This document shows positions 1-64,000 of a stretch of DNA of 64,000 bases, in pieces (position 1 is the first letter of the stretch; each line of letters begins with the position of its first letter). The notes beneath the pieces are model-generated. The model saw nothing but the letters and a program-made list of their open reading frames with translations. It searched no databases and had not been told where the DNA came from. The stretch lies in assembly GCA_964539595.1 (NCBI GenBank), contig CAZIJT010000001.1:4142-68141 (forward strand). The letters run 5' to 3'. Source of the DNA: an uncultured Thiohalophilus sp. (lineage in GTDB: Bacteria; Pseudomonadota; Gammaproteobacteria; UBA6429; Thiohalophilaceae). Made by a program: the position numbers and the translations under genes.

Positions 1-2007
1 TTCTCCTTGAATCTGCGCGATCTTGCGCATCACTTTATCTATCCGTTTTTCAGAATCATCAGTAACAGGATCAGAACAGTCATCGCAACGATTGATATAA
101 TCCTCCAGCGGTACCACCGCCGCGAGTCGCTGCTGAATTTTCTGATATAACTCCTGCTGCGGATCATTGCTCTGGTAGCCCATTACCCTGTCGACACTAA
201 GCCAGTCTTTGCGGGTGCTGAATATCGTCTGCTGCCTTGAACGCAGGCCTTCATACCATGAATTCCTGATCTTCTCGCGATGACTGGTCGGAATGAAGGA
301 TAAGAAATTATCCTCCCCTTCCATACGTAAAAAATTCATATACAGACGAGTATTCATCTGATGACCCACATTGCCATAAACATTAAAGCCTGCCACCAAT
401 AGATAGTGAATACGCTCAAGCATAGGATAGTCAATCACCCAGGCTGTCTCGGGATAATCACCAATTAAACCCTGCTTAACAGAAGCACTGTCAAAATGAC
501 GGAATATCGTCAACGCCGCATTAGGATTAGTGCCGTCACCATCCCAGATGAAATTTATCGCCTCAGCTAAAGTCACCGTGGGCATTTTACTGAAGTGTTC
601 TTCCTTTGCATCTACATAGTGTTTATAACGCTGCCAGTAATCTGTCCAGATACTTAACATATTGAAGGTATCACCACGTTCAGCAGGCAACTGCAAATAA
701 TCTGAAACCGAATCCAGAAAACCCGGCGTGTCTGAAAATGTTTTTTGCCGAGGATTGAGAAACACCACCCAAAACCTGTCTTCAATCACATTCAGTGCAA
801 TCTGCCCACGGCAAACTGGACCTTTGATAAAGCCTTCGATAAAGAAACGCGCATCGTCGAGTAAAAACTGATAGCGGGAATTAGGTGGGATAGCTGAAAA
901 TACCTTAAGCGGATTAGAAGCTATTTCAGATTCATAGGATGGCAGCTCGGTAACCCTGTAATCAGGTTTGAAAAATAGCTCACGATAACGCTGCATACGC
1001 GCATCCGACAGGCTATAGACCACATGATCCTTGGCAACAATACTTGCAATATAGGGAATAAGACGATAATAAAAATCTGTCGCGCCAGTATCAGTGAGAG
1101 GATCATCAAACGGTCGCAGACTAGCAATTTCATCAATCACCTGGCCGGGTTCAGTGCGCGAACGCACCAGCCGGTAAAACTCCCGTACCGGAGTATTGTC
1201 AAAATGAATATGTGCAGCCGTCAGGTGCTCATAAATATAACGACTCACCAACTTTTCTTTTAACGTATTCTGATTCAGAAAAGCTTCCCATTTTTTCACC
1301 TGCCGTTGCGCCTCAAGGGAGGCCGCTGGCGGTTCATCCCGTGGAGCCCCCTGCGCTATCCACTGCACCAATGTCCGGTATTCTGATTCACGCAAATTCG
1401 GCATGGCATAGGGCATGCCCCAGTCTGGTGTTTTCTGTGCAAAGTCGCTGAACGTATCCATCGTTGGACAGCTTTGTTTGCGATCCAGCGCAAGGCTAAA
1501 ATCTTCTGATAGCCGCCCAACCCGAGCCTGAGGATGCAACTGCTTCAAGCGTAACATCTGGTAGAGCACAGAATTTTCAAGATTTTGTTCGGGATCCTTA
1601 GTATTGACTTCATTTAGAACCGGCTGGAAATCTTTTAGTCGCCATTCCTCGGTAGTTTTAGCATCGATAAACAGGCGCGTCGGTGTGGCTCCCAGAATGC
1701 GCGTACCATCATAAACCAAAGCCTTGTTCGCGCCTCGCGTCAGGCCTTCATAGGCGGAGAGTTTTAGCTGGCAGGGCGCATCGTAACAGCCGTGGCACAC
1801 GATGCAGCGGCGTTCGAGCACAGGCTTAACTTTCTGTTGGTAAGAAATAGGCTGTGCCGGCAGGCTCAGCAGCAGGTTGTAATCGACACGCACCGGTTCA
1901 CCCAGTGAGGTGCTGCTTTGTGATGAACAAGCCGAGAGCACCAGTAGAAGTGACAATCCGACCACGCGTATCAGCATCGAATCAACATCGTTGTATATCC
2001 GTTTCAT
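1..2007 (-). CDS. cti: fatty acid cis/trans isomerase (Cti family); C-terminus runs off the window
   Basis: The minus-strand frame is open from the ATG at 2005-2007 to the window edge (669 codons). It is absent from the ORF track because there is no stop in the window. My translation starts MKRIYNDVDSMLIRVVGLSLLLVLSAC (signal/lipobox-like). It then contains CIVCHGCYDAPCQLKL, the heme-c block typical of Pseudomonas/Vibrio Cti. Confidence 0.8.
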   Translation of the reverse strand, partial: MKRIYNDVDSMLIRVVGLSLLLVLSACSSQSSTSLGEPVRVDYNLLLSLPAQPISYQQKVKPVLERRCIVCHGCYDAPCQLKLSAYEGLTRGANKALVYDGTRILGATPTRLFIDAKTTEEWRLKDFQPVLNEVNTKDPEQNLENSVLYQMLRLKQLHPQARVGRLSEDFSLALDRKQSCPTMDTFSDFAQKTPDWGMPYAMPNLRESEYRTLVQWIAQGAPRDEPPAASLEAQRQVKKWEAFLNQNTLKEKLVSRYIYEHLTAAHIHFDNTPVREFYRLVRSRTEPGQVIDEIASLRPFDDPLTDTGATDFYYRLIPYIASIVAKDHVVYSLSDARMQRYRELFFKPDYRVTELPSYESEIASNPLKVFSAIPPNSRYQFLLDDARFFIEGFIKGPVCRGQIALNVIEDRFWVVFLNPRQKTFSDTPGFLDSVSDYLQLPAERGDTFNMLSIWTDYWQRYKHYVDAKEEHFSKMPTVTLAEAINFIWDGDGTNPNAALTIFRHFDSASVKQGLIGDYPETAWVIDYPMLERIHYLLVAGFNVYGNVGHQMNTRLYMNFLRMEGEDNFLSFIPTSHREKIRNSWYEGLRSRQQTIFSTRKDWLSVDRVMGYQSNDPQQELYQKIQQRLAAVVPLEDYINRCDDCSDPVTDDSEKRIDKVMRKIAQIQGE

Positions 2008-2277
2008 GCTTTCCATCCCATCATGTTTTGTATGCGAATACATAAAATCCCTGACTACCCTGCAAGTAGACTGAAACAGACGTCGACTAAAGCAGGTTTG
2101 ATTGTGTTTTATTTAATCATTATAAAAAATATTTGAGCCTTATAAAAAAAATTATTTTTTTCGCAGGCTCTATCCTAAAATATTTAGCAGAACTCTTCCC
2201 TTTTGCGTTTTATAGGTCTACGTTTAATCACGGTATCTGTATGATATCGCACACCCTGTATTATTTACGACACAGCG

Positions 2278-2291
2278 TTGACGTATATCAA
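2278..2291. promoter_or_regulatory. FNR/DNR-type box TTGACGTATATCAA upstream of nosZ
   Basis: Palindromic match to TTGAT-N4-ATCAA, about 90 bp upstream of the nosZ ATG, in an AT-rich intergenic region. Confidence 0.6.
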
Positions 2292-2380
2292 GGCAGAAAT
2301 TTTCTAAATCAACAAACATTTAATGTATGTGTAAGTTGCACCCGAGTATTTTTATCAACTAAATTGGGAGAATATCAGTA

Positions 2381-4675
2381 ATGTTCAAATCAGCCAAACG
2401 CGCCCTGTCCCTTGCAGCAGGGCTAGCCATCGGGCTGTCGGCAGCATCATCCGCATGGTCAGCGTCATCGCTAGAACAAGTGATGAAAGAACGCGGCCTG
2501 ACGCAAAAAGATGTGCTGGCAGCAGCAAAAACCTACGTTCCTAGCGGCGGTCGCGATGAGTATCTCGTCTTCAGTTCCGGCGGTCAGAGCGGTCAGGTTA
2601 TCGTTTACGGTATCCCCTCCATGCGCATTCTGAAATACATTGCGGTATTTACACCGGAACCCTGGCAGGGTTACGGTTTTGACGAAGAATCTAAAGCGGT
2701 ACTGGCTCAAGGCCGCATCAATGGCAAAGACATTTTGTTTGGTGATACTCACCATCCAGCACTGTCCGAAACCAAGGGTGAATATAACGGTAAATACCTG
2801 TTCATCAATGACAAGAATAACCCCCGTATCGCGGTTATCGATCTGCACGATTTTGAAACCAAACAGATTGTGGTCAACCCGATCATGAAATCGGAGCACG
2901 GTGGTGCCTTTGTCACGCCAAACACCGAGTACATCATTGAAGCCTCCCAGTACGCCGCTCCTCTGACCAATGAATTCGTTCCATTAGAAGAATTCAATGA
3001 CAAATACCGTGGTGCGGTGACTTACTGGAAATTCGATATGAAAAAGGGCCGGATTCAACCGGATCAATCTTTCTCTATAGAATTACCACCTTATAGTCAG
3101 GATCTTTCCGATGCAGGTAAAGGCCCGTCTTATGGCTGGTCATTCACCAACTCCTTCTGTTCTGAACGGTATGTTGGCGGTATCGAACGTGGACGTCCTC
3201 CTTTCGAGGCCGGTTGTTCATCTAAAGATACTGACTTCCTGCACGTCATTAACTGGAAAAAAGCGGCTGAACTGGTTAAAGCCGGTAAAGCCAAGACCAT
3301 TAACGGCCACAAGGTGCTGTCCATCAAGACCGCTGTTGATAACGGCATTCTGTTCCTGGTGCCCGAGCCTAAAAGCCCACACGGCGTTGACGTTAGCCCC
3401 AACGGTAAATTCATGATCGTTTCCGGTAAGCTCGACAGCCACACCTGGGTTTACAGCTACGAGAAAATCATGGCGGCTGTCAAGGCGAAGAAATTTGAAG
3501 GCAAAGATCCTTACGGGATTCCAATCATTGCCATGAAAGACGCCCTGCATACCCAGGTTAACGTGGGTCTTGGCCCGCTGCACACCCAGTATGACAGCAA
3601 GGAATGTGTGGTTTACACCTCCATCTATGTGGATTCCATGGTCACCAAATGGAACTACTGTAACGGTAAAGTGCTGGATCAGATGCCCATCCATTACAAC
3701 ATTGGTCACCTGATGGCGATGGAAGGCGATTCCGTCTCTCCAGATGGTAAATATCTGGTTGCGTTAAACAAGCTGGCGATTGATCGTTTCAATCCGGTTG
3801 GCCCCCTGCATCCGCAGAACCACCAGTTGATCGACATCAGCGGCGACAAAATGCAACTGCTGTATGATATGCCAGTACCCTTGGGTGAACCCCACTACGC
3901 CGTGTCTATTAAGGCCGACAAGCTAAAACCGGGTATTCGTTATAAGTCTGGCTGGAACAGCCGTGCCGACAAACGTTCACCCTTTAAGGCGCGCGCCGGT
4001 CGTGAAAAGACGGTTCGCTCACCGGGCAAGGTTGAAGTATTTGGTACCCTGATTCGCTCTCACATCAATCCTGAAATTCTGGAAGTGACCGAAGGCGATG
4101 AAGTTATCATTCACCTGACCAACCTCGAACGCGCACAGGATGAAACCCACGGTTTCGCCATCAATGGCACCAACGTCAATCTTTCGATTGAACCGGGTAA
4201 AACCGTAACCGCTAAATTCATTGCTGACAAAGCCGGTGTTTATCCTTACTACTGTACTGAATTCTGTTCCGCACTCCATCTGGAAATGCAGGGCTATCTG
4301 CTGGTACAGCCAAAGGGTTACAAGGCCAAAGGTGGTGGCATGGTTGAAGGTGTAAAATACACCGAAGCTGACTACAAGAAACAGGTCAAAACCAATATCG
4401 ACACCCAGGCAGTTATTGACTCTGTTGTTGCTTTCATCACCAGCCACAACTACAAAGACTTCGCGATGGTCGTGGCCTTGGTTGAAGATGCAACCGATCA
4501 GCTTGGCTTTGCGGCTGAGGCGAAGAAAAAATCTGAAACTGCAGCGGCCAAAAAAGACTGGCAGAATGCCATGCTTTGGGCTAACCAGTGGTGGCAGTAT
4601 CAGGTTAAGACCGCCGACATGGGTTTACGTGCAAAAACCTATCTGGAACAAAACGGCGCTAAAAAGATCAAATAG
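2381..4675 (+). CDS. nosZ: nitrous oxide reductase, clade II (Sec-dependent) type
   Basis: 764 aa. The signal peptide has no twin-arginine (MFKSAKRALSLAAGLAIGLSAASSAWS). It has the GDTHHP CuZ histidine pair and the C-terminal CuA motif CTEFCSALHLEM. nosD/F/Y/L lie downstream. Confidence 0.95.
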   Translation: MFKSAKRALSLAAGLAIGLSAASSAWSASSLEQVMKERGLTQKDVLAAAKTYVPSGGRDEYLVFSSGGQSGQVIVYGIPSMRILKYIAVFTPEPWQGYGFDEESKAVLAQGRINGKDILFGDTHHPALSETKGEYNGKYLFINDKNNPRIAVIDLHDFETKQIVVNPIMKSEHGGAFVTPNTEYIIEASQYAAPLTNEFVPLEEFNDKYRGAVTYWKFDMKKGRIQPDQSFSIELPPYSQDLSDAGKGPSYGWSFTNSFCSERYVGGIERGRPPFEAGCSSKDTDFLHVINWKKAAELVKAGKAKTINGHKVLSIKTAVDNGILFLVPEPKSPHGVDVSPNGKFMIVSGKLDSHTWVYSYEKIMAAVKAKKFEGKDPYGIPIIAMKDALHTQVNVGLGPLHTQYDSKECVVYTSIYVDSMVTKWNYCNGKVLDQMPIHYNIGHLMAMEGDSVSPDGKYLVALNKLAIDRFNPVGPLHPQNHQLIDISGDKMQLLYDMPVPLGEPHYAVSIKADKLKPGIRYKSGWNSRADKRSPFKARAGREKTVRSPGKVEVFGTLIRSHINPEILEVTEGDEVIIHLTNLERAQDETHGFAINGTNVNLSIEPGKTVTAKFIADKAGVYPYYCTEFCSALHLEMQGYLLVQPKGYKAKGGGMVEGVKYTEADYKKQVKTNIDTQAVIDSVVAFITSHNYKDFAMVVALVEDATDQLGFAAEAKKKSETAAAKKDWQNAMLWANQWWQYQVKTADMGLRAKTYLEQNGAKKIK

Positions 4676-4695
4676 CTACTCGATCTTGATAACCA

Positions 4696-4726
4696 CAGGG
4701 GAGCACTATGTGCTCCCCTGTTTTGC
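4696..4726 (+). terminator. Rho-independent terminator after nosZ
   Basis: Perfect 11-bp stem CAGGGGAGCAC / GTGCTCCCCTG with a 3-nt loop, followed by TTTT. Confidence 0.8.
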
Positions 4727-4866
4727 TTAGCGCTAACAAAAATGTGATATTTTAAAGCTGAAGGAAGATCTGATTTATTTGCCGTTTGTGCCCACATATT
4801 ATTGTCAGCCTCATCGCGCAAAAACAGCAGTTCGAAAACCACCCATACTTTTACGGAGTAACAACA

Positions 4867-5205
4867 ATGAAAATCCTTAACAAAAAAATCTTAGTTTCAA
4901 TTCTATTTTTAACTGGCGCAGGTTTTAGCGGCCAGACGCTGGCACTCGATGGCAAGGCACTCTACAACAACCCGGCCAAGGGCGGCTGCATTGCCTGTCA
5001 CGGCAAGGATGCGAAAACCCCCATGGCCGCTTTGAATGCCCCCAAACTTGCCGGGCAGGGTGAAAAATATCTTCTGCAACAAATGAAAGACATCAAAAGC
5101 GGCGCGCGCAACAATGGCAATACCGCCTCAATGAAAGGCGTAATGGGCATGATCAATGACGCAGAAATGGCCGCCGTAGCAAAATACCTGTCTGGCCTAA
5201 AGTAA
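4867..5205 (+). CDS. monoheme c-type cytochrome, periplasmic (NosC-like candidate electron donor)
   Basis: I used the internal ATG at 4867, which follows GGAG. It has a signal peptide MKILNKKILVSILFLTGAGFSGQTLA and a single CIACH motif. It also has the PKLAGQ block typical of c4/c552-type class I cytochromes. Confidence 0.8.
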   Translation: MKILNKKILVSILFLTGAGFSGQTLALDGKALYNNPAKGGCIACHGKDAKTPMAALNAPKLAGQGEKYLLQQMKDIKSGARNNGNTASMKGVMGMINDAEMAAVAKYLSGLK

Positions 5206-5214
5206 AAATGAGCC

Positions 5215-5228
5215 TTGATGTTTGTCAA
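5215..5228. promoter_or_regulatory. FNR/DNR-like box TTGATGTTTGTCAA upstream of the diheme cytochrome gene
   Basis: Inverted-repeat half sites TTGAT/GTCAA with a 4-nt spacer, about 140 bp upstream of the ATG at 5366. Confidence 0.45.
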
Positions 5229-5365
5229 GGATGACAAGCACGCAAAGTGGAAAAATAACTATAACCAATTGTTTTTATAGGGCACCTGTGCTCAGTGGAT
5301 GAATTTATCCCCGCCCCGAGCCCGCAAAATTTATATGTAACATGCACGTTTTGGAGTAACAAAAG

Positions 5366-6085
5366 ATGAACAAACTATTTATAAGCCTGCTCACCGGTGT
5401 CTGCCTAAGTCTGCCCTTATCCGGGGTAACTCAGGCCGCCGGCTGGAACCAGGATCATGGAGAAAAAGATGAAGCCCTGCACCTCAAGGCCGATGTCGTA
5501 AACGGCATGGACGTGTTTGAAGTCTGTTCGGCCTGCCACATGCCAGAAGGCTGGGGAACCAAAGACGGCACCTTCCCGCAACTGGCGGGTCAGCACAAAA
5601 AAGTATTGATCAAGCAGCTTGCCGATATTCGTGCGCGTAACCGTGATAATCCCACCATGTACCCTTTCGCCCTGCCTGAATCCATTGGTGATGCACAGGC
5701 ATTGGCGGATGTTGCCGGTTATATTGCCAAGTTACCCATGAACCCTGCCAACGGCAAAGGTGAATGGGCCAAGGGCACAGCAGAATTTGATCAGGGCAAA
5801 AAACTCTATGATGACAACTGTGTAAAGTGCCACGGTGAAATTGGTGAAGGCAAACAGGAAAAATATTTCCCACGTCTTGCCGGCCAGCACTATAAATATA
5901 TGCTGCGTCAGTTTGAATGGATCCGTGATGGCAAACGTCGTAATGCCAATCCTGACATGATCAAGCAGATTAAAGGCTTCTCCAATAAGGACATGCAGAT
6001 GGTGATCAACTATGTTTCGCGTATCCCGGTACCGAAAAAAGATCTGGCTCCGTCTGCTGACTGGAGAAATCCAGACTTTGATTAG
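5366..6085 (+). CDS. diheme cytochrome c4-type protein
   Basis: Signal peptide, two heme motifs (CSACH and CVKCH), and a duplicated P-x-LAGQH block as in cytochrome c4. Confidence 0.85.
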   Translation: MNKLFISLLTGVCLSLPLSGVTQAAGWNQDHGEKDEALHLKADVVNGMDVFEVCSACHMPEGWGTKDGTFPQLAGQHKKVLIKQLADIRARNRDNPTMYPFALPESIGDAQALADVAGYIAKLPMNPANGKGEWAKGTAEFDQGKKLYDDNCVKCHGEIGEGKQEKYFPRLAGQHYKYMLRQFEWIRDGKRRNANPDMIKQIKGFSNKDMQMVINYVSRIPVPKKDLAPSADWRNPDFD

Positions 6086-6269
6086 ATCTTAAGCCTTACT
6101 GTCGTACACTTCGCACAATTTCCTGTGCAGCATGAATGATGAGGCAGGCTTCTCTGCCTCATCAGCATACTAAATCCACAAGATTTGAGCGCTGAAATAG
6201 TCTAGACTTGCTCTATATTATTATCGGCTCATATAACACTTACCCCTACAGATAAGCAGGTATTCAGCA

Positions 6270-7460
6270 ATGACGAATTCGACACTATCAAAGCAAAACT
6301 TGATCGTGTCCGGTCTGGTCGCCGCCGCACTTATTGTTCTGGCAATGATGTACTACTCGCCTATCTGGTGGGTATCCCTGACTGCACCCAACTATCCCGA
6401 AGAAGCCTTTCCTGACGGTGTACGTATTCAGTTTCACATGAATGGCGTCTTCAACGGCTGTCGGAAAATAGATAATGTCGAGATTGTCGAAGATGAAGCG
6501 CTCGACTGTGTACACGAGATGGATACCATTAACCACTACGTTGGCATGTATCCGATTGCCGCCGGTGGCCCGGTAGAACGCGCCTTCTCCCAGTTCCTGA
6601 TTGTTTTCCTCGCGGTGATGCTGGTGGGTTTTGTTACCACCCATCCAAAATTACGCATGACTATTCTCGGCGGTGGCTTTGCGGCCATATTTTTGTGGAT
6701 GTATCTCACCATGTATAGCGACGATGGCATCGCACTTGAAAACGGCGGCTTCATTTATGCCATGGTCAACTCACTGGATCAAGATGCCAGTGACAAAGAT
6801 GCTAGCGCCGCTGATCTGGATGCCGGAGCCGCCTTGATCGCGCGGATGAAAGAATCCCTAAAAGCCTCCGGTGTAGAAGTTGAGGAAGATGAAATAAAGG
6901 AATACAGCAGTGACAAGCAACGTCTGTTGGACTCGATTCGTATTACTTTTGAGAAGGGTCAACAAAATCAGGATCCCTCTCTGCGCGAAGCCTGGAACGG
7001 TAGCGCCTATCAGGTGATGGGCTGGCACTATGGCAAGAGTCTAGGACGTTACTTCAATAATCAGGAAGAAATCGTGCCCATGGTCAAGACTCTTAAGCTG
7101 GCCATTAACGTGGTCTTCGTCGGTTTATCTGCGGCCATGTTGTTTCTGCTTATTGCCACCCGCCGCACAGGCAATCTGTTTTACTGGCTGCTGATCGTGG
7201 TGCCGCTGGCACTGCCGTTTTTCTTCGTCGTGGAATATGCCGCCTGGCTCTGGTGGTTCGGCCATAGCCTGAATGAAATGGGTGCGTTTACCGTCAAACC
7301 CTTTATGCCCACGGTATTTGGTCAGGGCAAGGTGGCACAGTTCAGCACCCATTCTTATCCAGATATCGGTTTCTTGCTGATGCTGGTCTTTTCAGTATTG
7401 CTGTCTGCCGCCGCGCTGGTGCGCCGTCGTCAGCTCAAAGAGAATGACAATACCCTGTAG
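6270..7460 (+). CDS. polytopic membrane protein, NosB-like (clade II nos accessory) candidate
   Basis: 396 aa. It has several hydrophobic helices at both ends and an acidic hydrophilic insert of about 150 aa. It sits between the nosZ/cytochrome genes and nosD, where clade II clusters carry nosB. No catalytic motif is recognisable. Confidence 0.5.
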   Translation: MTNSTLSKQNLIVSGLVAAALIVLAMMYYSPIWWVSLTAPNYPEEAFPDGVRIQFHMNGVFNGCRKIDNVEIVEDEALDCVHEMDTINHYVGMYPIAAGGPVERAFSQFLIVFLAVMLVGFVTTHPKLRMTILGGGFAAIFLWMYLTMYSDDGIALENGGFIYAMVNSLDQDASDKDASAADLDAGAALIARMKESLKASGVEVEEDEIKEYSSDKQRLLDSIRITFEKGQQNQDPSLREAWNGSAYQVMGWHYGKSLGRYFNNQEEIVPMVKTLKLAINVVFVGLSAAMLFLLIATRRTGNLFYWLLIVVPLALPFFFVVEYAAWLWWFGHSLNEMGAFTVKPFMPTVFGQGKVAQFSTHSYPDIGFLLMLVFSVLLSAAALVRRRQLKENDNTL

Positions 7461-7517
7461 GTACGGCTTGTAGGTTCGACTTCAGTCGTACATCGGTAGT
7501 TAGCCGTTCCTACAGCG
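7457..7517. repeat. REP-like nested palindrome (GTAGGTACGGC ... GTAGGTTCGACTTCAGTCGTAC ... GCCGTTCCTAC)
   Basis: It lies in the intergenic region after the nosB-like gene. The same GTAGGT.CG.CTTCAG.CG.AC core recurs at 10622, 25036, 39721, 47027, 55556, 58696 and 63381. Confidence 0.75.
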
Positions 7518-7550
7518 AATTAACCCTCAGATAGATAACAGGAATCATCT

Positions 7551-8816
7551 TTGCGACCGAGTATTTATTTTTTCAGCCTCACCTTACTGAGCATTGTATT
7601 CAACACAACGTTCAGTAATAGCGATGCCAAAGAAACTAATTCTAACTATCCACCCCTACAACCGCTCATCGATGCCGCTAAAGCCGGTGACACGGTCATC
7701 CCCCCTCCCGGTATTTATGCCGGCCCGGTAACTATCGAACGTCCCATCACTCTGGACGGCCAGAACAAGGTCACCATCGATGCCGGTGGTAAAGGTTCAG
7801 TTATCTATCTGGATACCGATGGTGGCAGCGTGCGCAACCTGCGCCTGATTAACTCAGGTGAATCACATAACGACATTGATGCCGGTGTGCAGGTGCGCGG
7901 TAATTTCAACGTCATCAAAGATAACGTTATTGAAAACACCCTGTTCGGCATCGATCTGCAACAATCAGAAAGTAATATTATTCGTCGCAACCACATCAGT
8001 TCACAGGATCATGCGCTAGGGATGCGCGGTGACGCGATTCGGTTATGGTATAGCTTTAAGAACAAGATCACTGATAATGTGATCGACCGTTCCCGCGACT
8101 TTGTAGTCTGGTATTCAGCGGACAATCACATCGCCCGCAACCGTGTGACCAATGGCCGCTATTCCCTGCATTTTATGTATTCGCGTTATAACCTGATTGA
8201 AGATAATAAATTTTTAAATAACGCCGTAGGTATTTTTCTGATGTATTCCGATGGTGTGATTCTGCGTCGAAATGAAATCACCCATGCCACCGGTGCCAGC
8301 GGTATCGGTATCGGCTTTAAGGAAACATCGGGGTTAATACTGGAAGATAATAAAATCATGTACTGTTCCACCGGGCTTTATCTTGATGTCTCCCCCTATG
8401 ATCCCGATGCAATCAATTTAATGAAAAATAATCTGGTCGCCTTTAATGCCATTGGCATTCGTTTTCTTAACGACTGGAAAGGCAATCAGTTTATAAAAAA
8501 CCAGTTCAAGGGCAACATCACCCCTATTGCCGTCTCCGGCGGCGGCTCGGCCAATCGCAATCTCTGGCAGGATAATTACTGGGATGGTTATGAAGGGTTT
8601 GATCTTGATCACAATGGCGTGGGCGACACGCCGCATGAAATATACTCCTATTCCGACCGACTCTGGATCGATGTACCCGGCGCACAATTTTTCAAAGGCT
8701 CGGCTATTCTTGAAGTCATCGACTTTCTCGAACGTCTGGCTCCCTTCAGCGATCCTGTGCTGATGATGCGGGATAAAACCCCGCAAATGGTAAGCCGTGA
8801 GGATCTTGCCGCATGA
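7551..8816 (+). CDS. nosD: NosD, periplasmic copper-binding beta-helix accessory protein
   Basis: 421 aa with a TTG start. It has a signal peptide and repeated parallel beta-helix units (N-x-I-x-N, e.g. IKDNVIENTLFGI, IRRNHISS, ITDNVIDRS, IARNRVTNG, IEDNKFLNN). It lies in the nos cluster. Confidence 0.85.
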   Translation: MRPSIYFFSLTLLSIVFNTTFSNSDAKETNSNYPPLQPLIDAAKAGDTVIPPPGIYAGPVTIERPITLDGQNKVTIDAGGKGSVIYLDTDGGSVRNLRLINSGESHNDIDAGVQVRGNFNVIKDNVIENTLFGIDLQQSESNIIRRNHISSQDHALGMRGDAIRLWYSFKNKITDNVIDRSRDFVVWYSADNHIARNRVTNGRYSLHFMYSRYNLIEDNKFLNNAVGIFLMYSDGVILRRNEITHATGASGIGIGFKETSGLILEDNKIMYCSTGLYLDVSPYDPDAINLMKNNLVAFNAIGIRFLNDWKGNQFIKNQFKGNITPIAVSGGGSANRNLWQDNYWDGYEGFDLDHNGVGDTPHEIYSYSDRLWIDVPGAQFFKGSAILEVIDFLERLAPFSDPVLMMRDKTPQMVSREDLAA

Positions 8817-9649
8817 GCTCGCCAGCCCCACCTAAATCCCAGCCCAAACCTAAAATCAGCAACCGCCGTGCGCAACAAGCACGGCGTCGTTTCCTGCGTT
8901 CAATCGGCATGGGCGCGGGTATTGTGGGCGTAGCGATGCTGGGCTACTACCCGGTCGCCAGTCAATCTTTCCCTCGCCTGCGTCCCCCCGGTGCATTGGC
9001 CGAAAAAGAATACCTCGCCTCCTGCATTAAATGCGGTCAGTGCGTACAGGTTTGCCCGGTCAAGGCTATCGAACTGGCCGATGCTGAAGACGGCTTTGGT
9101 CTCGGTGCTGCCTGGATCGACCCGCGTAAACAGGGCTGTGATTTTTCCTGCGACGGTTTACAGTGCGTGCTTGCCTGCCCTACCGGTGCGCTCACCCATG
9201 AAACCGATTACCCACATGAAGTTCATATTGGCATAGCTCGACTGGATAAACCTAAACTTTGTCTGGCCGTTAATGGCCAGGGATTCAAGGGTAAAATTCG
9301 CGATGCTAATTTTCAGGGTCGCTTTCGCTATAATGAAATTGATCGCTGGAATCCGATCCCGGTGCGGGATCGAGATTTCGATCTGGAAATATGCGATCTC
9401 TGCGTGCGCCACTGCCCCATCGAAATTCGCCTCGCCCAGTGTGAAGCGGGCAAGCCACCGTCTGGAGATGAAAATCAGTGTCCTCCCCAACATGCGATCA
9501 AACTTGAACCCATTGTTAGTAACGATGGCCTGACCCGAATGAAGCCGGTCATCCTTGATGGCTGTGTCGGCTGCGGTGCCTGTGAAATGGTTTGCCCGAC
9601 CGAGCCTGCCGCGATTGTAATTGACGTTGAAAGTATCTTGAAGGCCTGA
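8813..9649 (+). CDS. nosG: NosG, Tat-exported NapG-like polyferredoxin
   Basis: It has a twin-arginine signal (RRRFLRSIGMGAG). It has four Cys clusters (CIKCGQCVQVCP, CDGLQCVLACP, CDLCVRHCP, CVGCGACEMVCP). A 4-bp ATGA overlap joins it to nosD. Confidence 0.8.
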   Translation: MSSPAPPKSQPKPKISNRRAQQARRRFLRSIGMGAGIVGVAMLGYYPVASQSFPRLRPPGALAEKEYLASCIKCGQCVQVCPVKAIELADAEDGFGLGAAWIDPRKQGCDFSCDGLQCVLACPTGALTHETDYPHEVHIGIARLDKPKLCLAVNGQGFKGKIRDANFQGRFRYNEIDRWNPIPVRDRDFDLEICDLCVRHCPIEIRLAQCEAGKPPSGDENQCPPQHAIKLEPIVSNDGLTRMKPVILDGCVGCGACEMVCPTEPAAIVIDVESILKA

Positions 9650-9652
9650 GTT

Positions 9653-10618
9653 ATGAATCTGTTTAAAGAATCCTTCATGCAGCTCATTGGCCGTGTACCA
9701 ACCCGCCCCTCGAAAGAAGACATCACACCTAAGGCAATCAAAGTCCACTTCAGAAAAAAAGGTGAGAAATTTGACGCGGATGAAGCGCGGCGATTACATG
9801 CCGAGCATGACAGTAAAAAATGGTTGCGCCGACGCTGGGCAACGCTTATCTCTATCAATCTGTTATTCGTGGTTTCTTATTATCTCGACATACAGTTGCT
9901 CGAAGGTGCGCTAACTGCCTCACGTTTTTTAGGCTTTCATATGGCCGATCTCAACTCGGCTCTACAGGTGATGCTGGCATATAAGCAGGTGTTGATTAAT
10001 TTACTGATAGGCACGGTCACCATCTTTTTAATGTGGTGGCTACTGGGTGGACGCACCTTCTGCTCCTGGATCTGCCCTTATCATCTACTCGCGGAATGGG
10101 CAGAAATGCTGCACCTGAAACTCACCGCAAAAGGACTGGTCAAGGATCATGATTTTCATCGCGGCTCTCGTAGCGTGCTCTATCTGATTTTCGTACTGCT
10201 AGCTCTGGTCACCGGCTATACCGTATTTGAAACTATTTCGCCGACCGGTATTCTCAGCCGCGCCTTAATTTATGGTCCCGGTCTGATTCTGATCTGGGTT
10301 GCCTTCCTGTTACTATTTGAAATTTTCTATTCGCGCCGTTTCTGGTGCCGCTATGCCTGCCCTATCGGACTGACGTATGGACTGGTTGGGCAAATTTCTC
10401 CACTGCGGATAAAGTATGTACTCGAGGACTGTCAGCACGAAGGTGACTGCCGCAAAGTCTGTTTGGTACCACACGTACTCGATACCGTGATCAAAGGCCG
10501 CGCGCAGGATATCGAAGTTCCCATCGGCGCTGACTGTACTCGCTGCGGCCTCTGCGTCGATGCCTGCCCAACCTCATCACTGCGATTTGATTTCAAAGGT
10601 TTGAATAAAATACTATGA
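9653..10618 (+). CDS. nosH: NosH, NapH-like integral membrane iron-sulfur protein (putative quinol dehydrogenase partner of NosG)
   Basis: Four TM segments with the CSWICP and CRYACP motifs. The C-terminal Cys clusters are CQHEGDCRKVC and CTRCGLCVDACP. Confidence 0.8.
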   Translation: MNLFKESFMQLIGRVPTRPSKEDITPKAIKVHFRKKGEKFDADEARRLHAEHDSKKWLRRRWATLISINLLFVVSYYLDIQLLEGALTASRFLGFHMADLNSALQVMLAYKQVLINLLIGTVTIFLMWWLLGGRTFCSWICPYHLLAEWAEMLHLKLTAKGLVKDHDFHRGSRSVLYLIFVLLALVTGYTVFETISPTGILSRALIYGPGLILIWVAFLLLFEIFYSRRFWCRYACPIGLTYGLVGQISPLRIKYVLEDCQHEGDCRKVCLVPHVLDTVIKGRAQDIEVPIGADCTRCGLCVDACPTSSLRFDFKGLNKIL

Positions 10619-10621
10619 GCA

Positions 10622-10648
10622 GATACGGCTGAAGCCGTACCTACAGGC
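10622..10648. repeat. REP-like hairpin (ACGGCTGAAGCCGT + CCTACAGG)
   Basis: Palindrome between nosH and nosF. It belongs to the same family as the element at 7457. Confidence 0.6.
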
Positions 10649-10747
10649 CATGCCAACTTTTCAGTATGCACAGGTATTGGAAACGCTTATTTAGCCGAGC
10701 ATTAAAACATTTTTCACTTTGTTTCAAATTGAGCAATATAATAACAA

Positions 10748-11605
10748 ATGATACTTTTCGATAAAGTCAGCAAGACATTTCGCCGTAATACGGTTCTCGA
10801 TCAGGTCGATCTAAGTATTGCTAGAGGTGATCGGGTGGCGCTGGTCGGCTCCAACGGTGCGGGCAAGACTACCCTCATTCGTTGTCTACTGGGTGAATAT
10901 ACCTGTGAAGGCCAGGTGCTGGTCGACGGCAAAAATCCCCGCGAGCATCGACGCGAGGTGCTGGCACGCTTTGGTTTTGTGCCGCAGTTGCCACCGCCAT
11001 TAAAAATGCCGGTCGGACAACTGCTGCGCTTTTCCGCCGCCCTTTGTAATGCCGATGTTAACGAAATGCAATCGGTGGCTGAACGGCTGGGACTCGACCC
11101 TGTCAAAATCCGTCATCAGCCCTTTGTTAAACTCTCCGGCGGACAAAAACAGAAATTACTGATCAGTATTGCCCTCGGGCGTAACAGCGATGTGCTGATC
11201 ATGGATGAACCGGCTGCCAATCTTGATCCCGAAGCCCGTCATGTGTTCTTCTCCCTACTCGCTGAAAAACAGGAACACGCGGCCATGCTCATTTCCAGCC
11301 ACCGGCTGGATGAAGTCGCGGCACTGGTTAACCGAGTCGTCGAAATGGATATGGGGCGCATCGTGCTCGATGATCACGTTGCTGATGATGTTGATATCAA
11401 TAGCCAACTGCTCTGTCGTATCACCCTGACCCGTCCTGAAGCCGCCTTTGCCAAAGCCATGAGCGAATGGGGCTTTAATGATTGTGATCATGGCAGCACC
11501 TGGGAAGGTACTGTGGCCGGGCCTGATCGTCTTCGCTATCTGGGGATGATCTCTCGCTATGCCGGTATTTTAAAAAATATGCAGATTGAGGAAAAACAGG
11601 AATGA
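10748..11605 (+). CDS. nosF: NosF, ABC transporter ATPase
   Basis: Walker A GSNGAGKTT, ABC signature LSGGQKQ, Walker B VLIMDEP. It lies in the nos cluster. Confidence 0.85.
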   Translation: MILFDKVSKTFRRNTVLDQVDLSIARGDRVALVGSNGAGKTTLIRCLLGEYTCEGQVLVDGKNPREHRREVLARFGFVPQLPPPLKMPVGQLLRFSAALCNADVNEMQSVAERLGLDPVKIRHQPFVKLSGGQKQKLLISIALGRNSDVLIMDEPAANLDPEARHVFFSLLAEKQEHAAMLISSHRLDEVAALVNRVVEMDMGRIVLDDHVADDVDINSQLLCRITLTRPEAAFAKAMSEWGFNDCDHGSTWEGTVAGPDRLRYLGMISRYAGILKNMQIEEKQE

Positions 11606-12060
11606 GATTTTTTCTCAGCAGCATACTCACCCTGCTCCTGCTCAATGGCTGTAGTGAGCCACAAACCGGCGCGATTGAGCCGCACTGGGATCGCGATACC
11701 TGCGAACGTTGCCGCATGGTGCTCAGTGATCGCTTTCACTCTGCACAGGTTCGTTTTACTGACGAGAAAAATAAATCCCGGGTACGGATGTTCGATGATG
11801 TTGGTTGCGCCATCATCTGGTTAGAAAATCAAGACTGGCGTGATAACAAAAGCACAGAAATTTGGGTAACGGATCATCGTGATGGTAACTGGCTCGATGC
11901 ACGTAACGCCTTCTATGTCCGTGGTCATAACACCTCGATGGAATATGGACTAGGTGCGCAAACCGAAGCATCTACTGAGAGTATGAATTTTCCTGCCGCC
12001 AGAAAATTCATTTTTGAAAAAGAAAAAAACAGCAATGCCCACGGTAGCCATCATCACTAA
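11602..12060 (+). CDS. nosL: NosL, copper chaperone lipoprotein
   Basis: Lipobox LLLNGC and a C-x2-C-x-M block (CERCRMV) as in the NosL family. It ends in a His-rich tail, HGSHHH. It lies between nosF and nosY and overlaps nosF by 4 bp. Confidence 0.75.
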   Translation: MRFFLSSILTLLLLNGCSEPQTGAIEPHWDRDTCERCRMVLSDRFHSAQVRFTDEKNKSRVRMFDDVGCAIIWLENQDWRDNKSTEIWVTDHRDGNWLDARNAFYVRGHNTSMEYGLGAQTEASTESMNFPAARKFIFEKEKNSNAHGSHHH

Positions 12061-12887
12061 TGAAATATTTATTACTCACCGCCTACACCGATATTCTTGA
12101 ATCCCTGCGCAGCCGCTGGTTTCTGGTTTACAGCACCGTGTTCGGCGGTATCGTCGTGCTGCTATTTCTATTCGGCTTAACCGAATCACGGATCATGGGC
12201 TTCACCGGCATCACCCGCATGATGATCACCTATATCCAGCTATCGATGGCCATCCTGCCTATTTTTATTTTAATTACCACGGTGCGCTCGGTGGCAGGTG
12301 ATCGGGAAGCCGGGGTATTTGAATATCTGCTCTCACTGCCTATATCCTTAAGCGCCTGGTTCTGGGGCAAAATGGCAGGCCGCTTTGTGGTTGTCTTTCT
12401 GCCGGTTTTCATGGCACTGGTTGGCGCGGTTGTCTGGGGCGCGATTAAAGGCTCCGATGTCCCCTGGATTATTTTTCTTTATTACTCGGCTTTACTGTTT
12501 TCACTAAGCTGGTGTTTTCTCGGCATCGGCATGTTGATTTCCACCCTGGCACGTTCCGCTGATGTGGCGCAGGGTGCGGCCTTCATCGTCTGGCTCACGC
12601 TGATCCTGTTTCTGGATTTAATTTTACTCGGGGTGATGATTCGAGAATCACTACCCCCCGATGCCGCCGTGGCGTTGGCACTGACCAATCCTTTACAAGT
12701 TTTTCGTACCGCCGCCATGCTCCTGTTCGACTCACAACTGGTGCTGCTCGGCCCCACCGCCTATGTGATTCTCGATAACTTTGGTCGCGTTGGTTATATG
12801 GTCTTCGCACTGGCGTATCCTATATTCCTCGGCAGTCTTTGTGCCTTTATCGGCTATTTAATGTTTCGGCGCAGTGACCTTCCCTGA
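12060..12887 (+). CDS. nosY: NosY, ABC-2 type permease
   Basis: 275 aa with about six TM helices. Its start overlaps the nosL stop (TAATG). Confidence 0.8.
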   Translation: MKYLLLTAYTDILESLRSRWFLVYSTVFGGIVVLLFLFGLTESRIMGFTGITRMMITYIQLSMAILPIFILITTVRSVAGDREAGVFEYLLSLPISLSAWFWGKMAGRFVVVFLPVFMALVGAVVWGAIKGSDVPWIIFLYYSALLFSLSWCFLGIGMLISTLARSADVAQGAAFIVWLTLILFLDLILLGVMIRESLPPDAAVALALTNPLQVFRTAAMLLFDSQLVLLGPTAYVILDNFGRVGYMVFALAYPIFLGSLCAFIGYLMFRRSDLP

Positions 12888-12889
12888 CC

Positions 12890-13615
12890 ATGAACAACAG
12901 ACTCAACAACAGTTTTGGCTTTCAACACGTCGATGCCGCTGAACGCGAAAAACGCATTCGCCACGTTTTTGAGGTCGTCGCAAAGCGCTATGATCTGATG
13001 AATGATTTTATGAGTTTTGGTATTCATCGCCTGTGGAAAAAAACGTTAGTAAAGGAAGCCAATGCACAGGCCGGAGAAACTATTCTCGATCTGGCCGGTG
13101 GCACCGGTGATATCGCCCGCAAAATGGCCGCCGAGGATCGCAAGGTCATGATCATCGATCCCAGTCAGTCAATGATGCAGGTTGGTCAACAACGCGGCCT
13201 GACACAGGTTCAATGTCTGGCCGGTAGCGGAGAAGCCATTCCACTACAAGATAACTCTGTCGATACCCTGACTATTTCCTTTGGTATTCGCAACATGACC
13301 CACATGCAGCAGGCACTAAATGAAATCCAGCGGGTACTGAAGCCCGGGGGGCGCTGCCTGTGTCTTGAATTTTCCCGTCCCGCCGCCTGGCTACGTCCCT
13401 TTTATAACCTGTTTTCATTTCTGGTTATTCCTCGGCTTGGCGCACTGGTTGCCCGCGAACCCGCCGCCTACACCTATCTGGTCGAGTCCATTCGCCGCTT
13501 CCCCGATCAGGAAGAAATGAAGCAATTAATGGAAAAAGCGGGGCTTTGCAAAGTCTCTTATCGCAACTTCTCCTTTGGCATCGCCTGCCTGCATAGCGCA
13601 CAAAAATCCAGCTAA
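12890..13615 (+). CDS. ubiE: demethylmenaquinone / ubiquinone C-methyltransferase
   Basis: N-terminal FGFQHV..EK...V..VF..VA..YDLMND block, then the SAM motif LDLAGGTGD. Its start is 2 nt after the nosY stop. Confidence 0.9.
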   Translation: MNNRLNNSFGFQHVDAAEREKRIRHVFEVVAKRYDLMNDFMSFGIHRLWKKTLVKEANAQAGETILDLAGGTGDIARKMAAEDRKVMIIDPSQSMMQVGQQRGLTQVQCLAGSGEAIPLQDNSVDTLTISFGIRNMTHMQQALNEIQRVLKPGGRCLCLEFSRPAAWLRPFYNLFSFLVIPRLGALVAREPAAYTYLVESIRRFPDQEEMKQLMEKAGLCKVSYRNFSFGIACLHSAQKSS

Positions 13616-13696
13616 AGTCACGTAACATTTGAGCCGATAGCACTCTTATATAAGCGTTATATCTGAAAATTCTCCGCTCTGCGGAATACTTCATGG

Positions 13697-14620
13697 GTGA
13701 ACACGTTGGATAGTGCTGTCCACACTGATAATGAATATCGTAGTATCTCGACCGTCCTCGACAGTCTTGACGCGCTGGTCTATGTCGCCGACATGCAGAC
13801 TCATGAATTAATTTTTTTCAATCAATACGGAAAATCCATCTGGGGAGATGCACAGGGGCGTACCTGCTGGAAAGTATTACAGACCGAGCAAAATGGCCCC
13901 TGTTCATTTTGTACCAATGATCGGCTTATCGATGAGTCTGGAAAGCCCACCGGCATTTATGTCTGGGAGTTTCAAAACACGGCCAATGGGCGCTGGTATC
14001 AATGTCGTGATCAGGCTATTTACTGGGTTGATGGTCGTCTGGTACGCATGGAAATTGCCACCGACATCACTGATCGCAAGCTAATGGAAGATGAACTAAA
14101 ACAGGCCAAGGAAAAAGCAGAGCAACTTGCACGAACAGACGAACTCACCAATTTAAGTAATCGCCGAGCATTTTTTGAGCTAGGTGAAAAAGCATTCCAG
14201 CATGCGCGGCGTTTCAACAGCCCTCTAGGTTTGCTCATGTTTGACATCGATCACTTCAAAAAAATAAATGATCTTCACGGTCATGCGGTCGGCGACAAAG
14301 TTTTACAGGCACTCGGGAAATTACTCAAACAAAGCAACCGTGAAATTGATATTGTTGGCCGAATTGGTGGTGAAGAATTTGCACTGGTTCTACCTGAAAC
14401 GGATATCTCCGGCGCAAATGAACTAGCAGAGCGACTGCACCAGAATATTTCCAAACTGCAAATTGAAACCACCAATAGCAACATCAAGTGTACTATCAGC
14501 ATTGGCATATCGGAACTCCAACCACAACACGAATCACTGGACGAGCTGCTACTACATGCGGACAATGCCCTTTATGCGGCCAAACGAAAAGGCCGTAACT
14601 GCACAGTCAGTGCAGACTAA
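13697..14620 (+). CDS. PAS-GGDEF diguanylate cyclase
   Basis: GTG start. The N-terminal PAS-like domain carries a Cys triad (C-x14-C-x2-C). It has the GGEEF active site, preceded by the I-site REID. Confidence 0.85.
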   Translation: MNTLDSAVHTDNEYRSISTVLDSLDALVYVADMQTHELIFFNQYGKSIWGDAQGRTCWKVLQTEQNGPCSFCTNDRLIDESGKPTGIYVWEFQNTANGRWYQCRDQAIYWVDGRLVRMEIATDITDRKLMEDELKQAKEKAEQLARTDELTNLSNRRAFFELGEKAFQHARRFNSPLGLLMFDIDHFKKINDLHGHAVGDKVLQALGKLLKQSNREIDIVGRIGGEEFALVLPETDISGANELAERLHQNISKLQIETTNSNIKCTISIGISELQPQHESLDELLLHADNALYAAKRKGRNCTVSAD

Positions 14621-14645
14621 AAATAAATAGTTAGATGGATAGATA

Positions 14646-16100
14646 ATGCCTGAACCAGAATCACACCCTCTAAAACATTGGCTGGATAGAATTGCCAGCT
14701 CACATCCTCAAGCGCCAGCCATTTATATTGAAGATGAGGAAATAAACTATAGTCTTCTCAAAGATCAGGTCGATGCGCTGGTAAATGCGCTGACCCAGGC
14801 TGGAATTAAAAGTGGTGATCATCTTGCACTGATCACTGACTCCACGCGAATTATTGCACTGGTCGCCTACGCCGCCCCGCATATGGGCATTACCTTTCTG
14901 CCACTAAGCCCGAAGCTTCCCGATAAATGGCAACAACCGCTATTGCAACATGCGGGGATTAAATATGTACTCTGTGACAACCACATCAATAATGACTGGG
15001 ATTCGGATGTTAACGTCATCACTATTGGTCAATTGTTACTACAGCAATTCACATTAAGCACGGCTTCAGTTGAAACAAGCACGTCAATTTATACGCCGTT
15101 GATGTTAGCCACAAGTGGTTCCAGCGATATTCCAAAAATTGTTTTATTAACACCGGAAAATATTACCGCGTCTGTTCGCAATGCTAATCAATATCTTCAG
15201 CTTCAACATAATGATTTGTGGCTAAACTGCCTGCCCCTGTTTCATATTGCTGGGCTAATGATTCTCTACCGGAGTATTGCGCGTGGTGCCTCTGTGATTC
15301 TGCACGACAGCTTTGTCGCTGAAAAGATCTGGCATGATTTGCAGGCTCATCCCGTGACCCATCTGTCACTGGTACCCATTATGCTACTACGACTGCTTGA
15401 GGTTGCGGCTGAGCAACCACCCCCGCCCCAGCTTCGTTTCGTCATTATTGGGGGTGCCGCCCTGGATCCCGCACTTGCGCAACGTGCCCTGAAAAATGGC
15501 TGGCCACTTTATATGACCTATGGCCTGACCGAGACCAGTTCCCAGATCGCAGGTACTCAACTGGAGAGCGCAACGTTCAGTCATCCATTTGCACTCGAAC
15601 TCTATCAGGGTATTGAGGCACAAATACGCCATGCTCAGTCTTCAAATGATGGCAGTGGACAAATTGCCCTGCGCGGTGCGGCCATCATGTCAGGCTATGC
15701 GAATGTCCAGAACCCCTCCACACCTACACCAGATAAAGAGGGCTGGTTGCTAACTCAGGATATTGGCCAGCTGGATGATGAAGGTCGATTAATTATTCTA
15801 GGGCGTGCCGATGATGTCATTATCAGCGGTGGCGAAAACATTCATCCGGCACAGGTTGAATTTATTTTACAGGACTGTCCCGGCATCGACGAAATTGCCG
15901 TTGTCGGTAAAGATGATTCTGAATGGGGGCAATGCCTTATCGCCATATACACCGGCCATACCGACACAGAAAAAATAGAGCAATGGAGCCGAGAAAAATT
16001 AAAAGGTAACTGGCGACCCCGTCAGTTTATCAACAGCGAAGCGCTGCCTCATCTTGCAAACGGCAAACTTGATCGTCAGTCATTGGCAGCTGTAATTTGA
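14646..16100 (+). CDS. menE: O-succinylbenzoate-CoA ligase
   Basis: Member of the adenylate-forming (AMP-binding) family (MLATSGSSDIPK, YGLTET, GRADD). It lies in the men gene context. Confidence 0.75.
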   Translation: MPEPESHPLKHWLDRIASSHPQAPAIYIEDEEINYSLLKDQVDALVNALTQAGIKSGDHLALITDSTRIIALVAYAAPHMGITFLPLSPKLPDKWQQPLLQHAGIKYVLCDNHINNDWDSDVNVITIGQLLLQQFTLSTASVETSTSIYTPLMLATSGSSDIPKIVLLTPENITASVRNANQYLQLQHNDLWLNCLPLFHIAGLMILYRSIARGASVILHDSFVAEKIWHDLQAHPVTHLSLVPIMLLRLLEVAAEQPPPPQLRFVIIGGAALDPALAQRALKNGWPLYMTYGLTETSSQIAGTQLESATFSHPFALELYQGIEAQIRHAQSSNDGSGQIALRGAAIMSGYANVQNPSTPTPDKEGWLLTQDIGQLDDEGRLIILGRADDVIISGGENIHPAQVEFILQDCPGIDEIAVVGKDDSEWGQCLIAIYTGHTDTEKIEQWSREKLKGNWRPRQFINSEALPHLANGKLDRQSLAAVI

Positions 16101-16498
16101 TATAGCATCAAGCCACGCCGTAAGTTTGCCGGAATCGCGGCTTTTTGTTTTGTCTGTGCCGCACGAACCACATGTACCGTTTTAATCGTAGCCGAGCAAT
16201 GACCTTCACTATTCATACAACGATATAAGAGACAAAAGCTGCTCTCGCCTATCGACTCAACAACCATTTCAAGCGTAACTACCTCAGCATGATGCAGCGC
16301 TCGATGATAGTCAGCTTCGGCATGCACCAGCGGCAACAGAATTTCAGCTTCACCCAGCAACTTTTCCAGCGGCTGATCTATCTCGCGCATGAAGGCTTCA
16401 TAGCTTTCATGCGCATAGCGAAACAAATGCGCAAAGAACACCACGCCAGCAGCATCAATATCCTGAAAGGGAATCGTTAACGTATTTCGATAAATCAT
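16076..16498 (-). CDS. hotdog-fold (4HBT/YbgC-like) thioesterase, candidate DHNA-CoA thioesterase
   Basis: 140 aa. The N-terminal F-x-D-x-D-x-x-G-x-V-F block is typical of 4HBT thioesterases. It is the last gene of the minus-strand men operon. Confidence 0.6.
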   Translation of the reverse strand: MIYRNTLTIPFQDIDAAGVVFFAHLFRYAHESYEAFMREIDQPLEKLLGEAEILLPLVHAEADYHRALHHAEVVTLEMVVESIGESSFCLLYRCMNSEGHCSATIKTVHVVRAAQTKQKAAIPANLRRGLMLYQITAAND

Positions 16499-16523
16499 GG
16501 TGTCTGATATACGCGCGATGGTG

Positions 16524-16823
16524 TCAGGCAGACTGGTTTTCCATACTGCTAAACTTTATCTTGAAACCAAGAAACTCAAAGTTTTTACGATCCTTGAGAC
16601 TGTCGTAATCATCCGCCACCACACAGGCATCAATAAACCATTCACCTTCATGATTCAAAATACCAACCTCAGAAATATTGTAGACGCATTCTTTACTGAA
16701 CAGATTGGCGACCGTTGACACAATTTCCTTGCCCTCACCCTGACTGATATTCCAGCTTTTGTGGATACGTATGCGTTCCTCATCAGATGAATTCATCCAC
16801 TCATCAACACTAATCGATGACAT
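16524..16823 (-). CDS. hypothetical protein
   Basis: 99-aa ORF in an AT-rich stretch between menC and the thioesterase gene. No motif recognised. Confidence 0.4.
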   Translation of the reverse strand: MSSISVDEWMNSSDEERIRIHKSWNISQGEGKEIVSTVANLFSKECVYNISEVGILNHEGEWFIDACVVADDYDSLKDRKNFEFLGFKIKFSSMENQSA

Positions 16824-16929
16824 AACTTCCCCCTTTGGACATAAAACTAGATACGGTATTCATCACTCAACAAATTTTATAAACCGACTTTTTATTATCA
16901 TAAAATTTACGTGGTTATTGTGCCCGGCT

Positions 16930-18015
16930 TCAGACAATTTTTATCTGATCTAGATCAATACCAAAACCCGGCCTGTCTGGCAAATAGATGCGCCCATGAA
17001 CAACGGCGGGCGGCGGCAGTAGATCCCGTTGTAGCCAGCTAGACGTCGCCAAACCATGAGCCAGCCCCTGATCAATATTCTCTACCGCAGCAGCAAGATG
17101 CAACGTCGCCCAGACACCGACCGCACTGTCGACGCTGGTCGTCACCACACACTCCATACCTGCCGCCCGCGCCTGTGCCGCCTTGTTTGCAGCAGCAGCA
17201 AGACCGCCTTCACGCATGGGTTTTAACACCACGCGCCTGATCGGGGGGCAGGATAGCAACTGCGGCCAGTCAACATCGACCAGGGACTCATCCAGCGCCA
17301 GCGGCACTGCCGTTTGCGCCTGCAACTCAGCCAGTTTATCCAGATCGGGATGCTGCAACGGTTCTTCAATTGATTCAATCGACTCAATCGATTCAACCGG
17401 CAGCATCTGGCAGCCCTGAATGAACTGCTCGGCATCCGCCTGACACCAGGCTCGATTGGCATCCAGCCGGAAACGGACAGCCGGATAACGCTGCACCAGT
17501 CTGCGCAACTGCTGTAGCTCTTCGGCCACCGTGGCCAGCCCCACTTTTACTTTAATAATACCTCGGCCAGGCTCCTGCGCCGCTGCCAGCAGGTTTACCA
17601 GAGTGCCCGCATTCTGATTCACCGCCACCGACTCGGCGGCATCTGGATTCAGCCAGCCTGCGACGGATCTATTCTCTTCTTGGGCAAGCAGATCAAGTAC
17701 CGCCATTTCGAGACCACAGCGTGCCGCAGGTGTCGCCACCAGCGCATCCAGCTCTGCCAACACCGATCCCGGCTCACGCTGCGTGAGCCGGTTTATCACC
17801 CCAGCCAGTTGCACCTCGGCCTCTGAGCAGGATTCTGTTCCTGCCGCTACTAGCGGCGCGCAGTCACCCAGACCCACATGCCCATGATTATCATGCAACT
17901 GAATCAACCAGCCCCGACGTTGATCAAACACACCCTGCACAGTCTGCCAGGGCTGGCGCAAGGGCAGGCAATAAGCTCGCCACTCGGCTCGAATAATTTT
18001 TGCCCGCTGACTCAC
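16930..18015 (-). CDS. menC: o-succinylbenzoate synthase (enolase superfamily)
   Basis: 361 aa. It has enolase-superfamily metal-ligand blocks (RLDAN, IEEP, LDES). Its start overlaps menA by 4 bp. Confidence 0.75.
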   Translation of the reverse strand: MSQRAKIIRAEWRAYCLPLRQPWQTVQGVFDQRRGWLIQLHDNHGHVGLGDCAPLVAAGTESCSEAEVQLAGVINRLTQREPGSVLAELDALVATPAARCGLEMAVLDLLAQEENRSVAGWLNPDAAESVAVNQNAGTLVNLLAAAQEPGRGIIKVKVGLATVAEELQQLRRLVQRYPAVRFRLDANRAWCQADAEQFIQGCQMLPVESIESIESIEEPLQHPDLDKLAELQAQTAVPLALDESLVDVDWPQLLSCPPIRRVVLKPMREGGLAAAANKAAQARAAGMECVVTTSVDSAVGVWATLHLAAAVENIDQGLAHGLATSSWLQRDLLPPPAVVHGRIYLPDRPGFGIDLDQIKIV

Positions 18016-18887
18016 AACAGCCAGCTTGCACAGAGCAAAAGCGCAAACAACAACTGGTATAGTGCGGTAAACGCCAGAATCCGGTTAAGTCCCGCATCAA
18101 TAGCAGCGAGCCAGAATCGGCGGATAATAAACACCGCTAGCGGCAAGGCCAGCCAGGGAAGAAACAGCCGAGACTCCGAAACCAGTTGGGGAACCAGCAG
18201 CAACGGGATCAATAGAAGGAGCGCATAGAGCTGACGACTGACACCTCGCCCCAGATAGCTCACCAGTGTCCGACGTCCGGCACGAACATCTGTTTGCAGA
18301 TCACGATAATTATTCACCAGCAGGGCGGCGGCGGCGGGCAGGCCGATAGCAAAACCGGCGAGTACGGCGGTGGCACTCCAGCTACCCGTCTGTAAATACG
18401 CGCTACCGGCCACGGCCAGCACTCCGAAGAACAGCAGCACAAATAATTCGCCCAGCGGACCATACGCCAGGGGGTGTGCACCGCCGGTATAAGCGTAGCC
18501 TGCGGCCAATGACAGCAGGCCGATAAGCAAAATTGGCCAGCCGCCCAGCCCGACCAGATACACTCCACACAACAGCGCCAGTGCAAAACTCAGCCACGCC
18601 GCCCGGCGCACTCGCATCGGTAAAATCAGACCTTCCGCCACCATCCGCGCCGGCCCCAACCTCTCAGTCGTATCCGCACCACGTTCAAAATCGGCCACGT
18701 CATTGTATAAATTCGTGCCGATCTGGATCAGCAGAGCAGCCAAGAGGGTCAGTAACAGGGGTATAAAACTAAAGAGCTGCTGCTCATACCAGGCCAGTGC
18801 CGTACCTGCCAGCACCGGGGCTACGGCCATACTCAGGGTTTTCGGGCGAATGGCGAGCAGCCAGCGTTTGATCATCGAACCAAGCAA
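18012..18887 (-). CDS. menA: 1,4-dihydroxy-2-naphthoate polyprenyltransferase
   Basis: A polytopic UbiA-family protein with NLYNDVADFERGAD and a second Asp-rich block, NNYRDLQTD. Confidence 0.85.
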   Translation of the reverse strand: MLGSMIKRWLLAIRPKTLSMAVAPVLAGTALAWYEQQLFSFIPLLLTLLAALLIQIGTNLYNDVADFERGADTTERLGPARMVAEGLILPMRVRRAAWLSFALALLCGVYLVGLGGWPILLIGLLSLAAGYAYTGGAHPLAYGPLGELFVLLFFGVLAVAGSAYLQTGSWSATAVLAGFAIGLPAAAALLVNNYRDLQTDVRAGRRTLVSYLGRGVSRQLYALLLLIPLLLVPQLVSESRLFLPWLALPLAVFIIRRFWLAAIDAGLNRILAFTALYQLLFALLLCASWLL

Positions 18888-19739
18888 TCAGGGTCGGCGG
18901 GGGAATTTACTGAAGTCAGGATCTCGTTTTTCCAGAAATGCATCCCGGCCTTCCTGACCTTCTTCGGTCATATAAAATAGCGCGGTGGCATTACCGGCCA
19001 GTTCCTGTATTCCAGCCAGGCCATCGGTATCAGCATTGAATGCCGACTTGAGCATGCGCAAAGCAGTCGGTGAATGCGTCAACATTTCTCGACACCAGCT
19101 GAGCGTTTCAGCTTCCAGTTGCGCCAGCGGCACCACCGCATTCACCAGCCCCATTTGTAGCGCGTCTGCTGCTGAATACTGACGACAGAGAAACCAGATC
19201 TCTTTGGCCTTTTTCAGACCTACCGTGCGCGCCATTAAGCCCGCACCTAGCCCGGCATCAAAACTGCCCACCCGTGGCCCGGTCTGACCGAAGCGGGCGT
19301 TGTCCGCCGCAATAGTGAGATCACAAACTAGATGCAGCACATGGCCACCGCCGATAGCATAGCCTGCCACCATCGCCACCACCGGCTTGGGCAGGCGACG
19401 GATCTGCATTTGTAGATCCAGTACGTTCAGATGTTGCACACCCTCTTTATCTTTATAGCCACCATTATCGCCCCGCACTTTTTGATCGCCCCCGGCGCAA
19501 AAAGCTTGTTCGCCCACACCGGTGAGAATGATCGCGCCAATCGCAGAAGTATGATGGGCGTGATGAAAAGCCTGTGCGAGTTCGTTAATAGTTTCCGGAC
19601 GAAAGGCATTGCGAACCTGTGGCCGGTTGATACTAATTCGCGCGACGCCATCAAGGTGATGATAAAGAATGTCCTGAAAGTTCAGCTCATCGATGTTCTG
19701 CCACTGCATGTTGACCTGTCCCCTGTTTAAGCTATTCAA
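18888..19739 (-). CDS. menB: 1,4-dihydroxy-2-naphthoyl-CoA synthase
   Basis: Crotonase fold with the MenB-typical blocks RPxVRNAFRP, FCAGGDQ and C-terminal FxEKRxPDF. Confidence 0.9.
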
Positions 19740-19759
19740 AATTTATAACGCAAAGCCTG

Positions 19760-19792
19760 GTAGGGTGGGCACGTTTTTTGTGCCCACCCTAC
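19760..19792. repeat. 13-bp perfect hairpin GTAGGGTGGGCAC-N7-GTGCCCACCCTAC between menD and menB
   Basis: Read directly from the sequence. The menD stop codon lies in the 3' arm. It is probably an intercistronic RNA stability or attenuation element. Confidence 0.6.
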
Positions 19793-21489
19793 TGTTCTAG
19801 CGACTGCCAGTAAGCCCGATGCCGGACAACACTATCGGCGGCATCGATCTCAACTTCTAATAATCTTGCGCCGGATTGTTTCAACATAACATCCAGCTTT
19901 GCGGCAAAATCATTTATTACCGTCACCTTGTCGTAGACCAGATTATACAGCCCGGCAACCTGCGAAAAATCCAGTCCCGGATCAGTCTGCCAGTCACGCT
20001 CGAACTCAGGCAAGGCCGCCTGCGGCAGGTGCTGAAAAATCCCACCACCATGATTGTTGATCACAATGATCAACACATCCAGCTCACGCAGCGCAAGCAA
20101 ACCATTCATATCATGGTAGCAGGCCAGATCCCCCAATAGTCCAACAAGCTTGCCTGTTTGATTATTTGCAGCCAGCCCCGCCAACGTCGAGACGTTTCCA
20201 TCAATACCACTCGCTCCACGATTAGCAACAATGCGTAGCAGTTTATCAGCGTGGCCGGAAAAACTGTCCAGATTACGAACCGGCATGGAGTTGCTGGAAA
20301 ACAGCGTGCTATGCGCTGGCAACGCGGCCACAAGTTGTTCAACAAGCTGTGCCTCAACAATATCTGTATCTACCAGTTTTTGCTGCGCCCGCTGTTCCTG
20401 CTGCAAAAAAGCCTCAAGCCAGGCCACTGGCGCAGCGGCAGAAACTCGACTGCGCAGCTGTTCACAGAACAGATCCACATCCGCAATCACCAGCGCATCA
20501 ATCTGCTGCAACGGATCACGCCAGCGCGCCTGTGGATCGAGTAGAACCGTAAAACTGTCAGCACAGGTGTCGAGATAATTAAGCAAGTATTTTGAAACCG
20601 GCACCGCGCCGAGACGCAAAATCCATTCAGGCTGATGCTCGGCAACAAAATTGGCTGCGCGTAAAAAACTATCATAGCGCGTGATCAGCGGATGCTTGTG
20701 ATGTTCCCCAAAACGTAAAGTAGAAAGTGGATCAGCTAGCACCGGCACACCCAAAACACTGGCTAGTTGCAATAGCGCATCGGCGTGCATCACGTCAGTT
20801 GATTCTGGCCCGGCGATAATTACTCCGGTCTTGCCCGCCAATCTCTCAGCCAGGTTTTGCAGCTGTGTCGGATCAGGCTGGGCAACAGGAAATGCTGGCT
20901 GGGCATCATCATGACTAAACTCCAGCCGCAGCTCATCATCTATGTCTGGCGTCAGCGGTTCAGTAAAAGGGATATTCAAATGCACCGGACCAGGCAGCGG
21001 CCAGCGACTTTCAGTAATACTGCGGCGACCAAGCTGCTGCGCATAGCGCAATTGCGCCGGGCTATCTCCCGCCAGCGGCAGGGCATGAAACTGGCGCAGC
21101 TGACCACTGAATAATTGCCTCTGATCAATCGTCTGGTTCGCCCCCCAGCCCTGTAATTCTGGCGGTCGATCCGCACTCATTAAAATCAGTGAAATGGCAC
21201 TGTGATGGGCTTCGATCACGGCAGCCAACCAGTGTGCGGCGGCGCTACCCGAGGTGGCAATCAGGGCAACGGGACGAGCCTCCATTCGCGCCAGCCCCAG
21301 GGCAAAAAAGGCGGCACAACGTTCATCAATCTGGATCCAGGTTTTTAACGCCGGATGACGTTCACAGGCCAGTACCAGCGGCGTCGAACGGGAACCGGGA
21401 GAAATCACTACTTGCCGCAAGCCTGCGGCGACCAGGCCATCGATTAGCGCCTGCGCCCAGCGCAGATTAATGCTGCCCTGATCAGACAT
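19789..21489 (-). CDS. menD: SEPHCHC synthase (ThDP-dependent)
   Basis: 566 aa. The N-terminus (NLRWAQALIDGL...GSRSTPL) and a GDL...ND ThDP-binding block are typical of MenD. Confidence 0.85.
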   Translation of the reverse strand: MSDQGSINLRWAQALIDGLVAAGLRQVVISPGSRSTPLVLACERHPALKTWIQIDERCAAFFALGLARMEARPVALIATSGSAAAHWLAAVIEAHHSAISLILMSADRPPELQGWGANQTIDQRQLFSGQLRQFHALPLAGDSPAQLRYAQQLGRRSITESRWPLPGPVHLNIPFTEPLTPDIDDELRLEFSHDDAQPAFPVAQPDPTQLQNLAERLAGKTGVIIAGPESTDVMHADALLQLASVLGVPVLADPLSTLRFGEHHKHPLITRYDSFLRAANFVAEHQPEWILRLGAVPVSKYLLNYLDTCADSFTVLLDPQARWRDPLQQIDALVIADVDLFCEQLRSRVSAAAPVAWLEAFLQQEQRAQQKLVDTDIVEAQLVEQLVAALPAHSTLFSSNSMPVRNLDSFSGHADKLLRIVANRGASGIDGNVSTLAGLAANNQTGKLVGLLGDLACYHDMNGLLALRELDVLIIVINNHGGGIFQHLPQAALPEFERDWQTDPGLDFSQVAGLYNLVYDKVTVINDFAAKLDVMLKQSGARLLEVEIDAADSVVRHRAYWQSLEQ

Positions 21490-22970
21490 CAGCCGGTGGC
21501 GCGGGGAGCCTGTCTCACCGCCCCGCTATCTTCATTTTCAGATACATTTTCGAGTATCTGAAGCAGCGACCGCAGCTTCAGATCGGTTTCTGCCAACTCC
21601 CCCACTGGATCCGAATCCGCCACCACCCCCGCCCCGGCATACAGATCCGCCTGCCGTCCCTGCAACAGGGCGCAGCGCAAAATTACCGACAACTCACCAT
21701 TGCCACCGCGTTCCAGCCAACCTGCCGCGCCGGTGTACCAGCCTCGGGCAAACGGTTCATGCTGTTTGATCCACGCCTGCGCCTTCGCCGTTGGCGTCCC
21801 CGCCACCGCCGGGGTTGGGTGCAGACGAGCAACAATATCCAGTAAACCCACCCCCGCTCGTGCCTGCGCCTTGATCGGTGTCCACAAATGCTGGAGTTGC
21901 CGCAACGGCATTACCGCAGGCGTGTTCGGTAGCTGTAGGGATGAACACAGCGGATCAAGGGCACGCAGCATTTGATCTACCACCAGCGCATGTTCACGGC
22001 GAATCCGTGGACTCTGCATTAATTCATTCGTCATCGTCTGATTATGACCGGCACACTCACTACGCGGCATGGTGCCACCCAACGCATCGCAGCGCAGCTG
22101 CCCATCAGTAAACTGCACCAGTTTTTCTGGCGTCGCGGCCACCAGGGTCGAACCACCCAGACCGATACCCAATTGCGTGCAGCCCGGAAACTGCCGCGCC
22201 AACTTTTCTAGAATCTGTGTGGGGCGCAAGACTCGGCAAGCCTGAAAGTGCAGGTGACGTGCGGGCACAACCTTGGTGAATTCACCGGCATGGATCGCTT
22301 GCCGAACCTGCTCGACCTGCTTCAGCCAGGTTTCATTTTCAGGTTCAGACTGGATCAGTTGCAGGCCAGCGCACTGATCATCTTCCAGCCCCGCTGACTC
22401 TGATGTTAGTAACTCTCGGCATAACCCTAGCCAGTCCTGCACCTGTCGCAAACGTTGCGGCGGCGTACGTAAACATTCTGGTTTCGCACTCAGGTGTAAA
22501 CTTACCTGTTCGCCATCCTGTTGTAGCAACACCTGCGGCACGCTCAGCAGGGTATTCGGCCAGGCCTGCCAGGGCGCAGCTGCGGCTTCGTCTGCAGCAA
22601 ACGCAAAGCCCACAAACGCTGCCGCCTGTGGCAGGCGCGTCGAGCCATCCAGCGCATGCACCGCCCACCCGGCTTGCAGGCACCGAAAAGCCTGCTGTAG
22701 TTCGGCAACACGCGGTGCATCACCGCCGTCACCCGCCGCCGACTCATACGTATACGCACACCCCAGCCCTAACCTGAATCGATTACGATCAGGCTGGGCG
22801 CTGTAGAAAAACATTGCATCAGTAGCGGGAAGGTTAAACTTTGGCACTAGCGTCAGCGGCAGACTTAAGGTGCACAGTGCCGCCGTGTCTGGCCAACACA
22901 GATCATCCAGTGCCTGGCTCAGTTGAATTTGCAGCGCAGAAAGAAGCTTATTAATAGGGCAAGTTTTCAT
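21489..22970 (-). CDS. menF: isochorismate synthase
   Basis: 493 aa. The C-terminal chorismate-binding blocks are LHPTPAVAG, RGWY.G and AGAG.V. It is the first gene of the men operon. Confidence 0.8.
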   Translation of the reverse strand: MKTCPINKLLSALQIQLSQALDDLCWPDTAALCTLSLPLTLVPKFNLPATDAMFFYSAQPDRNRFRLGLGCAYTYESAAGDGGDAPRVAELQQAFRCLQAGWAVHALDGSTRLPQAAAFVGFAFAADEAAAAPWQAWPNTLLSVPQVLLQQDGEQVSLHLSAKPECLRTPPQRLRQVQDWLGLCRELLTSESAGLEDDQCAGLQLIQSEPENETWLKQVEQVRQAIHAGEFTKVVPARHLHFQACRVLRPTQILEKLARQFPGCTQLGIGLGGSTLVAATPEKLVQFTDGQLRCDALGGTMPRSECAGHNQTMTNELMQSPRIRREHALVVDQMLRALDPLCSSLQLPNTPAVMPLRQLQHLWTPIKAQARAGVGLLDIVARLHPTPAVAGTPTAKAQAWIKQHEPFARGWYTGAAGWLERGGNGELSVILRCALLQGRQADLYAGAGVVADSDPVGELAETDLKLRSLLQILENVSENEDSGAVRQAPRATG

Positions 22971-23218
22971 GGTAAATAAAACACACCGTTATTTGCAAGA
23001 TACGCCGGGCAGATTTTAACAGGTATAAGTAAAGCCTGATCCTCAGTATTAGCGGTTAACCGGCAATCATCATGATCAAATTGACACGCCACCAGCCACC
23101 ACTAATAAGCCTATAACTTATAACAGTATGCGATTGATCTGAAACAATGTTCACTCCAGCCACAAACAATAGTATTCTATCATCTATACATCAAATTTCT
23201 TTCCCACATGAGCAAAAC

Positions 23219-23557
23219 ATGAAAAAAGTCGGCTTCCTGATCTTCCCACTACTACTTCTTAGCAGCGCCCCAGCATCTGCCACTACTGACGCACAACAAC
23301 AGGCCATCGACTCGCTCGGGCAATTAAATGGCATTGCCCTACAGTGCAAACAAAAGGCAGAGATGCAGCGCATGAAACAGGCGATGGTGGCGAACCTGCC
23401 CAAACAACGTCAACTTGGTGAGCGTTACGACAAGGCCACCAATCAATCTTTTCTCGACTTTGCCCGTACTAATCAACACTGTCCACAGAACACCGACTTT
23501 AGCCGTCAGATAGACACGGCCATCGACAAATTAAAGCACGCCTTCCACTCGCACTAG
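23219..23557 (+). CDS. small secreted protein, two Cys, His-rich C-terminus (hypothetical)
   Basis: I used the internal ATG at 23219. It has a signal peptide MKKVGFLIFPLLLLSSAPASA. It lies immediately upstream of the ZnuA-Sco fusion gene. Confidence 0.5.
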   Translation: MKKVGFLIFPLLLLSSAPASATTDAQQQAIDSLGQLNGIALQCKQKAEMQRMKQAMVANLPKQRQLGERYDKATNQSFLDFARTNQHCPQNTDFSRQIDTAIDKLKHAFHSH

Positions 23558-23567
23558 CCGTTTTATT

Positions 23568-24983
23568 ATGCCCAGTATGAATTACCGTATCCTCTGCCTG
23601 CTGCTTGGTCTATTGGGCAGTGGCCTGGTACAGGCAACCTCCTTGCACATCGTAGTCAGCATCAAGCCCATTCATTCGATCATCAGCGGCCTGATGGAAG
23701 GTGTCGAGCAGCCCGAACTACTGATCTCAGGTAACGCCAGCCCTTACACCTACCAGCTAACTGCGGCGCAAAAGGCATCACTAAAAACTGCCGATCTAAT
23801 TATCTGGACAGGCGCGGAGCTTGAACCCTTTTTGCCCGAGGAGCTAAAAAAACTCAAGGCCCCCAGCAAGATCATTGAGTTATTGAACAACCCGGAAATC
23901 AAGGTTCTGCCACAGCGCAAAGACGAAACACGCCGCGATCCCTACCTCTGGCTCGACAGCCGCAACGCCCTGATTCTGCTCGATGCCTTCACCCGTATGC
24001 TGATCGATCTTGATCCCGTTCGCACCCATCTCTATGTGCGCAACCGCGCTAACATGCTCGCCGTTTTATCCCGCGTTGATCGAGAGCTGGAATATGGTTA
24101 TCGCGGAATGAAAGCAGGCGTGGGCTACCTCTACTATGACAGTCTGCAATATTTTGAACAGGCTTATGCGCTGAAAATACGCGGCACATTGTTAACCGCA
24201 CCCAATGAGCCGATTAACACTCAACAACTGCTACAGGCGCATGCCCAGCTCAATAATGGTGATTACCGTTGCCTGTTGGTAGAGACGGACGTTAGCGATG
24301 CACAGATTCAATTACTGACAGGGGACGCCAACATCAACATTGGCCGACTGGACAGTATGGGGCGGCAATTCAAACCCGGCGCTGATTTATACGCAAAGCT
24401 GATGCGTTATAACACTCGGGTAATAAAAGACTGTCTCGGAATTCAGGATCAGGATGCGGCAGATACACTCACTCAAAACAGCAATGCTATCGCTGGTAAT
24501 ATTGGCGGCCACTTTATTATGGTCAACCATCGTGGCGAACAAATCACGGATCGAGACATGCGGGGCAAATACCAGCTGATCTATTTCGGTTACACCTCAT
24601 GCCCCGATGTCTGCCCCATGTCTTTGCAGGTCATGTTGCAGGCGCTTAAAAAAATCGGCGACAAAGCCGCTGCTTTTCAGCCCTATTTTATTACTGTTGA
24701 TCCTGAACGCGATAGCCAGACAGTGATGCAGGACTATGTTAATTACTTTGACCAACGCATCATCGGACTCACCGGCACACCGAATATGACCGAGATCATG
24801 GCCCAACATTTCCGTATTCGCTACGAGAAAGTAATCAATGATCCTGAACATCCAGAAAACTACCAGATGGATCACACCTCAAGTATTTTTATTATCGATC
24901 CCAAAGGCCAATTTGTTGCCCGCGTCGCCAGCAATATTACAGCCCGGCAAATGGCCGCGCGTTTACTGGAGCTGGTTGATTAA
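23568..24983 (+). CDS. fusion of a ZnuA/TroA-like periplasmic binding domain and a Sco1/SenC copper chaperone domain
   Basis: The N-terminal ~290 aa match cluster A-I SBP blocks (IKPIHS, SPYTY, ADLIIWTG.ELE.FL, DPYLWLD, YDSLQYF). The C-terminal ~170 aa carry the Sco motif YFGYTSCPDVCP and the downstream DHTS block. Confidence 0.8.
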   Translation: MPSMNYRILCLLLGLLGSGLVQATSLHIVVSIKPIHSIISGLMEGVEQPELLISGNASPYTYQLTAAQKASLKTADLIIWTGAELEPFLPEELKKLKAPSKIIELLNNPEIKVLPQRKDETRRDPYLWLDSRNALILLDAFTRMLIDLDPVRTHLYVRNRANMLAVLSRVDRELEYGYRGMKAGVGYLYYDSLQYFEQAYALKIRGTLLTAPNEPINTQQLLQAHAQLNNGDYRCLLVETDVSDAQIQLLTGDANINIGRLDSMGRQFKPGADLYAKLMRYNTRVIKDCLGIQDQDAADTLTQNSNAIAGNIGGHFIMVNHRGEQITDRDMRGKYQLIYFGYTSCPDVCPMSLQVMLQALKKIGDKAAAFQPYFITVDPERDSQTVMQDYVNYFDQRIIGLTGTPNMTEIMAQHFRIRYEKVINDPEHPENYQMDHTSSIFIIDPKGQFVARVASNITARQMAARLLELVD

Positions 24984-25035
24984 TTGCTTTAGCAAATAAT
25001 CAACCCCACGCTAAGCAGACAGGATATCTGCGTAT

Positions 25036-25060
25036 CTAGGTACGGCTTCAACCGCACAGG
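25036..25060. repeat. REP-like element fragment (CTAGGTACGGCTTCAACCGCACAGG)
   Basis: It shares the GGTACGGCTTCA core with the elements at 7457 and 10622. Confidence 0.5.
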
Positions 25061-25079
25061 AAATTAACCCCGTAGAGAC

Positions 25080-25577
25080 TCACTCAGCAATATAATCATA
25101 TTTAATAATATGATCTTTGACGATGCCTTTTTTTATCACTTGAATGAAACCATCGAGAAATTCAATGGTGCAAGGGTTTGAGCTGCCACAGTCAAACTGG
25201 ATCTGACCATCGACTCTACGAAAATCATCAAGGTGTGCAACGACCTGTTTGTCCAGCAAACCGAATGTATCTCGTATATAAGCACTGCCTGCGGTACTGC
25301 CACTAGCCGCCGCAAAAACCTTGTTTATCATCTCCGATGAAAGCTGCTTCGAATATGGATAAGGAATGTATAATCTTAGTACTCTGTCACCAGGATAAAA
25401 TTTCACATAATGGCTCTTGCCAGACATCTCGGCCATCTTGCCATCATTTTCCTGTCTGGAAAAATAACCTGAATAAACGACAATATCTTCCTTTTCCTGC
25501 TCCGCGTAGGCGAGCCCCGAAAATAGTATTGATACCACGATAGCGAGCAACGGAAAGGCCCTGGTGACTGTCATCAT
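25080..25577 (-). CDS. secreted hypothetical protein
   Basis: I preferred the internal start MMTVTRAFPLLAIVVSILFSGLAYA, which has a GAGGA RBS upstream. No motif recognised. Confidence 0.5.
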   Translation of the reverse strand: MMTVTRAFPLLAIVVSILFSGLAYAEQEKEDIVVYSGYFSRQENDGKMAEMSGKSHYVKFYPGDRVLRLYIPYPYSKQLSSEMINKVFAAASGSTAGSAYIRDTFGLLDKQVVAHLDDFRRVDGQIQFDCGSSNPCTIEFLDGFIQVIKKGIVKDHIIKYDYIAE

Positions 25578-25815
25578 TATTATCCTCAAACTGTTTAAAA
25601 TAACGTAAAATTTGGCATAGAATAACACCCGGCAAGATACTTGCGCCAGCAATATAGCAGCAGAAACAAGACCTGAATTATGCCCCGGCGCATGTTCAGA
25701 ACAAATGCCTGTGCTATACTTCTGTATCTGCAAATACACTGTCAATTTTGACATAAATTTAACATCGCCAGACTGTATTTGACCAACATTCTAAGCGCAG
25801 CTATACACAAGATTA

Positions 25816-26130
25816 ATGCAACGATTTTTTAATACTGGCTGGACTTTATCTATTTTTATGGCGCTAATCTGCATACTGGCTGCTCCTGTTAACACCCTCT
25901 ATGCCTCTGAGCATTCTCCATCCGCTACTGCACGAACATCCACACTGCCAGCAGGCGAACTAGCAACGACGACACCGGCAGAAAATAAAACCTCAGCAGC
26001 CAAAAACCCGGAAAGAAAACTCTCTGCTTTTTTTAAAGTTGGCATTGCTATTAATATCGCCATGATGCTTACCTTTGCCTGGTGGGCGCAGCGCCAATGG
26101 CGAATGTCTACAAAAAACAAGGATACCTAG
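25816..26130 (+). CDS. small membrane protein (hypothetical)
   Basis: 104 aa with a signal/TM segment and a C-terminal TM. Its stop overlaps the start of the downstream Sco gene (TAGATG). Confidence 0.45.
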   Translation: MQRFFNTGWTLSIFMALICILAAPVNTLYASEHSPSATARTSTLPAGELATTTPAENKTSAAKNPERKLSAFFKVGIAINIAMMLTFAWWAQRQWRMSTKNKDT

Positions 26131-26760
26131 ATGACGACAAAATCATCTTCGCTCAACAAGAGCCTGTTATTATTTCTCATCTCTATGCTGATCCTCGCGG
26201 CAATCGTCGTATTCAGGCTACTACCGTCGAAGCAAATACCCGCCGAATTGCAGGCCGTATTACGCATTCAGCCAGTAACATTAACCGACTTTGAACTCAC
26301 GGATCAAAGCGGCAAAGCCTTTACTCTGGCGCAACTAAAAGGCAAAAGAACCCTGCTGTTTTTCGGCTATATGTCCTGCCCGGATATCTGCCCGACAACA
26401 CTAACCACACTTGCTCAGCTGGTAAAAAAACTTGACGCCTATGCTAATGCCGATTTACAGGTGGTGTTTGTCTCGGTCGATCCAAAACGCGACCCACCTG
26501 AAAAACTGGCCGAATACTTAAATTATTTTAATCCTAATTTTATCGGCCTTGGCGGTGACAAAGAAGCCATCGATAAGTTTACCCGTCAGTTTGCTGCAGG
26601 CTATATGCTGGAAGAAGAACAGAAGGACGGTAATTACCTTGTCTCACATACCAGTTCAATTTTTATGATCGATCCACAAGCCAAACTCATCGCAACATTT
26701 TCGCCACCACATCAGATTGATACTCTTGTTTCTCTGTATCGTCAGATCAAGAAAATCTAA
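26131..26760 (+). CDS. Sco1/SenC family copper chaperone
   Basis: N-terminal TM anchor, the FFGYMSCPDICP CxxxC motif, and a downstream SHTSS His block. Confidence 0.85.
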   Translation: MTTKSSSLNKSLLLFLISMLILAAIVVFRLLPSKQIPAELQAVLRIQPVTLTDFELTDQSGKAFTLAQLKGKRTLLFFGYMSCPDICPTTLTTLAQLVKKLDAYANADLQVVFVSVDPKRDPPEKLAEYLNYFNPNFIGLGGDKEAIDKFTRQFAAGYMLEEEQKDGNYLVSHTSSIFMIDPQAKLIATFSPPHQIDTLVSLYRQIKKI

Positions 26761-26788
26761 ATTCGCTTTCGACTGAGCTGATATCTCA

Positions 26789-27217
26789 ATGGACATCATT
26801 CCGTTTTTACCGCCATTACAGGCCGGACTCAATGCTTTGTCTACACTGCTGCTGAGTCTGGGTTATTATTTTATTCGCAACAAAAATAAAACCGCACACC
26901 GTCGCTGTATGATCTCGGTGCTATTTGTTTCCACCCTGTTTACCATCTCCTATCTGTATTACCATTCCCAGGTAGGTAATGTTGCCTTTGCGGGTCAGGG
27001 GCTTATTCGACCGGTTTATTTTTCGCTTCTTATTTCACATATTTTTCTGGCCGCCCTGATCATTCCAATGGTATTAACGACTGTCTGGCGAATCATCCAG
27101 CGGCAAACAGAACGACATCGACAACTGGCTCGCTGGACATTGCCCGTGTGGCTGTATGTCTCGGTCACTGGAATCATGATCTACATCATGGCCTTTCATC
27201 TTTATCCCACAACATAA
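26789..27217 (+). CDS. DUF420 family membrane protein (oxidase-assembly associated)
   Basis: 142 aa with four TM helices. The N-terminal LNA.S..LL..G...I block is typical of DUF420. It is adjacent to the Sco gene. Confidence 0.6.
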   Translation: MDIIPFLPPLQAGLNALSTLLLSLGYYFIRNKNKTAHRRCMISVLFVSTLFTISYLYYHSQVGNVAFAGQGLIRPVYFSLLISHIFLAALIIPMVLTTVWRIIQRQTERHRQLARWTLPVWLYVSVTGIMIYIMAFHLYPTT

Positions 27218-27302
27218 TTACTGCGACCAAAATAACAGGGCAAAGTAACCGCTGAACAGGTATTATCGAGATTACGCCATTAAACTTACAAGGTACTAAA
27301 TA

Positions 27303-27551
27303 ATGGAAATGGTTTATTACACCGTGGTTGCTGTCCTGCTCTATCTGGTTTCGGACTGGCTATTGACCCGGATCGAAATTTATAAAGGTGCACGCCTGGC
27401 TAACCGTTCAATCTACTTTTTTACAATTATCATGGTGCTCTCAGTCGGGTCGTTCTCACTAATTAGCGCACTGTATGAGAAACCAGTGGTGGAAACGAGT
27501 AACACCACAACTGCACCAGCAACAGCCGAGCCCAGCAGCGTTCCTGATTAA
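27303..27551 (+). CDS. small two-TM membrane protein (hypothetical)
   Basis: 82-aa ORF with two hydrophobic segments and a Thr/Ala/Pro-rich tail. Confidence 0.4.
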   Translation: MEMVYYTVVAVLLYLVSDWLLTRIEIYKGARLANRSIYFFTIIMVLSVGSFSLISALYEKPVVETSNTTTAPATAEPSSVPD

Positions 27552-27570
27552 CCCGGGTTATCTATGTTGG

Positions 27571-28947
27571 TTATTTCGGGCGCGTGGCTTTGATCACAAT
27601 AATAAGAAAAATGATGCCACCAACAATGGCAACCAGCCCGCCCATTCCCATCAGTCCCATGCCCGCGACTTTCTCAATTCCATCCAGTCCCTGCGCCGCA
27701 CCTGCAGTTTTACGCTGCACCCCATAGCCGCCCGACCAGGCCAGCCCGGTCACATGCATCAATTGTCCAACCGCATAGATAACCGGTTGCAGACGAACCA
27801 TTTTCCCTTCTGGTTTTCTAAAGCCGAGACGCGGCAGTAAATGGTAGGTAATACCCATAAAGGCCAGCGTCACCGCGACAATTGAACCGTGATAATGAGC
27901 CGGTACGGTTACATTGCTGCCACTGATCATAAAACCAATCACGCCACCAACGCCGAATAATAAAATCGAACTCAACAATGCATTGGTTTCTGCGCTCGCC
28001 ATAAGTCGATTGCTACCGACTAACAGGCTATAAACAATAATCAGACCTACTGGCAAGGCCGCCAGTCCTCCACCGTATTGCATCAACCAGGTGATCGCCT
28101 GCAGATGATCACCCCCACCCACATCAAACATGAAATAAACAACGGGTGTACTCAACACCGGGATCACACCCAGAGCAAATAAAACCAGCGCCACTCGCGG
28201 GGTAAGCCGGGGCACGACGCCTGATATTGTCGCCAGACATAACCAGGCCACCAGCATTAGCTGAATATGAACAAATTGTAATGTGTGCCCACTGCCCCAG
28301 AACAGCAGTTCATAATAATGTTTGCCCGTCGCGCTCTCAGGCATCCCGTACCAGGAGGCGAGCAGGGCAAAGACGGCAGTAAATGCGGCAATCAGCGCGG
28401 TGTATAAACCAAAGCGTATCGCGCCCGCGCCACTGATAATCGCGCCGATGGAGCGGGAAAACAGCAATCCACGCAGCACGGTAATGCTAAAGCCAATCCC
28501 AAACATGCCCAGCCCGGTGAAAAAAATCGGATCCTGTAGCACCGGGACATAGTTGTTCATCAGCGGTTCAGCTGCCCCCAGAAACGGGGCGATGACAATA
28601 ATGCAGGATCCGGCAATCGCCAGCCACAAACCCAACCAACCACATGCCGTGCAACGTGCCGTACTGTTAAGACTCCAGAACATGCCGGCATACCCCAGGA
28701 ACCAGACCAGCACGGTTAGATCGACATGCACCACCAAGGCGGTATGAAAGAAATCTACCCAGGGAATAATTTCCTGAATAAACGGTGTTCTGGATAACAC
28801 CAGCAGAATAGTAAACAGACCGGCGACCAGCAGTGAACCAACCGCCAGCATTAACCAGCCTATGCCGATTTGGGTGCTGGCGTGATCATCCGGCACATCC
28901 AGTGAAAAACTGTCTAGCAAGGCATTTGGAGTGTATTCTGTTTTCAT
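27571..28947 (-). CDS. divergent heme-copper oxidase superfamily subunit I-like membrane protein
   Basis: 458 aa with about 12 TM helices. His residues fall in an HCO-like pattern: FFHTALVVH (helix II), FWGSGHTLQF (compare FWFFGHPEVY), D280-H281 where HH is expected, and VPAHYHGSIV (compare VAHFHYV). Confidence 0.55.
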   Translation of the reverse strand: MKTEYTPNALLDSFSLDVPDDHASTQIGIGWLMLAVGSLLVAGLFTILLVLSRTPFIQEIIPWVDFFHTALVVHVDLTVLVWFLGYAGMFWSLNSTARCTACGWLGLWLAIAGSCIIVIAPFLGAAEPLMNNYVPVLQDPIFFTGLGMFGIGFSITVLRGLLFSRSIGAIISGAGAIRFGLYTALIAAFTAVFALLASWYGMPESATGKHYYELLFWGSGHTLQFVHIQLMLVAWLCLATISGVVPRLTPRVALVLFALGVIPVLSTPVVYFMFDVGGGDHLQAITWLMQYGGGLAALPVGLIIVYSLLVGSNRLMASAETNALLSSILLFGVGGVIGFMISGSNVTVPAHYHGSIVAVTLAFMGITYHLLPRLGFRKPEGKMVRLQPVIYAVGQLMHVTGLAWSGGYGVQRKTAGAAQGLDGIEKVAGMGLMGMGGLVAIVGGIIFLIIVIKATRPK

Positions 28948-29109
28948 GTTATCTCGCGTTCGCGTATTGAATCCCGCTAACAGATACCACTGCCAGACAG
29001 AAAAAGAGGATTAAAATACGAGGCCGAATGGTAACAAAGTCGGGTTCAGAACGACACAGCGATTGTGGATCAAACCAGCCTTTGCTAAACGCGCTGTTTT
29101 AGCTTTCAG

Positions 29110-29616
29110 CTATTTAATCGTAAACTGACCCGCACCAGAAATGAATTCAACAATAACGTGCTGCTCAGGTTTGAGGTCAACATCCTGCTCAAGTTTGTAG
29201 ATGGGACCATCAACATTCACATCATCATTAAGCCAGGCAAGCAGGCGATGCTTTCCCGCCGGCACCTTAATGTTGTGATAAATATCGATACCCTGATCTT
29301 TAAACAACCCAAGTGGCATGGCTGTTTTATTGAAAATCACCTCACCGTCCATCTGCAATTCCATCGTGATCGACGAGCGCTCACGGCTGCACTCCATAGG
29401 CTTGCGCATGTTGGGCGCAAGTTTGAGTAATTCTTCCTGAGTCAAGCGCCTGCATTCATCCACATGTTTGCCCACATGCCCCAGGGTAAAGGTAATCAGT
29501 GACTGATCTTTATCAAGTTGATGATAGGTAGGGTACAGGGAAAAATACCACACCAGTCCCATAAACAGACTGTAGTTAAAAATTTGAAGCGGTATCCGTA
29601 AAAAAAACTTATTCAT
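29110..29616 (-). CDS. membrane-anchored beta-rich protein (hypothetical)
   Basis: I used the start MNKFFLRIPLQ, which overlaps the upstream stop (ATGAATAA). It has one TM segment and then a domain of about 130 aa with two Cys. There is no CuA motif. Confidence 0.5.
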   Translation of the reverse strand: MNKFFLRIPLQIFNYSLFMGLVWYFSLYPTYHQLDKDQSLITFTLGHVGKHVDECRRLTQEELLKLAPNMRKPMECSRERSSITMELQMDGEVIFNKTAMPLGLFKDQGIDIYHNIKVPAGKHRLLAWLNDDVNVDGPIYKLEQDVDLKPEQHVIVEFISGAGQFTIK

Positions 29617-31165
29617 GACCAGCCTCACTGGCGCTCGCCTGCTCACGCTTTAGTTGTGCCAGTTTGTGCTGAAATAAATCCAGCTCCTTGCGCAATTTTT
29701 TGCAGTCCGTCTCCACCGCCCTGAAAACATTAATGCGCAGGCGATCAGCTCGCTTGCGTAAACTCGGTTGACGCGATCCGTCAAAACGTTCATCAAACCA
29801 GCGGTTACCATGGCGGTAATAACAATCACCTGTACGACAACCGGTAACAAAAACACCATCCGCACCCTGCTTGAGGGCGTATTCGATCATCGTGGGCGGG
29901 ATCATGCCAACACAGAAATAACTAATCACCGCAATATTAGAAGACTTTAGACCGGCAAAATCGATGGCATTATCACAACCAAATACCACTACCTTGTTCT
30001 CACCTTGAAGCTGGGCAACCGCCGAGCTGACATGCGTGCGGATATCATTGACCGGTTCCTGCGGCATATCGATACCCGTCACCAGTTCTTTTTTCGCATG
30101 TCGGAAAGGATTAGATGAGTGACAGGATCCCACGCAAATTCCACAAGCGGCACACAAATCCTCATGCACAACCACTTCATGCTCCCAGCGCGCGCCATCG
30201 GTGCGCTTCTGCACACTGATAGCGTCGAAAGGGCAATCCATGGCACATTGCTCACAGCCATTACATTCATCCAGATGCACCTCGGCGGCGGCACCCGTCT
30301 TTTTCGGTGGCAACCAGGGCATCAACATTAGAAACACCGTAACGCCGATAGTTAAAACCCAAACCTGTCCAGTTGACCAGTTATCCAGCAGCGGATAAAT
30401 ATTTAAATAAAACCAGTCAATATTCAGCTCCGCCGATGTTTTGCTAATATCCGCCACCTCGTGACTCACTGCCGGGACTATCAATGAGAGGCTCAGTAAG
30501 GCAATAAAACTGCCCACCGCCAGCCCTCTTGGGGCAATAATAGAAACATCGGAAAGGCGCTTAACATGAATCCACAAGGCAAAGGCGAGGAAGACTGGTT
30601 GACCCAGTAGGTGCAAAAATCCCATCAGGGTAAAAAAGCGATCATTAATCTGGCTTTCAAGAAAATTGCGTGACATCGAGGCGGGTAAAAGCGGCAGGGC
30701 GTCCATCAGCTGGGATGACTTGATCGCAACATAAAACGCCAGCTCATCCCACACCAGCCAGTAACCCGTAATCCCCAGGGTCACGACAAACCAGAGCAAC
30801 GGTACTCCAGTTACCCAGGAAAACCAGCGAAATCCCCGATAACGATCCAGCGAAAATTCCCTGAACATATGCAAAATAATGGTGATCACCACGGCATCAG
30901 ATGCATAGCGATGCAGGCTGCGCATAACACCCGCCGCATACCATTGCTCGTTTGTCATATATTCTACGGACGCATACGCACCCGAAAGACTGGTATCAAA
31001 AAAGATAAACAGGTAGAGGCCGCTAACAAAGACTACCCAGAAAAAAAAGAAGGCCAGGGTTCCGAGGTGATAAAGTGGGTTCCACTCATTTCCAAAGGAA
31101 ATATTAAACCAGTTTTCCAGTGCCAGATAACCGCGTTTGGCCGGATTGATATAACTCAAAATCAA
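29609..31165 (-). CDS. fusion protein: bc1/b6-type diheme cytochrome b domain + two 4Fe-4S ferredoxin motifs + MvhD/FlpD-like domain
   Basis: - **Cytochrome b domain:** the N-terminus has MRSLHRYASDAVVITIILHMFRE and GYWLVWDE. A second His pair lies in FLHLLGQPVFLAFALWIHV (four heme ligands).
- **Fe-S motifs:** CNGCEQCAMDCP and CAACGICVGSC.
- **MvhD/FlpD-like domain:** the C-terminus has VVFGCDNA...YFCVGMI...GADGVFVTGCRTGDCYYRHGN. Confidence 0.75.
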   Translation of the reverse strand: MILSYINPAKRGYLALENWFNISFGNEWNPLYHLGTLAFFFFWVVFVSGLYLFIFFDTSLSGAYASVEYMTNEQWYAAGVMRSLHRYASDAVVITIILHMFREFSLDRYRGFRWFSWVTGVPLLWFVVTLGITGYWLVWDELAFYVAIKSSQLMDALPLLPASMSRNFLESQINDRFFTLMGFLHLLGQPVFLAFALWIHVKRLSDVSIIAPRGLAVGSFIALLSLSLIVPAVSHEVADISKTSAELNIDWFYLNIYPLLDNWSTGQVWVLTIGVTVFLMLMPWLPPKKTGAAAEVHLDECNGCEQCAMDCPFDAISVQKRTDGARWEHEVVVHEDLCAACGICVGSCHSSNPFRHAKKELVTGIDMPQEPVNDIRTHVSSAVAQLQGENKVVVFGCDNAIDFAGLKSSNIAVISYFCVGMIPPTMIEYALKQGADGVFVTGCRTGDCYYRHGNRWFDERFDGSRQPSLRKRADRLRINVFRAVETDCKKLRKELDLFQHKLAQLKREQASASEAGHE

Positions 31166-31254
31166 TGTCCCCTGAGATTGCAGATGTTCATGATAATTCC
31201 GAGTAGAATAGTATGGATTTTAGTCGCTGGGACGCAAAGTGTCTTTGATCTTTA

Positions 31255-32142
31255 TCAAATGCCGGGTGGCCGTTTGCCGTACCGGTATTCACGCACAATA
31301 AAAACAATCGTGTAGATGATAATCGACAGGCCGATAAACATGCCGATGAAAAGCGAATAATCAAACTGGTAGCTGTCAGTGAAGGGATCATAGGTGGTAC
31401 AGAAGAAACGTACATCGTCCACCAGGCTGGAAAAAAAGCTCTGACTGGGTTTGGGCTGTCCCAGCACCAGTTCCATCAGGGGTTCAACCAGCAACTGGGT
31501 ATCAAAAACCTCACCATAGACCTGGCGATAAATTTTACCTGTTGCATCGACCACGGTTGCCTGCACGACATGATCAAAACCATTGGGGGAAGAAAAGAAT
31601 TTAAACCCCAGTTCTTTGGTTAACGCAGAAATGGTCTTCCTGTCAGCGCTGAGCAAGTGCCAGTTACTGTTGTCGATTCCCTGTTTTTTGGCAAAATTCT
31701 GCATCGCCTGTGGATTGTCATATTGCACATCAAAGCCAATAACTGCAACGGAAAAACTGTCATCCCCCAATGCCTCACGCGCCTTCTCCACTACACTCGA
31801 AAGGTGGCGAATGGTCATCGGACAGATTGCGTAACAGCTAGTGTAAACCATGCTGATCACCAGCGGCTTACCTAAAAAAATCTCAGTGGATACTGCCCGG
31901 CTATGCTCATCGGTCAAAGAAAAATGACTCAGAGTGCGCCCTATCGCATCCTGACTGGCCTGCAAGGCAGACTTGTACTGAAATTTCTGAATAGATTTCT
32001 GCGGGGGGACTATATCTTCAGAAGTAGCGTGCGCATACAGCGCAGGAAGCATGAGCAACAGGGCGAGAAAAACTGAACGGATACTGAGAATCAGAGGCCG
32101 TGTTATTGAGGTGGTAAAAAACATCAACCACCGTTGGGTCAC
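31255..32142 (-). CDS. Sco1/SenC-like protein with C-terminal transmembrane extension
   Basis: Signal/TM segment, a thioredoxin-fold CxxxC motif (YTSCYAICP), and a FDHVV His block. An extra ~70-aa tail ends in a TM helix. It overlaps the ctaB stop by 4 bp. Confidence 0.7.
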   Translation of the reverse strand: MTQRWLMFFTTSITRPLILSIRSVFLALLLMLPALYAHATSEDIVPPQKSIQKFQYKSALQASQDAIGRTLSHFSLTDEHSRAVSTEIFLGKPLVISMVYTSCYAICPMTIRHLSSVVEKAREALGDDSFSVAVIGFDVQYDNPQAMQNFAKKQGIDNSNWHLLSADRKTISALTKELGFKFFSSPNGFDHVVQATVVDATGKIYRQVYGEVFDTQLLVEPLMELVLGQPKPSQSFFSSLVDDVRFFCTTYDPFTDSYQFDYSLFIGMFIGLSIIIYTIVFIVREYRYGKRPPGI

Positions 32143-32996
32143 AAAACAACTACATCAAGAACTGCGAAAAGCAGCAAGCTAACCAGTTGCACCAGTGATG
32201 CGAAAAAGTTTCGCATGGCCATCTTGGGCGTGGTATCTCCCACTAGCAGGATGCTCCGATAAATGAAGTAACTGCCACCCAAAAGTGCGCCCGCCAGATA
32301 AAGCCAACCCAGACCGTAAAAAAATGGAACCACTGAAACACTTACCAGAAGGATGGCATTCCAGAGAACCGCCTTCGCGGCCGCTTTATCGCCTTTTACA
32401 ACCGGCAGCATAGGAATGCCCGCCGCCGCATAATCTTTGTGCTTGGCAATCGCCAGACTCCAGAAGTGCGGTGGTGTCCAGAGAAACAGCACCATTGCTA
32501 ACGTAATCGGAATAGGCCCCAGATTCGGATCAACCACTGCAGCGCCTGCAAGCACGGCAAAGCTTCCCGATGCGCCGCCAATAATGATGTTGATCCAGGT
32601 GCGTCGTTTTAACCACACGGTATAAACAATGGCATAGAAAAAAGCACCCAGAAAAATAAATAATGCCGCCATTCCATTGAGGGTGTACGCTGCTGCGCCG
32701 ATACCCACTACCAGCATCAGTAGTATTGTCGACAACCAGACAGGATTACTACTGGAAAACTCACCCGTAACAAAGGGACGGTTTCGCGTGCGTTCCATAA
32801 GCCCGTCATAATCACGCTCATAGTACTGATTAAACGCGCCCGCACTGCTGGAGGCCATGAGTATTGTCAAAGCCAGTACCGCGACCTGCCATGCAGGAAC
32901 AGCATCCCCAGGGGTAACAATCATCGCAACAACGGCAGTAATCGTCATGACGACACCGATGCGAATTTTGAAAAGATTAATAAGTTGCCCGACCAT
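32139..32996 (-). CDS. ctaB: protoheme IX farnesyltransferase (heme O synthase)
   Basis: UbiA-family polytopic protein with FNQYYERDYD and a second block, HKDYAAAGIPMLPVV, typical of CyoE/CtaB. Confidence 0.85.
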   Translation of the reverse strand: MVGQLINLFKIRIGVVMTITAVVAMIVTPGDAVPAWQVAVLALTILMASSSAGAFNQYYERDYDGLMERTRNRPFVTGEFSSSNPVWLSTILLMLVVGIGAAAYTLNGMAALFIFLGAFFYAIVYTVWLKRRTWINIIIGGASGSFAVLAGAAVVDPNLGPIPITLAMVLFLWTPPHFWSLAIAKHKDYAAAGIPMLPVVKGDKAAAKAVLWNAILLVSVSVVPFFYGLGWLYLAGALLGGSYFIYRSILLVGDTTPKMAMRNFFASLVQLVSLLLFAVLDVVVL

Positions 32997-33004
32997 GTTA
33001 GCCT

Positions 33005-33057
33005 TATATTCTAGTTATATATTCTAGTGTTACTTCTAGCTAGCGTTACTTCTAGCG
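33005..33057. promoter_or_regulatory. two pairs of direct repeats around four TTCTAG cores, directly upstream of ctaB
   Basis: ATATTCTAGT occurs at 33006 and 33019. GTTACTTCTAGC occurs at 33029 and 33045. The repeats end 10-60 bp upstream of the ctaB start at 32996. Confidence 0.35.
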
Positions 33058-33088
33058 GTGCAGATAGTACAACTCAGAAGGATATTAT

Positions 33089-33202
33089 TTAAGGACGCTC
33101 TGATTAGTCCCGTCGTTCGTGATTCCGTCATTCATGGTGAGCCTGTTGTAAATAACCTCGAACGGGGCTCAGGGAGAACGGAATTAATCAGAGCGTCCCT
33201 AA
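33089..33202. repeat. 18-bp inverted repeat (17/18 match) flanking a 78-nt internally paired core; MITE-like or structured RNA element
   Basis: TTAAGGACGCTCTGATTA at 33089-33106 pairs with TAATCAGAGCGTCCCTAA at 33185-33202. Inner complementary pairs are ATTCCGT/ACGGAAT and GAGCC/GGCTC. Confidence 0.5.
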
Positions 33203-33238
33203 ATAAACAGAGGCTGGGCAGCGGTTATTACGCTGCCC
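33203..33238 (-). terminator. hairpin GGGCAGCG-N7-CGCTGCCC downstream of HCO subunit I, followed by a T-rich tract on the minus strand
   Basis: An 8-bp GC-rich stem lies 18 nt after the subunit I stop. The minus strand continues CTCTGTTTATTTA. Confidence 0.5.
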
Positions 33239-33255
33239 AACGCCTGCCTCAACTA

Positions 33256-34992
33256 CTAACCACCCATCGGCCAGACCGAGGCCAGATACTTCCAGTTAAT
33301 GAAGTAGTAAACCACGAAGGTTACTAGCAGCAAGATCGCCAGGGCGAAGGTTCCCGGAGCTTCGAAGCCAGAGCCGTGATGTTCTTCTTTCGGCTTGGGT
33401 GCCATTTCCAGTCTTTCAGGTTTGGCAATATTATAAACTGATGCTGCCAATGGCTTGCCAATGAAGCACTCCAGGAAACCAGCCGAGGCTTCCAGTTTCT
33501 TACCGAACAGCAGAGAGCCCACGGTAATCAGCAAGAAGGCACCGCCACCTACAATGGCGAGCACACCACCGATACAGCCAATGGCCATCAGGGTATACGC
33601 CATGCCGGAATATTCAAAGGTCAGCAGAGCACCGGTGAAGTCCATATCCCAATGACGACGAGATACACCCAGCGTTCCTGCACCCAGCATGAACAGAATC
33701 AAGATGACCATGCCACCACTGAAAATATACGGTTGCAGTTTGGCTAGCCAGGGGAGGATTATCTGGCGACGGAATAATACTGGAATCAACAGATACGTCA
33801 GCGCCATAAACGCCAGCGTTGTACCCGTCACCACCGTTGCATGGAAATGCGCAGGCACATAAATCGTATTATGGATGATCAGGTTAATCTGCTCTGTCCC
33901 CATGACGACACCGGTGATACCACCAATGAAACCGAAGGTAACCAGCGAGATGAACATGCCAGAGAAGACAGGATTGCCCCAGGGTGCCTTACGCAGCCAT
34001 TCAAATAGCCCCTTGGTCAGCCCCTTACCACGTTGAGCGACTTCGATGGAACCCGGTACGGTCAGACCATGAATCATACTGGCGAGTACGGCCAGGTACA
34101 TGGCATAACTGGTGTTGAAGATTTTCCATTCAGTACTCATGCCCGGATCAACCAGGATGTGATGCGCACTGGCCAGCTGCAGGAAGAAAATATACAGCAG
34201 GAACGCAAAACGGCTGACTTTCTCCGACATGGGACGCGCACCAAACAGAATACCGGCAAGCAAATACCAGATGGCAACATGTGCTGACACGTTAATCTGC
34301 TGTGAGGAGTGACCCAGTGCCCACCAGATCACGCGATACATTTCCGCATCGATGTGATTGATATAACCCACTGACCAAAGAAACGTAGGAACCAGAATAA
34401 TCGCGCCACTTGCAATGGTAAACACGGCAATGATGGCGGCCACAATCGCACCAAAGGTTACAATCGGCACGGAACCGTCATAGGTCTTTTCCTGCTGCGC
34501 AACAACCAGCGTACCGAAAAAGACGAAGACCTGAACCAGCGCGCCGACAGCAAACAGAATCAATCCCAGATAGAAATGCGGTGCCGCCTGCATAGGTACA
34601 TAGGAAGTCATCATCACACTCGAGTTACCCTGAAATACCGCGACATTGTTCATGATCGCGCCAATCAGCATCAGGAAGAACCCGGCCCATGCCCACCCCG
34701 GCGTAGCCAGTCGGCAACGCAGCAAGGTAGTCGAGGCGAAATGCAGGATGGCCATTTCAAAAAAGATAACCCAGAAAATCAGGGCATTGATACCATGCCC
34801 CGTCAACACCTGGTAGAAAAGATCAGCCGAAAGTAGATGCACTTCCTGCCAGCGAGTGAGCACAACTCCCAACGCGAGAATACCGGCTATTAACAAAGCA
34901 ACAACACCGGCAACCGCATTCACCTTCATCAGGCGTTCTGCGTCACGGTTAAAATAAAATCCCGAATCGGGACATTGACGAAATGCAGACAT
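33256..34992 (-). CDS. heme-copper oxidase superfamily subunit I, B-family-like with atypical active-site helix VI (candidate NO reductase or atypical oxidase)
   Basis: 578 aa. Helix II is YQVLTGHGINALIFW. The CuB His lies in WWALGHSSQQ instead of GHPxVY. It has an SAHH pair and a VPAHFHATVV heme-ligand pair. Confidence 0.8.
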   Translation of the reverse strand: MSAFRQCPDSGFYFNRDAERLMKVNAVAGVVALLIAGILALGVVLTRWQEVHLLSADLFYQVLTGHGINALIFWVIFFEMAILHFASTTLLRCRLATPGWAWAGFFLMLIGAIMNNVAVFQGNSSVMMTSYVPMQAAPHFYLGLILFAVGALVQVFVFFGTLVVAQQEKTYDGSVPIVTFGAIVAAIIAVFTIASGAIILVPTFLWSVGYINHIDAEMYRVIWWALGHSSQQINVSAHVAIWYLLAGILFGARPMSEKVSRFAFLLYIFFLQLASAHHILVDPGMSTEWKIFNTSYAMYLAVLASMIHGLTVPGSIEVAQRGKGLTKGLFEWLRKAPWGNPVFSGMFISLVTFGFIGGITGVVMGTEQINLIIHNTIYVPAHFHATVVTGTTLAFMALTYLLIPVLFRRQIILPWLAKLQPYIFSGGMVILILFMLGAGTLGVSRRHWDMDFTGALLTFEYSGMAYTLMAIGCIGGVLAIVGGGAFLLITVGSLLFGKKLEASAGFLECFIGKPLAASVYNIAKPERLEMAPKPKEEHHGSGFEAPGTFALAILLLVTFVVYYFINWKYLASVWPMGG

Positions 34993-34995
34993 AAC

Positions 34996-35532
34996 TTATT
35001 CCCCCACGTAAATCTTGCCAACCATAGTATGGTGGCCAATACCGCAATATTCGTTACAAATAACCCCGTACTCACCTGCTTTATCTGGAGTCATATTTAT
35101 AACCATTTCATAGCCTGGAATCACCTGCAAATTGATGTTAACGGGTTGCAGGGAGAAGCCATGCTGATAATCCATTGCGGATAAATGAAAACGGTAGCTC
35201 TTGTCTTTTTCCAATTCCAGGATCGGCCACCACTGCCACAAACGTCCCAACATGTAGACGTCACTGCCAGCAGGCGGATGCACAACCGGAATACCGGATT
35301 CTTCACGCACCGTGTACTTGTCGATCATTTCCTGAACCTTAACCCCGTATGCAGCAGGCGTGGTTTGATAGGCCTCAGTAGAAAGGTTCTGTTTTCCATA
35401 AATATGCCAGATAGGCATCATGGCAAACATAATTAAACACCAGATCAGGGCAATGGCAATCCACACGAGCTCCTGACGCCCGACAGGCACATTCCACCAA
35501 ATTCGGTCAGAAGGCGGTAAAAATGTAGTCAT
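34996..35532 (-). CDS. heme-copper oxidase subunit II with CuA centre
   Basis: 178 aa with a single TM helix, a cupredoxin His block (DYQHGF) and the CuA motif CNEYCGIGHHTM. Confidence 0.85.
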   Translation of the reverse strand: MTTFLPPSDRIWWNVPVGRQELVWIAIALIWCLIMFAMMPIWHIYGKQNLSTEAYQTTPAAYGVKVQEMIDKYTVREESGIPVVHPPAGSDVYMLGRLWQWWPILELEKDKSYRFHLSAMDYQHGFSLQPVNINLQVIPGYEMVINMTPDKAGEYGVICNEYCGIGHHTMVGKIYVGE

Positions 35533-35564
35533 AACTAATTCTCCTCAAAAAGAAACCGGTTGGC

Positions 35565-35717
35565 TTATGGCGCAACGGGTAAGGTGACGATTTCCATAAT
35601 TCCCCAAACAGTATAAAAAACTGTCGGCATTGCTACGCCAATAAATAGCAGCAAAAAGGGATTATCTATCAAGGATTGCATCGCGGGGATGCGTTCGTCT
35701 TCATTATTATCTGACAT
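35565..35717 (-). CDS. 50-aa single-TM protein, first gene of the oxidase operon (possible small oxidase subunit)
   Basis: Below the ORF-track cutoff. My translation is MSDNNEDERIPAMQSLIDNPFLLLFIGVAMPTVFYTVWGIMEIVTLPVAP. It has a GGAG RBS. Its stop lies 32 nt upstream of the subunit II start. Confidence 0.5.
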   Translation of the reverse strand: MSDNNEDERIPAMQSLIDNPFLLLFIGVAMPTVFYTVWGIMEIVTLPVAP

Positions 35718-35863
35718 AATGGTGGGCTCCTGTTGGTTCAGTATTCAGCAACGATGTGTTGTTATCATTTTTAGTAATATTTGACGCGGATCCGGCAAGT
35801 ATTACGATTGTTATCAATTTTTCTAGCTTCGCAATATTACATACTGTAATTAGGCAGGCAACT

Positions 35864-35877
35864 TTGACCTAAATCAA
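35864..35877. promoter_or_regulatory. FNR/DNR-type box TTGACCTAAATCAA in the divergent oxidase / ctaA promoter region
   Basis: It matches TTGAT-N4-ATCAA. It lies 147 bp upstream of the small-protein start (35717) and 199 bp upstream of ctaA (36076). Confidence 0.6.
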
Positions 35878-36075
35878 TTTAGATAGCTTAATACCTGATT
35901 TTTTTAATCAGGGACTCAATATCCCCCTTATTTGTCCACTCAAAACGCAAGGAGAATAAGGCCGGTTAGCGATCACGTTTCAAACAAAAACTAGCGCGTT
36001 TCCAAATGCATGCCCCATCTGATAGTATTTTGGCCGTTTTATCTGCAACACGTCAAATGGGAGCTACGCACGACA

Positions 36076-37116
36076 ATGACATTACCCAATCATCAACAAA
36101 AAGCTATCGCCATCTGGCTTTTTATCTGTTGCGCCACCATTTTTGCCATGGTCATACTCGGCGGCGTTACCCGATTAACAGGGTCTGGACTTTCTATGGT
36201 CGAATGGGAACCCCTCATGGGCATCCTGCCTCCCCTCAGTCACGCACAATGGCAAGATACATTTTCTCTCTACCAACAATTTCCTGAATTCAAGTTACGT
36301 AATTACAGCATGAATCTTGAAGAATTCAAGTCTATTTTCTGGTTTGAATATTCCCACCGTCTTTTAGGCCGCGCAATCGGTCTGATCTTTATCATTCCCC
36401 TGTTGTATTTCATCATCGCAGGCAAAATCAAAAAATCTCTGATTCCCAAACTGGTAGGCATGTTTGTACTGGGTGGCCTACAGGGGCTAATGGGCTGGTA
36501 CATGGTAAAAAGTGGGCTGGTGCAGGATCCACACGTCAGCCAATATCGACTAACCGCTCATCTGGCGCTGGCTTTTATTGTCTACGCCTATATTTTCTGG
36601 GTCGCTCTGGATTTATTTTTCGCCCCCCAGAATAACCCTGGCAAAACGATAACCGACGGACTCAAGCGATTCTCCCTGTTGCTCACCGTGTTCCTCTTCA
36701 TCACCATTCTTTCTGGCGGCTTTGTTGCTGGACTCAAAGCCGGTTACGCCTTCAATACCTTCCCTTTAATGGATGGGCGACTGGTGCCTGAAAGTATTTT
36801 TGCCCTCTCGCCGGTCTGGAAGAATTTCTTTGAGAATATAGCCACGGTTCAGTTTGATCATCGACTAATGGCAACCCTGCTGTTTATTATTGTGCCGCTA
36901 TTCTGGCTGAGTGCCCTACGTCAGGATATTCCGGCAAGAGCCCGGATCGGCGTGCACTTGCTCCTGGCTATGCTCGGTATCCAGATTACCCTGGGAATTT
37001 CGACCCTGCTATTATATGTTCCGGTGCCACTGGCCGCTGCTCATCAGGGTGGCGCACTCACACTGTTCACCATCATGCTGTTCGTCAGCCATGAATTGAG
37101 GCGCACGCCAAACTGA
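36076..37116 (+). CDS. ctaA: heme A synthase (COX15/CtaA)
   Basis: I preferred the internal start MTLPNHQQKA. It has the GG.TRL..SGLSM..W block and conserved His residues in eight TM helices (EYSHR, FDHR). Confidence 0.85.
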   Translation: MTLPNHQQKAIAIWLFICCATIFAMVILGGVTRLTGSGLSMVEWEPLMGILPPLSHAQWQDTFSLYQQFPEFKLRNYSMNLEEFKSIFWFEYSHRLLGRAIGLIFIIPLLYFIIAGKIKKSLIPKLVGMFVLGGLQGLMGWYMVKSGLVQDPHVSQYRLTAHLALAFIVYAYIFWVALDLFFAPQNNPGKTITDGLKRFSLLLTVFLFITILSGGFVAGLKAGYAFNTFPLMDGRLVPESIFALSPVWKNFFENIATVQFDHRLMATLLFIIVPLFWLSALRQDIPARARIGVHLLLAMLGIQITLGISTLLLYVPVPLAAAHQGGALTLFTIMLFVSHELRRTPN

Positions 37117-37192
37117 ATAATACAACCGCAGATAAAAACAGGGATAATAAACAGCCCCGCTGCAAGCAACGGGGAATAAAACCTAATCGAGA

Positions 37193-37876
37193 TTAAAGCA
37201 GCTCGCGCAAGCCATCCACATCCAGCAAGCTAATGTCATTGCCATGCACGTCAATCAGGCCATTCCGGGATAGACGGGTGAGGATGCGGGAGAAGGTCTC
37301 TGGCTGAATAGCCAAACGCGATGCGACCACACTCTTGGGCGTGGTTAGGTGAATTTCAGATAGCTCGACAACATCGGTAGGCAATTGATCCAGCAGAAAA
37401 ACCACCAATCGATAGGTGGCGTTATGTAAGGTCAGATTATTAATCTCACCAATCCGTGAATGCAGCCGCCGACTCATCCCGGCCATCAGATGGAAACAGG
37501 TTTCAGTCGACTGCTCCAGTATTTCCTTAAAAATCTGCATACTGAAACTGATCACCTCAGTTTTCTTAATCGCCTCAGCACTTAATGGGTAAACATGCTT
37601 CTGCATGAAAATGATGGCTTCAGCAAAGGTCTCCGCAGGATGGATAATTTCCATGACCTTTTCATCGCCCCCCGCCGAAATGCAGTACAATTTTATCTGC
37701 CCGGATTTTAATAGATAAAATCGTTGTGCCGGCTGACCCGCTTCGAACAAACTTTCCCTTGCCGCCAGACTGATCGAGGTTGAAGATTGCAACATTTTCG
37801 CCATCTGCCTGTCATCCAGCATCTCAAACAGATACACCTCTTTTAACTGTGCAGCAAGCGCCTGCTCTGGCTTCAT
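37193..37876 (-). CDS. Crp/Fnr family transcription factor lacking the FNR Cys cluster (Dnr/NnrR-like)
   Basis: It has a cNMP-binding-like beta-roll and a C-terminal HTH with recognition helix ETFSRIL (the E--SR type, which reads TTGAT). There is no N-terminal Cys motif. Confidence 0.8.
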   Translation of the reverse strand: MKPEQALAAQLKEVYLFEMLDDRQMAKMLQSSTSISLAARESLFEAGQPAQRFYLLKSGQIKLYCISAGGDEKVMEIIHPAETFAEAIIFMQKHVYPLSAEAIKKTEVISFSMQIFKEILEQSTETCFHLMAGMSRRLHSRIGEINNLTLHNATYRLVVFLLDQLPTDVVELSEIHLTTPKSVVASRLAIQPETFSRILTRLSRNGLIDVHGNDISLLDVDGLRELL

Positions 37877-37978
37877 GTGTAACCCTCAATTAATGCACCT
37901 GTTTACTCAGGCAGTATTTCATAAGACGCCATATTAGTGAAAACCCACATAAAAGCAAGCCAGAATAAACAATCTCTT

Positions 37979-37992
37979 TTGACCTTGGTCAA
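37979..37992. promoter_or_regulatory. FNR/DNR-type box TTGACCTTGGTCAA between the regulator gene and the hemerythrin operon
   Basis: Perfect palindrome TTGAC-N4-GTCAA in the divergent intergenic region. Confidence 0.55.
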
Positions 37993-38080
37993 CGACGATT
38001 CTCACTTATTTCAATAACAATGATATACCAAAAATTTGGGTCTATCGGTCTTAAATTTTATAGTCAAGTTAAGGATACAG

Positions 38081-38338
38081 GTGAAAATACAACTTATCAT
38101 AGCGGGACAGACAGAACTGTCACGAGCCACGAAAAACATATGGCAGACAATATGTGAGGAACAAGGTCTGTCGCTGGAAGTTGCCGACTCGGAAACGCCG
38201 GTGGGTCAATCACTGGTCGAAGAACTGGCACTACGCACCCTGCCCGCACTAGTGGTTGATGGAAAAGTTGTTGCTGTCGGCCAACCAGACAAAATCTCTG
38301 CGAAAAAAATTCTACTCCCCTTTTCAGAAAAAGCCTGA
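38081..38338 (+). CDS. small thioredoxin-fold protein without the CxxC motif
   Basis: GTG start after AAGGA. The layout resembles small thioredoxin-like proteins (KIQLI..., LPALVVDGKVVAVG), but AGQTELS occupies the position of GxGCxxC. Confidence 0.45.
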   Translation: MKIQLIIAGQTELSRATKNIWQTICEEQGLSLEVADSETPVGQSLVEELALRTLPALVVDGKVVAVGQPDKISAKKILLPFSEKA

Positions 38339-38408
38339 TAGACACCAATTTCACTTTTTAACTCTCTATTTATAGTTCCAAACTATTAATTCAGGTTGCA
38401 ATACCACT

Positions 38409-38825
38409 ATGAGTAATAATAAACCCTTAATCGAATGGCATAACGATAGCCTCTCAGTTGGCATCACCAAAATGGATGATACTCACAAGGAGTTTATTGA
38501 TTTAATCAATCGACTGGGACAAGCTCCCGATGAACAATTTCCCGAATTGTTCAATACGCTGATTGAACATACACAGCAACACTTTCAAAGTGAAGATGCC
38601 GCCATGGAAAAATCCGGGTTTCCACCCAAATTTATCCATCGTAATGAACACTACCGAATTCTGGATGAGCTTAAACAGCTTGCCAGCACTATGGGTAACG
38701 GTAATATCAGCGCGGCAAAAGCCTTTGTCTGCAATTACCTGCCTGAATGGTTTCCCATGCATGCGGCAACCATGGATCGCGCGCTGGCGCATCATTTGAA
38801 AGCATCCGGCATGGACGGAGATTGA
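38409..38825 (+). CDS. bacteriohemerythrin
   Basis: 138 aa. It has W.....VG....D..H...I and then H-x3-E and H-x3-H-x4-D type ligand blocks (HFQSED, HRNEH, WFPMHAATMD). Confidence 0.85.
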   Translation: MSNNKPLIEWHNDSLSVGITKMDDTHKEFIDLINRLGQAPDEQFPELFNTLIEHTQQHFQSEDAAMEKSGFPPKFIHRNEHYRILDELKQLASTMGNGNISAAKAFVCNYLPEWFPMHAATMDRALAHHLKASGMDGD

Positions 38826-38930
38826 ATATCTAAGGAGTAGATACCGCTCATCATTGTTCCGAGCTATAATCAACCTCCGAACTAAATTAAGTCTTACTCG
38901 CACCCTTATGTATTACCGGAGAAATATGCA

Positions 38931-39692
38931 ATGACAACTCGGCATACCTGTTTCTATAGCCTGCCCCTGATAGTCGCAAGCCTGCTTTTCCTGCAAGCCT
39001 GTCAACGTGATGACGCTGAAAAGCAGGCAACGGCCAGCCCTTCAACACCAGTGCAGACCGCGCCTTCGCACACTGCAACGCCTAAAGCAGGCCAGGTTCA
39101 TGGCAAAGTAATCGATATTATTGAAGCCGCCGGTTATACCTATGTGCAGGTCGATACTGGCAGCAGCCAACTCTGGGCAGCCGGCCCCAGCACGCCGTTT
39201 AACAAAGGTGATATGGTTGCCTTCGACACCGGCATGCCGATGAATAATTTTCACAGCAAGTCACTGAATCGAGATTTCAACCTTCTTTATTTTGTCGATG
39301 CATTTAAAACCGATAAAGGTGCTGCTCAGCCTCGCATGCCTGAACCTCATGGCAAACTTGCTGAACCCCCACAGACCGTACCAATAGCCAACATCAGCAA
39401 AGCCAACAATGGACAAACCATTGCCGACATTTATACCAACAAAGATGCACTGGCCGACAAAGCTGTCAAAGTGCGTGGCAAGGTGGTGAAATTTACTGGC
39501 GGCGTACTAGGCAAAAACTGGATTCATATTAAAGACAGCAGCAGCGGCACAGATCTAACCATAACCACCGACGGTGTAGCAAAAAGCGGCGACATCGTAC
39601 TGGTTGAAGGCAAGCTGGGAAGAAATAGAGATTTTGGTTACGGCTACCTCTATGATGTCATTGTTGAAGAGGCCAAAGTGACGGTGGAATAG
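38931..39692 (+). CDS. lipoprotein with two related beta-rich (OB-like) halves (hypothetical)
   Basis: Lipobox LLFLQAC. It shows an internal duplication: GKVIDIIEAAGYTYVQV versus GKVVKFTGGVLGKNWIHI. Confidence 0.5.
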   Translation: MTTRHTCFYSLPLIVASLLFLQACQRDDAEKQATASPSTPVQTAPSHTATPKAGQVHGKVIDIIEAAGYTYVQVDTGSSQLWAAGPSTPFNKGDMVAFDTGMPMNNFHSKSLNRDFNLLYFVDAFKTDKGAAQPRMPEPHGKLAEPPQTVPIANISKANNGQTIADIYTNKDALADKAVKVRGKVVKFTGGVLGKNWIHIKDSSSGTDLTITTDGVAKSGDIVLVEGKLGRNRDFGYGYLYDVIVEEAKVTVE

Positions 39693-39720
39693 TTCATTTC
39701 AACACAGAGGACACCATCCT

Positions 39721-39873
39721 CGTAGGTTGGGCTGAGCCATGATCTTAATGGTGAAGCCCAACCAATAAACTTCCCCGTAGCAAGCTGACGAGGTATGAGT
39801 GGTAGGTTCGCCTTCAGGCGAACATGTGCGACCCACCTGTGCCCGCAGGGTAGAAGCCCCACCTACGCGGTGC
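39721..39873. repeat. cluster of REP-like palindromes
   Basis: It contains GTTGGGCT...AGCCCAAC, GGTATGAGTGGTAGGTTCGCCTTCAGGCGAAC, and GTGCCCGCAGGGTAGAAGCCCCACCTAC. It shares blocks with the elements at 58696 and 63381. Confidence 0.75.
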
Positions 39874-39894
39874 GATTTAAAAAAATCTTTCCAA

Positions 39895-43599
<3,705 letters not shown>

Positions 43600-43687
43600 G
43601 CTGCCATCTTTGCCGTAGCGTTTCTATTATAAAGGCGCGGATTTTAGCACGTCATTCCTAAATCGGGTATTTTCAAGCAGGGCACAA

Positions 43688-43715
43688 ATAAAAAACCCCG
43701 CAGCACGCTGCGGGG
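43688..43715 (-). terminator. Rho-independent terminator downstream of the large secreted protein gene
   Basis: The minus strand reads CCCCGCAGC-GTGC-TGCGGGG followed by TTTTTTATTT. Confidence 0.8.
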
Positions 43716-43746
43716 TAATGAGTACACGCTATGACACACCCTGTTT

Positions 43747-46512
43747 TTATTGTGTGCTATAGCGCCATACGGCGCTGGGGGTTTCACCGCCGTTACCATC
43801 TTTTGCCACAATTGCCCAATAATAGGTGGTATCTGCATTAAGCCCCGACACCCGGTAGGTCTTGTAACCCTCATCGCCACCCCCGCATGAAGCCAGCAAG
43901 GAACTCACCACAATCGCAGCAAGCAACAGCACCGTTTGACGTCGGTTTCTCAAGCCCCCGGCAAAGGTAATCCCCAGCAAAATAAAGCCGCTGCCCAGCC
44001 CCAGACTTGCGTAGGAAACACCGGCATCCTGCTGCTGATTCAATGAAGCCACTTCAGTCAGGGGGCTGCAATTATTTAGCGGATCACTATCGGTACAGTT
44101 ATAGACGTCATAGCGAACCGCATCGCCGTCCGGATCAGTGGCCGGGTTCCATTCCAGTAACACCGAGCTTCCCAGTCCCTGTCGTCCGTTCACGGGGGCA
44201 ACAAGTCCCGGACTCGACGGAGGATTATTCACACCGGCGGCAACACCTGTCGCACTGACATTGACCGTAACGGAACTTTCGTCAGGATCATTGGAGGGAA
44301 TGTCAAAGCTGTCATTGAAGATCCCCGCCGCCGTGGGTGCGAAGCGAACCACCAGCGTACAACTGGCTGCTGCCGCCAGCGTTTGCCCTGAACAATTATC
44401 GTTGATCACACTGAAAGGCGTCGCCAGAACATTGGCCTGAGCAACATTACCAATAACAAGATCGGCATTACCATCATTAGTGATCGTGACGGTTTGATCC
44501 GAGCTTCCCGCAACGGTTAGGTCAGTAAAGGGTATCTGCAAATCATTTGCAGGCGCTATCTGATCTGTGACTGTAATATCGGCTACCGGTATCGATGTAC
44601 CCGTTCCGCCAAGATTAAATGTCACTGACGCTTCATCCGAGTCGTTGGATGGAATGTCAAAGCTATCACTAAATGCTCCCGCCGTAACCGGTGCAAAGCG
44701 CACAGTAACGGTACAACTGGCCGCAGCGACAACTGTTTGTGACGAACAATTATCAGCAAAGATACTAAATGGGCTAGCCAGCGTATCAAGCATCGCCAAA
44801 TCACCCATGACAAGATCAGCATTACCAAGGTTGCTTATAGTGATAGTCTGATCTGATGTTGTTGCTTCCGTTACATTACCAAAGTCTGTAGCAAGATCAT
44901 CTACAGGTGCGATAGAATCAGTAACGCTAATATCCGGCACCGTTAGCCCGATACCTATACCACTAATATAAATCGTTACTGGGTTTTCATCCGGATCGTC
45001 AGAGGGGATATCAAAGCTGTCGCTAAAGGTCCCCGTAGAGGTCGGTGAAAATCTTACCGTTAGCATGCAGTTGGCCGCCGGTGTCAACACCTGGCTCGAG
45101 CAGGTATCGGTCTCGATAGTGAACGGTGCTGCCAGCGCATCTGCATCAGGGATATTACCAAGAGTCAGATCGGCATTGCCATCATTGGTGATAGTTACGG
45201 TCTGATCAGCGCTGGCTAGCTCAGTAACATCGCCAAAGGCCACCACAAGGTCTGTGGCAGGAACCACCGAGTCTGTGACAGTGATATCTGAAGCCGGAAG
45301 CACAGTGGCAGTGTATGTATAAATATAGGCAGCGCCGGTACTTGCTTCGACGCCATTGGCCCCATTGGCCCCGACTATTATCGTGTCACCATCGATCGAA
45401 ACTGAATAACCGAATTGGTAAAATGCCCCACCATCAGAGGCCAGCAATTCCTGCGGAGTCCAGACTCCGGTAGATGGGTCACGTACAAAGGCGTAGGCGG
45501 CACCCGCGTAAAGGGCAGGTTCACCATTGCGGTATGCACCAACTATTGCTATGTCAGTACCAATTGAAACAGCACTGCCAAAATTGTAATGAGCCACAGC
45601 AGAAGGCTGCAGAAGCCTCTGTCTTTCTGTCCATTCACCAGTCGTTGGATTACGTTCAAAGATATAGGCAGAGCCATAGGAGGTGATATAGGGTGCCCCT
45701 GTTATTGCAATATCACCCCGAATCGAAACATAATTACCGACATAGACTGAAGTATTGGCAAGAATAAGATTTGACTCATCCCAATTGCCAGTAACAGAAT
45801 TATATTCGTATGTATAGGTGGTGGCCCCTAAAACACCGGCACCTACCAGCGCGGTGCCCCCATCAATTGCCACCATGGAACCGAAGTAATCATTAACTAC
45901 GCCATCAGAGGGTGCTAGCTTTTCCTGCTCTGTCCATGCGCCCGTGGCGGGGTCACGCACAAATATATAGGCATAACCAGTGCTTGATGTAATCCCTGTA
46001 GGCCAGGGAGACCCAACAATCACCCTGTCACCGCTGATGGCTACTGACCGGCCAAAATAATCATAAGCCGCACCATCAGAGGCCAGCAGCTTTTGCTGTA
46101 GTGCCCAAACTCCTGTGGATGGGTTGCGTACGAAGACATAGGCTGAGCCGGTACTGGTCCCAGCGTCATCATCCATTCCGGCTCCAATGATTGCCGTGTC
46201 GCCGCTGATTGATACAGAGACTCCAAAATTATCCTGGAAAGCACCATCAGCAGCCCGCAGCTTCTGTTGCTGTGTCCACATGTTGTTCACAGGATCACGC
46301 ACGAAGATATAGGCAGAACCATTCGAGTCGTTGGATCGTGCCCCAACTATTGCCGTATTACCACTAATCGAAACAGATTCACCAAAATCGTCACCGTTCG
46401 CACTATCATCGGCTATGAGCTTTATCTCATCAGCAAAATCCGCATGAACAATGGTCGGCATGGACATGATAAATATGGCCATCATAAAAACTGAGATCAT
46501 TTGCTTAATCAT
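43747..46512 (-). CDS. large secreted protein: FG-GAP-like beta-propeller repeats + three choice-of-anchor-D-like modules + FN3-like C-terminus
   Basis: I used the start MIKQMISVFMMAIFIMSMPTIVHA, which has an AAGGAG RBS. There are about 8-9 repeats of FG.SV.I.G.T.IVGA....GSAY.F. Three 118-aa modules end in DSFDIPS(D/N)D, and the DNA period is exactly 354 bp. Confidence 0.8.
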   Translation of the reverse strand: MIKQMISVFMMAIFIMSMPTIVHADFADEIKLIADDSANGDDFGESVSISGNTAIVGARSNDSNGSAYIFVRDPVNNMWTQQQKLRAADGAFQDNFGVSVSISGDTAIIGAGMDDDAGTSTGSAYVFVRNPSTGVWALQQKLLASDGAAYDYFGRSVAISGDRVIVGSPWPTGITSSTGYAYIFVRDPATGAWTEQEKLAPSDGVVNDYFGSMVAIDGGTALVGAGVLGATTYTYEYNSVTGNWDESNLILANTSVYVGNYVSIRGDIAITGAPYITSYGSAYIFERNPTTGEWTERQRLLQPSAVAHYNFGSAVSIGTDIAIVGAYRNGEPALYAGAAYAFVRDPSTGVWTPQELLASDGGAFYQFGYSVSIDGDTIIVGANGANGVEASTGAAYIYTYTATVLPASDITVTDSVVPATDLVVAFGDVTELASADQTVTITNDGNADLTLGNIPDADALAAPFTIETDTCSSQVLTPAANCMLTVRFSPTSTGTFSDSFDIPSDDPDENPVTIYISGIGIGLTVPDISVTDSIAPVDDLATDFGNVTEATTSDQTITISNLGNADLVMGDLAMLDTLASPFSIFADNCSSQTVVAAASCTVTVRFAPVTAGAFSDSFDIPSNDSDEASVTFNLGGTGTSIPVADITVTDQIAPANDLQIPFTDLTVAGSSDQTVTITNDGNADLVIGNVAQANVLATPFSVINDNCSGQTLAAAASCTLVVRFAPTAAGIFNDSFDIPSNDPDESSVTVNVSATGVAAGVNNPPSSPGLVAPVNGRQGLGSSVLLEWNPATDPDGDAVRYDVYNCTDSDPLNNCSPLTEVASLNQQQDAGVSYASLGLGSGFILLGITFAGGLRNRRQTVLLLAAIVVSSLLASCGGGDEGYKTYRVSGLNADTTYYWAIVAKDGNGGETPSAVWRYSTQ

Positions 46513-46651
46513 GATGAATACTCCTTTTAAATTTAGATTTCTTTTTATACCCGCTGTTGTTTTAATCATGTCTCATTTCTCCTTTGCAAAATCTGCCTTA
46601 ACGCTAAGTGGCATAAACAACATTGCTAAAACGCCTGTTATTTCCCTGACG

Positions 46652-46843
46652 TCATCGTTTTTTTTTACTGAAATGATTCGCCAGATGTTTTCCTTTTAAA
46701 ATTTCCCATAACTCTTCCGGGCTGGTAAATGCATTTTGTTGCTCACTGTCCATGCCTTCTACCACCCCAACAATCTCACTCTCATGATGTTCGTCACAAG
46801 CCGATTCCTCTCGGGGGTAAATATGTATAAGAAAGCTTTTCAT
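46652..46843 (-). CDS. hypothetical small acidic protein
   Basis: 63-aa ORF with a weak RBS, between the regulator gene and the secreted protein gene. No motif recognised. Confidence 0.3.
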   Translation of the reverse strand: MKSFLIHIYPREESACDEHHESEIVGVVEGMDSEQQNAFTSPEELWEILKGKHLANHFSKKKR

Positions 46844-47026
46844 TTATGACAAACATCCTGTTGTTATGACGCGGGAACCATAGAACAGCGCTATTCGTAA
46901 CTAAAACAGTACGCCACCCAAGGTCACAAACAGGTCACAGGAATGTAAAAAGATGAAAAAAGTGAGGCGTGTTACAAATAGAAAGTGAATTACTCTGCCG
47001 CAAGCGGGCGGAGTGTGCCGTTATTG

Positions 47027-47202
47027 TAGGTACAACTTATAAGTCAGTTGTACAGGTTCGAAGCCTCTCCAGCTATATCCCTCATACCCGTTCGATTGAA
47101 ATCGAACCTACACGATGCGCCTGTAGGTACGACTTCAGTCGTACAGATCGAAGCCTCCAGCCATATTCCTCGCACCTGTTCGATTGAAATCGAACCTACA
47201 AG
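47027..47202. repeat. tandem duplication of a composite ~85-bp REP-like unit
   Basis: Unit 1 spans 47027-47113 and unit 2 spans 47124-47202. Each is GTAGGTAC-N-GTAC + A(G)NTCGAAGCCTC..CAGC.ATAT.CCTC..ACC.GTTCGATTGAAATCGAACCTACA. Confidence 0.8.
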
Positions 47203-47247
47203 TGGAGAATATATTTAGAGATATTTAAGATAAAAAATAATGGGGGG

Positions 47248-50200
47248 TTAATAGGCCGCTTGAGCGCAGCGTTCACAGTTTCGGTTCAGCGTTTTTTGAT
47301 CGCCTTTTTTGATAAGCTGATAAAGCTGCTGTATTTTCCCAGAGGGTTCAATTGCAAAAGTGGCATTGAGAAGGCTACAGCAATGATCATAAACCGCCAG
47401 TGCTTCAGCACTATTGCCCTGACCCGCATGACATTTCATCAAACCATAATAATATTCCTCAGAAAGCGGATCCAGTTCCAGTACCTTCTCATACAGGCTG
47501 ATAACCTTTGCACACTGCCCGGCACGACTATAGAAGCTGATCAGCCGCTTGATGCTGCGTAATAGTTTTGTTTGCAAACGCCCTCGTTGCGCCAGCATCC
47601 AGCCCATCTGAGTTTCTTTATCCATAAACGCGCCGTGGTAGAGCTTAAAGATACATTGCATTTTCTGCTCAACAGCGTCCAGCCCGGGTGTATCAGACAA
47701 TGACAACAGGGCTTCCAGTTCACCAATGCTGCGTTCATAGGCCCAGCTATCCAGCCAGCAGAAATGATCGTTCAGGCTCAAGCGGCCATCGTGAATGCAT
47801 AACATTTCACTACCTAGCAGTTTGCGCAATCGCGATAACGTAGTGGTAAAAGCACTGTGTGCGCTATCCCCTTCAGCATCCGGCCATAGGGCTTCGCTAA
47901 TTTTTGCTTCACTGACATCGCGCCCCCCCATAGCGATCAGAGCTTTAAGCAACTCGACCGGCTTATTTTGTCCCTTGCCATTAACACTCACAGGGGTGTC
48001 ATTTAGCAACACGCTGAAACGACCAAGGGAATAAATTTTGACCCGCCAGGGCCAGTTATCCAGATGCAGCGGCGGACTACTGGATTTTAATTTTCGCGTT
48101 ATAATTAGCTTTTGAATATAGCCAACTTCAATATTATTTTCCAAGGCTTTGATGCATAACTCGCACATGGCATCAGCTCGCCACCAGTCTGTATTCAGAT
48201 AATTTTTCTCTGCACCGATAGCCATCGCCTGCGCCAGCACGGATGCTCCTGCATCATTATTATCACTGGCATAATAAAGTTCAGCCTGCGTTAGATGGAG
48301 ATTAAAGTTAAGCAGGCTACTGTTGATCTGCTCAGCTAATGCGAGGCTCTTGTTCAACCAGCTCTGTGCCTCATCATGCTTACCCGATTCAATCAATATT
48401 CTGGCCATGGCGAGAAAGTTAAGCGCTTCGGGATAAGGCGTGCCTAGTTCAACCACTGCCTGTAACGATCTTCTGACATGCAGCACGGCGCGTTCATTAT
48501 TTTTTTCTCGCAATGCTGCCAGTGCCGCAAGATAGTAGTAATGAGCCTGATGAAGTCGACCGTTTTCATCCATGATGGCGAGTATGTTTTCCAGATATCT
48601 CGACCACTGATCAGCACTACATGTCTCCAGCGCTAAATAAGCGGCCTGCGCGCGTAAAATAAAATCCCAGAGATGAATGCCGGTTTTATCCGCTAGTGCC
48701 AGTCCTGCCTGTACTGATTTTTGGCTTTGCTCAAAATTTGCCGTCAACCAGAAATGCATGGCTTCGGTTTGATGCCAGGCAATCAGGTTAACCGGCTGCA
48801 CATTATCAATTGTTGCTGAGGGTTGTAATCGTTCGATCACTGCCGTGGCCTTCTCAAACTCACCCATCCACGCCAGATACAGCACATAGTGTGTAGCAAT
48901 GGCGATGCGTCTATTTTTATCTGGCAAATGTTCCAGCATGCGGCCAAGCCGTTGTGACCAAACAGGCATATCCGGGTGCTGAGGTTGTCGGTACATCAAA
49001 CTGCAAAACATGGCGAAGATAATTCGTGCTTCAACTTCCGGCGAGGGAAATACCGGATTCTTCTGCATGAAGCTTTCCATCCAGACTATCCAGCGATCCA
49101 GTGGTTTGAAATCATCCCAGGAGAAGATAAAGCTATCCACAATCCCTGCCCAACTCATGTAGATGCCATTATCATCCTTGTCTTTATCAAACCGTTCCAA
49201 TGCATTTTCATAAAGATCTCTTGCGCCATGAGGATCCATCGGCAGGGCGGCAGTGGCTGACCAGTAGGCAATCCAGGCCGAGTGTTGCTCATGAGGAATA
49301 CAGTTAATCAACTGTTGCAGCTGTAAAAACTGACCCTGCTCAAGCAGCGAAGGAGCATGCTGCATAATTAAGGATTCTATTTCATTAAATGCAGCCGCAG
49401 ACTGAAGCAATTCAACAGCAGCTTGAAAATGACCCAACGTTGTTAATAGCCCGGCTGCTTTTTTCTGCAATGCGGTGCGTTGTTCGGAAGAAAAATTGTC
49501 CTGCTGTTTTTGCAGCAGAAATTCTCGAAACACGGGGGAAAAAGTATAATGCGGATAGGGCTGCGAATGCTGTTGCGTGAAAAATCCTCGCTGACTGAAC
49601 GCGGACATCCATTCACCACTCTGCTCATCCCCGGTTAGTTCAACCAGCAAAGCGTCTGGTATCTCATCTAATGGGGCGCAGCGCATCAACAACACCTGTT
49701 GCTGTTCGTCTAACTGACTAAAAACCTCACATTGCAAATAATTGCTTACCCTCCCCGACGTTATCACTTTATCAACGACATCACTTCCCTGCTGTAGCTG
49801 TAAGACCATTCCCCCAACCCAACCCTGAAAGTGCTCATACAATGCAGTAACACTGTCGGCAGAAACTTTGTCATAACCCAGTAGCGGCACTAGTTCGAGC
49901 GTTTCCTCTTTGCTGAATTCAAATATCTGATGTTCCAGACTAACGATAGACTGGTTTAGCAATAGCGCGGAGAATTGATCAGGGATATTTTCACGACTAA
50001 TAATAAATAGTCGATTATTTTCGGGCAGAGATGAGACAGCAATCTCTAAAAACTGCGGCAGAAGGCTTTCTGCTGAGAGTGTCTGGTAATTATCAAACAC
50101 CAGTGCAAAGGGGAATCCCGGCACTACATAGGCCGTTTCGAAAAATTGGCGTGCAAACCTGTCAATATCATCAGAGTCCGTTAGCTGACAGTGAAACGTT

Positions 50201-50493
50201 TGTTTGCTATGACCGCTAAGATTTTTTATCGCCTGGCCAAGATTTTGAAAAAAATATATGGGATCATTATCGTGTTTGTCCAGTGAATAGCAGAGCGGTG
50301 TAACATTCCGCAGCTTCATATAACTGGCCAACGCCCAGCTTTTCCCCGCACCGGGCGGTCCGCTTATCCAGACGGCTGATTGTTCTGAAGCAGCATCCAG
50401 CGCATCAAATATGCGTTTACGATTTAGGCCATTTGCATTCTCAGGAACGGCGTTCCTGTTAGCATCGCCTTTTGTTGAAATTATCTTATCCAT
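47248..50493 (-). CDS. STAND-like ATPase - TPR - winged-helix/BTAD (SARP-type) transcriptional regulator
   Basis: It has a P-loop (GPPGAGKS) near the N-terminus, a long helical-repeat middle region, and a C-terminal OmpR-like wHTH (IYSLGRFSV...KPVELLKALI). A BTAD-like block follows. Confidence 0.7.
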   Translation of the reverse strand: MDKIISTKGDANRNAVPENANGLNRKRIFDALDAASEQSAVWISGPPGAGKSWALASYMKLRNVTPLCYSLDKHDNDPIYFFQNLGQAIKNLSGHSKQTFHCQLTDSDDIDRFARQFFETAYVVPGFPFALVFDNYQTLSAESLLPQFLEIAVSSLPENNRLFIISRENIPDQFSALLLNQSIVSLEHQIFEFSKEETLELVPLLGYDKVSADSVTALYEHFQGWVGGMVLQLQQGSDVVDKVITSGRVSNYLQCEVFSQLDEQQQVLLMRCAPLDEIPDALLVELTGDEQSGEWMSAFSQRGFFTQQHSQPYPHYTFSPVFREFLLQKQQDNFSSEQRTALQKKAAGLLTTLGHFQAAVELLQSAAAFNEIESLIMQHAPSLLEQGQFLQLQQLINCIPHEQHSAWIAYWSATAALPMDPHGARDLYENALERFDKDKDDNGIYMSWAGIVDSFIFSWDDFKPLDRWIVWMESFMQKNPVFPSPEVEARIIFAMFCSLMYRQPQHPDMPVWSQRLGRMLEHLPDKNRRIAIATHYVLYLAWMGEFEKATAVIERLQPSATIDNVQPVNLIAWHQTEAMHFWLTANFEQSQKSVQAGLALADKTGIHLWDFILRAQAAYLALETCSADQWSRYLENILAIMDENGRLHQAHYYYLAALAALREKNNERAVLHVRRSLQAVVELGTPYPEALNFLAMARILIESGKHDEAQSWLNKSLALAEQINSSLLNFNLHLTQAELYYASDNNDAGASVLAQAMAIGAEKNYLNTDWWRADAMCELCIKALENNIEVGYIQKLIITRKLKSSSPPLHLDNWPWRVKIYSLGRFSVLLNDTPVSVNGKGQNKPVELLKALIAMGGRDVSEAKISEALWPDAEGDSAHSAFTTTLSRLRKLLGSEMLCIHDGRLSLNDHFCWLDSWAYERSIGELEALLSLSDTPGLDAVEQKMQCIFKLYHGAFMDKETQMGWMLAQRGRLQTKLLRSIKRLISFYSRAGQCAKVISLYEKVLELDPLSEEYYYGLMKCHAGQGNSAEALAVYDHCCSLLNATFAIEPSGKIQQLYQLIKKGDQKTLNRNCERCAQAAY

Positions 50494-50650
50494 GTATTTC
50501 CTGAAACCCTCAACCCACTTTTGGCCTGAACACTCCCCCCATTAGTGAAAACAACGAGAAACGCTCGCCAAAATACTGATACCCATTTTACTGATTCTTC
50601 TTTATTTTGGTTTTATTGTCTATAAATACCACAACGCTGTATTTTTCATG

Positions 50651-50664
50651 TTGACGTCGATCAA
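50651..50664. promoter_or_regulatory. FNR/DNR-type box TTGACGTCGATCAA in the divergent regulator / ttcA intergenic region
   Basis: It matches TTGAT-N4-ATCAA. It lies about 150 bp upstream of both flanking starts (50493 on the minus strand, 50816 on the plus strand). Confidence 0.5.
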
Positions 50665-50815
50665 GCCAAAACCGGCGGTTATTATTAATCTGTCTGGACG
50701 GGGAAAGAAAAAGGGATAATGGCTGACAAATTTTTTAAGCGAACATGTCGCTGCTAAACGGCAGACCTTGTGCTACATCTTTGATTGGAGAGCATCTCGC
50801 GCTACACTGCATCCC

Positions 50816-51565
50816 ATGTCAGATTCAAGCAAAGAATTAATTAAAATGCCCAAGGCGCTGATGCGTCCTATTGGTCGCGCGATTGCCGACCACCAGATGA
50901 TCAACGACGGCGACCGAATCGTACTGGGGCTATCCGGTGGCAAGGACTCCCTCACACTACTCCATGCCCTGCGCCGTCTGCAACGCCATGCGCCGATTCA
51001 TTTTGAGCTGGCCGCACTCACTGTCGATCCACAAATCGAAGGCTTTAACCCTGAGCATTTGAAACACTATCTGGCCACGCTGGGCATTCCCTACTTCTAT
51101 GAATCTCAGGCCATTGCCGAACAGGCCGAAAGCCAGTTAAAAAATGACTCCTTCTGTTCTTTTTGCTCGCGGATGAAACGCGGCATCATGTACAGCAGCC
51201 TGCGCCGTGAAGGTTATAACGTGCTGGCGCTGGGGCAACATCTGGATGATCTGGCCGAGAGTTTTATGATGTCGGCCTTTCGTGGTGGCCAGCTGCGCAC
51301 CATGAAAGCTAATTATAAAAATCGTGAGGGTGATATTCGTATCATCCGCCCGATGATCTATGTGCGCGAACGTCAGACTCGCGCCTTTGCCGATGCGGTA
51401 CAACTACCGATTATTCCTGACAGTTGCCCCGCCTGTTTTGGTATGCCCACCGAACGAGAGCACATGAAACAATTACTCGCCGCCGAAGAGCAACACAACA
51501 AAACTCTGTTCAAAAGCCTGCTCACCGCGATGACACCGTTGTTATCGAAAACCGATGCGCAATAA
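50816..51565 (+). CDS. ttcA: tRNA 2-thiocytidine biosynthesis protein TtcA
   Basis: I used the internal start MSDSSKE. It has the PP-loop GLSGGKDS and two CxxC pairs (CSFCSR, CPAC). Confidence 0.85.
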   Translation: MSDSSKELIKMPKALMRPIGRAIADHQMINDGDRIVLGLSGGKDSLTLLHALRRLQRHAPIHFELAALTVDPQIEGFNPEHLKHYLATLGIPYFYESQAIAEQAESQLKNDSFCSFCSRMKRGIMYSSLRREGYNVLALGQHLDDLAESFMMSAFRGGQLRTMKANYKNREGDIRIIRPMIYVRERQTRAFADAVQLPIIPDSCPACFGMPTEREHMKQLLAAEEQHNKTLFKSLLTAMTPLLSKTDAQ

Positions 51566-52432
51566 ATGATGCTGCTTGTTTTAAAAATTCTGGCACACCT
51601 GCCCTTGCCAGTGGTTCAATTTATCGCCTGGCCGCTAGGTCTACTGCTCATCATCATCCCCAATAAACAACGCCATTGCGCGCGCATCAATGTTCGCATC
51701 TGCCTACCACACTATTCATTTTGGCATCGGCAATGGATCTGGATGCGCAGTCTGATTGAATTAGTTAAAACTTTATTGGAAACACCACGCCTATGGTTAG
51801 GAGATGCCGATAAAGTGCTGCAACTGGTGCGCAAAGTCGATGGGCTTGACGCCGTTAAACAGGCAGCAGCGGAGGGTAACGGCCTGATTCTATTTGCCCC
51901 TCATCTGGGTAACTGGGAGATGGCCGGACTCGCCTATTCTAGTTACTTGCCCATGACGATCATGTATCGGGCACAAAAAAACCCGCAACTCGATGAGATT
52001 ATTCACACGGGGCGCAAACGTTTTGGCGGCCAATTAGTCCCTGCAAATCGTAAAGGTTTAGCCTTAATGCTAAAGCATCTGCGTGAGAAAAAAACTATCG
52101 GCATGTTGCCCGATCAAAACCCCGGTGCCGGAGCCGGTGTCTATGTTCCCTTCTTTGGTATTGCGGCCAACACCCCAGTCTTTGCCGCTCGCCTAGCCAA
52201 CCGCACGCACGCCCCCGCCTTCATTATTACGGTTGAACGTCTGAGCTTTGGGCGTGGCTACCATCTGCACATCGCCGCTGCCAGTGATGAGCTATATGAC
52301 AAGGATGTAGAAAAAGGCGCGGCCAGCATGAATCGCGACATGGAAAAATTAATTCTTCGTCGCCCTGAACAGTATTGGTGGGGTTATAATCGTTTTCGTC
52401 ATCGTCCTGAAGGCGAGCCCGAGCTTTATTAA
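51566..52432 (+). CDS. lipid A biosynthesis (LpxL/HtrB family) lysophospholipid acyltransferase
   Basis: 288 aa with an N-terminal TM helix, the PHLGNWE (H-x4-E/D) acyltransferase motif and an LPDQ block. Confidence 0.75.
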   Translation: MMLLVLKILAHLPLPVVQFIAWPLGLLLIIIPNKQRHCARINVRICLPHYSFWHRQWIWMRSLIELVKTLLETPRLWLGDADKVLQLVRKVDGLDAVKQAAAEGNGLILFAPHLGNWEMAGLAYSSYLPMTIMYRAQKNPQLDEIIHTGRKRFGGQLVPANRKGLALMLKHLREKKTIGMLPDQNPGAGAGVYVPFFGIAANTPVFAARLANRTHAPAFIITVERLSFGRGYHLHIAAASDELYDKDVEKGAASMNRDMEKLILRRPEQYWWGYNRFRHRPEGEPELY

Positions 52433-54009
52433 AGTTGAGACTCAACTGGCAATAATGAATAGAACCAGACCTTAAACAGTTTCCATGTGCTCACCTGTGG
52501 TTCAGTCTGATAAATTTTCTGCACGTCACCTTTTTGCTCTTTCCAGTGAATTACATACTCATCAAAATTCCGGCCATCTTCATTTGCAGGCAATTTGACT
52601 CGCTGCAATTTCCAGGCTTCCTTTGGCATATCAGAGTCAAACCAAGAAGCAAAATTTTCGGCAAGTATCGGCACCTCAATCACTAATCCAATTTCCGTAT
52701 TAATATCAATTGAGCGCGGATCCAAGTTTAGCGAACCAACGAAAATCTTCCGCCTGTCAAAAATAAAACTCTTGGCATGCAGGCTGGCGCGCGATGAACT
52801 TCCCAGACTGGTATCTACATTTTCATCTGATTTCTTTCCCGGCTTTAGCTCATATAATTCTACTCCAGCCTCAAGCAAGTCCATGCGGTAACGACTGTAC
52901 CCTGAATGCACAATGCTCACATCATTAGCGGCCAGTGAGTTAGTTAATATACGAACCCGCACGCCACGTTTTACTAATGCGCCTAAAAACTCCACCCCTT
53001 GATTACCAGGAATGAAATAAGGTGATATCAAAATTAATTCCTTCTCCAGTTTTTCAATGAGTGGCGAAAACTGAGGCAACAGGTAGGTTGCTTCCTCGGC
53101 AGACTTGCCCAGCGCCTTATCTGGATGATCATAAAGAATATGCGCCTGCCCCCAGGAATACGGCAAATCGCCTTCGACTAACTGTTTAGCAATTTGCGTT
53201 TTACGCAAACGTGCTGCGTATTCTGAGCTTTGCATATCCAGAATAAATGTTTCGATATGTTGACGGAGAGTATCAAGATCTGAGTCAGTTGCCGCATTAT
53301 TATCAAACGTTGAAATAGGAATAACCGTATCACTGTTATAATATAAATCAAACGCGTGCGAAACCTCATCAACAACCATGCCTACCGCAACAACATCAAG
53401 ATCACCAAACTCAAGATCGGCGCGAGCCTGAAAATATTCATCACCAATATTTCGACCGCCGATAATGCTGGCCTGGCTATCTGCGGTAAGTGACTTATTG
53501 TGCATTCGTCGATTAACTTCGCTAAAACGCGTCAGAAAATCCATTGCCCGAACATTTCTTGATGCAAACGGATTAAACAGGCGAACTTCTATCAATGGGT
53601 GTCGATCAACCACCTGCATCTGTTCTTCAATATTTGCTGAATTAATATCATCCAGAAGAATACGTACCCGCACACCGCGATCCGCGGCTTTTAATAAACT
53701 ATAAAGAAGCAAATTACCCGTATCATCGTTATGCCAGATGTAATACTGCACATCGAGTGATTTTTCTGCGACCTCAATCAGCGCAAGACGGGCAAAGTAG
53801 GCATCCAGACCTTCGGTTAGCGGATAGATCCCCGATTGATTCTTGTGCTTACGCTGTAAGGGAGCGATAGCTCGCCCAAGTTCAGTCGTGGTAGTCGTAT
53901 TCGTAAGATGTAGACTGGGCGTGCGATCCGCCTGTTCTGGTAGTTGCGCACACGCTGAAAGCAGGAGCGCTATAAGTAGCAGCAGGGTATTACTATTTTG
54001 CTTATGCAT
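52429..54009 (-). CDS. phospholipase D / cardiolipin synthase-like lipoprotein
   Basis: Lipobox LLSAC and two HKD motifs (HNKSLTAD and HAKSFIFD). Confidence 0.8.
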   Translation of the reverse strand: MHKQNSNTLLLLIALLLSACAQLPEQADRTPSLHLTNTTTTTELGRAIAPLQRKHKNQSGIYPLTEGLDAYFARLALIEVAEKSLDVQYYIWHNDDTGNLLLYSLLKAADRGVRVRILLDDINSANIEEQMQVVDRHPLIEVRLFNPFASRNVRAMDFLTRFSEVNRRMHNKSLTADSQASIIGGRNIGDEYFQARADLEFGDLDVVAVGMVVDEVSHAFDLYYNSDTVIPISTFDNNAATDSDLDTLRQHIETFILDMQSSEYAARLRKTQIAKQLVEGDLPYSWGQAHILYDHPDKALGKSAEEATYLLPQFSPLIEKLEKELILISPYFIPGNQGVEFLGALVKRGVRVRILTNSLAANDVSIVHSGYSRYRMDLLEAGVELYELKPGKKSDENVDTSLGSSSRASLHAKSFIFDRRKIFVGSLNLDPRSIDINTEIGLVIEVPILAENFASWFDSDMPKEAWKLQRVKLPANEDGRNFDEYVIHWKEQKGDVQKIYQTEPQVSTWKLFKVWFYSLLPVESQL

Positions 54010-54042
54010 TTAAATTTTCCCTTTAGCAATAAGCGGTTCAGT

Positions 54043-54810
54043 TCACAAATCGTAATCGACAATCAACGGCGCGTGATCGGAAAACCATTTATCCTTATAA
54101 ACAAAAGCCGCCGTCACTTTATCTTTTAAACCCGGGGTAATAATTTGATAATCAATACGCCAACCAACATTGTTAGCCCGAGCATTACCGCGATTCGACC
54201 ACCAGGTGTATTGATCAGCTTCGCTATTCACTTCGCGAAAAGCATCCACGAAGCCTACCTTGTCAAATAACACGTCCAGCCAGGCACGTTCTTCCGGGGT
54301 GCAACCGGAATTCTTCTGATTGCTTTTCCAATTTTTTATATCAATTTCCTTGTGCACAATATTGTAATCACCACAGATGATAAATTCACGCCGCTTGCGA
54401 CGCATGGCTTTGAGATCCTCAAGAAAGTCATCCATAAATTTTAATTTATTGGCCTGACGTTCGTCGCTGGAAGAACCGGAGGGTAGATACAGGGAAGCAA
54501 TGCTGAGCTTGCCCAGATCGACCTGAATATAACGTCCCTCAGTATCCGCATGATTCCAACCGAGACCCGTAGTAATGGCATCCGGCTCAGCCCGAGAATA
54601 AATGGCCACTCCACTATAACCTTTTTTTTCGGCATCAAAATAATAACAATGATAACCCTCTGGATGAAATATTTTATCTTCAAGCTGATGCAGCTGCGCC
54701 TTGGTTTCCTGAATACAGACCACATCCGCATCCTGTGCCTGTAACCAGTCGAAAAAACCTTTTTTAGCGGCGGCTCGAATACCATTAACATTGGCTGTAA
54801 TTACGCGCAT
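54043..54810 (-). CDS. xthA: exodeoxyribonuclease III
   Basis: I used the internal start MRVITANVNGIRAA. It has the CIQETK, GDYN and SDHAP blocks. Confidence 0.9.
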   Translation of the reverse strand: MRVITANVNGIRAAAKKGFFDWLQAQDADVVCIQETKAQLHQLEDKIFHPEGYHCYYFDAEKKGYSGVAIYSRAEPDAITTGLGWNHADTEGRYIQVDLGKLSIASLYLPSGSSSDERQANKLKFMDDFLEDLKAMRRKRREFIICGDYNIVHKEIDIKNWKSNQKNSGCTPEERAWLDVLFDKVGFVDAFREVNSEADQYTWWSNRGNARANNVGWRIDYQIITPGLKDKVTAAFVYKDKWFSDHAPLIVDYDL

Positions 54811-54896
54811 GACTATTTTCCGAGAATTTAAAAAAGGTGTATCATACCTGTAGTAAAATGATTCTGTCTTCCTTCTCACAATAATACTGGCTCGCT

Positions 54897-55538
54897 ATGC
54901 ATCAATATCAAAAAGATTTTATCGAATTCGCTCTCTCACTAAACGTTCTACGCTTCGGTGAGTTCACCCTGAAATCCGGGCGCAGCAGTCCTTATTTTTT
55001 CAATGCCGGACTTTTTAATTCAGGCCAGTCGCTGGCACGACTGGGGCAGTTTTACGCCGCAGCCATTGTCGCCAGCAAGCTCGATTATGACGTCATGTTT
55101 GGCCCCGCCTACAAGGGAATTCCGCTGGCCGCCATTACCACGGTTGCACTGGCCGAACACCACCAGCAGGATGTTTCCTATTGTTTCAATCGCAAAGAGG
55201 CCAAGGATCACGGCGAAGGCGGTAACATCGTCGGCGCACCACTGGCGGGAAAAGTGCTAATCATTGATGATGTGATCACCGCCGGTACCGCGATCCGCGA
55301 ATCCATGCAGATTATCGATCAGGCCAATGCGGCTCCTGCCGGGGTGATCATCGCTCTGGATCGACAGGAAAAAGGTACGGGTGAGTTATCTGCGATTCAG
55401 GAAGTCGAACAGCAGTATGATATTCCGGTATTGAGCATCATCAAGCTCGAACACCTGATCAGCTATCTGGAAGATAAACCCGAGATGCAGGACAAACTGG
55501 AAGCCGTGCGCGCCTACCGTAAGCAATATGGGGTTTAA
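54897..55538 (+). CDS. pyrE: orotate phosphoribosyltransferase
   Basis: 213 aa with F.LKSGR.SPYFFN and the PRPP loop [13 protein letters not shown]. Confidence 0.95.
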
Positions 55539-55555
55539 AGCTTTCAACCTAAAGA

Positions 55556-55610
55556 CTGTAGGTACGACTTCAGTCGTACAACCAGTACGATTAAAATCGT
55601 ACCTACATAG
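55556..55610. repeat. REP-like double palindrome (GTAGGTACGACTTCAGTCGTAC ... GTACGATTAAAATCGTACCTAC)
   Basis: It lies between the convergent pyrE and tauE-like genes. The core matches the elements at 7457 and 47124. Confidence 0.75.
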
Positions 55611-55623
55611 AACGACCCTCACC

Positions 55624-56373
55624 TCAACCGATAATCAGCTTCAGCCCCACCAGTATGGTCACCCACTCAAACACCCGTTTGATCATCTGGTTGCCTTTGA
55701 TAATCGAAAGGTGCGCACCCAAATACCCGCCCAACGCTGAGGCTATTAGTAATACCGGTATCCAGTCCCAGCGGATCGCGCCCTGTAAGCCCAACGTTAG
55801 CGCGCCACTGCTATTCCAGAACAGCCCCACCAGAATCAGCGTGTGGGCAACGGCACGTTTGTAATCCAGCCCGAACCAGCGCACCAGCCACAGGGTCACA
55901 AACAGGCCGGTGCCTGATGTCAGGGAACCATTGAGGATGCCGATGCAAAACAATACGCCACCACCGATAAGGCTGCCGCGAAGATCCCGATTGAGCGGCT
56001 GATAGTCCTGCCCCAATCGCTTGTTCAACCATGAATAAATTCCCAGTCCCAGCGTTAACACCCCTAGCGCCAGTTCTGCTGGTCTGTCCGGCACCTGCAA
56101 AATCACGCTGGCTCCCAGCACCACACCGGGAATGCCTGTAATTAAAAGTAACAGAACAAAGCGCCGTTCCAGACTTCCTTCACGAAAATGACGTAAAGAT
56201 GCGCCCACCCCCAGCGCAACACTTGCCAGCTTATGGGTGGCAAGTGCTACACTAAAGGGCAGGCCGAGGAAAATTAGCGCAGGCAGTTGCAGCAGACCCG
56301 CACCTCCCCCAGCAAAAGCGGAAAAAGCATTGGCTACCAAAGACACCACAAACAAAATCGCGTATTCAAGCAT
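55624..56373 (-). CDS. TauE/SafE (DUF81) family anion exporter membrane protein
   Basis: 249 aa with about 7-8 TM helices. The Gly-rich helices (AGGGAGLLQLPAL) are typical of this family. Confidence 0.65.
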   Translation of the reverse strand: MLEYAILFVVSLVANAFSAFAGGGAGLLQLPALIFLGLPFSVALATHKLASVALGVGASLRHFREGSLERRFVLLLLITGIPGVVLGASVILQVPDRPAELALGVLTLGLGIYSWLNKRLGQDYQPLNRDLRGSLIGGGVLFCIGILNGSLTSGTGLFVTLWLVRWFGLDYKRAVAHTLILVGLFWNSSGALTLGLQGAIRWDWIPVLLIASALGGYLGAHLSIIKGNQMIKRVFEWVTILVGLKLIIG

Positions 56374-56399
56374 GGTTTATTGTTAAATTACCGGACACT

Positions 56400-57044
56400 A
56401 TGACAGACAAAAAAATACCCACCGCTATTTCTATTTTTCTCCTGCTCGGCCTTATTCTCAGCAGCGCCAATCTTAGCGCTCGGGAAATCAAGTGCTGGCA
56501 AGGTCATGAAAATATACGCGAGTGCGGTGCCGTTGTGCCACCTGAATTTTCCCAGCAGCGCATCGAAATACTCAATGAACATGGTATTGTCACCAAGGTT
56601 ATACCCGCAGCCAAAACAAAAGCAGAACTGGCTGAAATCGCACGTCTGAAAAAATTAGAACAAAAGAGACAGCAACGTATTACCGAGCAAAAACGCAAGG
56701 ATAATATTCTGTTGCAAACCTATACCACGGAAAGAGATCTTGTTATTGATAATGAAAGCAAGGCGACGGCGATAAAAAGTATCATCGATATCACCAATAG
56801 TAATACCCACAGCCTGCAGAAAAATCTGGGCAGGCTACAAAAACGCGCCGCAGATTATGAACGTAGTGCCCAGAATATGCCGGAAATACTCACCGCTGAC
56901 ATGGAAAATCTGCTGCGTCAGATCAAAGACAATAATGACTTTATTGCCAAAAAACAGCAGGCGCTGATCGAACTAAGTAAACAGTTTGATATCGACATGG
57001 CACGCTACCGGCTACTGAAAAAGGGCAGGGTTAAATACAAATAG
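56400..57044 (+). CDS. secreted coiled-coil protein (hypothetical, DUF4124-like N-terminus)
   Basis: Signal peptide, a short Cys-containing N-terminal block, and then a Lys/Gln-rich helical region. Confidence 0.45.
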   Translation: MTDKKIPTAISIFLLLGLILSSANLSAREIKCWQGHENIRECGAVVPPEFSQQRIEILNEHGIVTKVIPAAKTKAELAEIARLKKLEQKRQQRITEQKRKDNILLQTYTTERDLVIDNESKATAIKSIIDITNSNTHSLQKNLGRLQKRAADYERSAQNMPEILTADMENLLRQIKDNNDFIAKKQQALIELSKQFDIDMARYRLLKKGRVKYK

Positions 57045-57057
57045 ACGCGGTAAAGGA

Positions 57058-57660
57058 TCAGTTCTTAAGCAATAACTGTCGCAACAACGGCCACTGACTA
57101 TCCCACATGTCTACCGGCGAACGTTTGAAGCCGCTACGCACAAACTGATGTATCCGGCCTTCGGCCTGCGCAATAAGCAGGTTAGCCATCGGCCCGACGG
57201 GCATCGATGCACTCAGCTCGCCATTCATTTCGCCTTCACGCAACACCTGCTTCAACTGGGTTTCCAGTCGTTCATAAAACTGATTCATGCGCAGGCGCAG
57301 GCGTTCGCTTTCACCCACCAGCGCATCCCCTGCCAGCAGACGACTAATCCCGGCATTGCGTGCCGAGAAGCCCAGAATAACCAGCAATATTTTTTCACAG
57401 CGAAGCAACATCCGTGACTCTTCCTGCAGGATGCGATTGACCAGCCCGAAAACCGAGTCCTCAATAAAATCGATCAGGCCTTCGAACATGCGCGCCTTGC
57501 TAGGAAAGTGCCGATACAGCGCGGCTTCGGAGACCCCCACTGCACGCGCCAGTCCTGCGGTAGTAATACGCTGGCCGGGACTTTTTTCCAGCTCCTGCGC
57601 CAGCGCTTCAAGAATCTGCTGACGACGTGAGGGTTTTTCTGTTTTATTTTCCTTGTTCAT
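57058..57660 (-). CDS. slmA: nucleoid occlusion factor SlmA (TetR family)
   Basis: Close to E. coli SlmA as I recall it: RRQQILEALAQELE...QRITTAGLARAVGVSEAALYRHFPSKARMFEGLIDFIEDS. It is adjacent to pyrE, dut and coaBC, as in enterics. Confidence 0.85.
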   Translation of the reverse strand: MNKENKTEKPSRRQQILEALAQELEKSPGQRITTAGLARAVGVSEAALYRHFPSKARMFEGLIDFIEDSVFGLVNRILQEESRMLLRCEKILLVILGFSARNAGISRLLAGDALVGESERLRLRMNQFYERLETQLKQVLREGEMNGELSASMPVGPMANLLIAQAEGRIHQFVRSGFKRSPVDMWDSQWPLLRQLLLKN

Positions 57661-57743
57661 ACATTTCCCATCAGACTATTACACATTCTATTATTTCATC
57701 ATCCGCGTGGGCTCAAAATTCGTATCGCCCCTACAGGATTGAG

Positions 57744-58649
<906 letters not shown>

Positions 58650-58695
58650 TTATTATGTGAATAAACAACCCCGCAACAAACTACAGGGTATTAAT

Positions 58696-58762
58696 TGTAG
58701 GTTCGCCTTCTACCCTTCGGGCACCATGAGGCGAACATGTGCGGCTGAAGCCGCACCTACAG
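58696..58762. repeat. REP-like element with nested insertion
   Basis: The sequence is GTAGGTTCGCC-[TTCTACCCTTCGGGCAC CATGA]-GGCGAACATGTGCGGCTGAAGCCGCACCTACAG. The bracketed block resembles the reverse complement of 39838-39855. Confidence 0.7.
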
Positions 58763-58809
58763 AACCCCGCCGCTTGTTGCGGGGTATTGGATCATTAAAG
58801 GATTAAACA

Positions 58810-61443
58810 TTAAAACGGCAGTTTCAGTGATGGGCTAATCTCCAGCATCACCGTTTTAAATTCAGCCTGAATACGTTTCATCACCTCTTCCGTTTGCGCT
58901 TCAAAACGCAGCACCAGACACGGCGTAGTATTAGACGCGCGTACCAGTCCCCAGCCATCTTCATAGTCCACCCTAATACCATCGATCATGGTGACATTGG
59001 CATTAGCAAAATCAGCCTTGTCGAGCAGCGCATCCATAAATTTGAAGTGTTCTCCTTCGGCCATATTGATATTTAATTCTGGCGTGTTCACGGCATCGGG
59101 CAGAGCCGCAAAAACTTCATGTGCCGGACGATCATCAGCGGCAAGAATCTCCAGCAGCCGTGCGCCAGAATACAGGCCATCGTCAAAACCATACCAGCGT
59201 TCCTTGAAGAAAATATGTCCGCTCATCTCACCAGCCAGCAGCGATCCGGACTGTTTCATCTTTGCCTTGATCAAGGAATGGCCGGTTTTCCACATCAGCG
59301 GTTCGCCACCTTTTTCCCAGATCACTTTGGTAAGATTATTACTACACTTGATATCATAAATAATTTGCGCGCCATGATTGCGCGACAGCACATCGGCAGC
59401 AAACAACATCATTAACCGATCTGGCCAGATGATACTACCATTGCCACTGACCACACCCAGACGATCACCATCGCCATCAAAAGCCAGTCCCAGATCCGCA
59501 CTCTGCGCACGCACCGCATCAATCAGATCGCGCAGGTTCTCGGGTTTACTAGGATCAGGATGATGGTTGGGGAAATTTCCATCCACCTCACTGTAAAGCT
59601 CGATTACCTCACAGCCTAATGAGTTGAATAACTTCGGCGCAATCGCCCCGGCCACGCCATTGCCACAGTCGATAACGACTTTCAGCTTGCGCTTGAGTTT
59701 CACGTCCGAGACCACACGCTCAATATATTCGTTGCTGATCACCCGGGTGGTGTAGTCACCACTGCCACGCGTGAAATCTTCACCGATAATGCGTTCACGT
59801 AAAGACTGAATCGCATCTCCGGACAAGGTGTCTCCACCCAACACTATTTTAATACCATTATAGTCTGGCGGATTATGACTGCCCGTGAGCATCACACCCG
59901 AGCCTTCGGCCATTTCAACGGCGGCATAATACAATACCGGTGTTGGCACCATACCTACATCCAGCACATTCATACCCGCTGCCTGCATACCCTTGACCAG
60001 TGCGCCACCCAACTCAGGTCCAGACAGACGACCATCGCGGGCAAAGGCAATCTTGTCCAGGCCGCGACCAATGGCTTCACTGCCCAGTGCCTTACCAAGC
60101 AGCATCATAATTTGTGGTGTCAATGTTTTACCGACAATACCGCGAATGTCATAGGCTTTAAAAATAGACGCGGACGGCTGATTAGGATTTTCAGGCTGCG
60201 CGTTGGTCGCACTTTGCACGCCACTGTTTGAAGCATCGCTAGTCGCAGGCTGTTGCATCTGCTGACTCATGCGCTGTTTAAATTCAGCATCGTTATCCAG
60301 CTCCTGCACTTCCATGCTGCTGGTGTCCATGAACACGCGATCCATACTACGCGACATGCTGATATCACTAATGCTAACCGCATCGGGATCACCATCGCGT
60401 TCCCGATCCAGCGTTTGCCCCTGCATCAGACTATCGAAACGCCCAGCGGCGGTTTTAAACTCCGGCATATTAAGGCTATATTCATGCCGCTTAATGCCGC
60501 GCAAGAAATTCGCCTCCATTTGCATGAAGCTCTCAATATCTACCTGCACGGATCGGCTTAATGCGCTTTTCAGCAGGAACAGCAACATTGCTGTTAACAA
60601 CATTGCCACCAGCACAATCACCAGTAAATTCATATTGAACAGAGAGGGAACCGCCAGCGGTGTCCAGACAGTCATCCGCCAGCGTGTGCCGGAGACTTTA
60701 GCAAAGGCTAACAGACCACTTGTTTTTGCCGCCGCATCGCCTGACTGACCCACCATCAAGGCAGGTTTACCTTCAACCGGCTGGGTCAGCTCCAGATAAC
60801 CTTTAACCCCTTCTTCCTGTAACCACTTATTTATCAGCATCACATCCAGCGCTAGCTGAATATGTCCCACCACCTTATCGCCCGCCAGAGACAACACGGG
60901 TTGCAGAATATCGATGTGTTGTTGAGCCGTGCCAAAAACATGAATTTCCACTGGCGGGCTAAGATGCTTATCTTCTGCCTGCCGTTGCATATCTAAACAG
61001 GCAAAACCTAAATGTGGCGTCTGCCGCTTGTCCATCTTAAACACGCCAGTCGGTAACATGCGCAAGCGTAACGCACCAGGAAACTGTTTTTTCAAGATGT
61101 CGGACTTGGCGCGTTTGGCCACATCATCATCGGAACGAATCAGACTGCGTATCTCGGGATCAGCGGCAATACCTCGCAAGGCCTGGGCATAATAGGCCAC
61201 ACTGAACGCCAGTTTGTGCGCTGTACGCGCGGCAATAGCGTTAGCCACCGCGCTTTGTTGCAAACGTAATTCGGTAAGACCGGGGTACTGGCTAAAGAAA
61301 CTTGCCGCTAAAACAATGAAGCTAAAAAACACAAATGCCAGCAGGCTGGCGAGATTCAGACTAAGCGTTCTTTGTGCGCCCGTTTTTTTGCTCTTACGAG
61401 TCCGACGTTTCCGTGTTTTCGCCACTGTAGATTTTCTCCCCAT
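58810..61443 (-). CDS. algC: phosphomannomutase/phosphoglucomutase with ~425-aa N-terminal membrane/periplasmic extension
   Basis: The C-terminal ~455 aa are PMM/PGM (FKAYDIRG, TGSHNP, DGDGDR, GEMSGH). The N-terminus has a basic stretch, a TM helix, ~240 aa, a second TM helix and a linker. The argB-algC-dut-coaBC order matches Pseudomonas. Confidence 0.85.
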   Translation of the reverse strand: MGRKSTVAKTRKRRTRKSKKTGAQRTLSLNLASLLAFVFFSFIVLAASFFSQYPGLTELRLQQSAVANAIAARTAHKLAFSVAYYAQALRGIAADPEIRSLIRSDDDVAKRAKSDILKKQFPGALRLRMLPTGVFKMDKRQTPHLGFACLDMQRQAEDKHLSPPVEIHVFGTAQQHIDILQPVLSLAGDKVVGHIQLALDVMLINKWLQEEGVKGYLELTQPVEGKPALMVGQSGDAAAKTSGLLAFAKVSGTRWRMTVWTPLAVPSLFNMNLLVIVLVAMLLTAMLLFLLKSALSRSVQVDIESFMQMEANFLRGIKRHEYSLNMPEFKTAAGRFDSLMQGQTLDRERDGDPDAVSISDISMSRSMDRVFMDTSSMEVQELDNDAEFKQRMSQQMQQPATSDASNSGVQSATNAQPENPNQPSASIFKAYDIRGIVGKTLTPQIMMLLGKALGSEAIGRGLDKIAFARDGRLSGPELGGALVKGMQAAGMNVLDVGMVPTPVLYYAAVEMAEGSGVMLTGSHNPPDYNGIKIVLGGDTLSGDAIQSLRERIIGEDFTRGSGDYTTRVISNEYIERVVSDVKLKRKLKVVIDCGNGVAGAIAPKLFNSLGCEVIELYSEVDGNFPNHHPDPSKPENLRDLIDAVRAQSADLGLAFDGDGDRLGVVSGNGSIIWPDRLMMLFAADVLSRNHGAQIIYDIKCSNNLTKVIWEKGGEPLMWKTGHSLIKAKMKQSGSLLAGEMSGHIFFKERWYGFDDGLYSGARLLEILAADDRPAHEVFAALPDAVNTPELNINMAEGEHFKFMDALLDKADFANANVTMIDGIRVDYEDGWGLVRASNTTPCLVLRFEAQTEEVMKRIQAEFKTVMLEISPSLKLPF

Positions 61444-61502
61444 TATTGGCAGCTGTCGGCGTCAGTTTTGTGACCCCGACAGCGTAAACGATCCAGTTTG
61501 TT

Positions 61503-61958
61503 TCAGCCCCGCCCGGTATGTCCGAAGCCACCGGCCGCACGCGCACTGCTATCAAAATCTTCGACGATTTCAAACTCAGCCTGTATCACCGGAACCAGCA
61601 CCAGTTGCGCAATCCGATCACCCACCTCAATAGTAAAAGCGGTATCGCCACGGTTCCAGCAGGAGACAAACAACTGCCCCTGATAATCCGAATCAATCAA
61701 TCCCACCAGATTGCCCAGCACGATACCATGTTTATGTCCCAGTCCAGAACGTGGCAGAATCATCGCAGCCAGTCCTGGGTTTTCAATGTGGATTGCCATC
61801 CCCGTTGGAATCAAATGCGTCTCGCCCGGTTTGATGCACAGCGATGCGTCCAGACAGGCGCGCAAGTCCAGCCCGGCTGATCCATCTGTTGCATATTCGG
61901 GCATCGGAATCGCCTGCCCCAATCGCGCGTCCAGAATTTTAAGTTTAATATTATTCAT
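61503..61958 (-). CDS. dut: dUTP diphosphatase
   Basis: 151 aa with [20 protein letters not shown] and a C-terminal GGFGHTG. Confidence 0.95.
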
Positions 61959-62015
61959 GCTTTTATCCCCAAAAATGTATCGGCAATCCGCCTAAAAAAA
62001 TAAGCCCTTGCAGCA

Positions 62016-63281
62016 TTACCGCTTTATATTAATCACTTTATTATCTGTACTATCTGCCTTTGACTGCTGATGCAGAAGGTAACGCTGAGCAGTGACGCTG
62101 ATAAGCTGACGCGCCAGTTTGGCTTTAGATGCCTGCTCCAACTCCAGTTCCCCCCCTCGCCAGAACAGATGCAGGGCATTATGGTCACTGCCAAAGGTAC
62201 CCTCAGTCGCTTTCGCCGCCGCCCCCACCCAGTTAGCCGCGACCATCTCAATCGCTTTTTTATGTAACTTCTGCTGCGCGTAATCCGCCAGATTTTGTGT
62301 TTCCGCCGCAAAGCCGACACAGAACAAACGAGGGCATTGCTGTTTCACCGTGGCAAGAATATCCGGGTTCGGCAACAGTTCCAGGGTTAACCTGTTATCG
62401 TTTCTTTTCAGCTTTTCGTCCCCCGCTAACGCAGGTCGATAGTCGGCTACCGCCGCCGTGGAAATAAATATGTCGGCTGCTTTTGCCTGTTGCAAAATCA
62501 CATCGTGCATTTCCATCGCGCTGATCACATCGAGGCGTTCAACTCGTTCCGGCGTGGGTAAATTCACCGGCCCGGCCACCAGCATCACCTTTGCCCCGGC
62601 CTCCTGCGCAGCGGCAGCAATACTAAAACCCATTTTGCCGGAACTGTGATTACTTAAATAGCGCACCGGATCAATGGCTTCGCGGGTCGGCCCGGCACTC
62701 ACCAATACGGTCTTACCACTCAGGCTACCGGGGCTGAACAAGTCGGCCAGTTGTGCCAGCATTGCCTCGGCAGAAAGTAGACGCCCCGCTCCCACCTCAC
62801 CGCAGGCCTGTTCACCGTTCTCCGGCTCCAGCATCAACACGCCGCGACTACCCAGCAAACGCACATTTTCCTGGGTCGCCGCGCTCGACCACATTTGCAC
62901 ATTCATCGCCGGGGCAACCGCCAGTGGCACCGTGCCACCCGCAAGGCAGATGGCCGCGAGCAGATCATCCGCCCGTCCCTGGGTTAGCCGGGCAATAAAA
63001 TCCGCGCTCGCCGGAGCAACCAGAATCACATCCGCCCAGCGCGCCAGCTGAATATGTCCCATACCGGCTTCGGCTTCAGTATCCAGCAAATGCAAATGCA
63101 CCGGGTTTCCTGAGAGCGCCTGAAAGGTCATCGGGGTAACAAATTCCGTTGCCCCACGGGTCATCACCACCCGCACCTCAGCCCCCGCTTCACGCAAGCG
63201 GCGCACCCAGTCAGCCGCCTTGTACGCGGCAATGCTACCGGTGACACCGAGCAGAATTCGTTTGTTAGTAAGGACTTGCAT
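62016..63281 (-). CDS. coaBC: bifunctional phosphopantothenoylcysteine decarboxylase / synthetase
   Basis: 421 aa. It has an N-terminal flavoprotein block ([14 protein letters not shown]) and C-terminal CoaB blocks ([15 protein letters not shown]). Confidence 0.95.
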
Positions 63282-63380
63282 AGTGGCTCAGTTTAGCAGA
63301 AGAGATCGGATCAATACCAAGCATAATACCCACAAAAACGACATAGCCCGTCCTCTAGCACGCGCTTTTCATAAACTGCT

Positions 63381-63431
63381 CCGCAGCAAGCGGACGGGGT
63401 ATGAGTGGTAGGTTCGCAGCAAGCTGTGGGG
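63381..63431. repeat. REP-like element (GCAGCAAGCGGACGGGGTATGAGTGGTAGGTTCGCAGCAAGCTGTGGGG)
   Basis: It shares GGTATGAGTGGTAGGTTCGC and GCAAGCTG blocks with 39775-39812. Confidence 0.7.
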
Positions 63432-63468
63432 AATGATAGCCAACACAGATTAACTTCCGGGAAATTTA

Positions 63469-64000
63469 TCAGGGGTTTTCACTCAACTCACGATTCACCT
63501 TTATCCGAATAACTCTTGCGGTCGCAGTGGCAGATGCGCCGCCATCCGATAACACATGCATCGTAAAACCCTGACTCAAACCACTGCTGGAACCTTCTGC
63601 GCTGGCTGTCCCTGCCGAAGCCTCTGCCCCGGCCTGAAAGCTCCACTTTCCCGTTTTCCATTGATCCAGCACGTCCTGATTATTAAACACCAACAGGGCT
63701 TTATAGGAACGTGCGCCCCAGCCACCGCCGATATCAAATCTACCTACCGTAAAATAAATACGTTGTTGGGGGTTTTTAATAAACGTAACACCTTCACCGC
63801 CCCCTGCACCCACAATTGGCACCTTGGTCAATTTCATATTGGCAACGGCATAGCCCAGTGACGTATCAAGTTCCTGCTGAATAGCAGGATCCTGTTTTAT
63901 AAGCCCGGCAATAGCTGTTTCTGCCATCTCATCAAGCTCACTACGTTTCTGATTTTTTTCTAATTCTGTCATAGATGAACAACCGAAAAGAATAAATAAC
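63469..64000 (-). CDS. lipoprotein with Ysc84/SYLF (DUF500)-like domain; N-terminus runs off the window
   Basis: The ORF track starts it at M63972. The frame stays open to the window edge, and the upstream codons read LFILFGCSS (a lipobox). The true start is therefore beyond 64000. Confidence 0.6.
   Translation of the reverse strand, partial: LFILFGCSSMTELEKNQKRSELDEMAETAIAGLIKQDPAIQQELDTSLGYAVANMKLTKVPIVGAGGGEGVTFIKNPQQRIYFTVGRFDIGGGWGARSYKALLVFNNQDVLDQWKTGKWSFQAGAEASAGTASAEGSSSGLSQGFTMHVLSDGGASATATARVIRIKVNRELSENP

Follow-up and report, generated by a model that had tools for sequence, protein, structure and literature searches.

A ZnuA-like/Sco fusion protein with a small two-cysteine partner, probably a soluble Sco module of clade II nitrous oxide reductase systems

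[quoted passage not shown] Cluster A-I solute-binding proteins such as ZnuA (PF01297) hold their metal with three histidines (or with His/His/Glu/Asp), and in AdcA of Streptococcus pneumoniae (7jj9) a fold of this cluster is joined to a periplasmic metallochaperone domain, with a ZnuA-like and a ZinT-like part that are both zinc-binding and supply an ABC importer. In Bacillus azotoformans, SenC/Sco paralogues are encoded in nos and alternative-NOR clusters and were interpreted by the authors as a CuA insertion factor (PMC3475470).

Here we analysed a stretch of 64,000 nt from an uncultured Thiohalophilus sp. (in the following, the window) that encodes a ZnuA-like domain and a Sco domain in one protein. 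The protein shares the thioredoxin fold of the Sco1/SenC/ScoI family (human SCO1, 1wp0 and 2ggt; Bradyrhizobium ScoI Blr1131, 4wbj and 4txo; TM 0.88-0.90) at 36-37% identity, with CPDVC and the His of DH(T/S) aligned to the copper ligands, but in place of a membrane anchor it carries a signal peptide and a ZnuA-fold domain of 260 residues, it is paired with a small two-cysteine protein, and its genomic linkage is to clade II nos and not to cytochrome oxidase genes. With ZnuA (2osv) it has in common the fold, the DPxxW, xDxxxYF and LDxxG motifs and the C-terminal disulfide pair, whereas the three histidines are replaced by variable hydrophobic residues, the His-rich loop is missing, a search of the genome gave no ABC-3 permease and the N-terminal domain carries a new, clade-specific conserved surface. 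Like AdcA it joins a cluster A-I fold to a periplasmic metallochaperone domain; unlike AdcA, it has lost the ZnuA-like site, carries a Sco (copper) domain and has no importer. The SenC of B. azotoformans is, as here, encoded by a Sco-type gene in or beside a nos cluster, but it is membrane-bound and single-domain and has neither a ZnuA-like domain nor a small partner (PMC3475470). It is the only related description that we found, and our search gave no literature on nos-linked Sco proteins in the bacteria considered here.

The fusion gene, read and translated as an open reading frame, occupies positions 23568..24983 of the plus strand and encodes 471 aa in the order signal peptide, ZnuA-fold domain, disordered linker and Sco1/SenC domain, an assignment that draws on Pfam, AlphaFold2 and Foldseek. 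Residues 1-23 (23568..23636) read as a Sec-type signal peptide with a putative cleavage site at ...LVQA/TS; neither a lipobox nor a membrane anchor was found in the N-terminal sequence. The ZnuA-fold domain extends over residues 28-289 (23649..24434) and is recognised as a cluster A-I solute-binding protein by PF01297 (E 1.8e-36; 126 bits, cut-off 29), and the thioredoxin-fold domain over residues 313-449 (24504..24914) is recognised by PF02630, SCO1-SenC (E 9.8e-48; 162 bits, cut-off 22.8). An AlphaFold2 model was computed from an alignment of 119 homologues, and secondary structure, pLDDT and pTM were read from it. Its mean pLDDT is 88.4 and its pTM 0.61, the signal peptide appears as an N-terminal helix of reduced pLDDT, and the linker (residues 296-314; 24453..24509) stays below a pLDDT of 50, suggesting two well-folded domains whose mutual orientation and packing carry no confidence. 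In Foldseek, the modelled N-terminal domain matched E. coli ZnuA (2osv) and the C-terminal domain human SCO1 (1wp0), each with a TM of 0.90. The motifs that matter in the following are SPYTY (58-62), DPYLW (124-128), YDSLQYF (190-196) and CPDVC (345-349).

By the NCBIfam equivalogs the protein is not ZnuA proper (NF007091, 108.9 bits against a cut-off of 268), and the scores for AztC and MntC fell far under their cut-offs as well. The architecture itself is widespread: at least 626 relatives are present in databases, of which the best 120 are all two-domain proteins, and they carry automatic names such as 'SCO family protein' or 'metal ABC transporter solute-binding protein, Zn/Mn family'. The initial annotation had held that the fusion would lose interest if it were common, already annotated and of known function; common and automatically annotated it is, but we found no function described for it, and a literature search returned no published description of the fusion or of its small partner.

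The same annotation had proposed, from the letters of the sequence, that three tyrosines stand at the positions of the histidine ligands of ZnuA, and the alignments show that this observation was correct. Compared by phmmer with E. coli/Salmonella ZnuA of solved structure, Y60 (23745-23747) falls on the His of ASEHDY, Y126 (23943-23945) on that of NMHLW and Y190 (24135-24137) on that of FHDAYGYF, and aligning the protein with 121 canonical representatives, each of them P-H/H/H/D, gave the same three columns. The histidine (or His/His/Glu/Asp) ligands of a cluster A-I protein are thus absent, and the His-rich loop of E. coli ZnuA, which in the phmmer alignment is an insertion relative to the fusion, is absent too; the ZnuA disulfide pair is kept as C235/C289.

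A further claim, that the swap from His to Tyr is consistent and marks a retained, harder phenolate site, for instance for Fe(III) or Cu(II), from which metal is relayed to the fused Sco domain, did not survive comparison across the family. The five closest relatives (65-84% identity) are indeed all Y/Y/Y, D124, D191 and D262 are kept beside the three tyrosines, and AdcA provides a precedent for the fusion of a solute-binding protein to a chaperone. However, Y/Y/Y is found in only 27 of the best 120 of at least 626 homologues, next to 27 YFY, 21 FFY, 10 FYY and 7 FFF triads, among others, with readings of Y71/F45, F66/Y49 and Y90/H14/F14 at the three positions and Phe in place of Tyr in 12-55% of these 120, depending on the position. 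Relatives at 58-66% identity have W/W/Y, F/W/Y or Y/Y/L, and the copy of one genome has L/F/D. On a maximum-likelihood tree of the family the three positions require at least 20, 18 and 16 changes, respectively, compared with 1 for P59, 0 for W128, 0 for Y195, 3 for D262 and 5 for Y189 among the framework positions. Hydroxyl groups that are gained and lost so freely do not make up a conserved phenolate metal site. The three retained aspartates belong to the framework and are common to canonical ZnuA too, and no new Cys-, Met- or His-rich motif was found in the N-terminal domain, H154 being the only clade-specific potential ligand. We therefore regard a phenolate relay as very unlikely. Judged from the alignments, what is constrained at the former ligand positions is bulk and hydrophobicity, not a hydroxyl, and these interchangeable residues would plug the former site.

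The loss of the site is sharply bounded. In an exhaustive search of the N-terminal domain against 1.8 billion cluster representatives, the top ~30 clusters had degenerate sites, in which the first residue was Y, F, L, W, T, Q or R and the third often remained His, and most of their full-length members were fused to Sco; from about E 1e-45 on, the matches listed were canonical His/His/His ZnuA almost throughout.

The domain nevertheless does not look like a relic. Pairwise identity within it averages 54%, close to the 60% of the Sco domain, and 28 of its positions are at least 90% conserved in the clade but less than 30% in canonical ZnuA. Many of this clade-specific set are arginines (R123, R132, R152, H154, R158, R160, R172 and E175-Y-G-Y-R-G180), and R123 directly precedes D124-P125. 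Such conservation suggests that the domain has acquired a new function, for which a protein-binding surface is the simplest candidate, and the best reading of these patterns is a ZnuA-like domain that is metal-free and repurposed, not decaying. The aromatic pocket might instead bind a non-metal ligand or a chelated metal such as a copper complex, in which case it could capture copper in sulfidic, copper-poor habitats. The hosts of the module are vent, seep and symbiont sulfur oxidisers, residues at the former ligand positions remain bulky and aromatic, conservation is as high in this domain as in the Sco domain and the arginine-rich set, R123 included, lies beside the former site. Free variation of the pocket residues would be unusual for a specific ligand site, though, and forms without the ZnuA-like domain exist, so that we consider ligand capture in this pocket highly improbable.

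The genome speaks against import, as the initial annotation had suspected from the missing cognate permease. No ABC-3/ZnuB permease (PF00950) was found in the genome (2.92 Mb in 286 contigs, 88% complete), while the same search gave a match in 13 of 14 control genomes, and neither an ABC-3 permease nor its ATPase was present in 80 related loci. The fusion gene is the only ZnuA-family match in this 88%-complete genome.

The Sco domain, by comparison, is intact, as had been proposed for its CxxxC motif. C345 and C349 of CPDVC (24600-24614) and H436 (24873-24875), which in the alignment with human SCO1 fall on its CPDVC and DH motifs, are putative copper ligands. They are invariant in 119-120 of the best 120 of at least 626 homologues, and for H436 the count is 119 of 120, the remaining sequence being gapped there. 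Invariance of the Cys/His set, the Pfam match and the TM to 1wp0 agree on this point. The N-terminal membrane anchor typical of Sco is absent, and a signal peptide of the cleavable type followed by soluble domains stands in its place.

Directly upstream lies a gene for a small secreted protein of ~112 aa (23219..23557, plus strand), with a signal peptide, a predicted four-helix bundle and two invariant cysteines. Its listed reading frame begins at 23147, and the homologues favour the MKK start at 23219. We assembled 80 loci from species genomes in addition to the window and clustered their ORFs all-against-all; the small gene precedes the fusion gene on the same strand in 78 of the 81 loci, and in most pairs the stop of the one and the start of the other overlap by 4 bases. 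Across 61 sequences, N37, A40, L41, C43 (23345-23347), K53, P61, G67, T74 and C88 (23480-23482) are invariant. The AlphaFold2 model (pLDDT 89, pTM 0.76) has helices at 24-42, 46-59, 64-84 and 91-110 and places both cysteines in loops just past helices 1 and 3. No Pfam or NCBIfam family matched the protein and Foldseek gave no match at E ≤0.001; VIA-align returned generic helical bundles only (Z ≤6.5), including type II secretion (T2SS) pilotins at Z 5.3. TIGR02301, suggested as its family by a language model (score 0.91), was rejected, as none of the 61 members matched the HMM at E ≤1. The two cysteines may form a structural disulfide alone. As the obligate partner of the fusion, the protein could act as a copper donor, a redox partner or an adaptor.

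We further explored the neighbourhood of the pair. The window contains a clade II nos cluster on the plus strand (2381..12887: nosZ, a cytochrome c gene, nosB-like, nosD, nosG, nosH, nosF, nosL and nosY) that is identified by the Pfam families nos_propeller plus cupredoxin, NosD, Fer4, ABC_tran, NosL and ABC2, and the encoded NosZ carries a signal of the Sec type as well as the CuA motif CTEFCSALHLEM. Sec-type clade II NosZ folds in the periplasm. The pair is located 10.3 kb downstream of nosY, with menaquinone genes between. Adjacency to nos genes recurs elsewhere: strict nos genes, counted as homologues of those in the window, lie within 8 kb of the pair in 36 of the 80 related loci, the order small gene-fusion-nosZ occurs in ~27 loci with a gap of ~120-320 bp, and the pair follows nosF-nosL-nosY in ~9. 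A menA homologue is found near the pair in 16 loci, mostly upstream and with other menaquinone genes close by, and neither nos nor men neighbours are present in 10 of 45 long-flank loci, about a quarter. A DsbA-like thioredoxin gene stands directly upstream of the pair in one Sedimenticola locus.

In the window itself, the nearest copper enzymes are haem-copper oxidases, a divergent one of 458 aa (27571-28947) and a B-family oxidase (33256-35532), and the initial annotation had taken the adjacent copper enzymes as the clients of the fusion. An ordinary CuA chaperone for subunit II of these oxidases would match the textbook role of Sco, the fusion gene lies 2.6-10 kb from the two oxidase loci, ctaA, ctaB and two further Sco paralogues, and the distance of 10.3 kb to nosY also fits such a client. 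Yet each oxidase locus has a Sco paralogue of its own (26131-26760 and 31255-32142), no homologue of the haem-copper oxidase, ctaA, ctaB, DUF420 or cytochrome b-FeS genes of the window occurs in any of the 80 related loci, in which it is clade II nos genes that recur as partners, and among the genomes tested the module was seen only in NosZ-positive ones. This arrangement makes the oxidases improbable clients. The broader proposal, maturation of a copper enzyme rather than import, remains plausible in view of the intact Sco domain, the missing permease and the nos linkage.

The association with NosZ also holds where the genes are apart. Ten genomes with the pair away from nos genes were tested, and all 10 encode NosZ elsewhere. 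Among 300 genomes sampled evenly across the class, 42 had NosZ; the partner, searched for over 301 genomes (the sample and that of the window), was present in 8, all of them NosZ-positive and of the long-ORF type. Since related genomes are not independent, these counts describe a strong association of the module with NosZ and are not a formal test. Two genomes flagged as unpublished were not relied on for any conclusion. Many long-type NosZ genomes of the sample lack the module, which is therefore an accessory and not a requirement.

Three genomes of the class sample have a split form, in which the small gene is followed by a gene for a soluble Sco protein with a signal peptide and no ZnuA-like part, 44-53% identical to the fused Sco domain. 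This suggests that the core module consists of the small protein and a soluble Sco, and that the ZnuA-like domain is a separable add-on. One of these genomes has a stand-alone degenerate ZnuA-like gene elsewhere, with the triad F/Y/H. A DsbA-like gene and a DsbD_TM/CcdA gene precede this ZnuA-like gene.

Thiol chemistry offers a different account of the module, which would then be mainly a thiol-disulfide relay of the TlpA/ResA kind and not a copper carrier: the CxxxC of the Sco domain and the cysteines of the partner would pass reducing equivalents to the CuA cysteines of NosZ, and the ZnuA-like domain would dock to the source of reductant. The Sco domain has a thioredoxin fold with weak AhpC/thioredoxin matches in Pfam, the partner has exactly two invariant cysteines, and both the stand-alone ZnuA-like gene and the pair in the Sedimenticola locus have the thiol-redox neighbours mentioned above. 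Such neighbours (DsbA-like, CcdA) were seen in only 2 of ~85 loci, however, a merely structural disulfide would serve the partner's cysteines as well, and the third copper ligand, His436, is invariant in 119 of the best 120 homologues, which argues for copper binding. A relay in place of copper transfer is unlikely in our view; a redox role as such fits part of the evidence and is compatible with copper delivery.

Signals upstream of the pair were assigned by consensus. An FNR/DNR-like box, TTGATCTGAAACAA (23134..23147, plus strand), has 1 mismatch to TTGAT-N4-ATCAA, a consensus match only, and ends 72 bp before the MKK start of the partner; a similar box lies ~90 bp before the nosZ of the window, in which 12 such boxes were counted against 3.5 expected. 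Of 72 related loci, 16 have a box with no more than 1 mismatch in the 200 bp that precede the small gene, compared with 18 of 360 control windows. A promoter scan by consensus over 22900-25200 gave nothing above shuffled sequences, and a terminator scan of the same region gave no clear terminator 3′ of the fusion gene.

We think that the pair is probably a soluble periplasmic Sco module of the clade II, Sec-type NosZ system, in which the ZnuA-like domain is metal-free and repurposed. Occurrence only with NosZ, in the genomes tested, and the presence of the small partner point to copper loading into NosZ as the most likely role, and not to a new tyrosine metal site. The module would belong to the nitrous oxide reductase machinery of sulfur-oxidising Gammaproteobacteria, with the Sco domain as its working part, which would carry copper through Cys345, Cys349 and His436 and/or keep the cysteines of its target reduced. 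Its most likely client would be the CuA site of NosZ as this enzyme folds in the periplasm. The ZnuA-like domain is under strong selection and has an arginine-rich surface of its own, for which reason a docking or adaptor role appears most likely; judged by conservation, it may replace the usual membrane anchor of Sco. NosL and NosDFY are present in the nos cluster of the window and may be enough for copper delivery alone. A bolder reading, which we offer tentatively and hold to be doubtful, is a three-part assembly line for the CuA site of clade II NosZ, composed of the small protein, the Sco domain and a ZnuA-like docking or capture module, in which the former zinc-binding fold would dock apo-NosZ, NosD or NosL, or would capture a copper complex. 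If true, it would be the first defined CuA maturation route for a nitrous oxide reductase and would show a solute-binding protein that has been converted to a chaperone adaptor.

The fusion presents the fold of a metal-binding protein that is under selection after the loss of its metal site, and it cautions that this fold alone does not justify the name 'zinc ABC transporter substrate-binding protein'. NosZ is, to our knowledge, the sole biological sink of N2O, and the supply of copper to its CuA site is poorly understood, above all for Sec-type clade II enzymes. A conserved, Sco-based module of NosZ-positive genomes is a concrete candidate for this supply.

Including the Sco domain of the ZnuA-like/Sco fusion protein (471 aa, 23568-24983, + strand), the window carries three genes for Sco proteins within a span of 9 kb, and each has a different copper enzyme locus as its neighbour. 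The second encodes a Sco paralogue of 209 aa and is followed by a DUF420 gene (26131-27217), while the third (31255-32142), located before ctaB, encodes a paralogue of 295 aa with a weak SCO1 match. Two ORFs separate the fusion from the next Sco gene, one of 224 aa (25080-25754, - strand) and one of 104 aa (25816-26130, + strand); neither had a match in Pfam or NCBIfam, nor a homologue in the related loci, the 80 loci that were compared with the window. At locus L026 (G244:C11, 9350-11074), a gene of the ZnuA family (358 aa, 28% identity) has a separate Sco gene directly after it, which may be an independent ZnuA-Sco pairing.

A divergent haem-copper oxidase locus occupies the - strand at 27571-31165, with a perfect FNR box upstream (31245-31258). 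Its subunit I of 458 aa was matched by Pfam COX1 only at an E value of 4.7e-13, and the gene is adjoined by a 178-aa ORF without family and by a gene for a 518-aa protein in which cytochrome b, 4Fe-4S dicluster and FlpD/MvhD-like domains are fused. Homologues of this locus were found in 0 of the 80 related loci.

The window NosZ, a clade II protein of 764 aa, continues after its cupredoxin domain into a helical C-terminal extension of ~100 residues (residues ~665-764, window 4375-4675), in which no haem motif or family was detected by Pfam. In the genomes checked that possess the Sco module (the fusion and its small two-Cys secreted partner), the NosZ ORFs were likewise of the long type, mostly 767-827 aa, the exceptions being one of 738 aa and one of 616 aa, the latter possibly cut at a contig end. 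A second NosZ of the window's own genome, on a different contig (C125:6847-7059), has an ORF of 634 aa and is of the short type.

The clade II nos cluster, consisting of nosZ, a cytochrome c gene, a nosB-like gene and nosD, G, H, F, L and Y, is directly followed by a full menaquinone set comprising ubiE/menG, menE, a thioesterase gene and menC, A, B, D and F (together 2381-22970). The fusion is flanked by men genes in 16 of the related loci as well, and, taken together with the nos-men succession in the window, this suggests that, in these Gammaproteobacteria, a pool of menaquinone is carried along with the NosGH-type module for N2O respiration.

Follow-up and report, generated by a model that had tools for sequence, protein, structure and literature searches.

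The nitric oxide reductase eNOR is an HCO derived from the B family (Murali et al. 2024, PMC11214002), and a Gln in place of the cross-link Tyr is diagnostic of it (PMC8756737). gNOR is described as an HCO with an Asp for one active-site His and with a cupredoxin-fold subunit II. In Ferrigenium straubiae the eNOR operon consists of eNOR II, eNOR I, heme O synthase, Sco1, a cytochrome b-FeS protein, a hypothetical protein and a COX1-like protein; this last gene (IMG 2878407321), annotated as COX subunit I, was named 'eNOR scaffold protein of unknown function'. Its product was detected in the proteome, and under the denitrifying condition at 28 C its transcript amounted to 70-390 TPM, against 2,000-15,000 TPM for eNOR I/II. 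The same preprint proposed a supercomplex, speculated that NO reduction drives NAD+ reduction, and raised anoxic heme A synthesis as an open question; the residues, wider contexts and fusions of the scaffold protein were not analyzed in it (bioRxiv 10.64898/2026.01.22.701106). The route by which heme A reaches subunit I is also an open question (PMC9145763), as is the maturation of heme-A-dependent NO reductases in denitrifiers living almost without O2 (PMC9145763; bioRxiv 10.64898/2026.01.22.701106).

Here we examine a gene of this kind in a 64,000-nucleotide stretch of contig CAZIJT010000001.1 (hereafter the window), assigned to an uncultured Thiohalophilus sp. An earlier note on this DNA had described its product as a short HCO-like protein in which Asp-His replaces the CuB His-His pair.

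Organization of the locus

The features of the window that bear on this gene are as follows.

25816..27551, plus strand: convergent accessory operon encoding a 104-aa membrane protein, SCO1, DUF420/CtaM and an 82-aa membrane protein
26131..26760, plus strand: SCO1
26789..27217, plus strand: DUF420/CtaM
27303..27551, plus strand: 82-aa membrane protein
27571..28947, minus strand: HCO subunit I-like protein, 458 aa, 12 TM helices; the ORF was confirmed as real
29110..29646, minus strand: 168-aa protein (ATG start at 29616) or 178-aa protein (GTG start), with an N-terminal TM helix and a beta-sandwich domain
29609..31165, minus strand: cytochrome b-FeS-MvhD fusion, 518 aa, with a b6/ExtP-like plus ExtQ-like TM part, 2x[4Fe-4S] and an MvhD/FlpD domain
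31255..32142, minus strand: SCO1/SenC-like copper chaperone, 295 aa
32139..32996, minus strand: UbiA-family protoheme farnesyltransferase (heme O synthase, CtaB-like)
33213..33241, minus strand: terminator-like hairpin of 11 pairs, 8 of them G-C, just 3' of the eNOR-I stop codon
33256..34992, minus strand: eNOR-type HCO subunit I, 578 aa, with all six His ligands, the motif GHSSQQ and the invariant S305/H308/T311 ladder
34996..35532, minus strand: eNOR subunit II, 178 aa, with the CuA motif CNEYCGIGHHTM
36010..37116, plus strand: heme A synthase CtaA/COX15, 368 aa, transcribed away from the eNOR operon

On the minus strand the genes thus run in the order CuA subunit II, eNOR-I, CtaB, Sco, cytochrome b-FeS-MvhD and 168-aa protein, with the HCO-like gene last. 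The 578-aa subunit I carries Gln at the Tyr position (GHSSQQ), and an assignment to sNOR was dropped in favor of eNOR on this diagnostic and on the syntenic Ferrigenium operon. The HCO-like gene occupies the distal end of the operon, as does the COX1-like 'eNOR scaffold protein' gene, and the gene order of F. straubiae is also found in Ca. Ferrigenium bremense (locus L074). Gene order and annotation together point to the window gene being the orthologue of the Ferrigenium scaffold protein. The hairpin behind eNOR-I is possibly an attenuator between highly expressed structural genes and accessory genes; the transcript levels in Ferrigenium agree with such a role. Transcript evidence for the window sequence itself was looked for, and the sequence was seen solely in DNA metagenome runs, from a hydrothermal vent.

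The statement that no CuA subunit gene is adjacent holds in so far as none touches the ORF; at the head of this minus-strand cluster, however, stands a gene for a CuA subunit II, paired with eNOR-I. The 458-aa protein does lack a cupredoxin or cytochrome c partner of its own, as had been claimed, and the two partners named in the earlier note, the 168-aa protein and the cytochrome b-FeS-MvhD fusion, are both encoded directly upstream; a cytochrome b::HCO-like fusion exists in nature.

The 168-aa protein was the sole candidate for a gNOR-like cupredoxin-fold subunit II. It has no Pfam match, its C55 and C76 are invariant, and its gene lies directly 5' of the HCO-like gene in 39 of 75 loci. Its AF2 model (pLDDT 94) consists of one TM helix and a beta-sandwich; among the best 50 of 918 Foldseek matches in the PDB there was no cupredoxin or COX2, and none of those 50 had E<=1e-3. 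The view of this protein as a degenerate cupredoxin subunit II was consequently rejected, a confident model having matched generic beta-sandwiches only.

Homology of the 458-aa protein to HCO subunit I

The 458-aa protein matched Pfam COX1 with 49.2 bits (cut-off, 34.8 bits) over profile positions 2-424 of 436. Its AF2 model (pLDDT 84, pTM 0.88) was compared to the PDB with Foldseek, and all of the best 20 matches were HCO subunit I (TM 0.57-0.75); the Pfam score and the structural matches together bear out the description of the protein as a short HCO subunit I homologue. When the PDB sequences were searched with the protein as a single sequence, nothing but a chance glycosyltransferase match was returned, and in an NCBIfam search no model fitted either this protein or its 168-aa neighbor. 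With a family profile as the query, B-family ba3 chains were the sole matches among the PDB sequences (E 2e-20), and a profile-profile comparison with 46 eNOR-I sequences by hhalign gave a probability of 99.93 % (E 1e-35), as compared to 55 % (E 1e-4) for an A-family COX1. The protein is a true homologue of HCO subunit I. It is well supported as a degenerate paralogue of the eNOR/B-family subunit I, one that has kept the 12-helix fold and both heme pockets.

At least 592 species carry the family, which falls into about 1,460 clusters at 50 % identity; its members are without exception misannotated as 'cbb3-type cytochrome c oxidase subunit I'. Conservation was assessed in a diverse set of 127 members (35-50 % identity) and in a close set of 54 relatives (>=62 % identity).

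Heme ligands and active site

The residues listed in the earlier note (H68, H74, H221, D280-H281 and H351/H353) were verified in the translation and all positions proved exact, with H221 inside FWGSGHTLQF and H351/H353 inside VPAHYHG. By alignment, H74 in helix II and H353 in helix X correspond to the ligands of the low-spin heme and H351, likewise in helix X, to that of the high-spin heme; the propionate pair R412-K413, W217, N132-Y133-x-P135, Q224 and E213 are retained as well. Among the 127 members, H74, H221, H351, Y352, H353, Q224, E213, W217, Y133, R412, K413, T286 and M289 are each conserved in at least 90 %, the axial histidines H74, H351 and H353 in 98-99 % each. The conservation of the axial His and the propionate pair, at ~97-99 %, extends to members of as little as 35 % identity; H68 and H227 lack family-wide conservation in the same set.

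The pair D280-H281 had been taken to occupy the site of the HH pair. This did not hold: the canonical pair falls on V270-Y271 in three independent alignments (family profile against ba3, against the neighboring eNOR-I and against the 46 eNOR-I sequences), and in each of them the DPG motif that follows the pair is anchored on D275-V-G277. D280-H281 lies 10 residues past the HH position, at the start of helix VIII, opposite E-W of the eNOR 'STEW' and within P292-W294 of 'DPTW' in ba3. A placement of the pair at L282-Q283, as in the A-family COX1 alignment, was set aside in view of the low probability of that alignment against three concordant high-confidence ones. D280 is variable even in the close set (D11 M10 N9 L6 E4 among 54 relatives), position 281 is H36/F32/Y30 in the 127 diverse members, and column 271, at the HH position, is Y68 F19 H8 in the family. 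A ligand swap in which either E280 or H281 is always present was also considered and rejected, as many members have neither (A-Y, A-F, N-Y).

Of the three CuB/FeB histidines that catalytic HCOs (the O2 reductases and the described NOR families) have as active-site ligands, one in helix VI and the HH pair in helix VII, H221 alone remains; since both histidines of the HH pair are gone, the protein is left with one such His rather than with two plus an Asp. It therefore differs from gNOR, known here by description, in which a conserved Asp stands for one of three histidines and two are kept. The proposal of a gNOR-like Asp-His swap favoring a non-copper metal fails on the same grounds, D280 being both off-site and variable and position 281 being His, Phe or Tyr. 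The cross-link Tyr at His+4, a trait of the A- and B-family O2 reductases, is absent, as the earlier note had remarked: F225 stands at H+4 in the window protein, and the composition of this position is F100/Y11 of 127 members. The diagnostic Gln of eNOR is not found there either, Q224 being at H+3. The polar ladder of a cytoplasmic K-type proton path in helix VIII is missing from the family. Its equivalents at positions 297/300/303 are P/A, L/I/V and L/A/Y, and residues 292-305 of the window protein are apolar; the S305/H308/T311 ladder is invariant in the 46 eNOR-I sequences.

Genomic contexts and fusions

Neighbor families were counted by targeted phmmer queries in the 66 loci of relatives with usable flanks. 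eNOR was found in 50 of these loci, cytochrome b-FeS in 56, the 168-aa protein in 52, Sco in 56, CtaB in 47, CtaA in 41 and the 82-aa membrane protein in 33. The seven-gene order of the eNOR operon is conserved among relatives and was met with in at least 592 species. In most of the 66 loci the cytochrome b-FeS gene lies no more than 1.5 kb from the HCO-like gene. CtaA directly adjoins the HCO-like gene in many loci.

Other settings were also observed. In Sedimenticola selenatireducens the HCO-like gene is flanked by ctaA and ctaB in an aa3 cluster of the classical type, which includes Surf1 and Cox11 as well, and the same placement was seen in loci L128, L139, L146 and L151. Because Surf1 co-occurs in Sedimenticola, the HCO-like protein is not simply a Surf1 substitute. 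A role as a heme A synthase substitute was likewise rejected, CtaA being present in the window, adjoining in many loci and co-occurring in Sedimenticola. In a more distant branch, 41 of 80 metagenome loci have the arrangement multiheme cytochrome - ResB - CcsA - HCO-like protein - TlpA/ResA, the HCO-like protein occurring with or without a periplasmic TPR tail. Three kinds of fusion were found, namely HCO-like::UbiA/CtaB, cytochrome b::HCO-like (a gene followed by nirS) and HCO-like::TPR. All fusion proteins retain H74, H351, H353, H221, Q224 and R412-K413, and two differ at E213 or T286.

Possible functions

These contexts are those of heme maturation, and a stand-alone NO or O2 reductase is disfavored because the gene sits in them. 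The protein is more likely a heme-handling helper than a new iron-containing NO reductase. The explanation that we favor, with about an even chance of being right, is that it is a di-heme accessory protein acting in the maturation of heme cofactors and not a terminal reductase. In such a case its task in the window would be to assist the upstream-encoded eNOR, which depends on heme A(s), alongside CtaA, CtaB, three Sco proteins and CtaM. Judging by the conserved ligands, its subunit-I-like pockets may bind heme and would hold it (B, O or A) transiently. The low-spin heme would be wired to the cytochrome b-FeS-MvhD protein, a possible electron carrier linking the P side to the cytoplasm or the quinone pool; in this way the bound heme would be kept in the right redox state for the CtaA synthase or for transfer to apo-eNOR-I. 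The 168-aa periplasmic beta-sandwich protein would be a structural partner. Both these partnerships and the role in chaperoning or redox conditioning are what we infer from the company of the gene. Given its co-location with ctaA and ctaB, the HCO-like protein could also depend on heme A as a client instead of being a helper, and the strong conservation of the polar pocket (H221, Q224, E213) suggests, as far as residues can tell, chemistry rather than mere holding.

An additional scenario, possible although we lean against it, is that the cytochrome b-FeS-MvhD protein, the 168-aa protein and the HCO-like protein form a separate respiratory membrane complex. The HCO-like protein would then replace the Rieske/c1 high-potential branch, or provide a catalytic site, made up of heme only, for some small molecule, and quinol oxidation would be coupled via FeS/MvhD to the reduction of a cytoplasmic carrier, which in Gallionellaceae would proceed through an FAD/NAD domain. 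The tight link to cytochrome b-FeS-MvhD (56 of 66 loci, mostly within 1.5 kb) fits such an electron-transfer complex at least as naturally as it fits a chaperone, and so do the natural cytochrome b::HCO-like fusion followed by nirS, the conserved heme ligands and polar pocket residues, and the supercomplex proposed for Ferrigenium (bioRxiv 10.64898/2026.01.22.701106). However, the HCO-like protein occurs without a cytochrome b partner in the aa3/ctaA-ctaB clusters and in the ResB-CcsA operons, it has no proton pathway and only one of three CuB histidines, and it is transcribed at a low level compared with the eNOR structural genes.

It appears improbable that the protein is an inactive structural pseudo-subunit that stabilizes or templates the assembly of eNOR-I without heme chemistry. 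The loss of catalytic residues and the name 'scaffold protein' (bioRxiv 10.64898/2026.01.22.701106) would suit such a role, but near-complete conservation of the axial histidines and the propionate pair (~97-99 %) is unexpected if no heme is bound, and the protein is also found without eNOR. We consider even less probable a heme enzyme with redox-neutral chemistry on NO or O2, dismutase-like or scavenging or supplying O2, that would support the O2-dependent heme A synthase near anoxia. Such an enzyme can do without an electron-entry subunit and without a proton channel, matching what is absent here; ctaA adjoins in many loci, and anoxic heme A synthesis is an open question in the preprint (bioRxiv 10.64898/2026.01.22.701106). 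The proposal is nevertheless pure inference and leaves the ResB-CcsA context and the cytochrome b-FeS partner unexplained. Hardly credible at all is the earlier note's gNOR-like NO reductase, in which Asp280-His281 and His221 bind a non-copper metal beside the H351 heme: the Asp of gNOR, the presence of D280-H281 and the absence of the Tyr speak for it, but the pair is off-site in three alignments and poorly conserved, the subunit II of gNOR is of the cupredoxin fold but the 168-aa neighbor shows no cupredoxin match, the surroundings of the gene are those of heme maturation, and the preprint, its HCO analysis credited to the author initials J.H., speaks of a scaffold protein and not of gNOR (bioRxiv 10.64898/2026.01.22.701106).

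The maturation reading may be extended, in a form that we regard as rather doubtful, to an HCO-fold family repurposed as a general membrane device for heme handling and redox conditioning, common to heme A synthesis and insertion (ctaA/ctaB, eNOR, aa3) and to cytochrome c maturation by System II (ResB/CcsA). Together with cytochrome b-FeS-MvhD it would supply the missing step of electron delivery and hand-over by which heme A is produced and inserted into subunit I when O2 is almost gone. The family sits exactly in operons relevant to heme A maturation, and cultured carriers exist, among them Sedimenticola selenatireducens and Noviherbaspirillum sp. ST 5-3. Genome surveys in which COX1-like genes are scored as oxidases or NO reductases will overstate respiratory capacity unless this family is set apart.

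Comparison with known systems

The closest profile match of the 458-aa protein is eNOR-I, with which it shares an operon, the fold, the heme ligands, the W of WxxGH, the Gln at H+3, the DxG after helix VII, the Thr at the start of helix VIII and the Arg/Lys pair. It differs from eNOR-I in having V-Y for HH, Phe for Gln at H+4 and no S/H/T ladder in helix VIII; it is also shorter by 120 aa and lacks its own CuA partner. The best solved structure, both by profile (E 2e-20) and by Foldseek E-value, is ba3 of Thermus thermophilus (PDB 1XME/1EHK). Its H72/H384/H386 correspond to H74/H351/H353, and its H233, W229 and R449-R450 also have counterparts, whereas H282/H283, Y237 and the K-path residues S309, T312, T315 and Y248 have none. 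With gNOR the protein shares kinship to the B family, the absence of the Tyr and, probably, independence of cytochrome c/CuA. By its description, however, gNOR has two His and an Asp, as opposed to one His and an unconserved, off-site Asp here, and its subunit II is of the cupredoxin fold, for which the 168-aa partner gave no match.

To Surf1, CtaM, CbaX and CcmF/NrfE the protein has no sequence or fold kinship, and the proposed analogy is a functional one. It keeps the same genomic company as Surf1, CtaM/DUF420 and CbaX, which act in heme a insertion, namely ctaA, ctaB, Sco, CtaM and Surf1; in the ResB-CcsA loci this company is ResB, CcsA, ResA and a CycH-type TPR protein. CcmF/NrfE, a membrane b-heme protein, and CcmI/NrfG, a TPR protein, serve cytochrome c; between them they join heme in the membrane to a TPR part in the periplasm, a combination that recurs in the HCO-like::TPR fusion.

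The HCO subunit I-like protein and its fold

The open reading frame at 27571-28947 of the minus strand encodes a protein of 458 aa, which the earlier note had labeled as similar to the heme-copper oxidoreductases (HCOs). This label proved correct. The protein scored 49.2 bits against the Pfam COX1 model (threshold 34.8), covering almost the whole profile. A confident AF2 model, built on 54 homologues (pLDDT 84, pTM 0.88, twelve TM helices), yielded 20 significant Foldseek matches in the PDB; all were HCO subunits I, of the ba3, cbb3, aa3, cNOR and qNOR types (TM 0.57-0.75), with no unrelated transporter family among them, and the match that followed had a TM of only 0.24. None of the NCBIfam models matched the protein, and a single-sequence search against the PDB sequences gave no match; the family profile retrieved B-family enzymes only. 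The residues H68, H74, H221 (in FWGSGHTLQF, with F225 at H+4), D280-H281 and H351/H353 (in VPAHYHG) were found where the earlier note had placed them.

Conserved and lost features

As to the canonical CuB HH pair of helix VII, three alignments agree that its counterpart is V270-Y271, at the P-side end of that helix. When the family profile was aligned with T. thermophilus ba3 (E 2e-20), H282-H283 fell opposite residues 270-271 and H233 opposite H221; hhalign against the neighboring 578-aa HCO (probability 99.8 %) and a profile-profile comparison with 46 eNOR-I sequences from related loci (probability 99.93 %, E 1e-35) both placed the pair opposite V270-Y271. The anchor is the motif that follows HH (HHILVDPG..STEWKIFNT in eNOR, HHQFADPG.DPTWKMIHS in ba3, VYFMFDVG.GGDHLQAIT in the target), by which D280-H281 corresponds to the E-W of eNOR and the P292-W294 region of ba3. 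In the AF2 model, where helix VIII spans residues 279-310, D280-H281 belongs to its first turn. An alignment to A-family COX1 put HH at 282-283; its probability of 55 % denotes low confidence, and it was disregarded.

Position 280 is among the most variable in 54 relatives of 62-89 % identity (D11 M10 N9 L6 E4 T3), in all of which H281 is present. A wider set of 127 sequences, each representing a 50 %-identity cluster and sharing 31-49 % identity with the window protein (alignment A2), gave E57/A17/D7 at position 280 and H36/F32/Y30 at position 281, with no mutual compensation between the two; the pairs A-Y, A-F and N-Y were common. Judged from these alignments, H281 is one of several residues that occupy a conserved aromatic position. 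The observation in the earlier note is thus partly confirmed and its interpretation partly supported: HCO homology and unusual partners stand, while an Asp-His metal site at the position of the HH pair is not borne out, as that pair lies elsewhere and D280 varies.

The same 127 members conserve, at 90 % or more, H74, H351 and H353 (H72, H384 and H386 in ba3), which, from established knowledge of ba3, we take to be the ligands of the low-spin and high-spin hemes. Equally conserved are Y352, R412-K413 (counterpart of the propionate partners R449-R450 of ba3), W217 (W229 of ba3), N132-Y133-x-P135 (counterpart of the YPP loop), H221, Q224, E213, T286 and M289. All 46 eNOR-I sequences share an unvarying helix-VIII ladder (S305, H308 and T311, together with N293-T-S-Y and Y299); the target has an apolar stretch (292-305) in its place. 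Since the heme ligands are kept and the ladder is replaced, the target looks like a subunit I able to bind two hemes, but with neither a CuB/FeB site, nor the Tyr/Gln, nor a cytoplasmic proton path.

Gene context in the window

Features surrounding the target in the window
34996-35532, minus: CuA subunit II, motif CNEYCGIGHHTM; first gene in order
33256-34992, minus: 578-aa HCO (eNOR-I), GHSSQQ
33213-33241, minus: strong terminator-like hairpin, 11 pairs (8 G-C), within the 259 bp that separate eNOR-I from ctaB
32139-32996, minus: UbiA/CtaB
31255-32142, minus: Sco
29609-31165, minus: cytochrome b-2x[4Fe-4S]-MvhD
29110-29646, minus: 168/178-aa protein, directly before the target in gene order
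27571-28947, minus: target
27303-27551, plus: 82-aa small membrane protein, no family assignment
25816-26130, plus: 104-aa small membrane protein, no family assignment
36010-37116, divergent, upstream of the eNOR operon: CtaA

In the 578-aa HCO the Tyr position is taken by Gln, a feature diagnostic of eNOR (PMC8756737), and the syntenic Ferrigenium operon was classified as eNOR (bioRxiv 10.64898/2026.01.22.701106). Heme As occupies both eNOR sites, and CtaA is found in many eNOR operons (PMC11214002); in the window CtaA is followed by a Crp/Fnr regulator. The absence of a partner subunit II, as previously noted, holds for the immediate neighbors, but a CuA subunit II heads the same minus-strand series. 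In Ferrigenium, eNOR I/II transcripts reached 2,000-15,000 TPM in the 28 C denitrifying condition; the scaffold protein, by gene order and annotation the probable orthologue of the target (IMG 2878407321, annotated COX subunit I/K02274), had 70-390 TPM, and 0 in the single heterotrophic sample, and was present in the proteome (bioRxiv 10.64898/2026.01.22.701106). The hairpin could be the cause of the lower accessory-gene expression seen there.

The 168-aa protein had 82 homologues, all unnamed and in these clusters only. Its AF2 model (pLDDT 94) consists of one TM helix and a beta-sandwich, and C55 and C76 are invariant; no NCBIfam model matched it, and neither a cupredoxin nor COX2 was among the best 50 of 918 Foldseek PDB matches. 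The cytochrome b fusion comprises a b6/ExtP-like di-heme domain, an ExtQ-like TM part, two [4Fe-4S] motifs and an MvhD/FlpD domain. Its FeS part should be cytoplasmic because it has no Tat or Sec route, and the fusion could thus pass electrons from one side of the membrane to the other.

The convergent operon downstream of the target encodes the 104-aa protein, Sco, DUF420/CtaM and the 82-aa protein; the last adjoins the HCO-like gene in 33 of 66 related loci. A 471-aa fusion (23568-24983, plus) joins a periplasmic metal-binding domain of ZnuA type (Pfam 1.8e-36) to a full SCO1/SenC domain (9.8e-48). Copper chaperones seldom have such an architecture, and with this protein the number of Sco paralogues within 9 kb rises to three. 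A 764-aa NosZ-like protein (2381-4675, plus; nos_propeller and cupredoxin/CuA domain) is followed by a same-strand run of ORFs to about 16100; with this region and eNOR, the window is a denitrification island. MenD-like (TPP enzyme) and MenF-like (chorismate-binding) genes (19789-22970, minus) adjoin the oxidase-maturation genes and suggest menaquinone synthesis in a gammaproteobacterial vent organism. A run search recovered 27571-31165 almost whole (96-98 % of the words sampled) from metagenome runs of hydrothermal vents and from none of the RNA runs; the window therefore derives from an uncultured gammaproteobacterium of such vents.

Gene context in relatives

The seven-gene order of the window recurs in related loci. 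Among 66 of these, each with at least 5 kb of flank, the neighbors were the cytochrome b-FeS protein (56), Sco (56), the 168-aa protein (52), eNOR-I (50), CtaB (47) and CtaA (41). Two cytochrome b-FeS paralogues per cluster were seen in loci L034, L040, L043, L057, L066 and L073-L075 (Gallionellaceae) and in several Burkholderiales loci; one of the two, of about 650 aa, has FAD- and NADH-binding domains (bioRxiv 10.64898/2026.01.22.701106). One locus labeled 'uncultured Halobacteria archaeon' (L006) holds a whole cluster of gammaproteobacterial type, its HCO-like protein being 65 % identical to the target; a mis-binned contig or a recent transfer would account for this.

Association with eNOR is not obligatory. 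The HCO-like gene comes after an A-family oxidase and CtaB in L015 (Nitrospirae), L031 and L059. Its place in Sedimenticola selenatireducens is within a classical cluster, between COX2-COX1-Cox11-COX3-Surf1-CtaB and CtaA-Sco, and L128, L139, L146 and L151 likewise have it between ctaB and ctaA. In 41 of 80 metagenome loci of the branch nearest the TPR-fused members, the order was multiheme cytochrome c, ResB, CcsA, HCO-like protein (± TPR) and TlpA/ResA; genes in this order make up an operon for System II cytochrome c maturation. This conserved operon, with its large multiheme cytochrome c, was seen in L085, L086, L088 and about 40 loci among L089-L168. It sometimes includes a CycH-type TPR protein, and its HCO-like protein is often extended by a 13th TM helix and a TPR tail in the periplasm. 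In the uet cluster of Tenderiales, the gene called 'TPR repeat NrfG' that follows ccsAB may encode this TPR-fused form.

Three fusions were found: cytochrome b::HCO-like, followed by nirS; HCO-like::UbiA, after a subunit II-subunit I pair; and HCO-like::13th TM::TPR. All keep the heme-ligand histidines, H221, Q224 and R412-K413; E213 and T286 each vary in one member.

Distribution of the family

A word-indexed search retrieved 6,817 proteins at E<=1e-3, an exhaustive search of 50 % representatives 1,464 clusters (609 at E<=1e-30), and a species-genome scan at least 592 confirmed genomes. Those listed are mostly Gamma- and Betaproteobacteria (Arenicellales, Sedimenticolaceae, Thiotrichales, Gallionellaceae, Burkholderiales, Rhodocyclaceae), with Nitrospirae and Magnetococcus also present; cultured carriers include Noviherbaspirillum sp. 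ST 5-3, Seongchinamella sediminis, Pelomicrobium sp. G1, Sedimenticola selenatireducens and Motiliproteus. In a crude NJ tree, ctaA/ctaB-context sequences (40-47 % identical to the window protein) are basal, Ccs-context sequences (30-45 %) form one clade, and eNOR-context sequences a large clade that also takes in some aa3-context members. Members are named 'cbb3-type cytochrome c oxidase subunit I', 'cytochrome c oxidase subunit I' or 'hypothetical'. The target is a member of a large, mis-annotated and functionally uncharacterized HCO-derived family, noticed once in the literature, without analysis; our search found no published analysis of its residues or of its ctaA/ctaB and ResB/CcsA contexts.

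Possible function

Common to the eNOR, aa3 with ctaA/ctaB, and ResB/CcsA contexts is membrane-level heme processing and hand-over, and not a respiratory substrate. Because the three contexts meet in heme handling, the heme pockets are kept but neither the catalytic metal site nor the proton path survives, some members are fused to CtaB or to a periplasmic TPR tail, and expression in Ferrigenium is low, the best-supported reading, to which we give about an even chance, is that the target is a di-heme accessory protein. Its pockets would hold and/or redox-condition heme for synthesis or insertion, and its client in the window would be the heme-A-dependent eNOR. The main alternative, a redox subunit of the cytochrome b-FeS-MvhD respiratory module, explains the tightest partner of the target in the window but leaves the contexts without cytochrome b unexplained, and we consider it rather unlikely. 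The family offers a testable handle on low-O2 maturation and on heme A insertion, whose mechanism in subunit I is stated to be unknown (PMC9145763).

The gNOR-like NO reductase proposed in the earlier note is highly improbable: gNOR is described, in agreement with that note, as an HCO in which Asp replaces one active-site His, and with a cupredoxin-fold subunit II lacking CuA, a description that the target does not fit. The family profile is far closer to eNOR-I than to A-family COX1.
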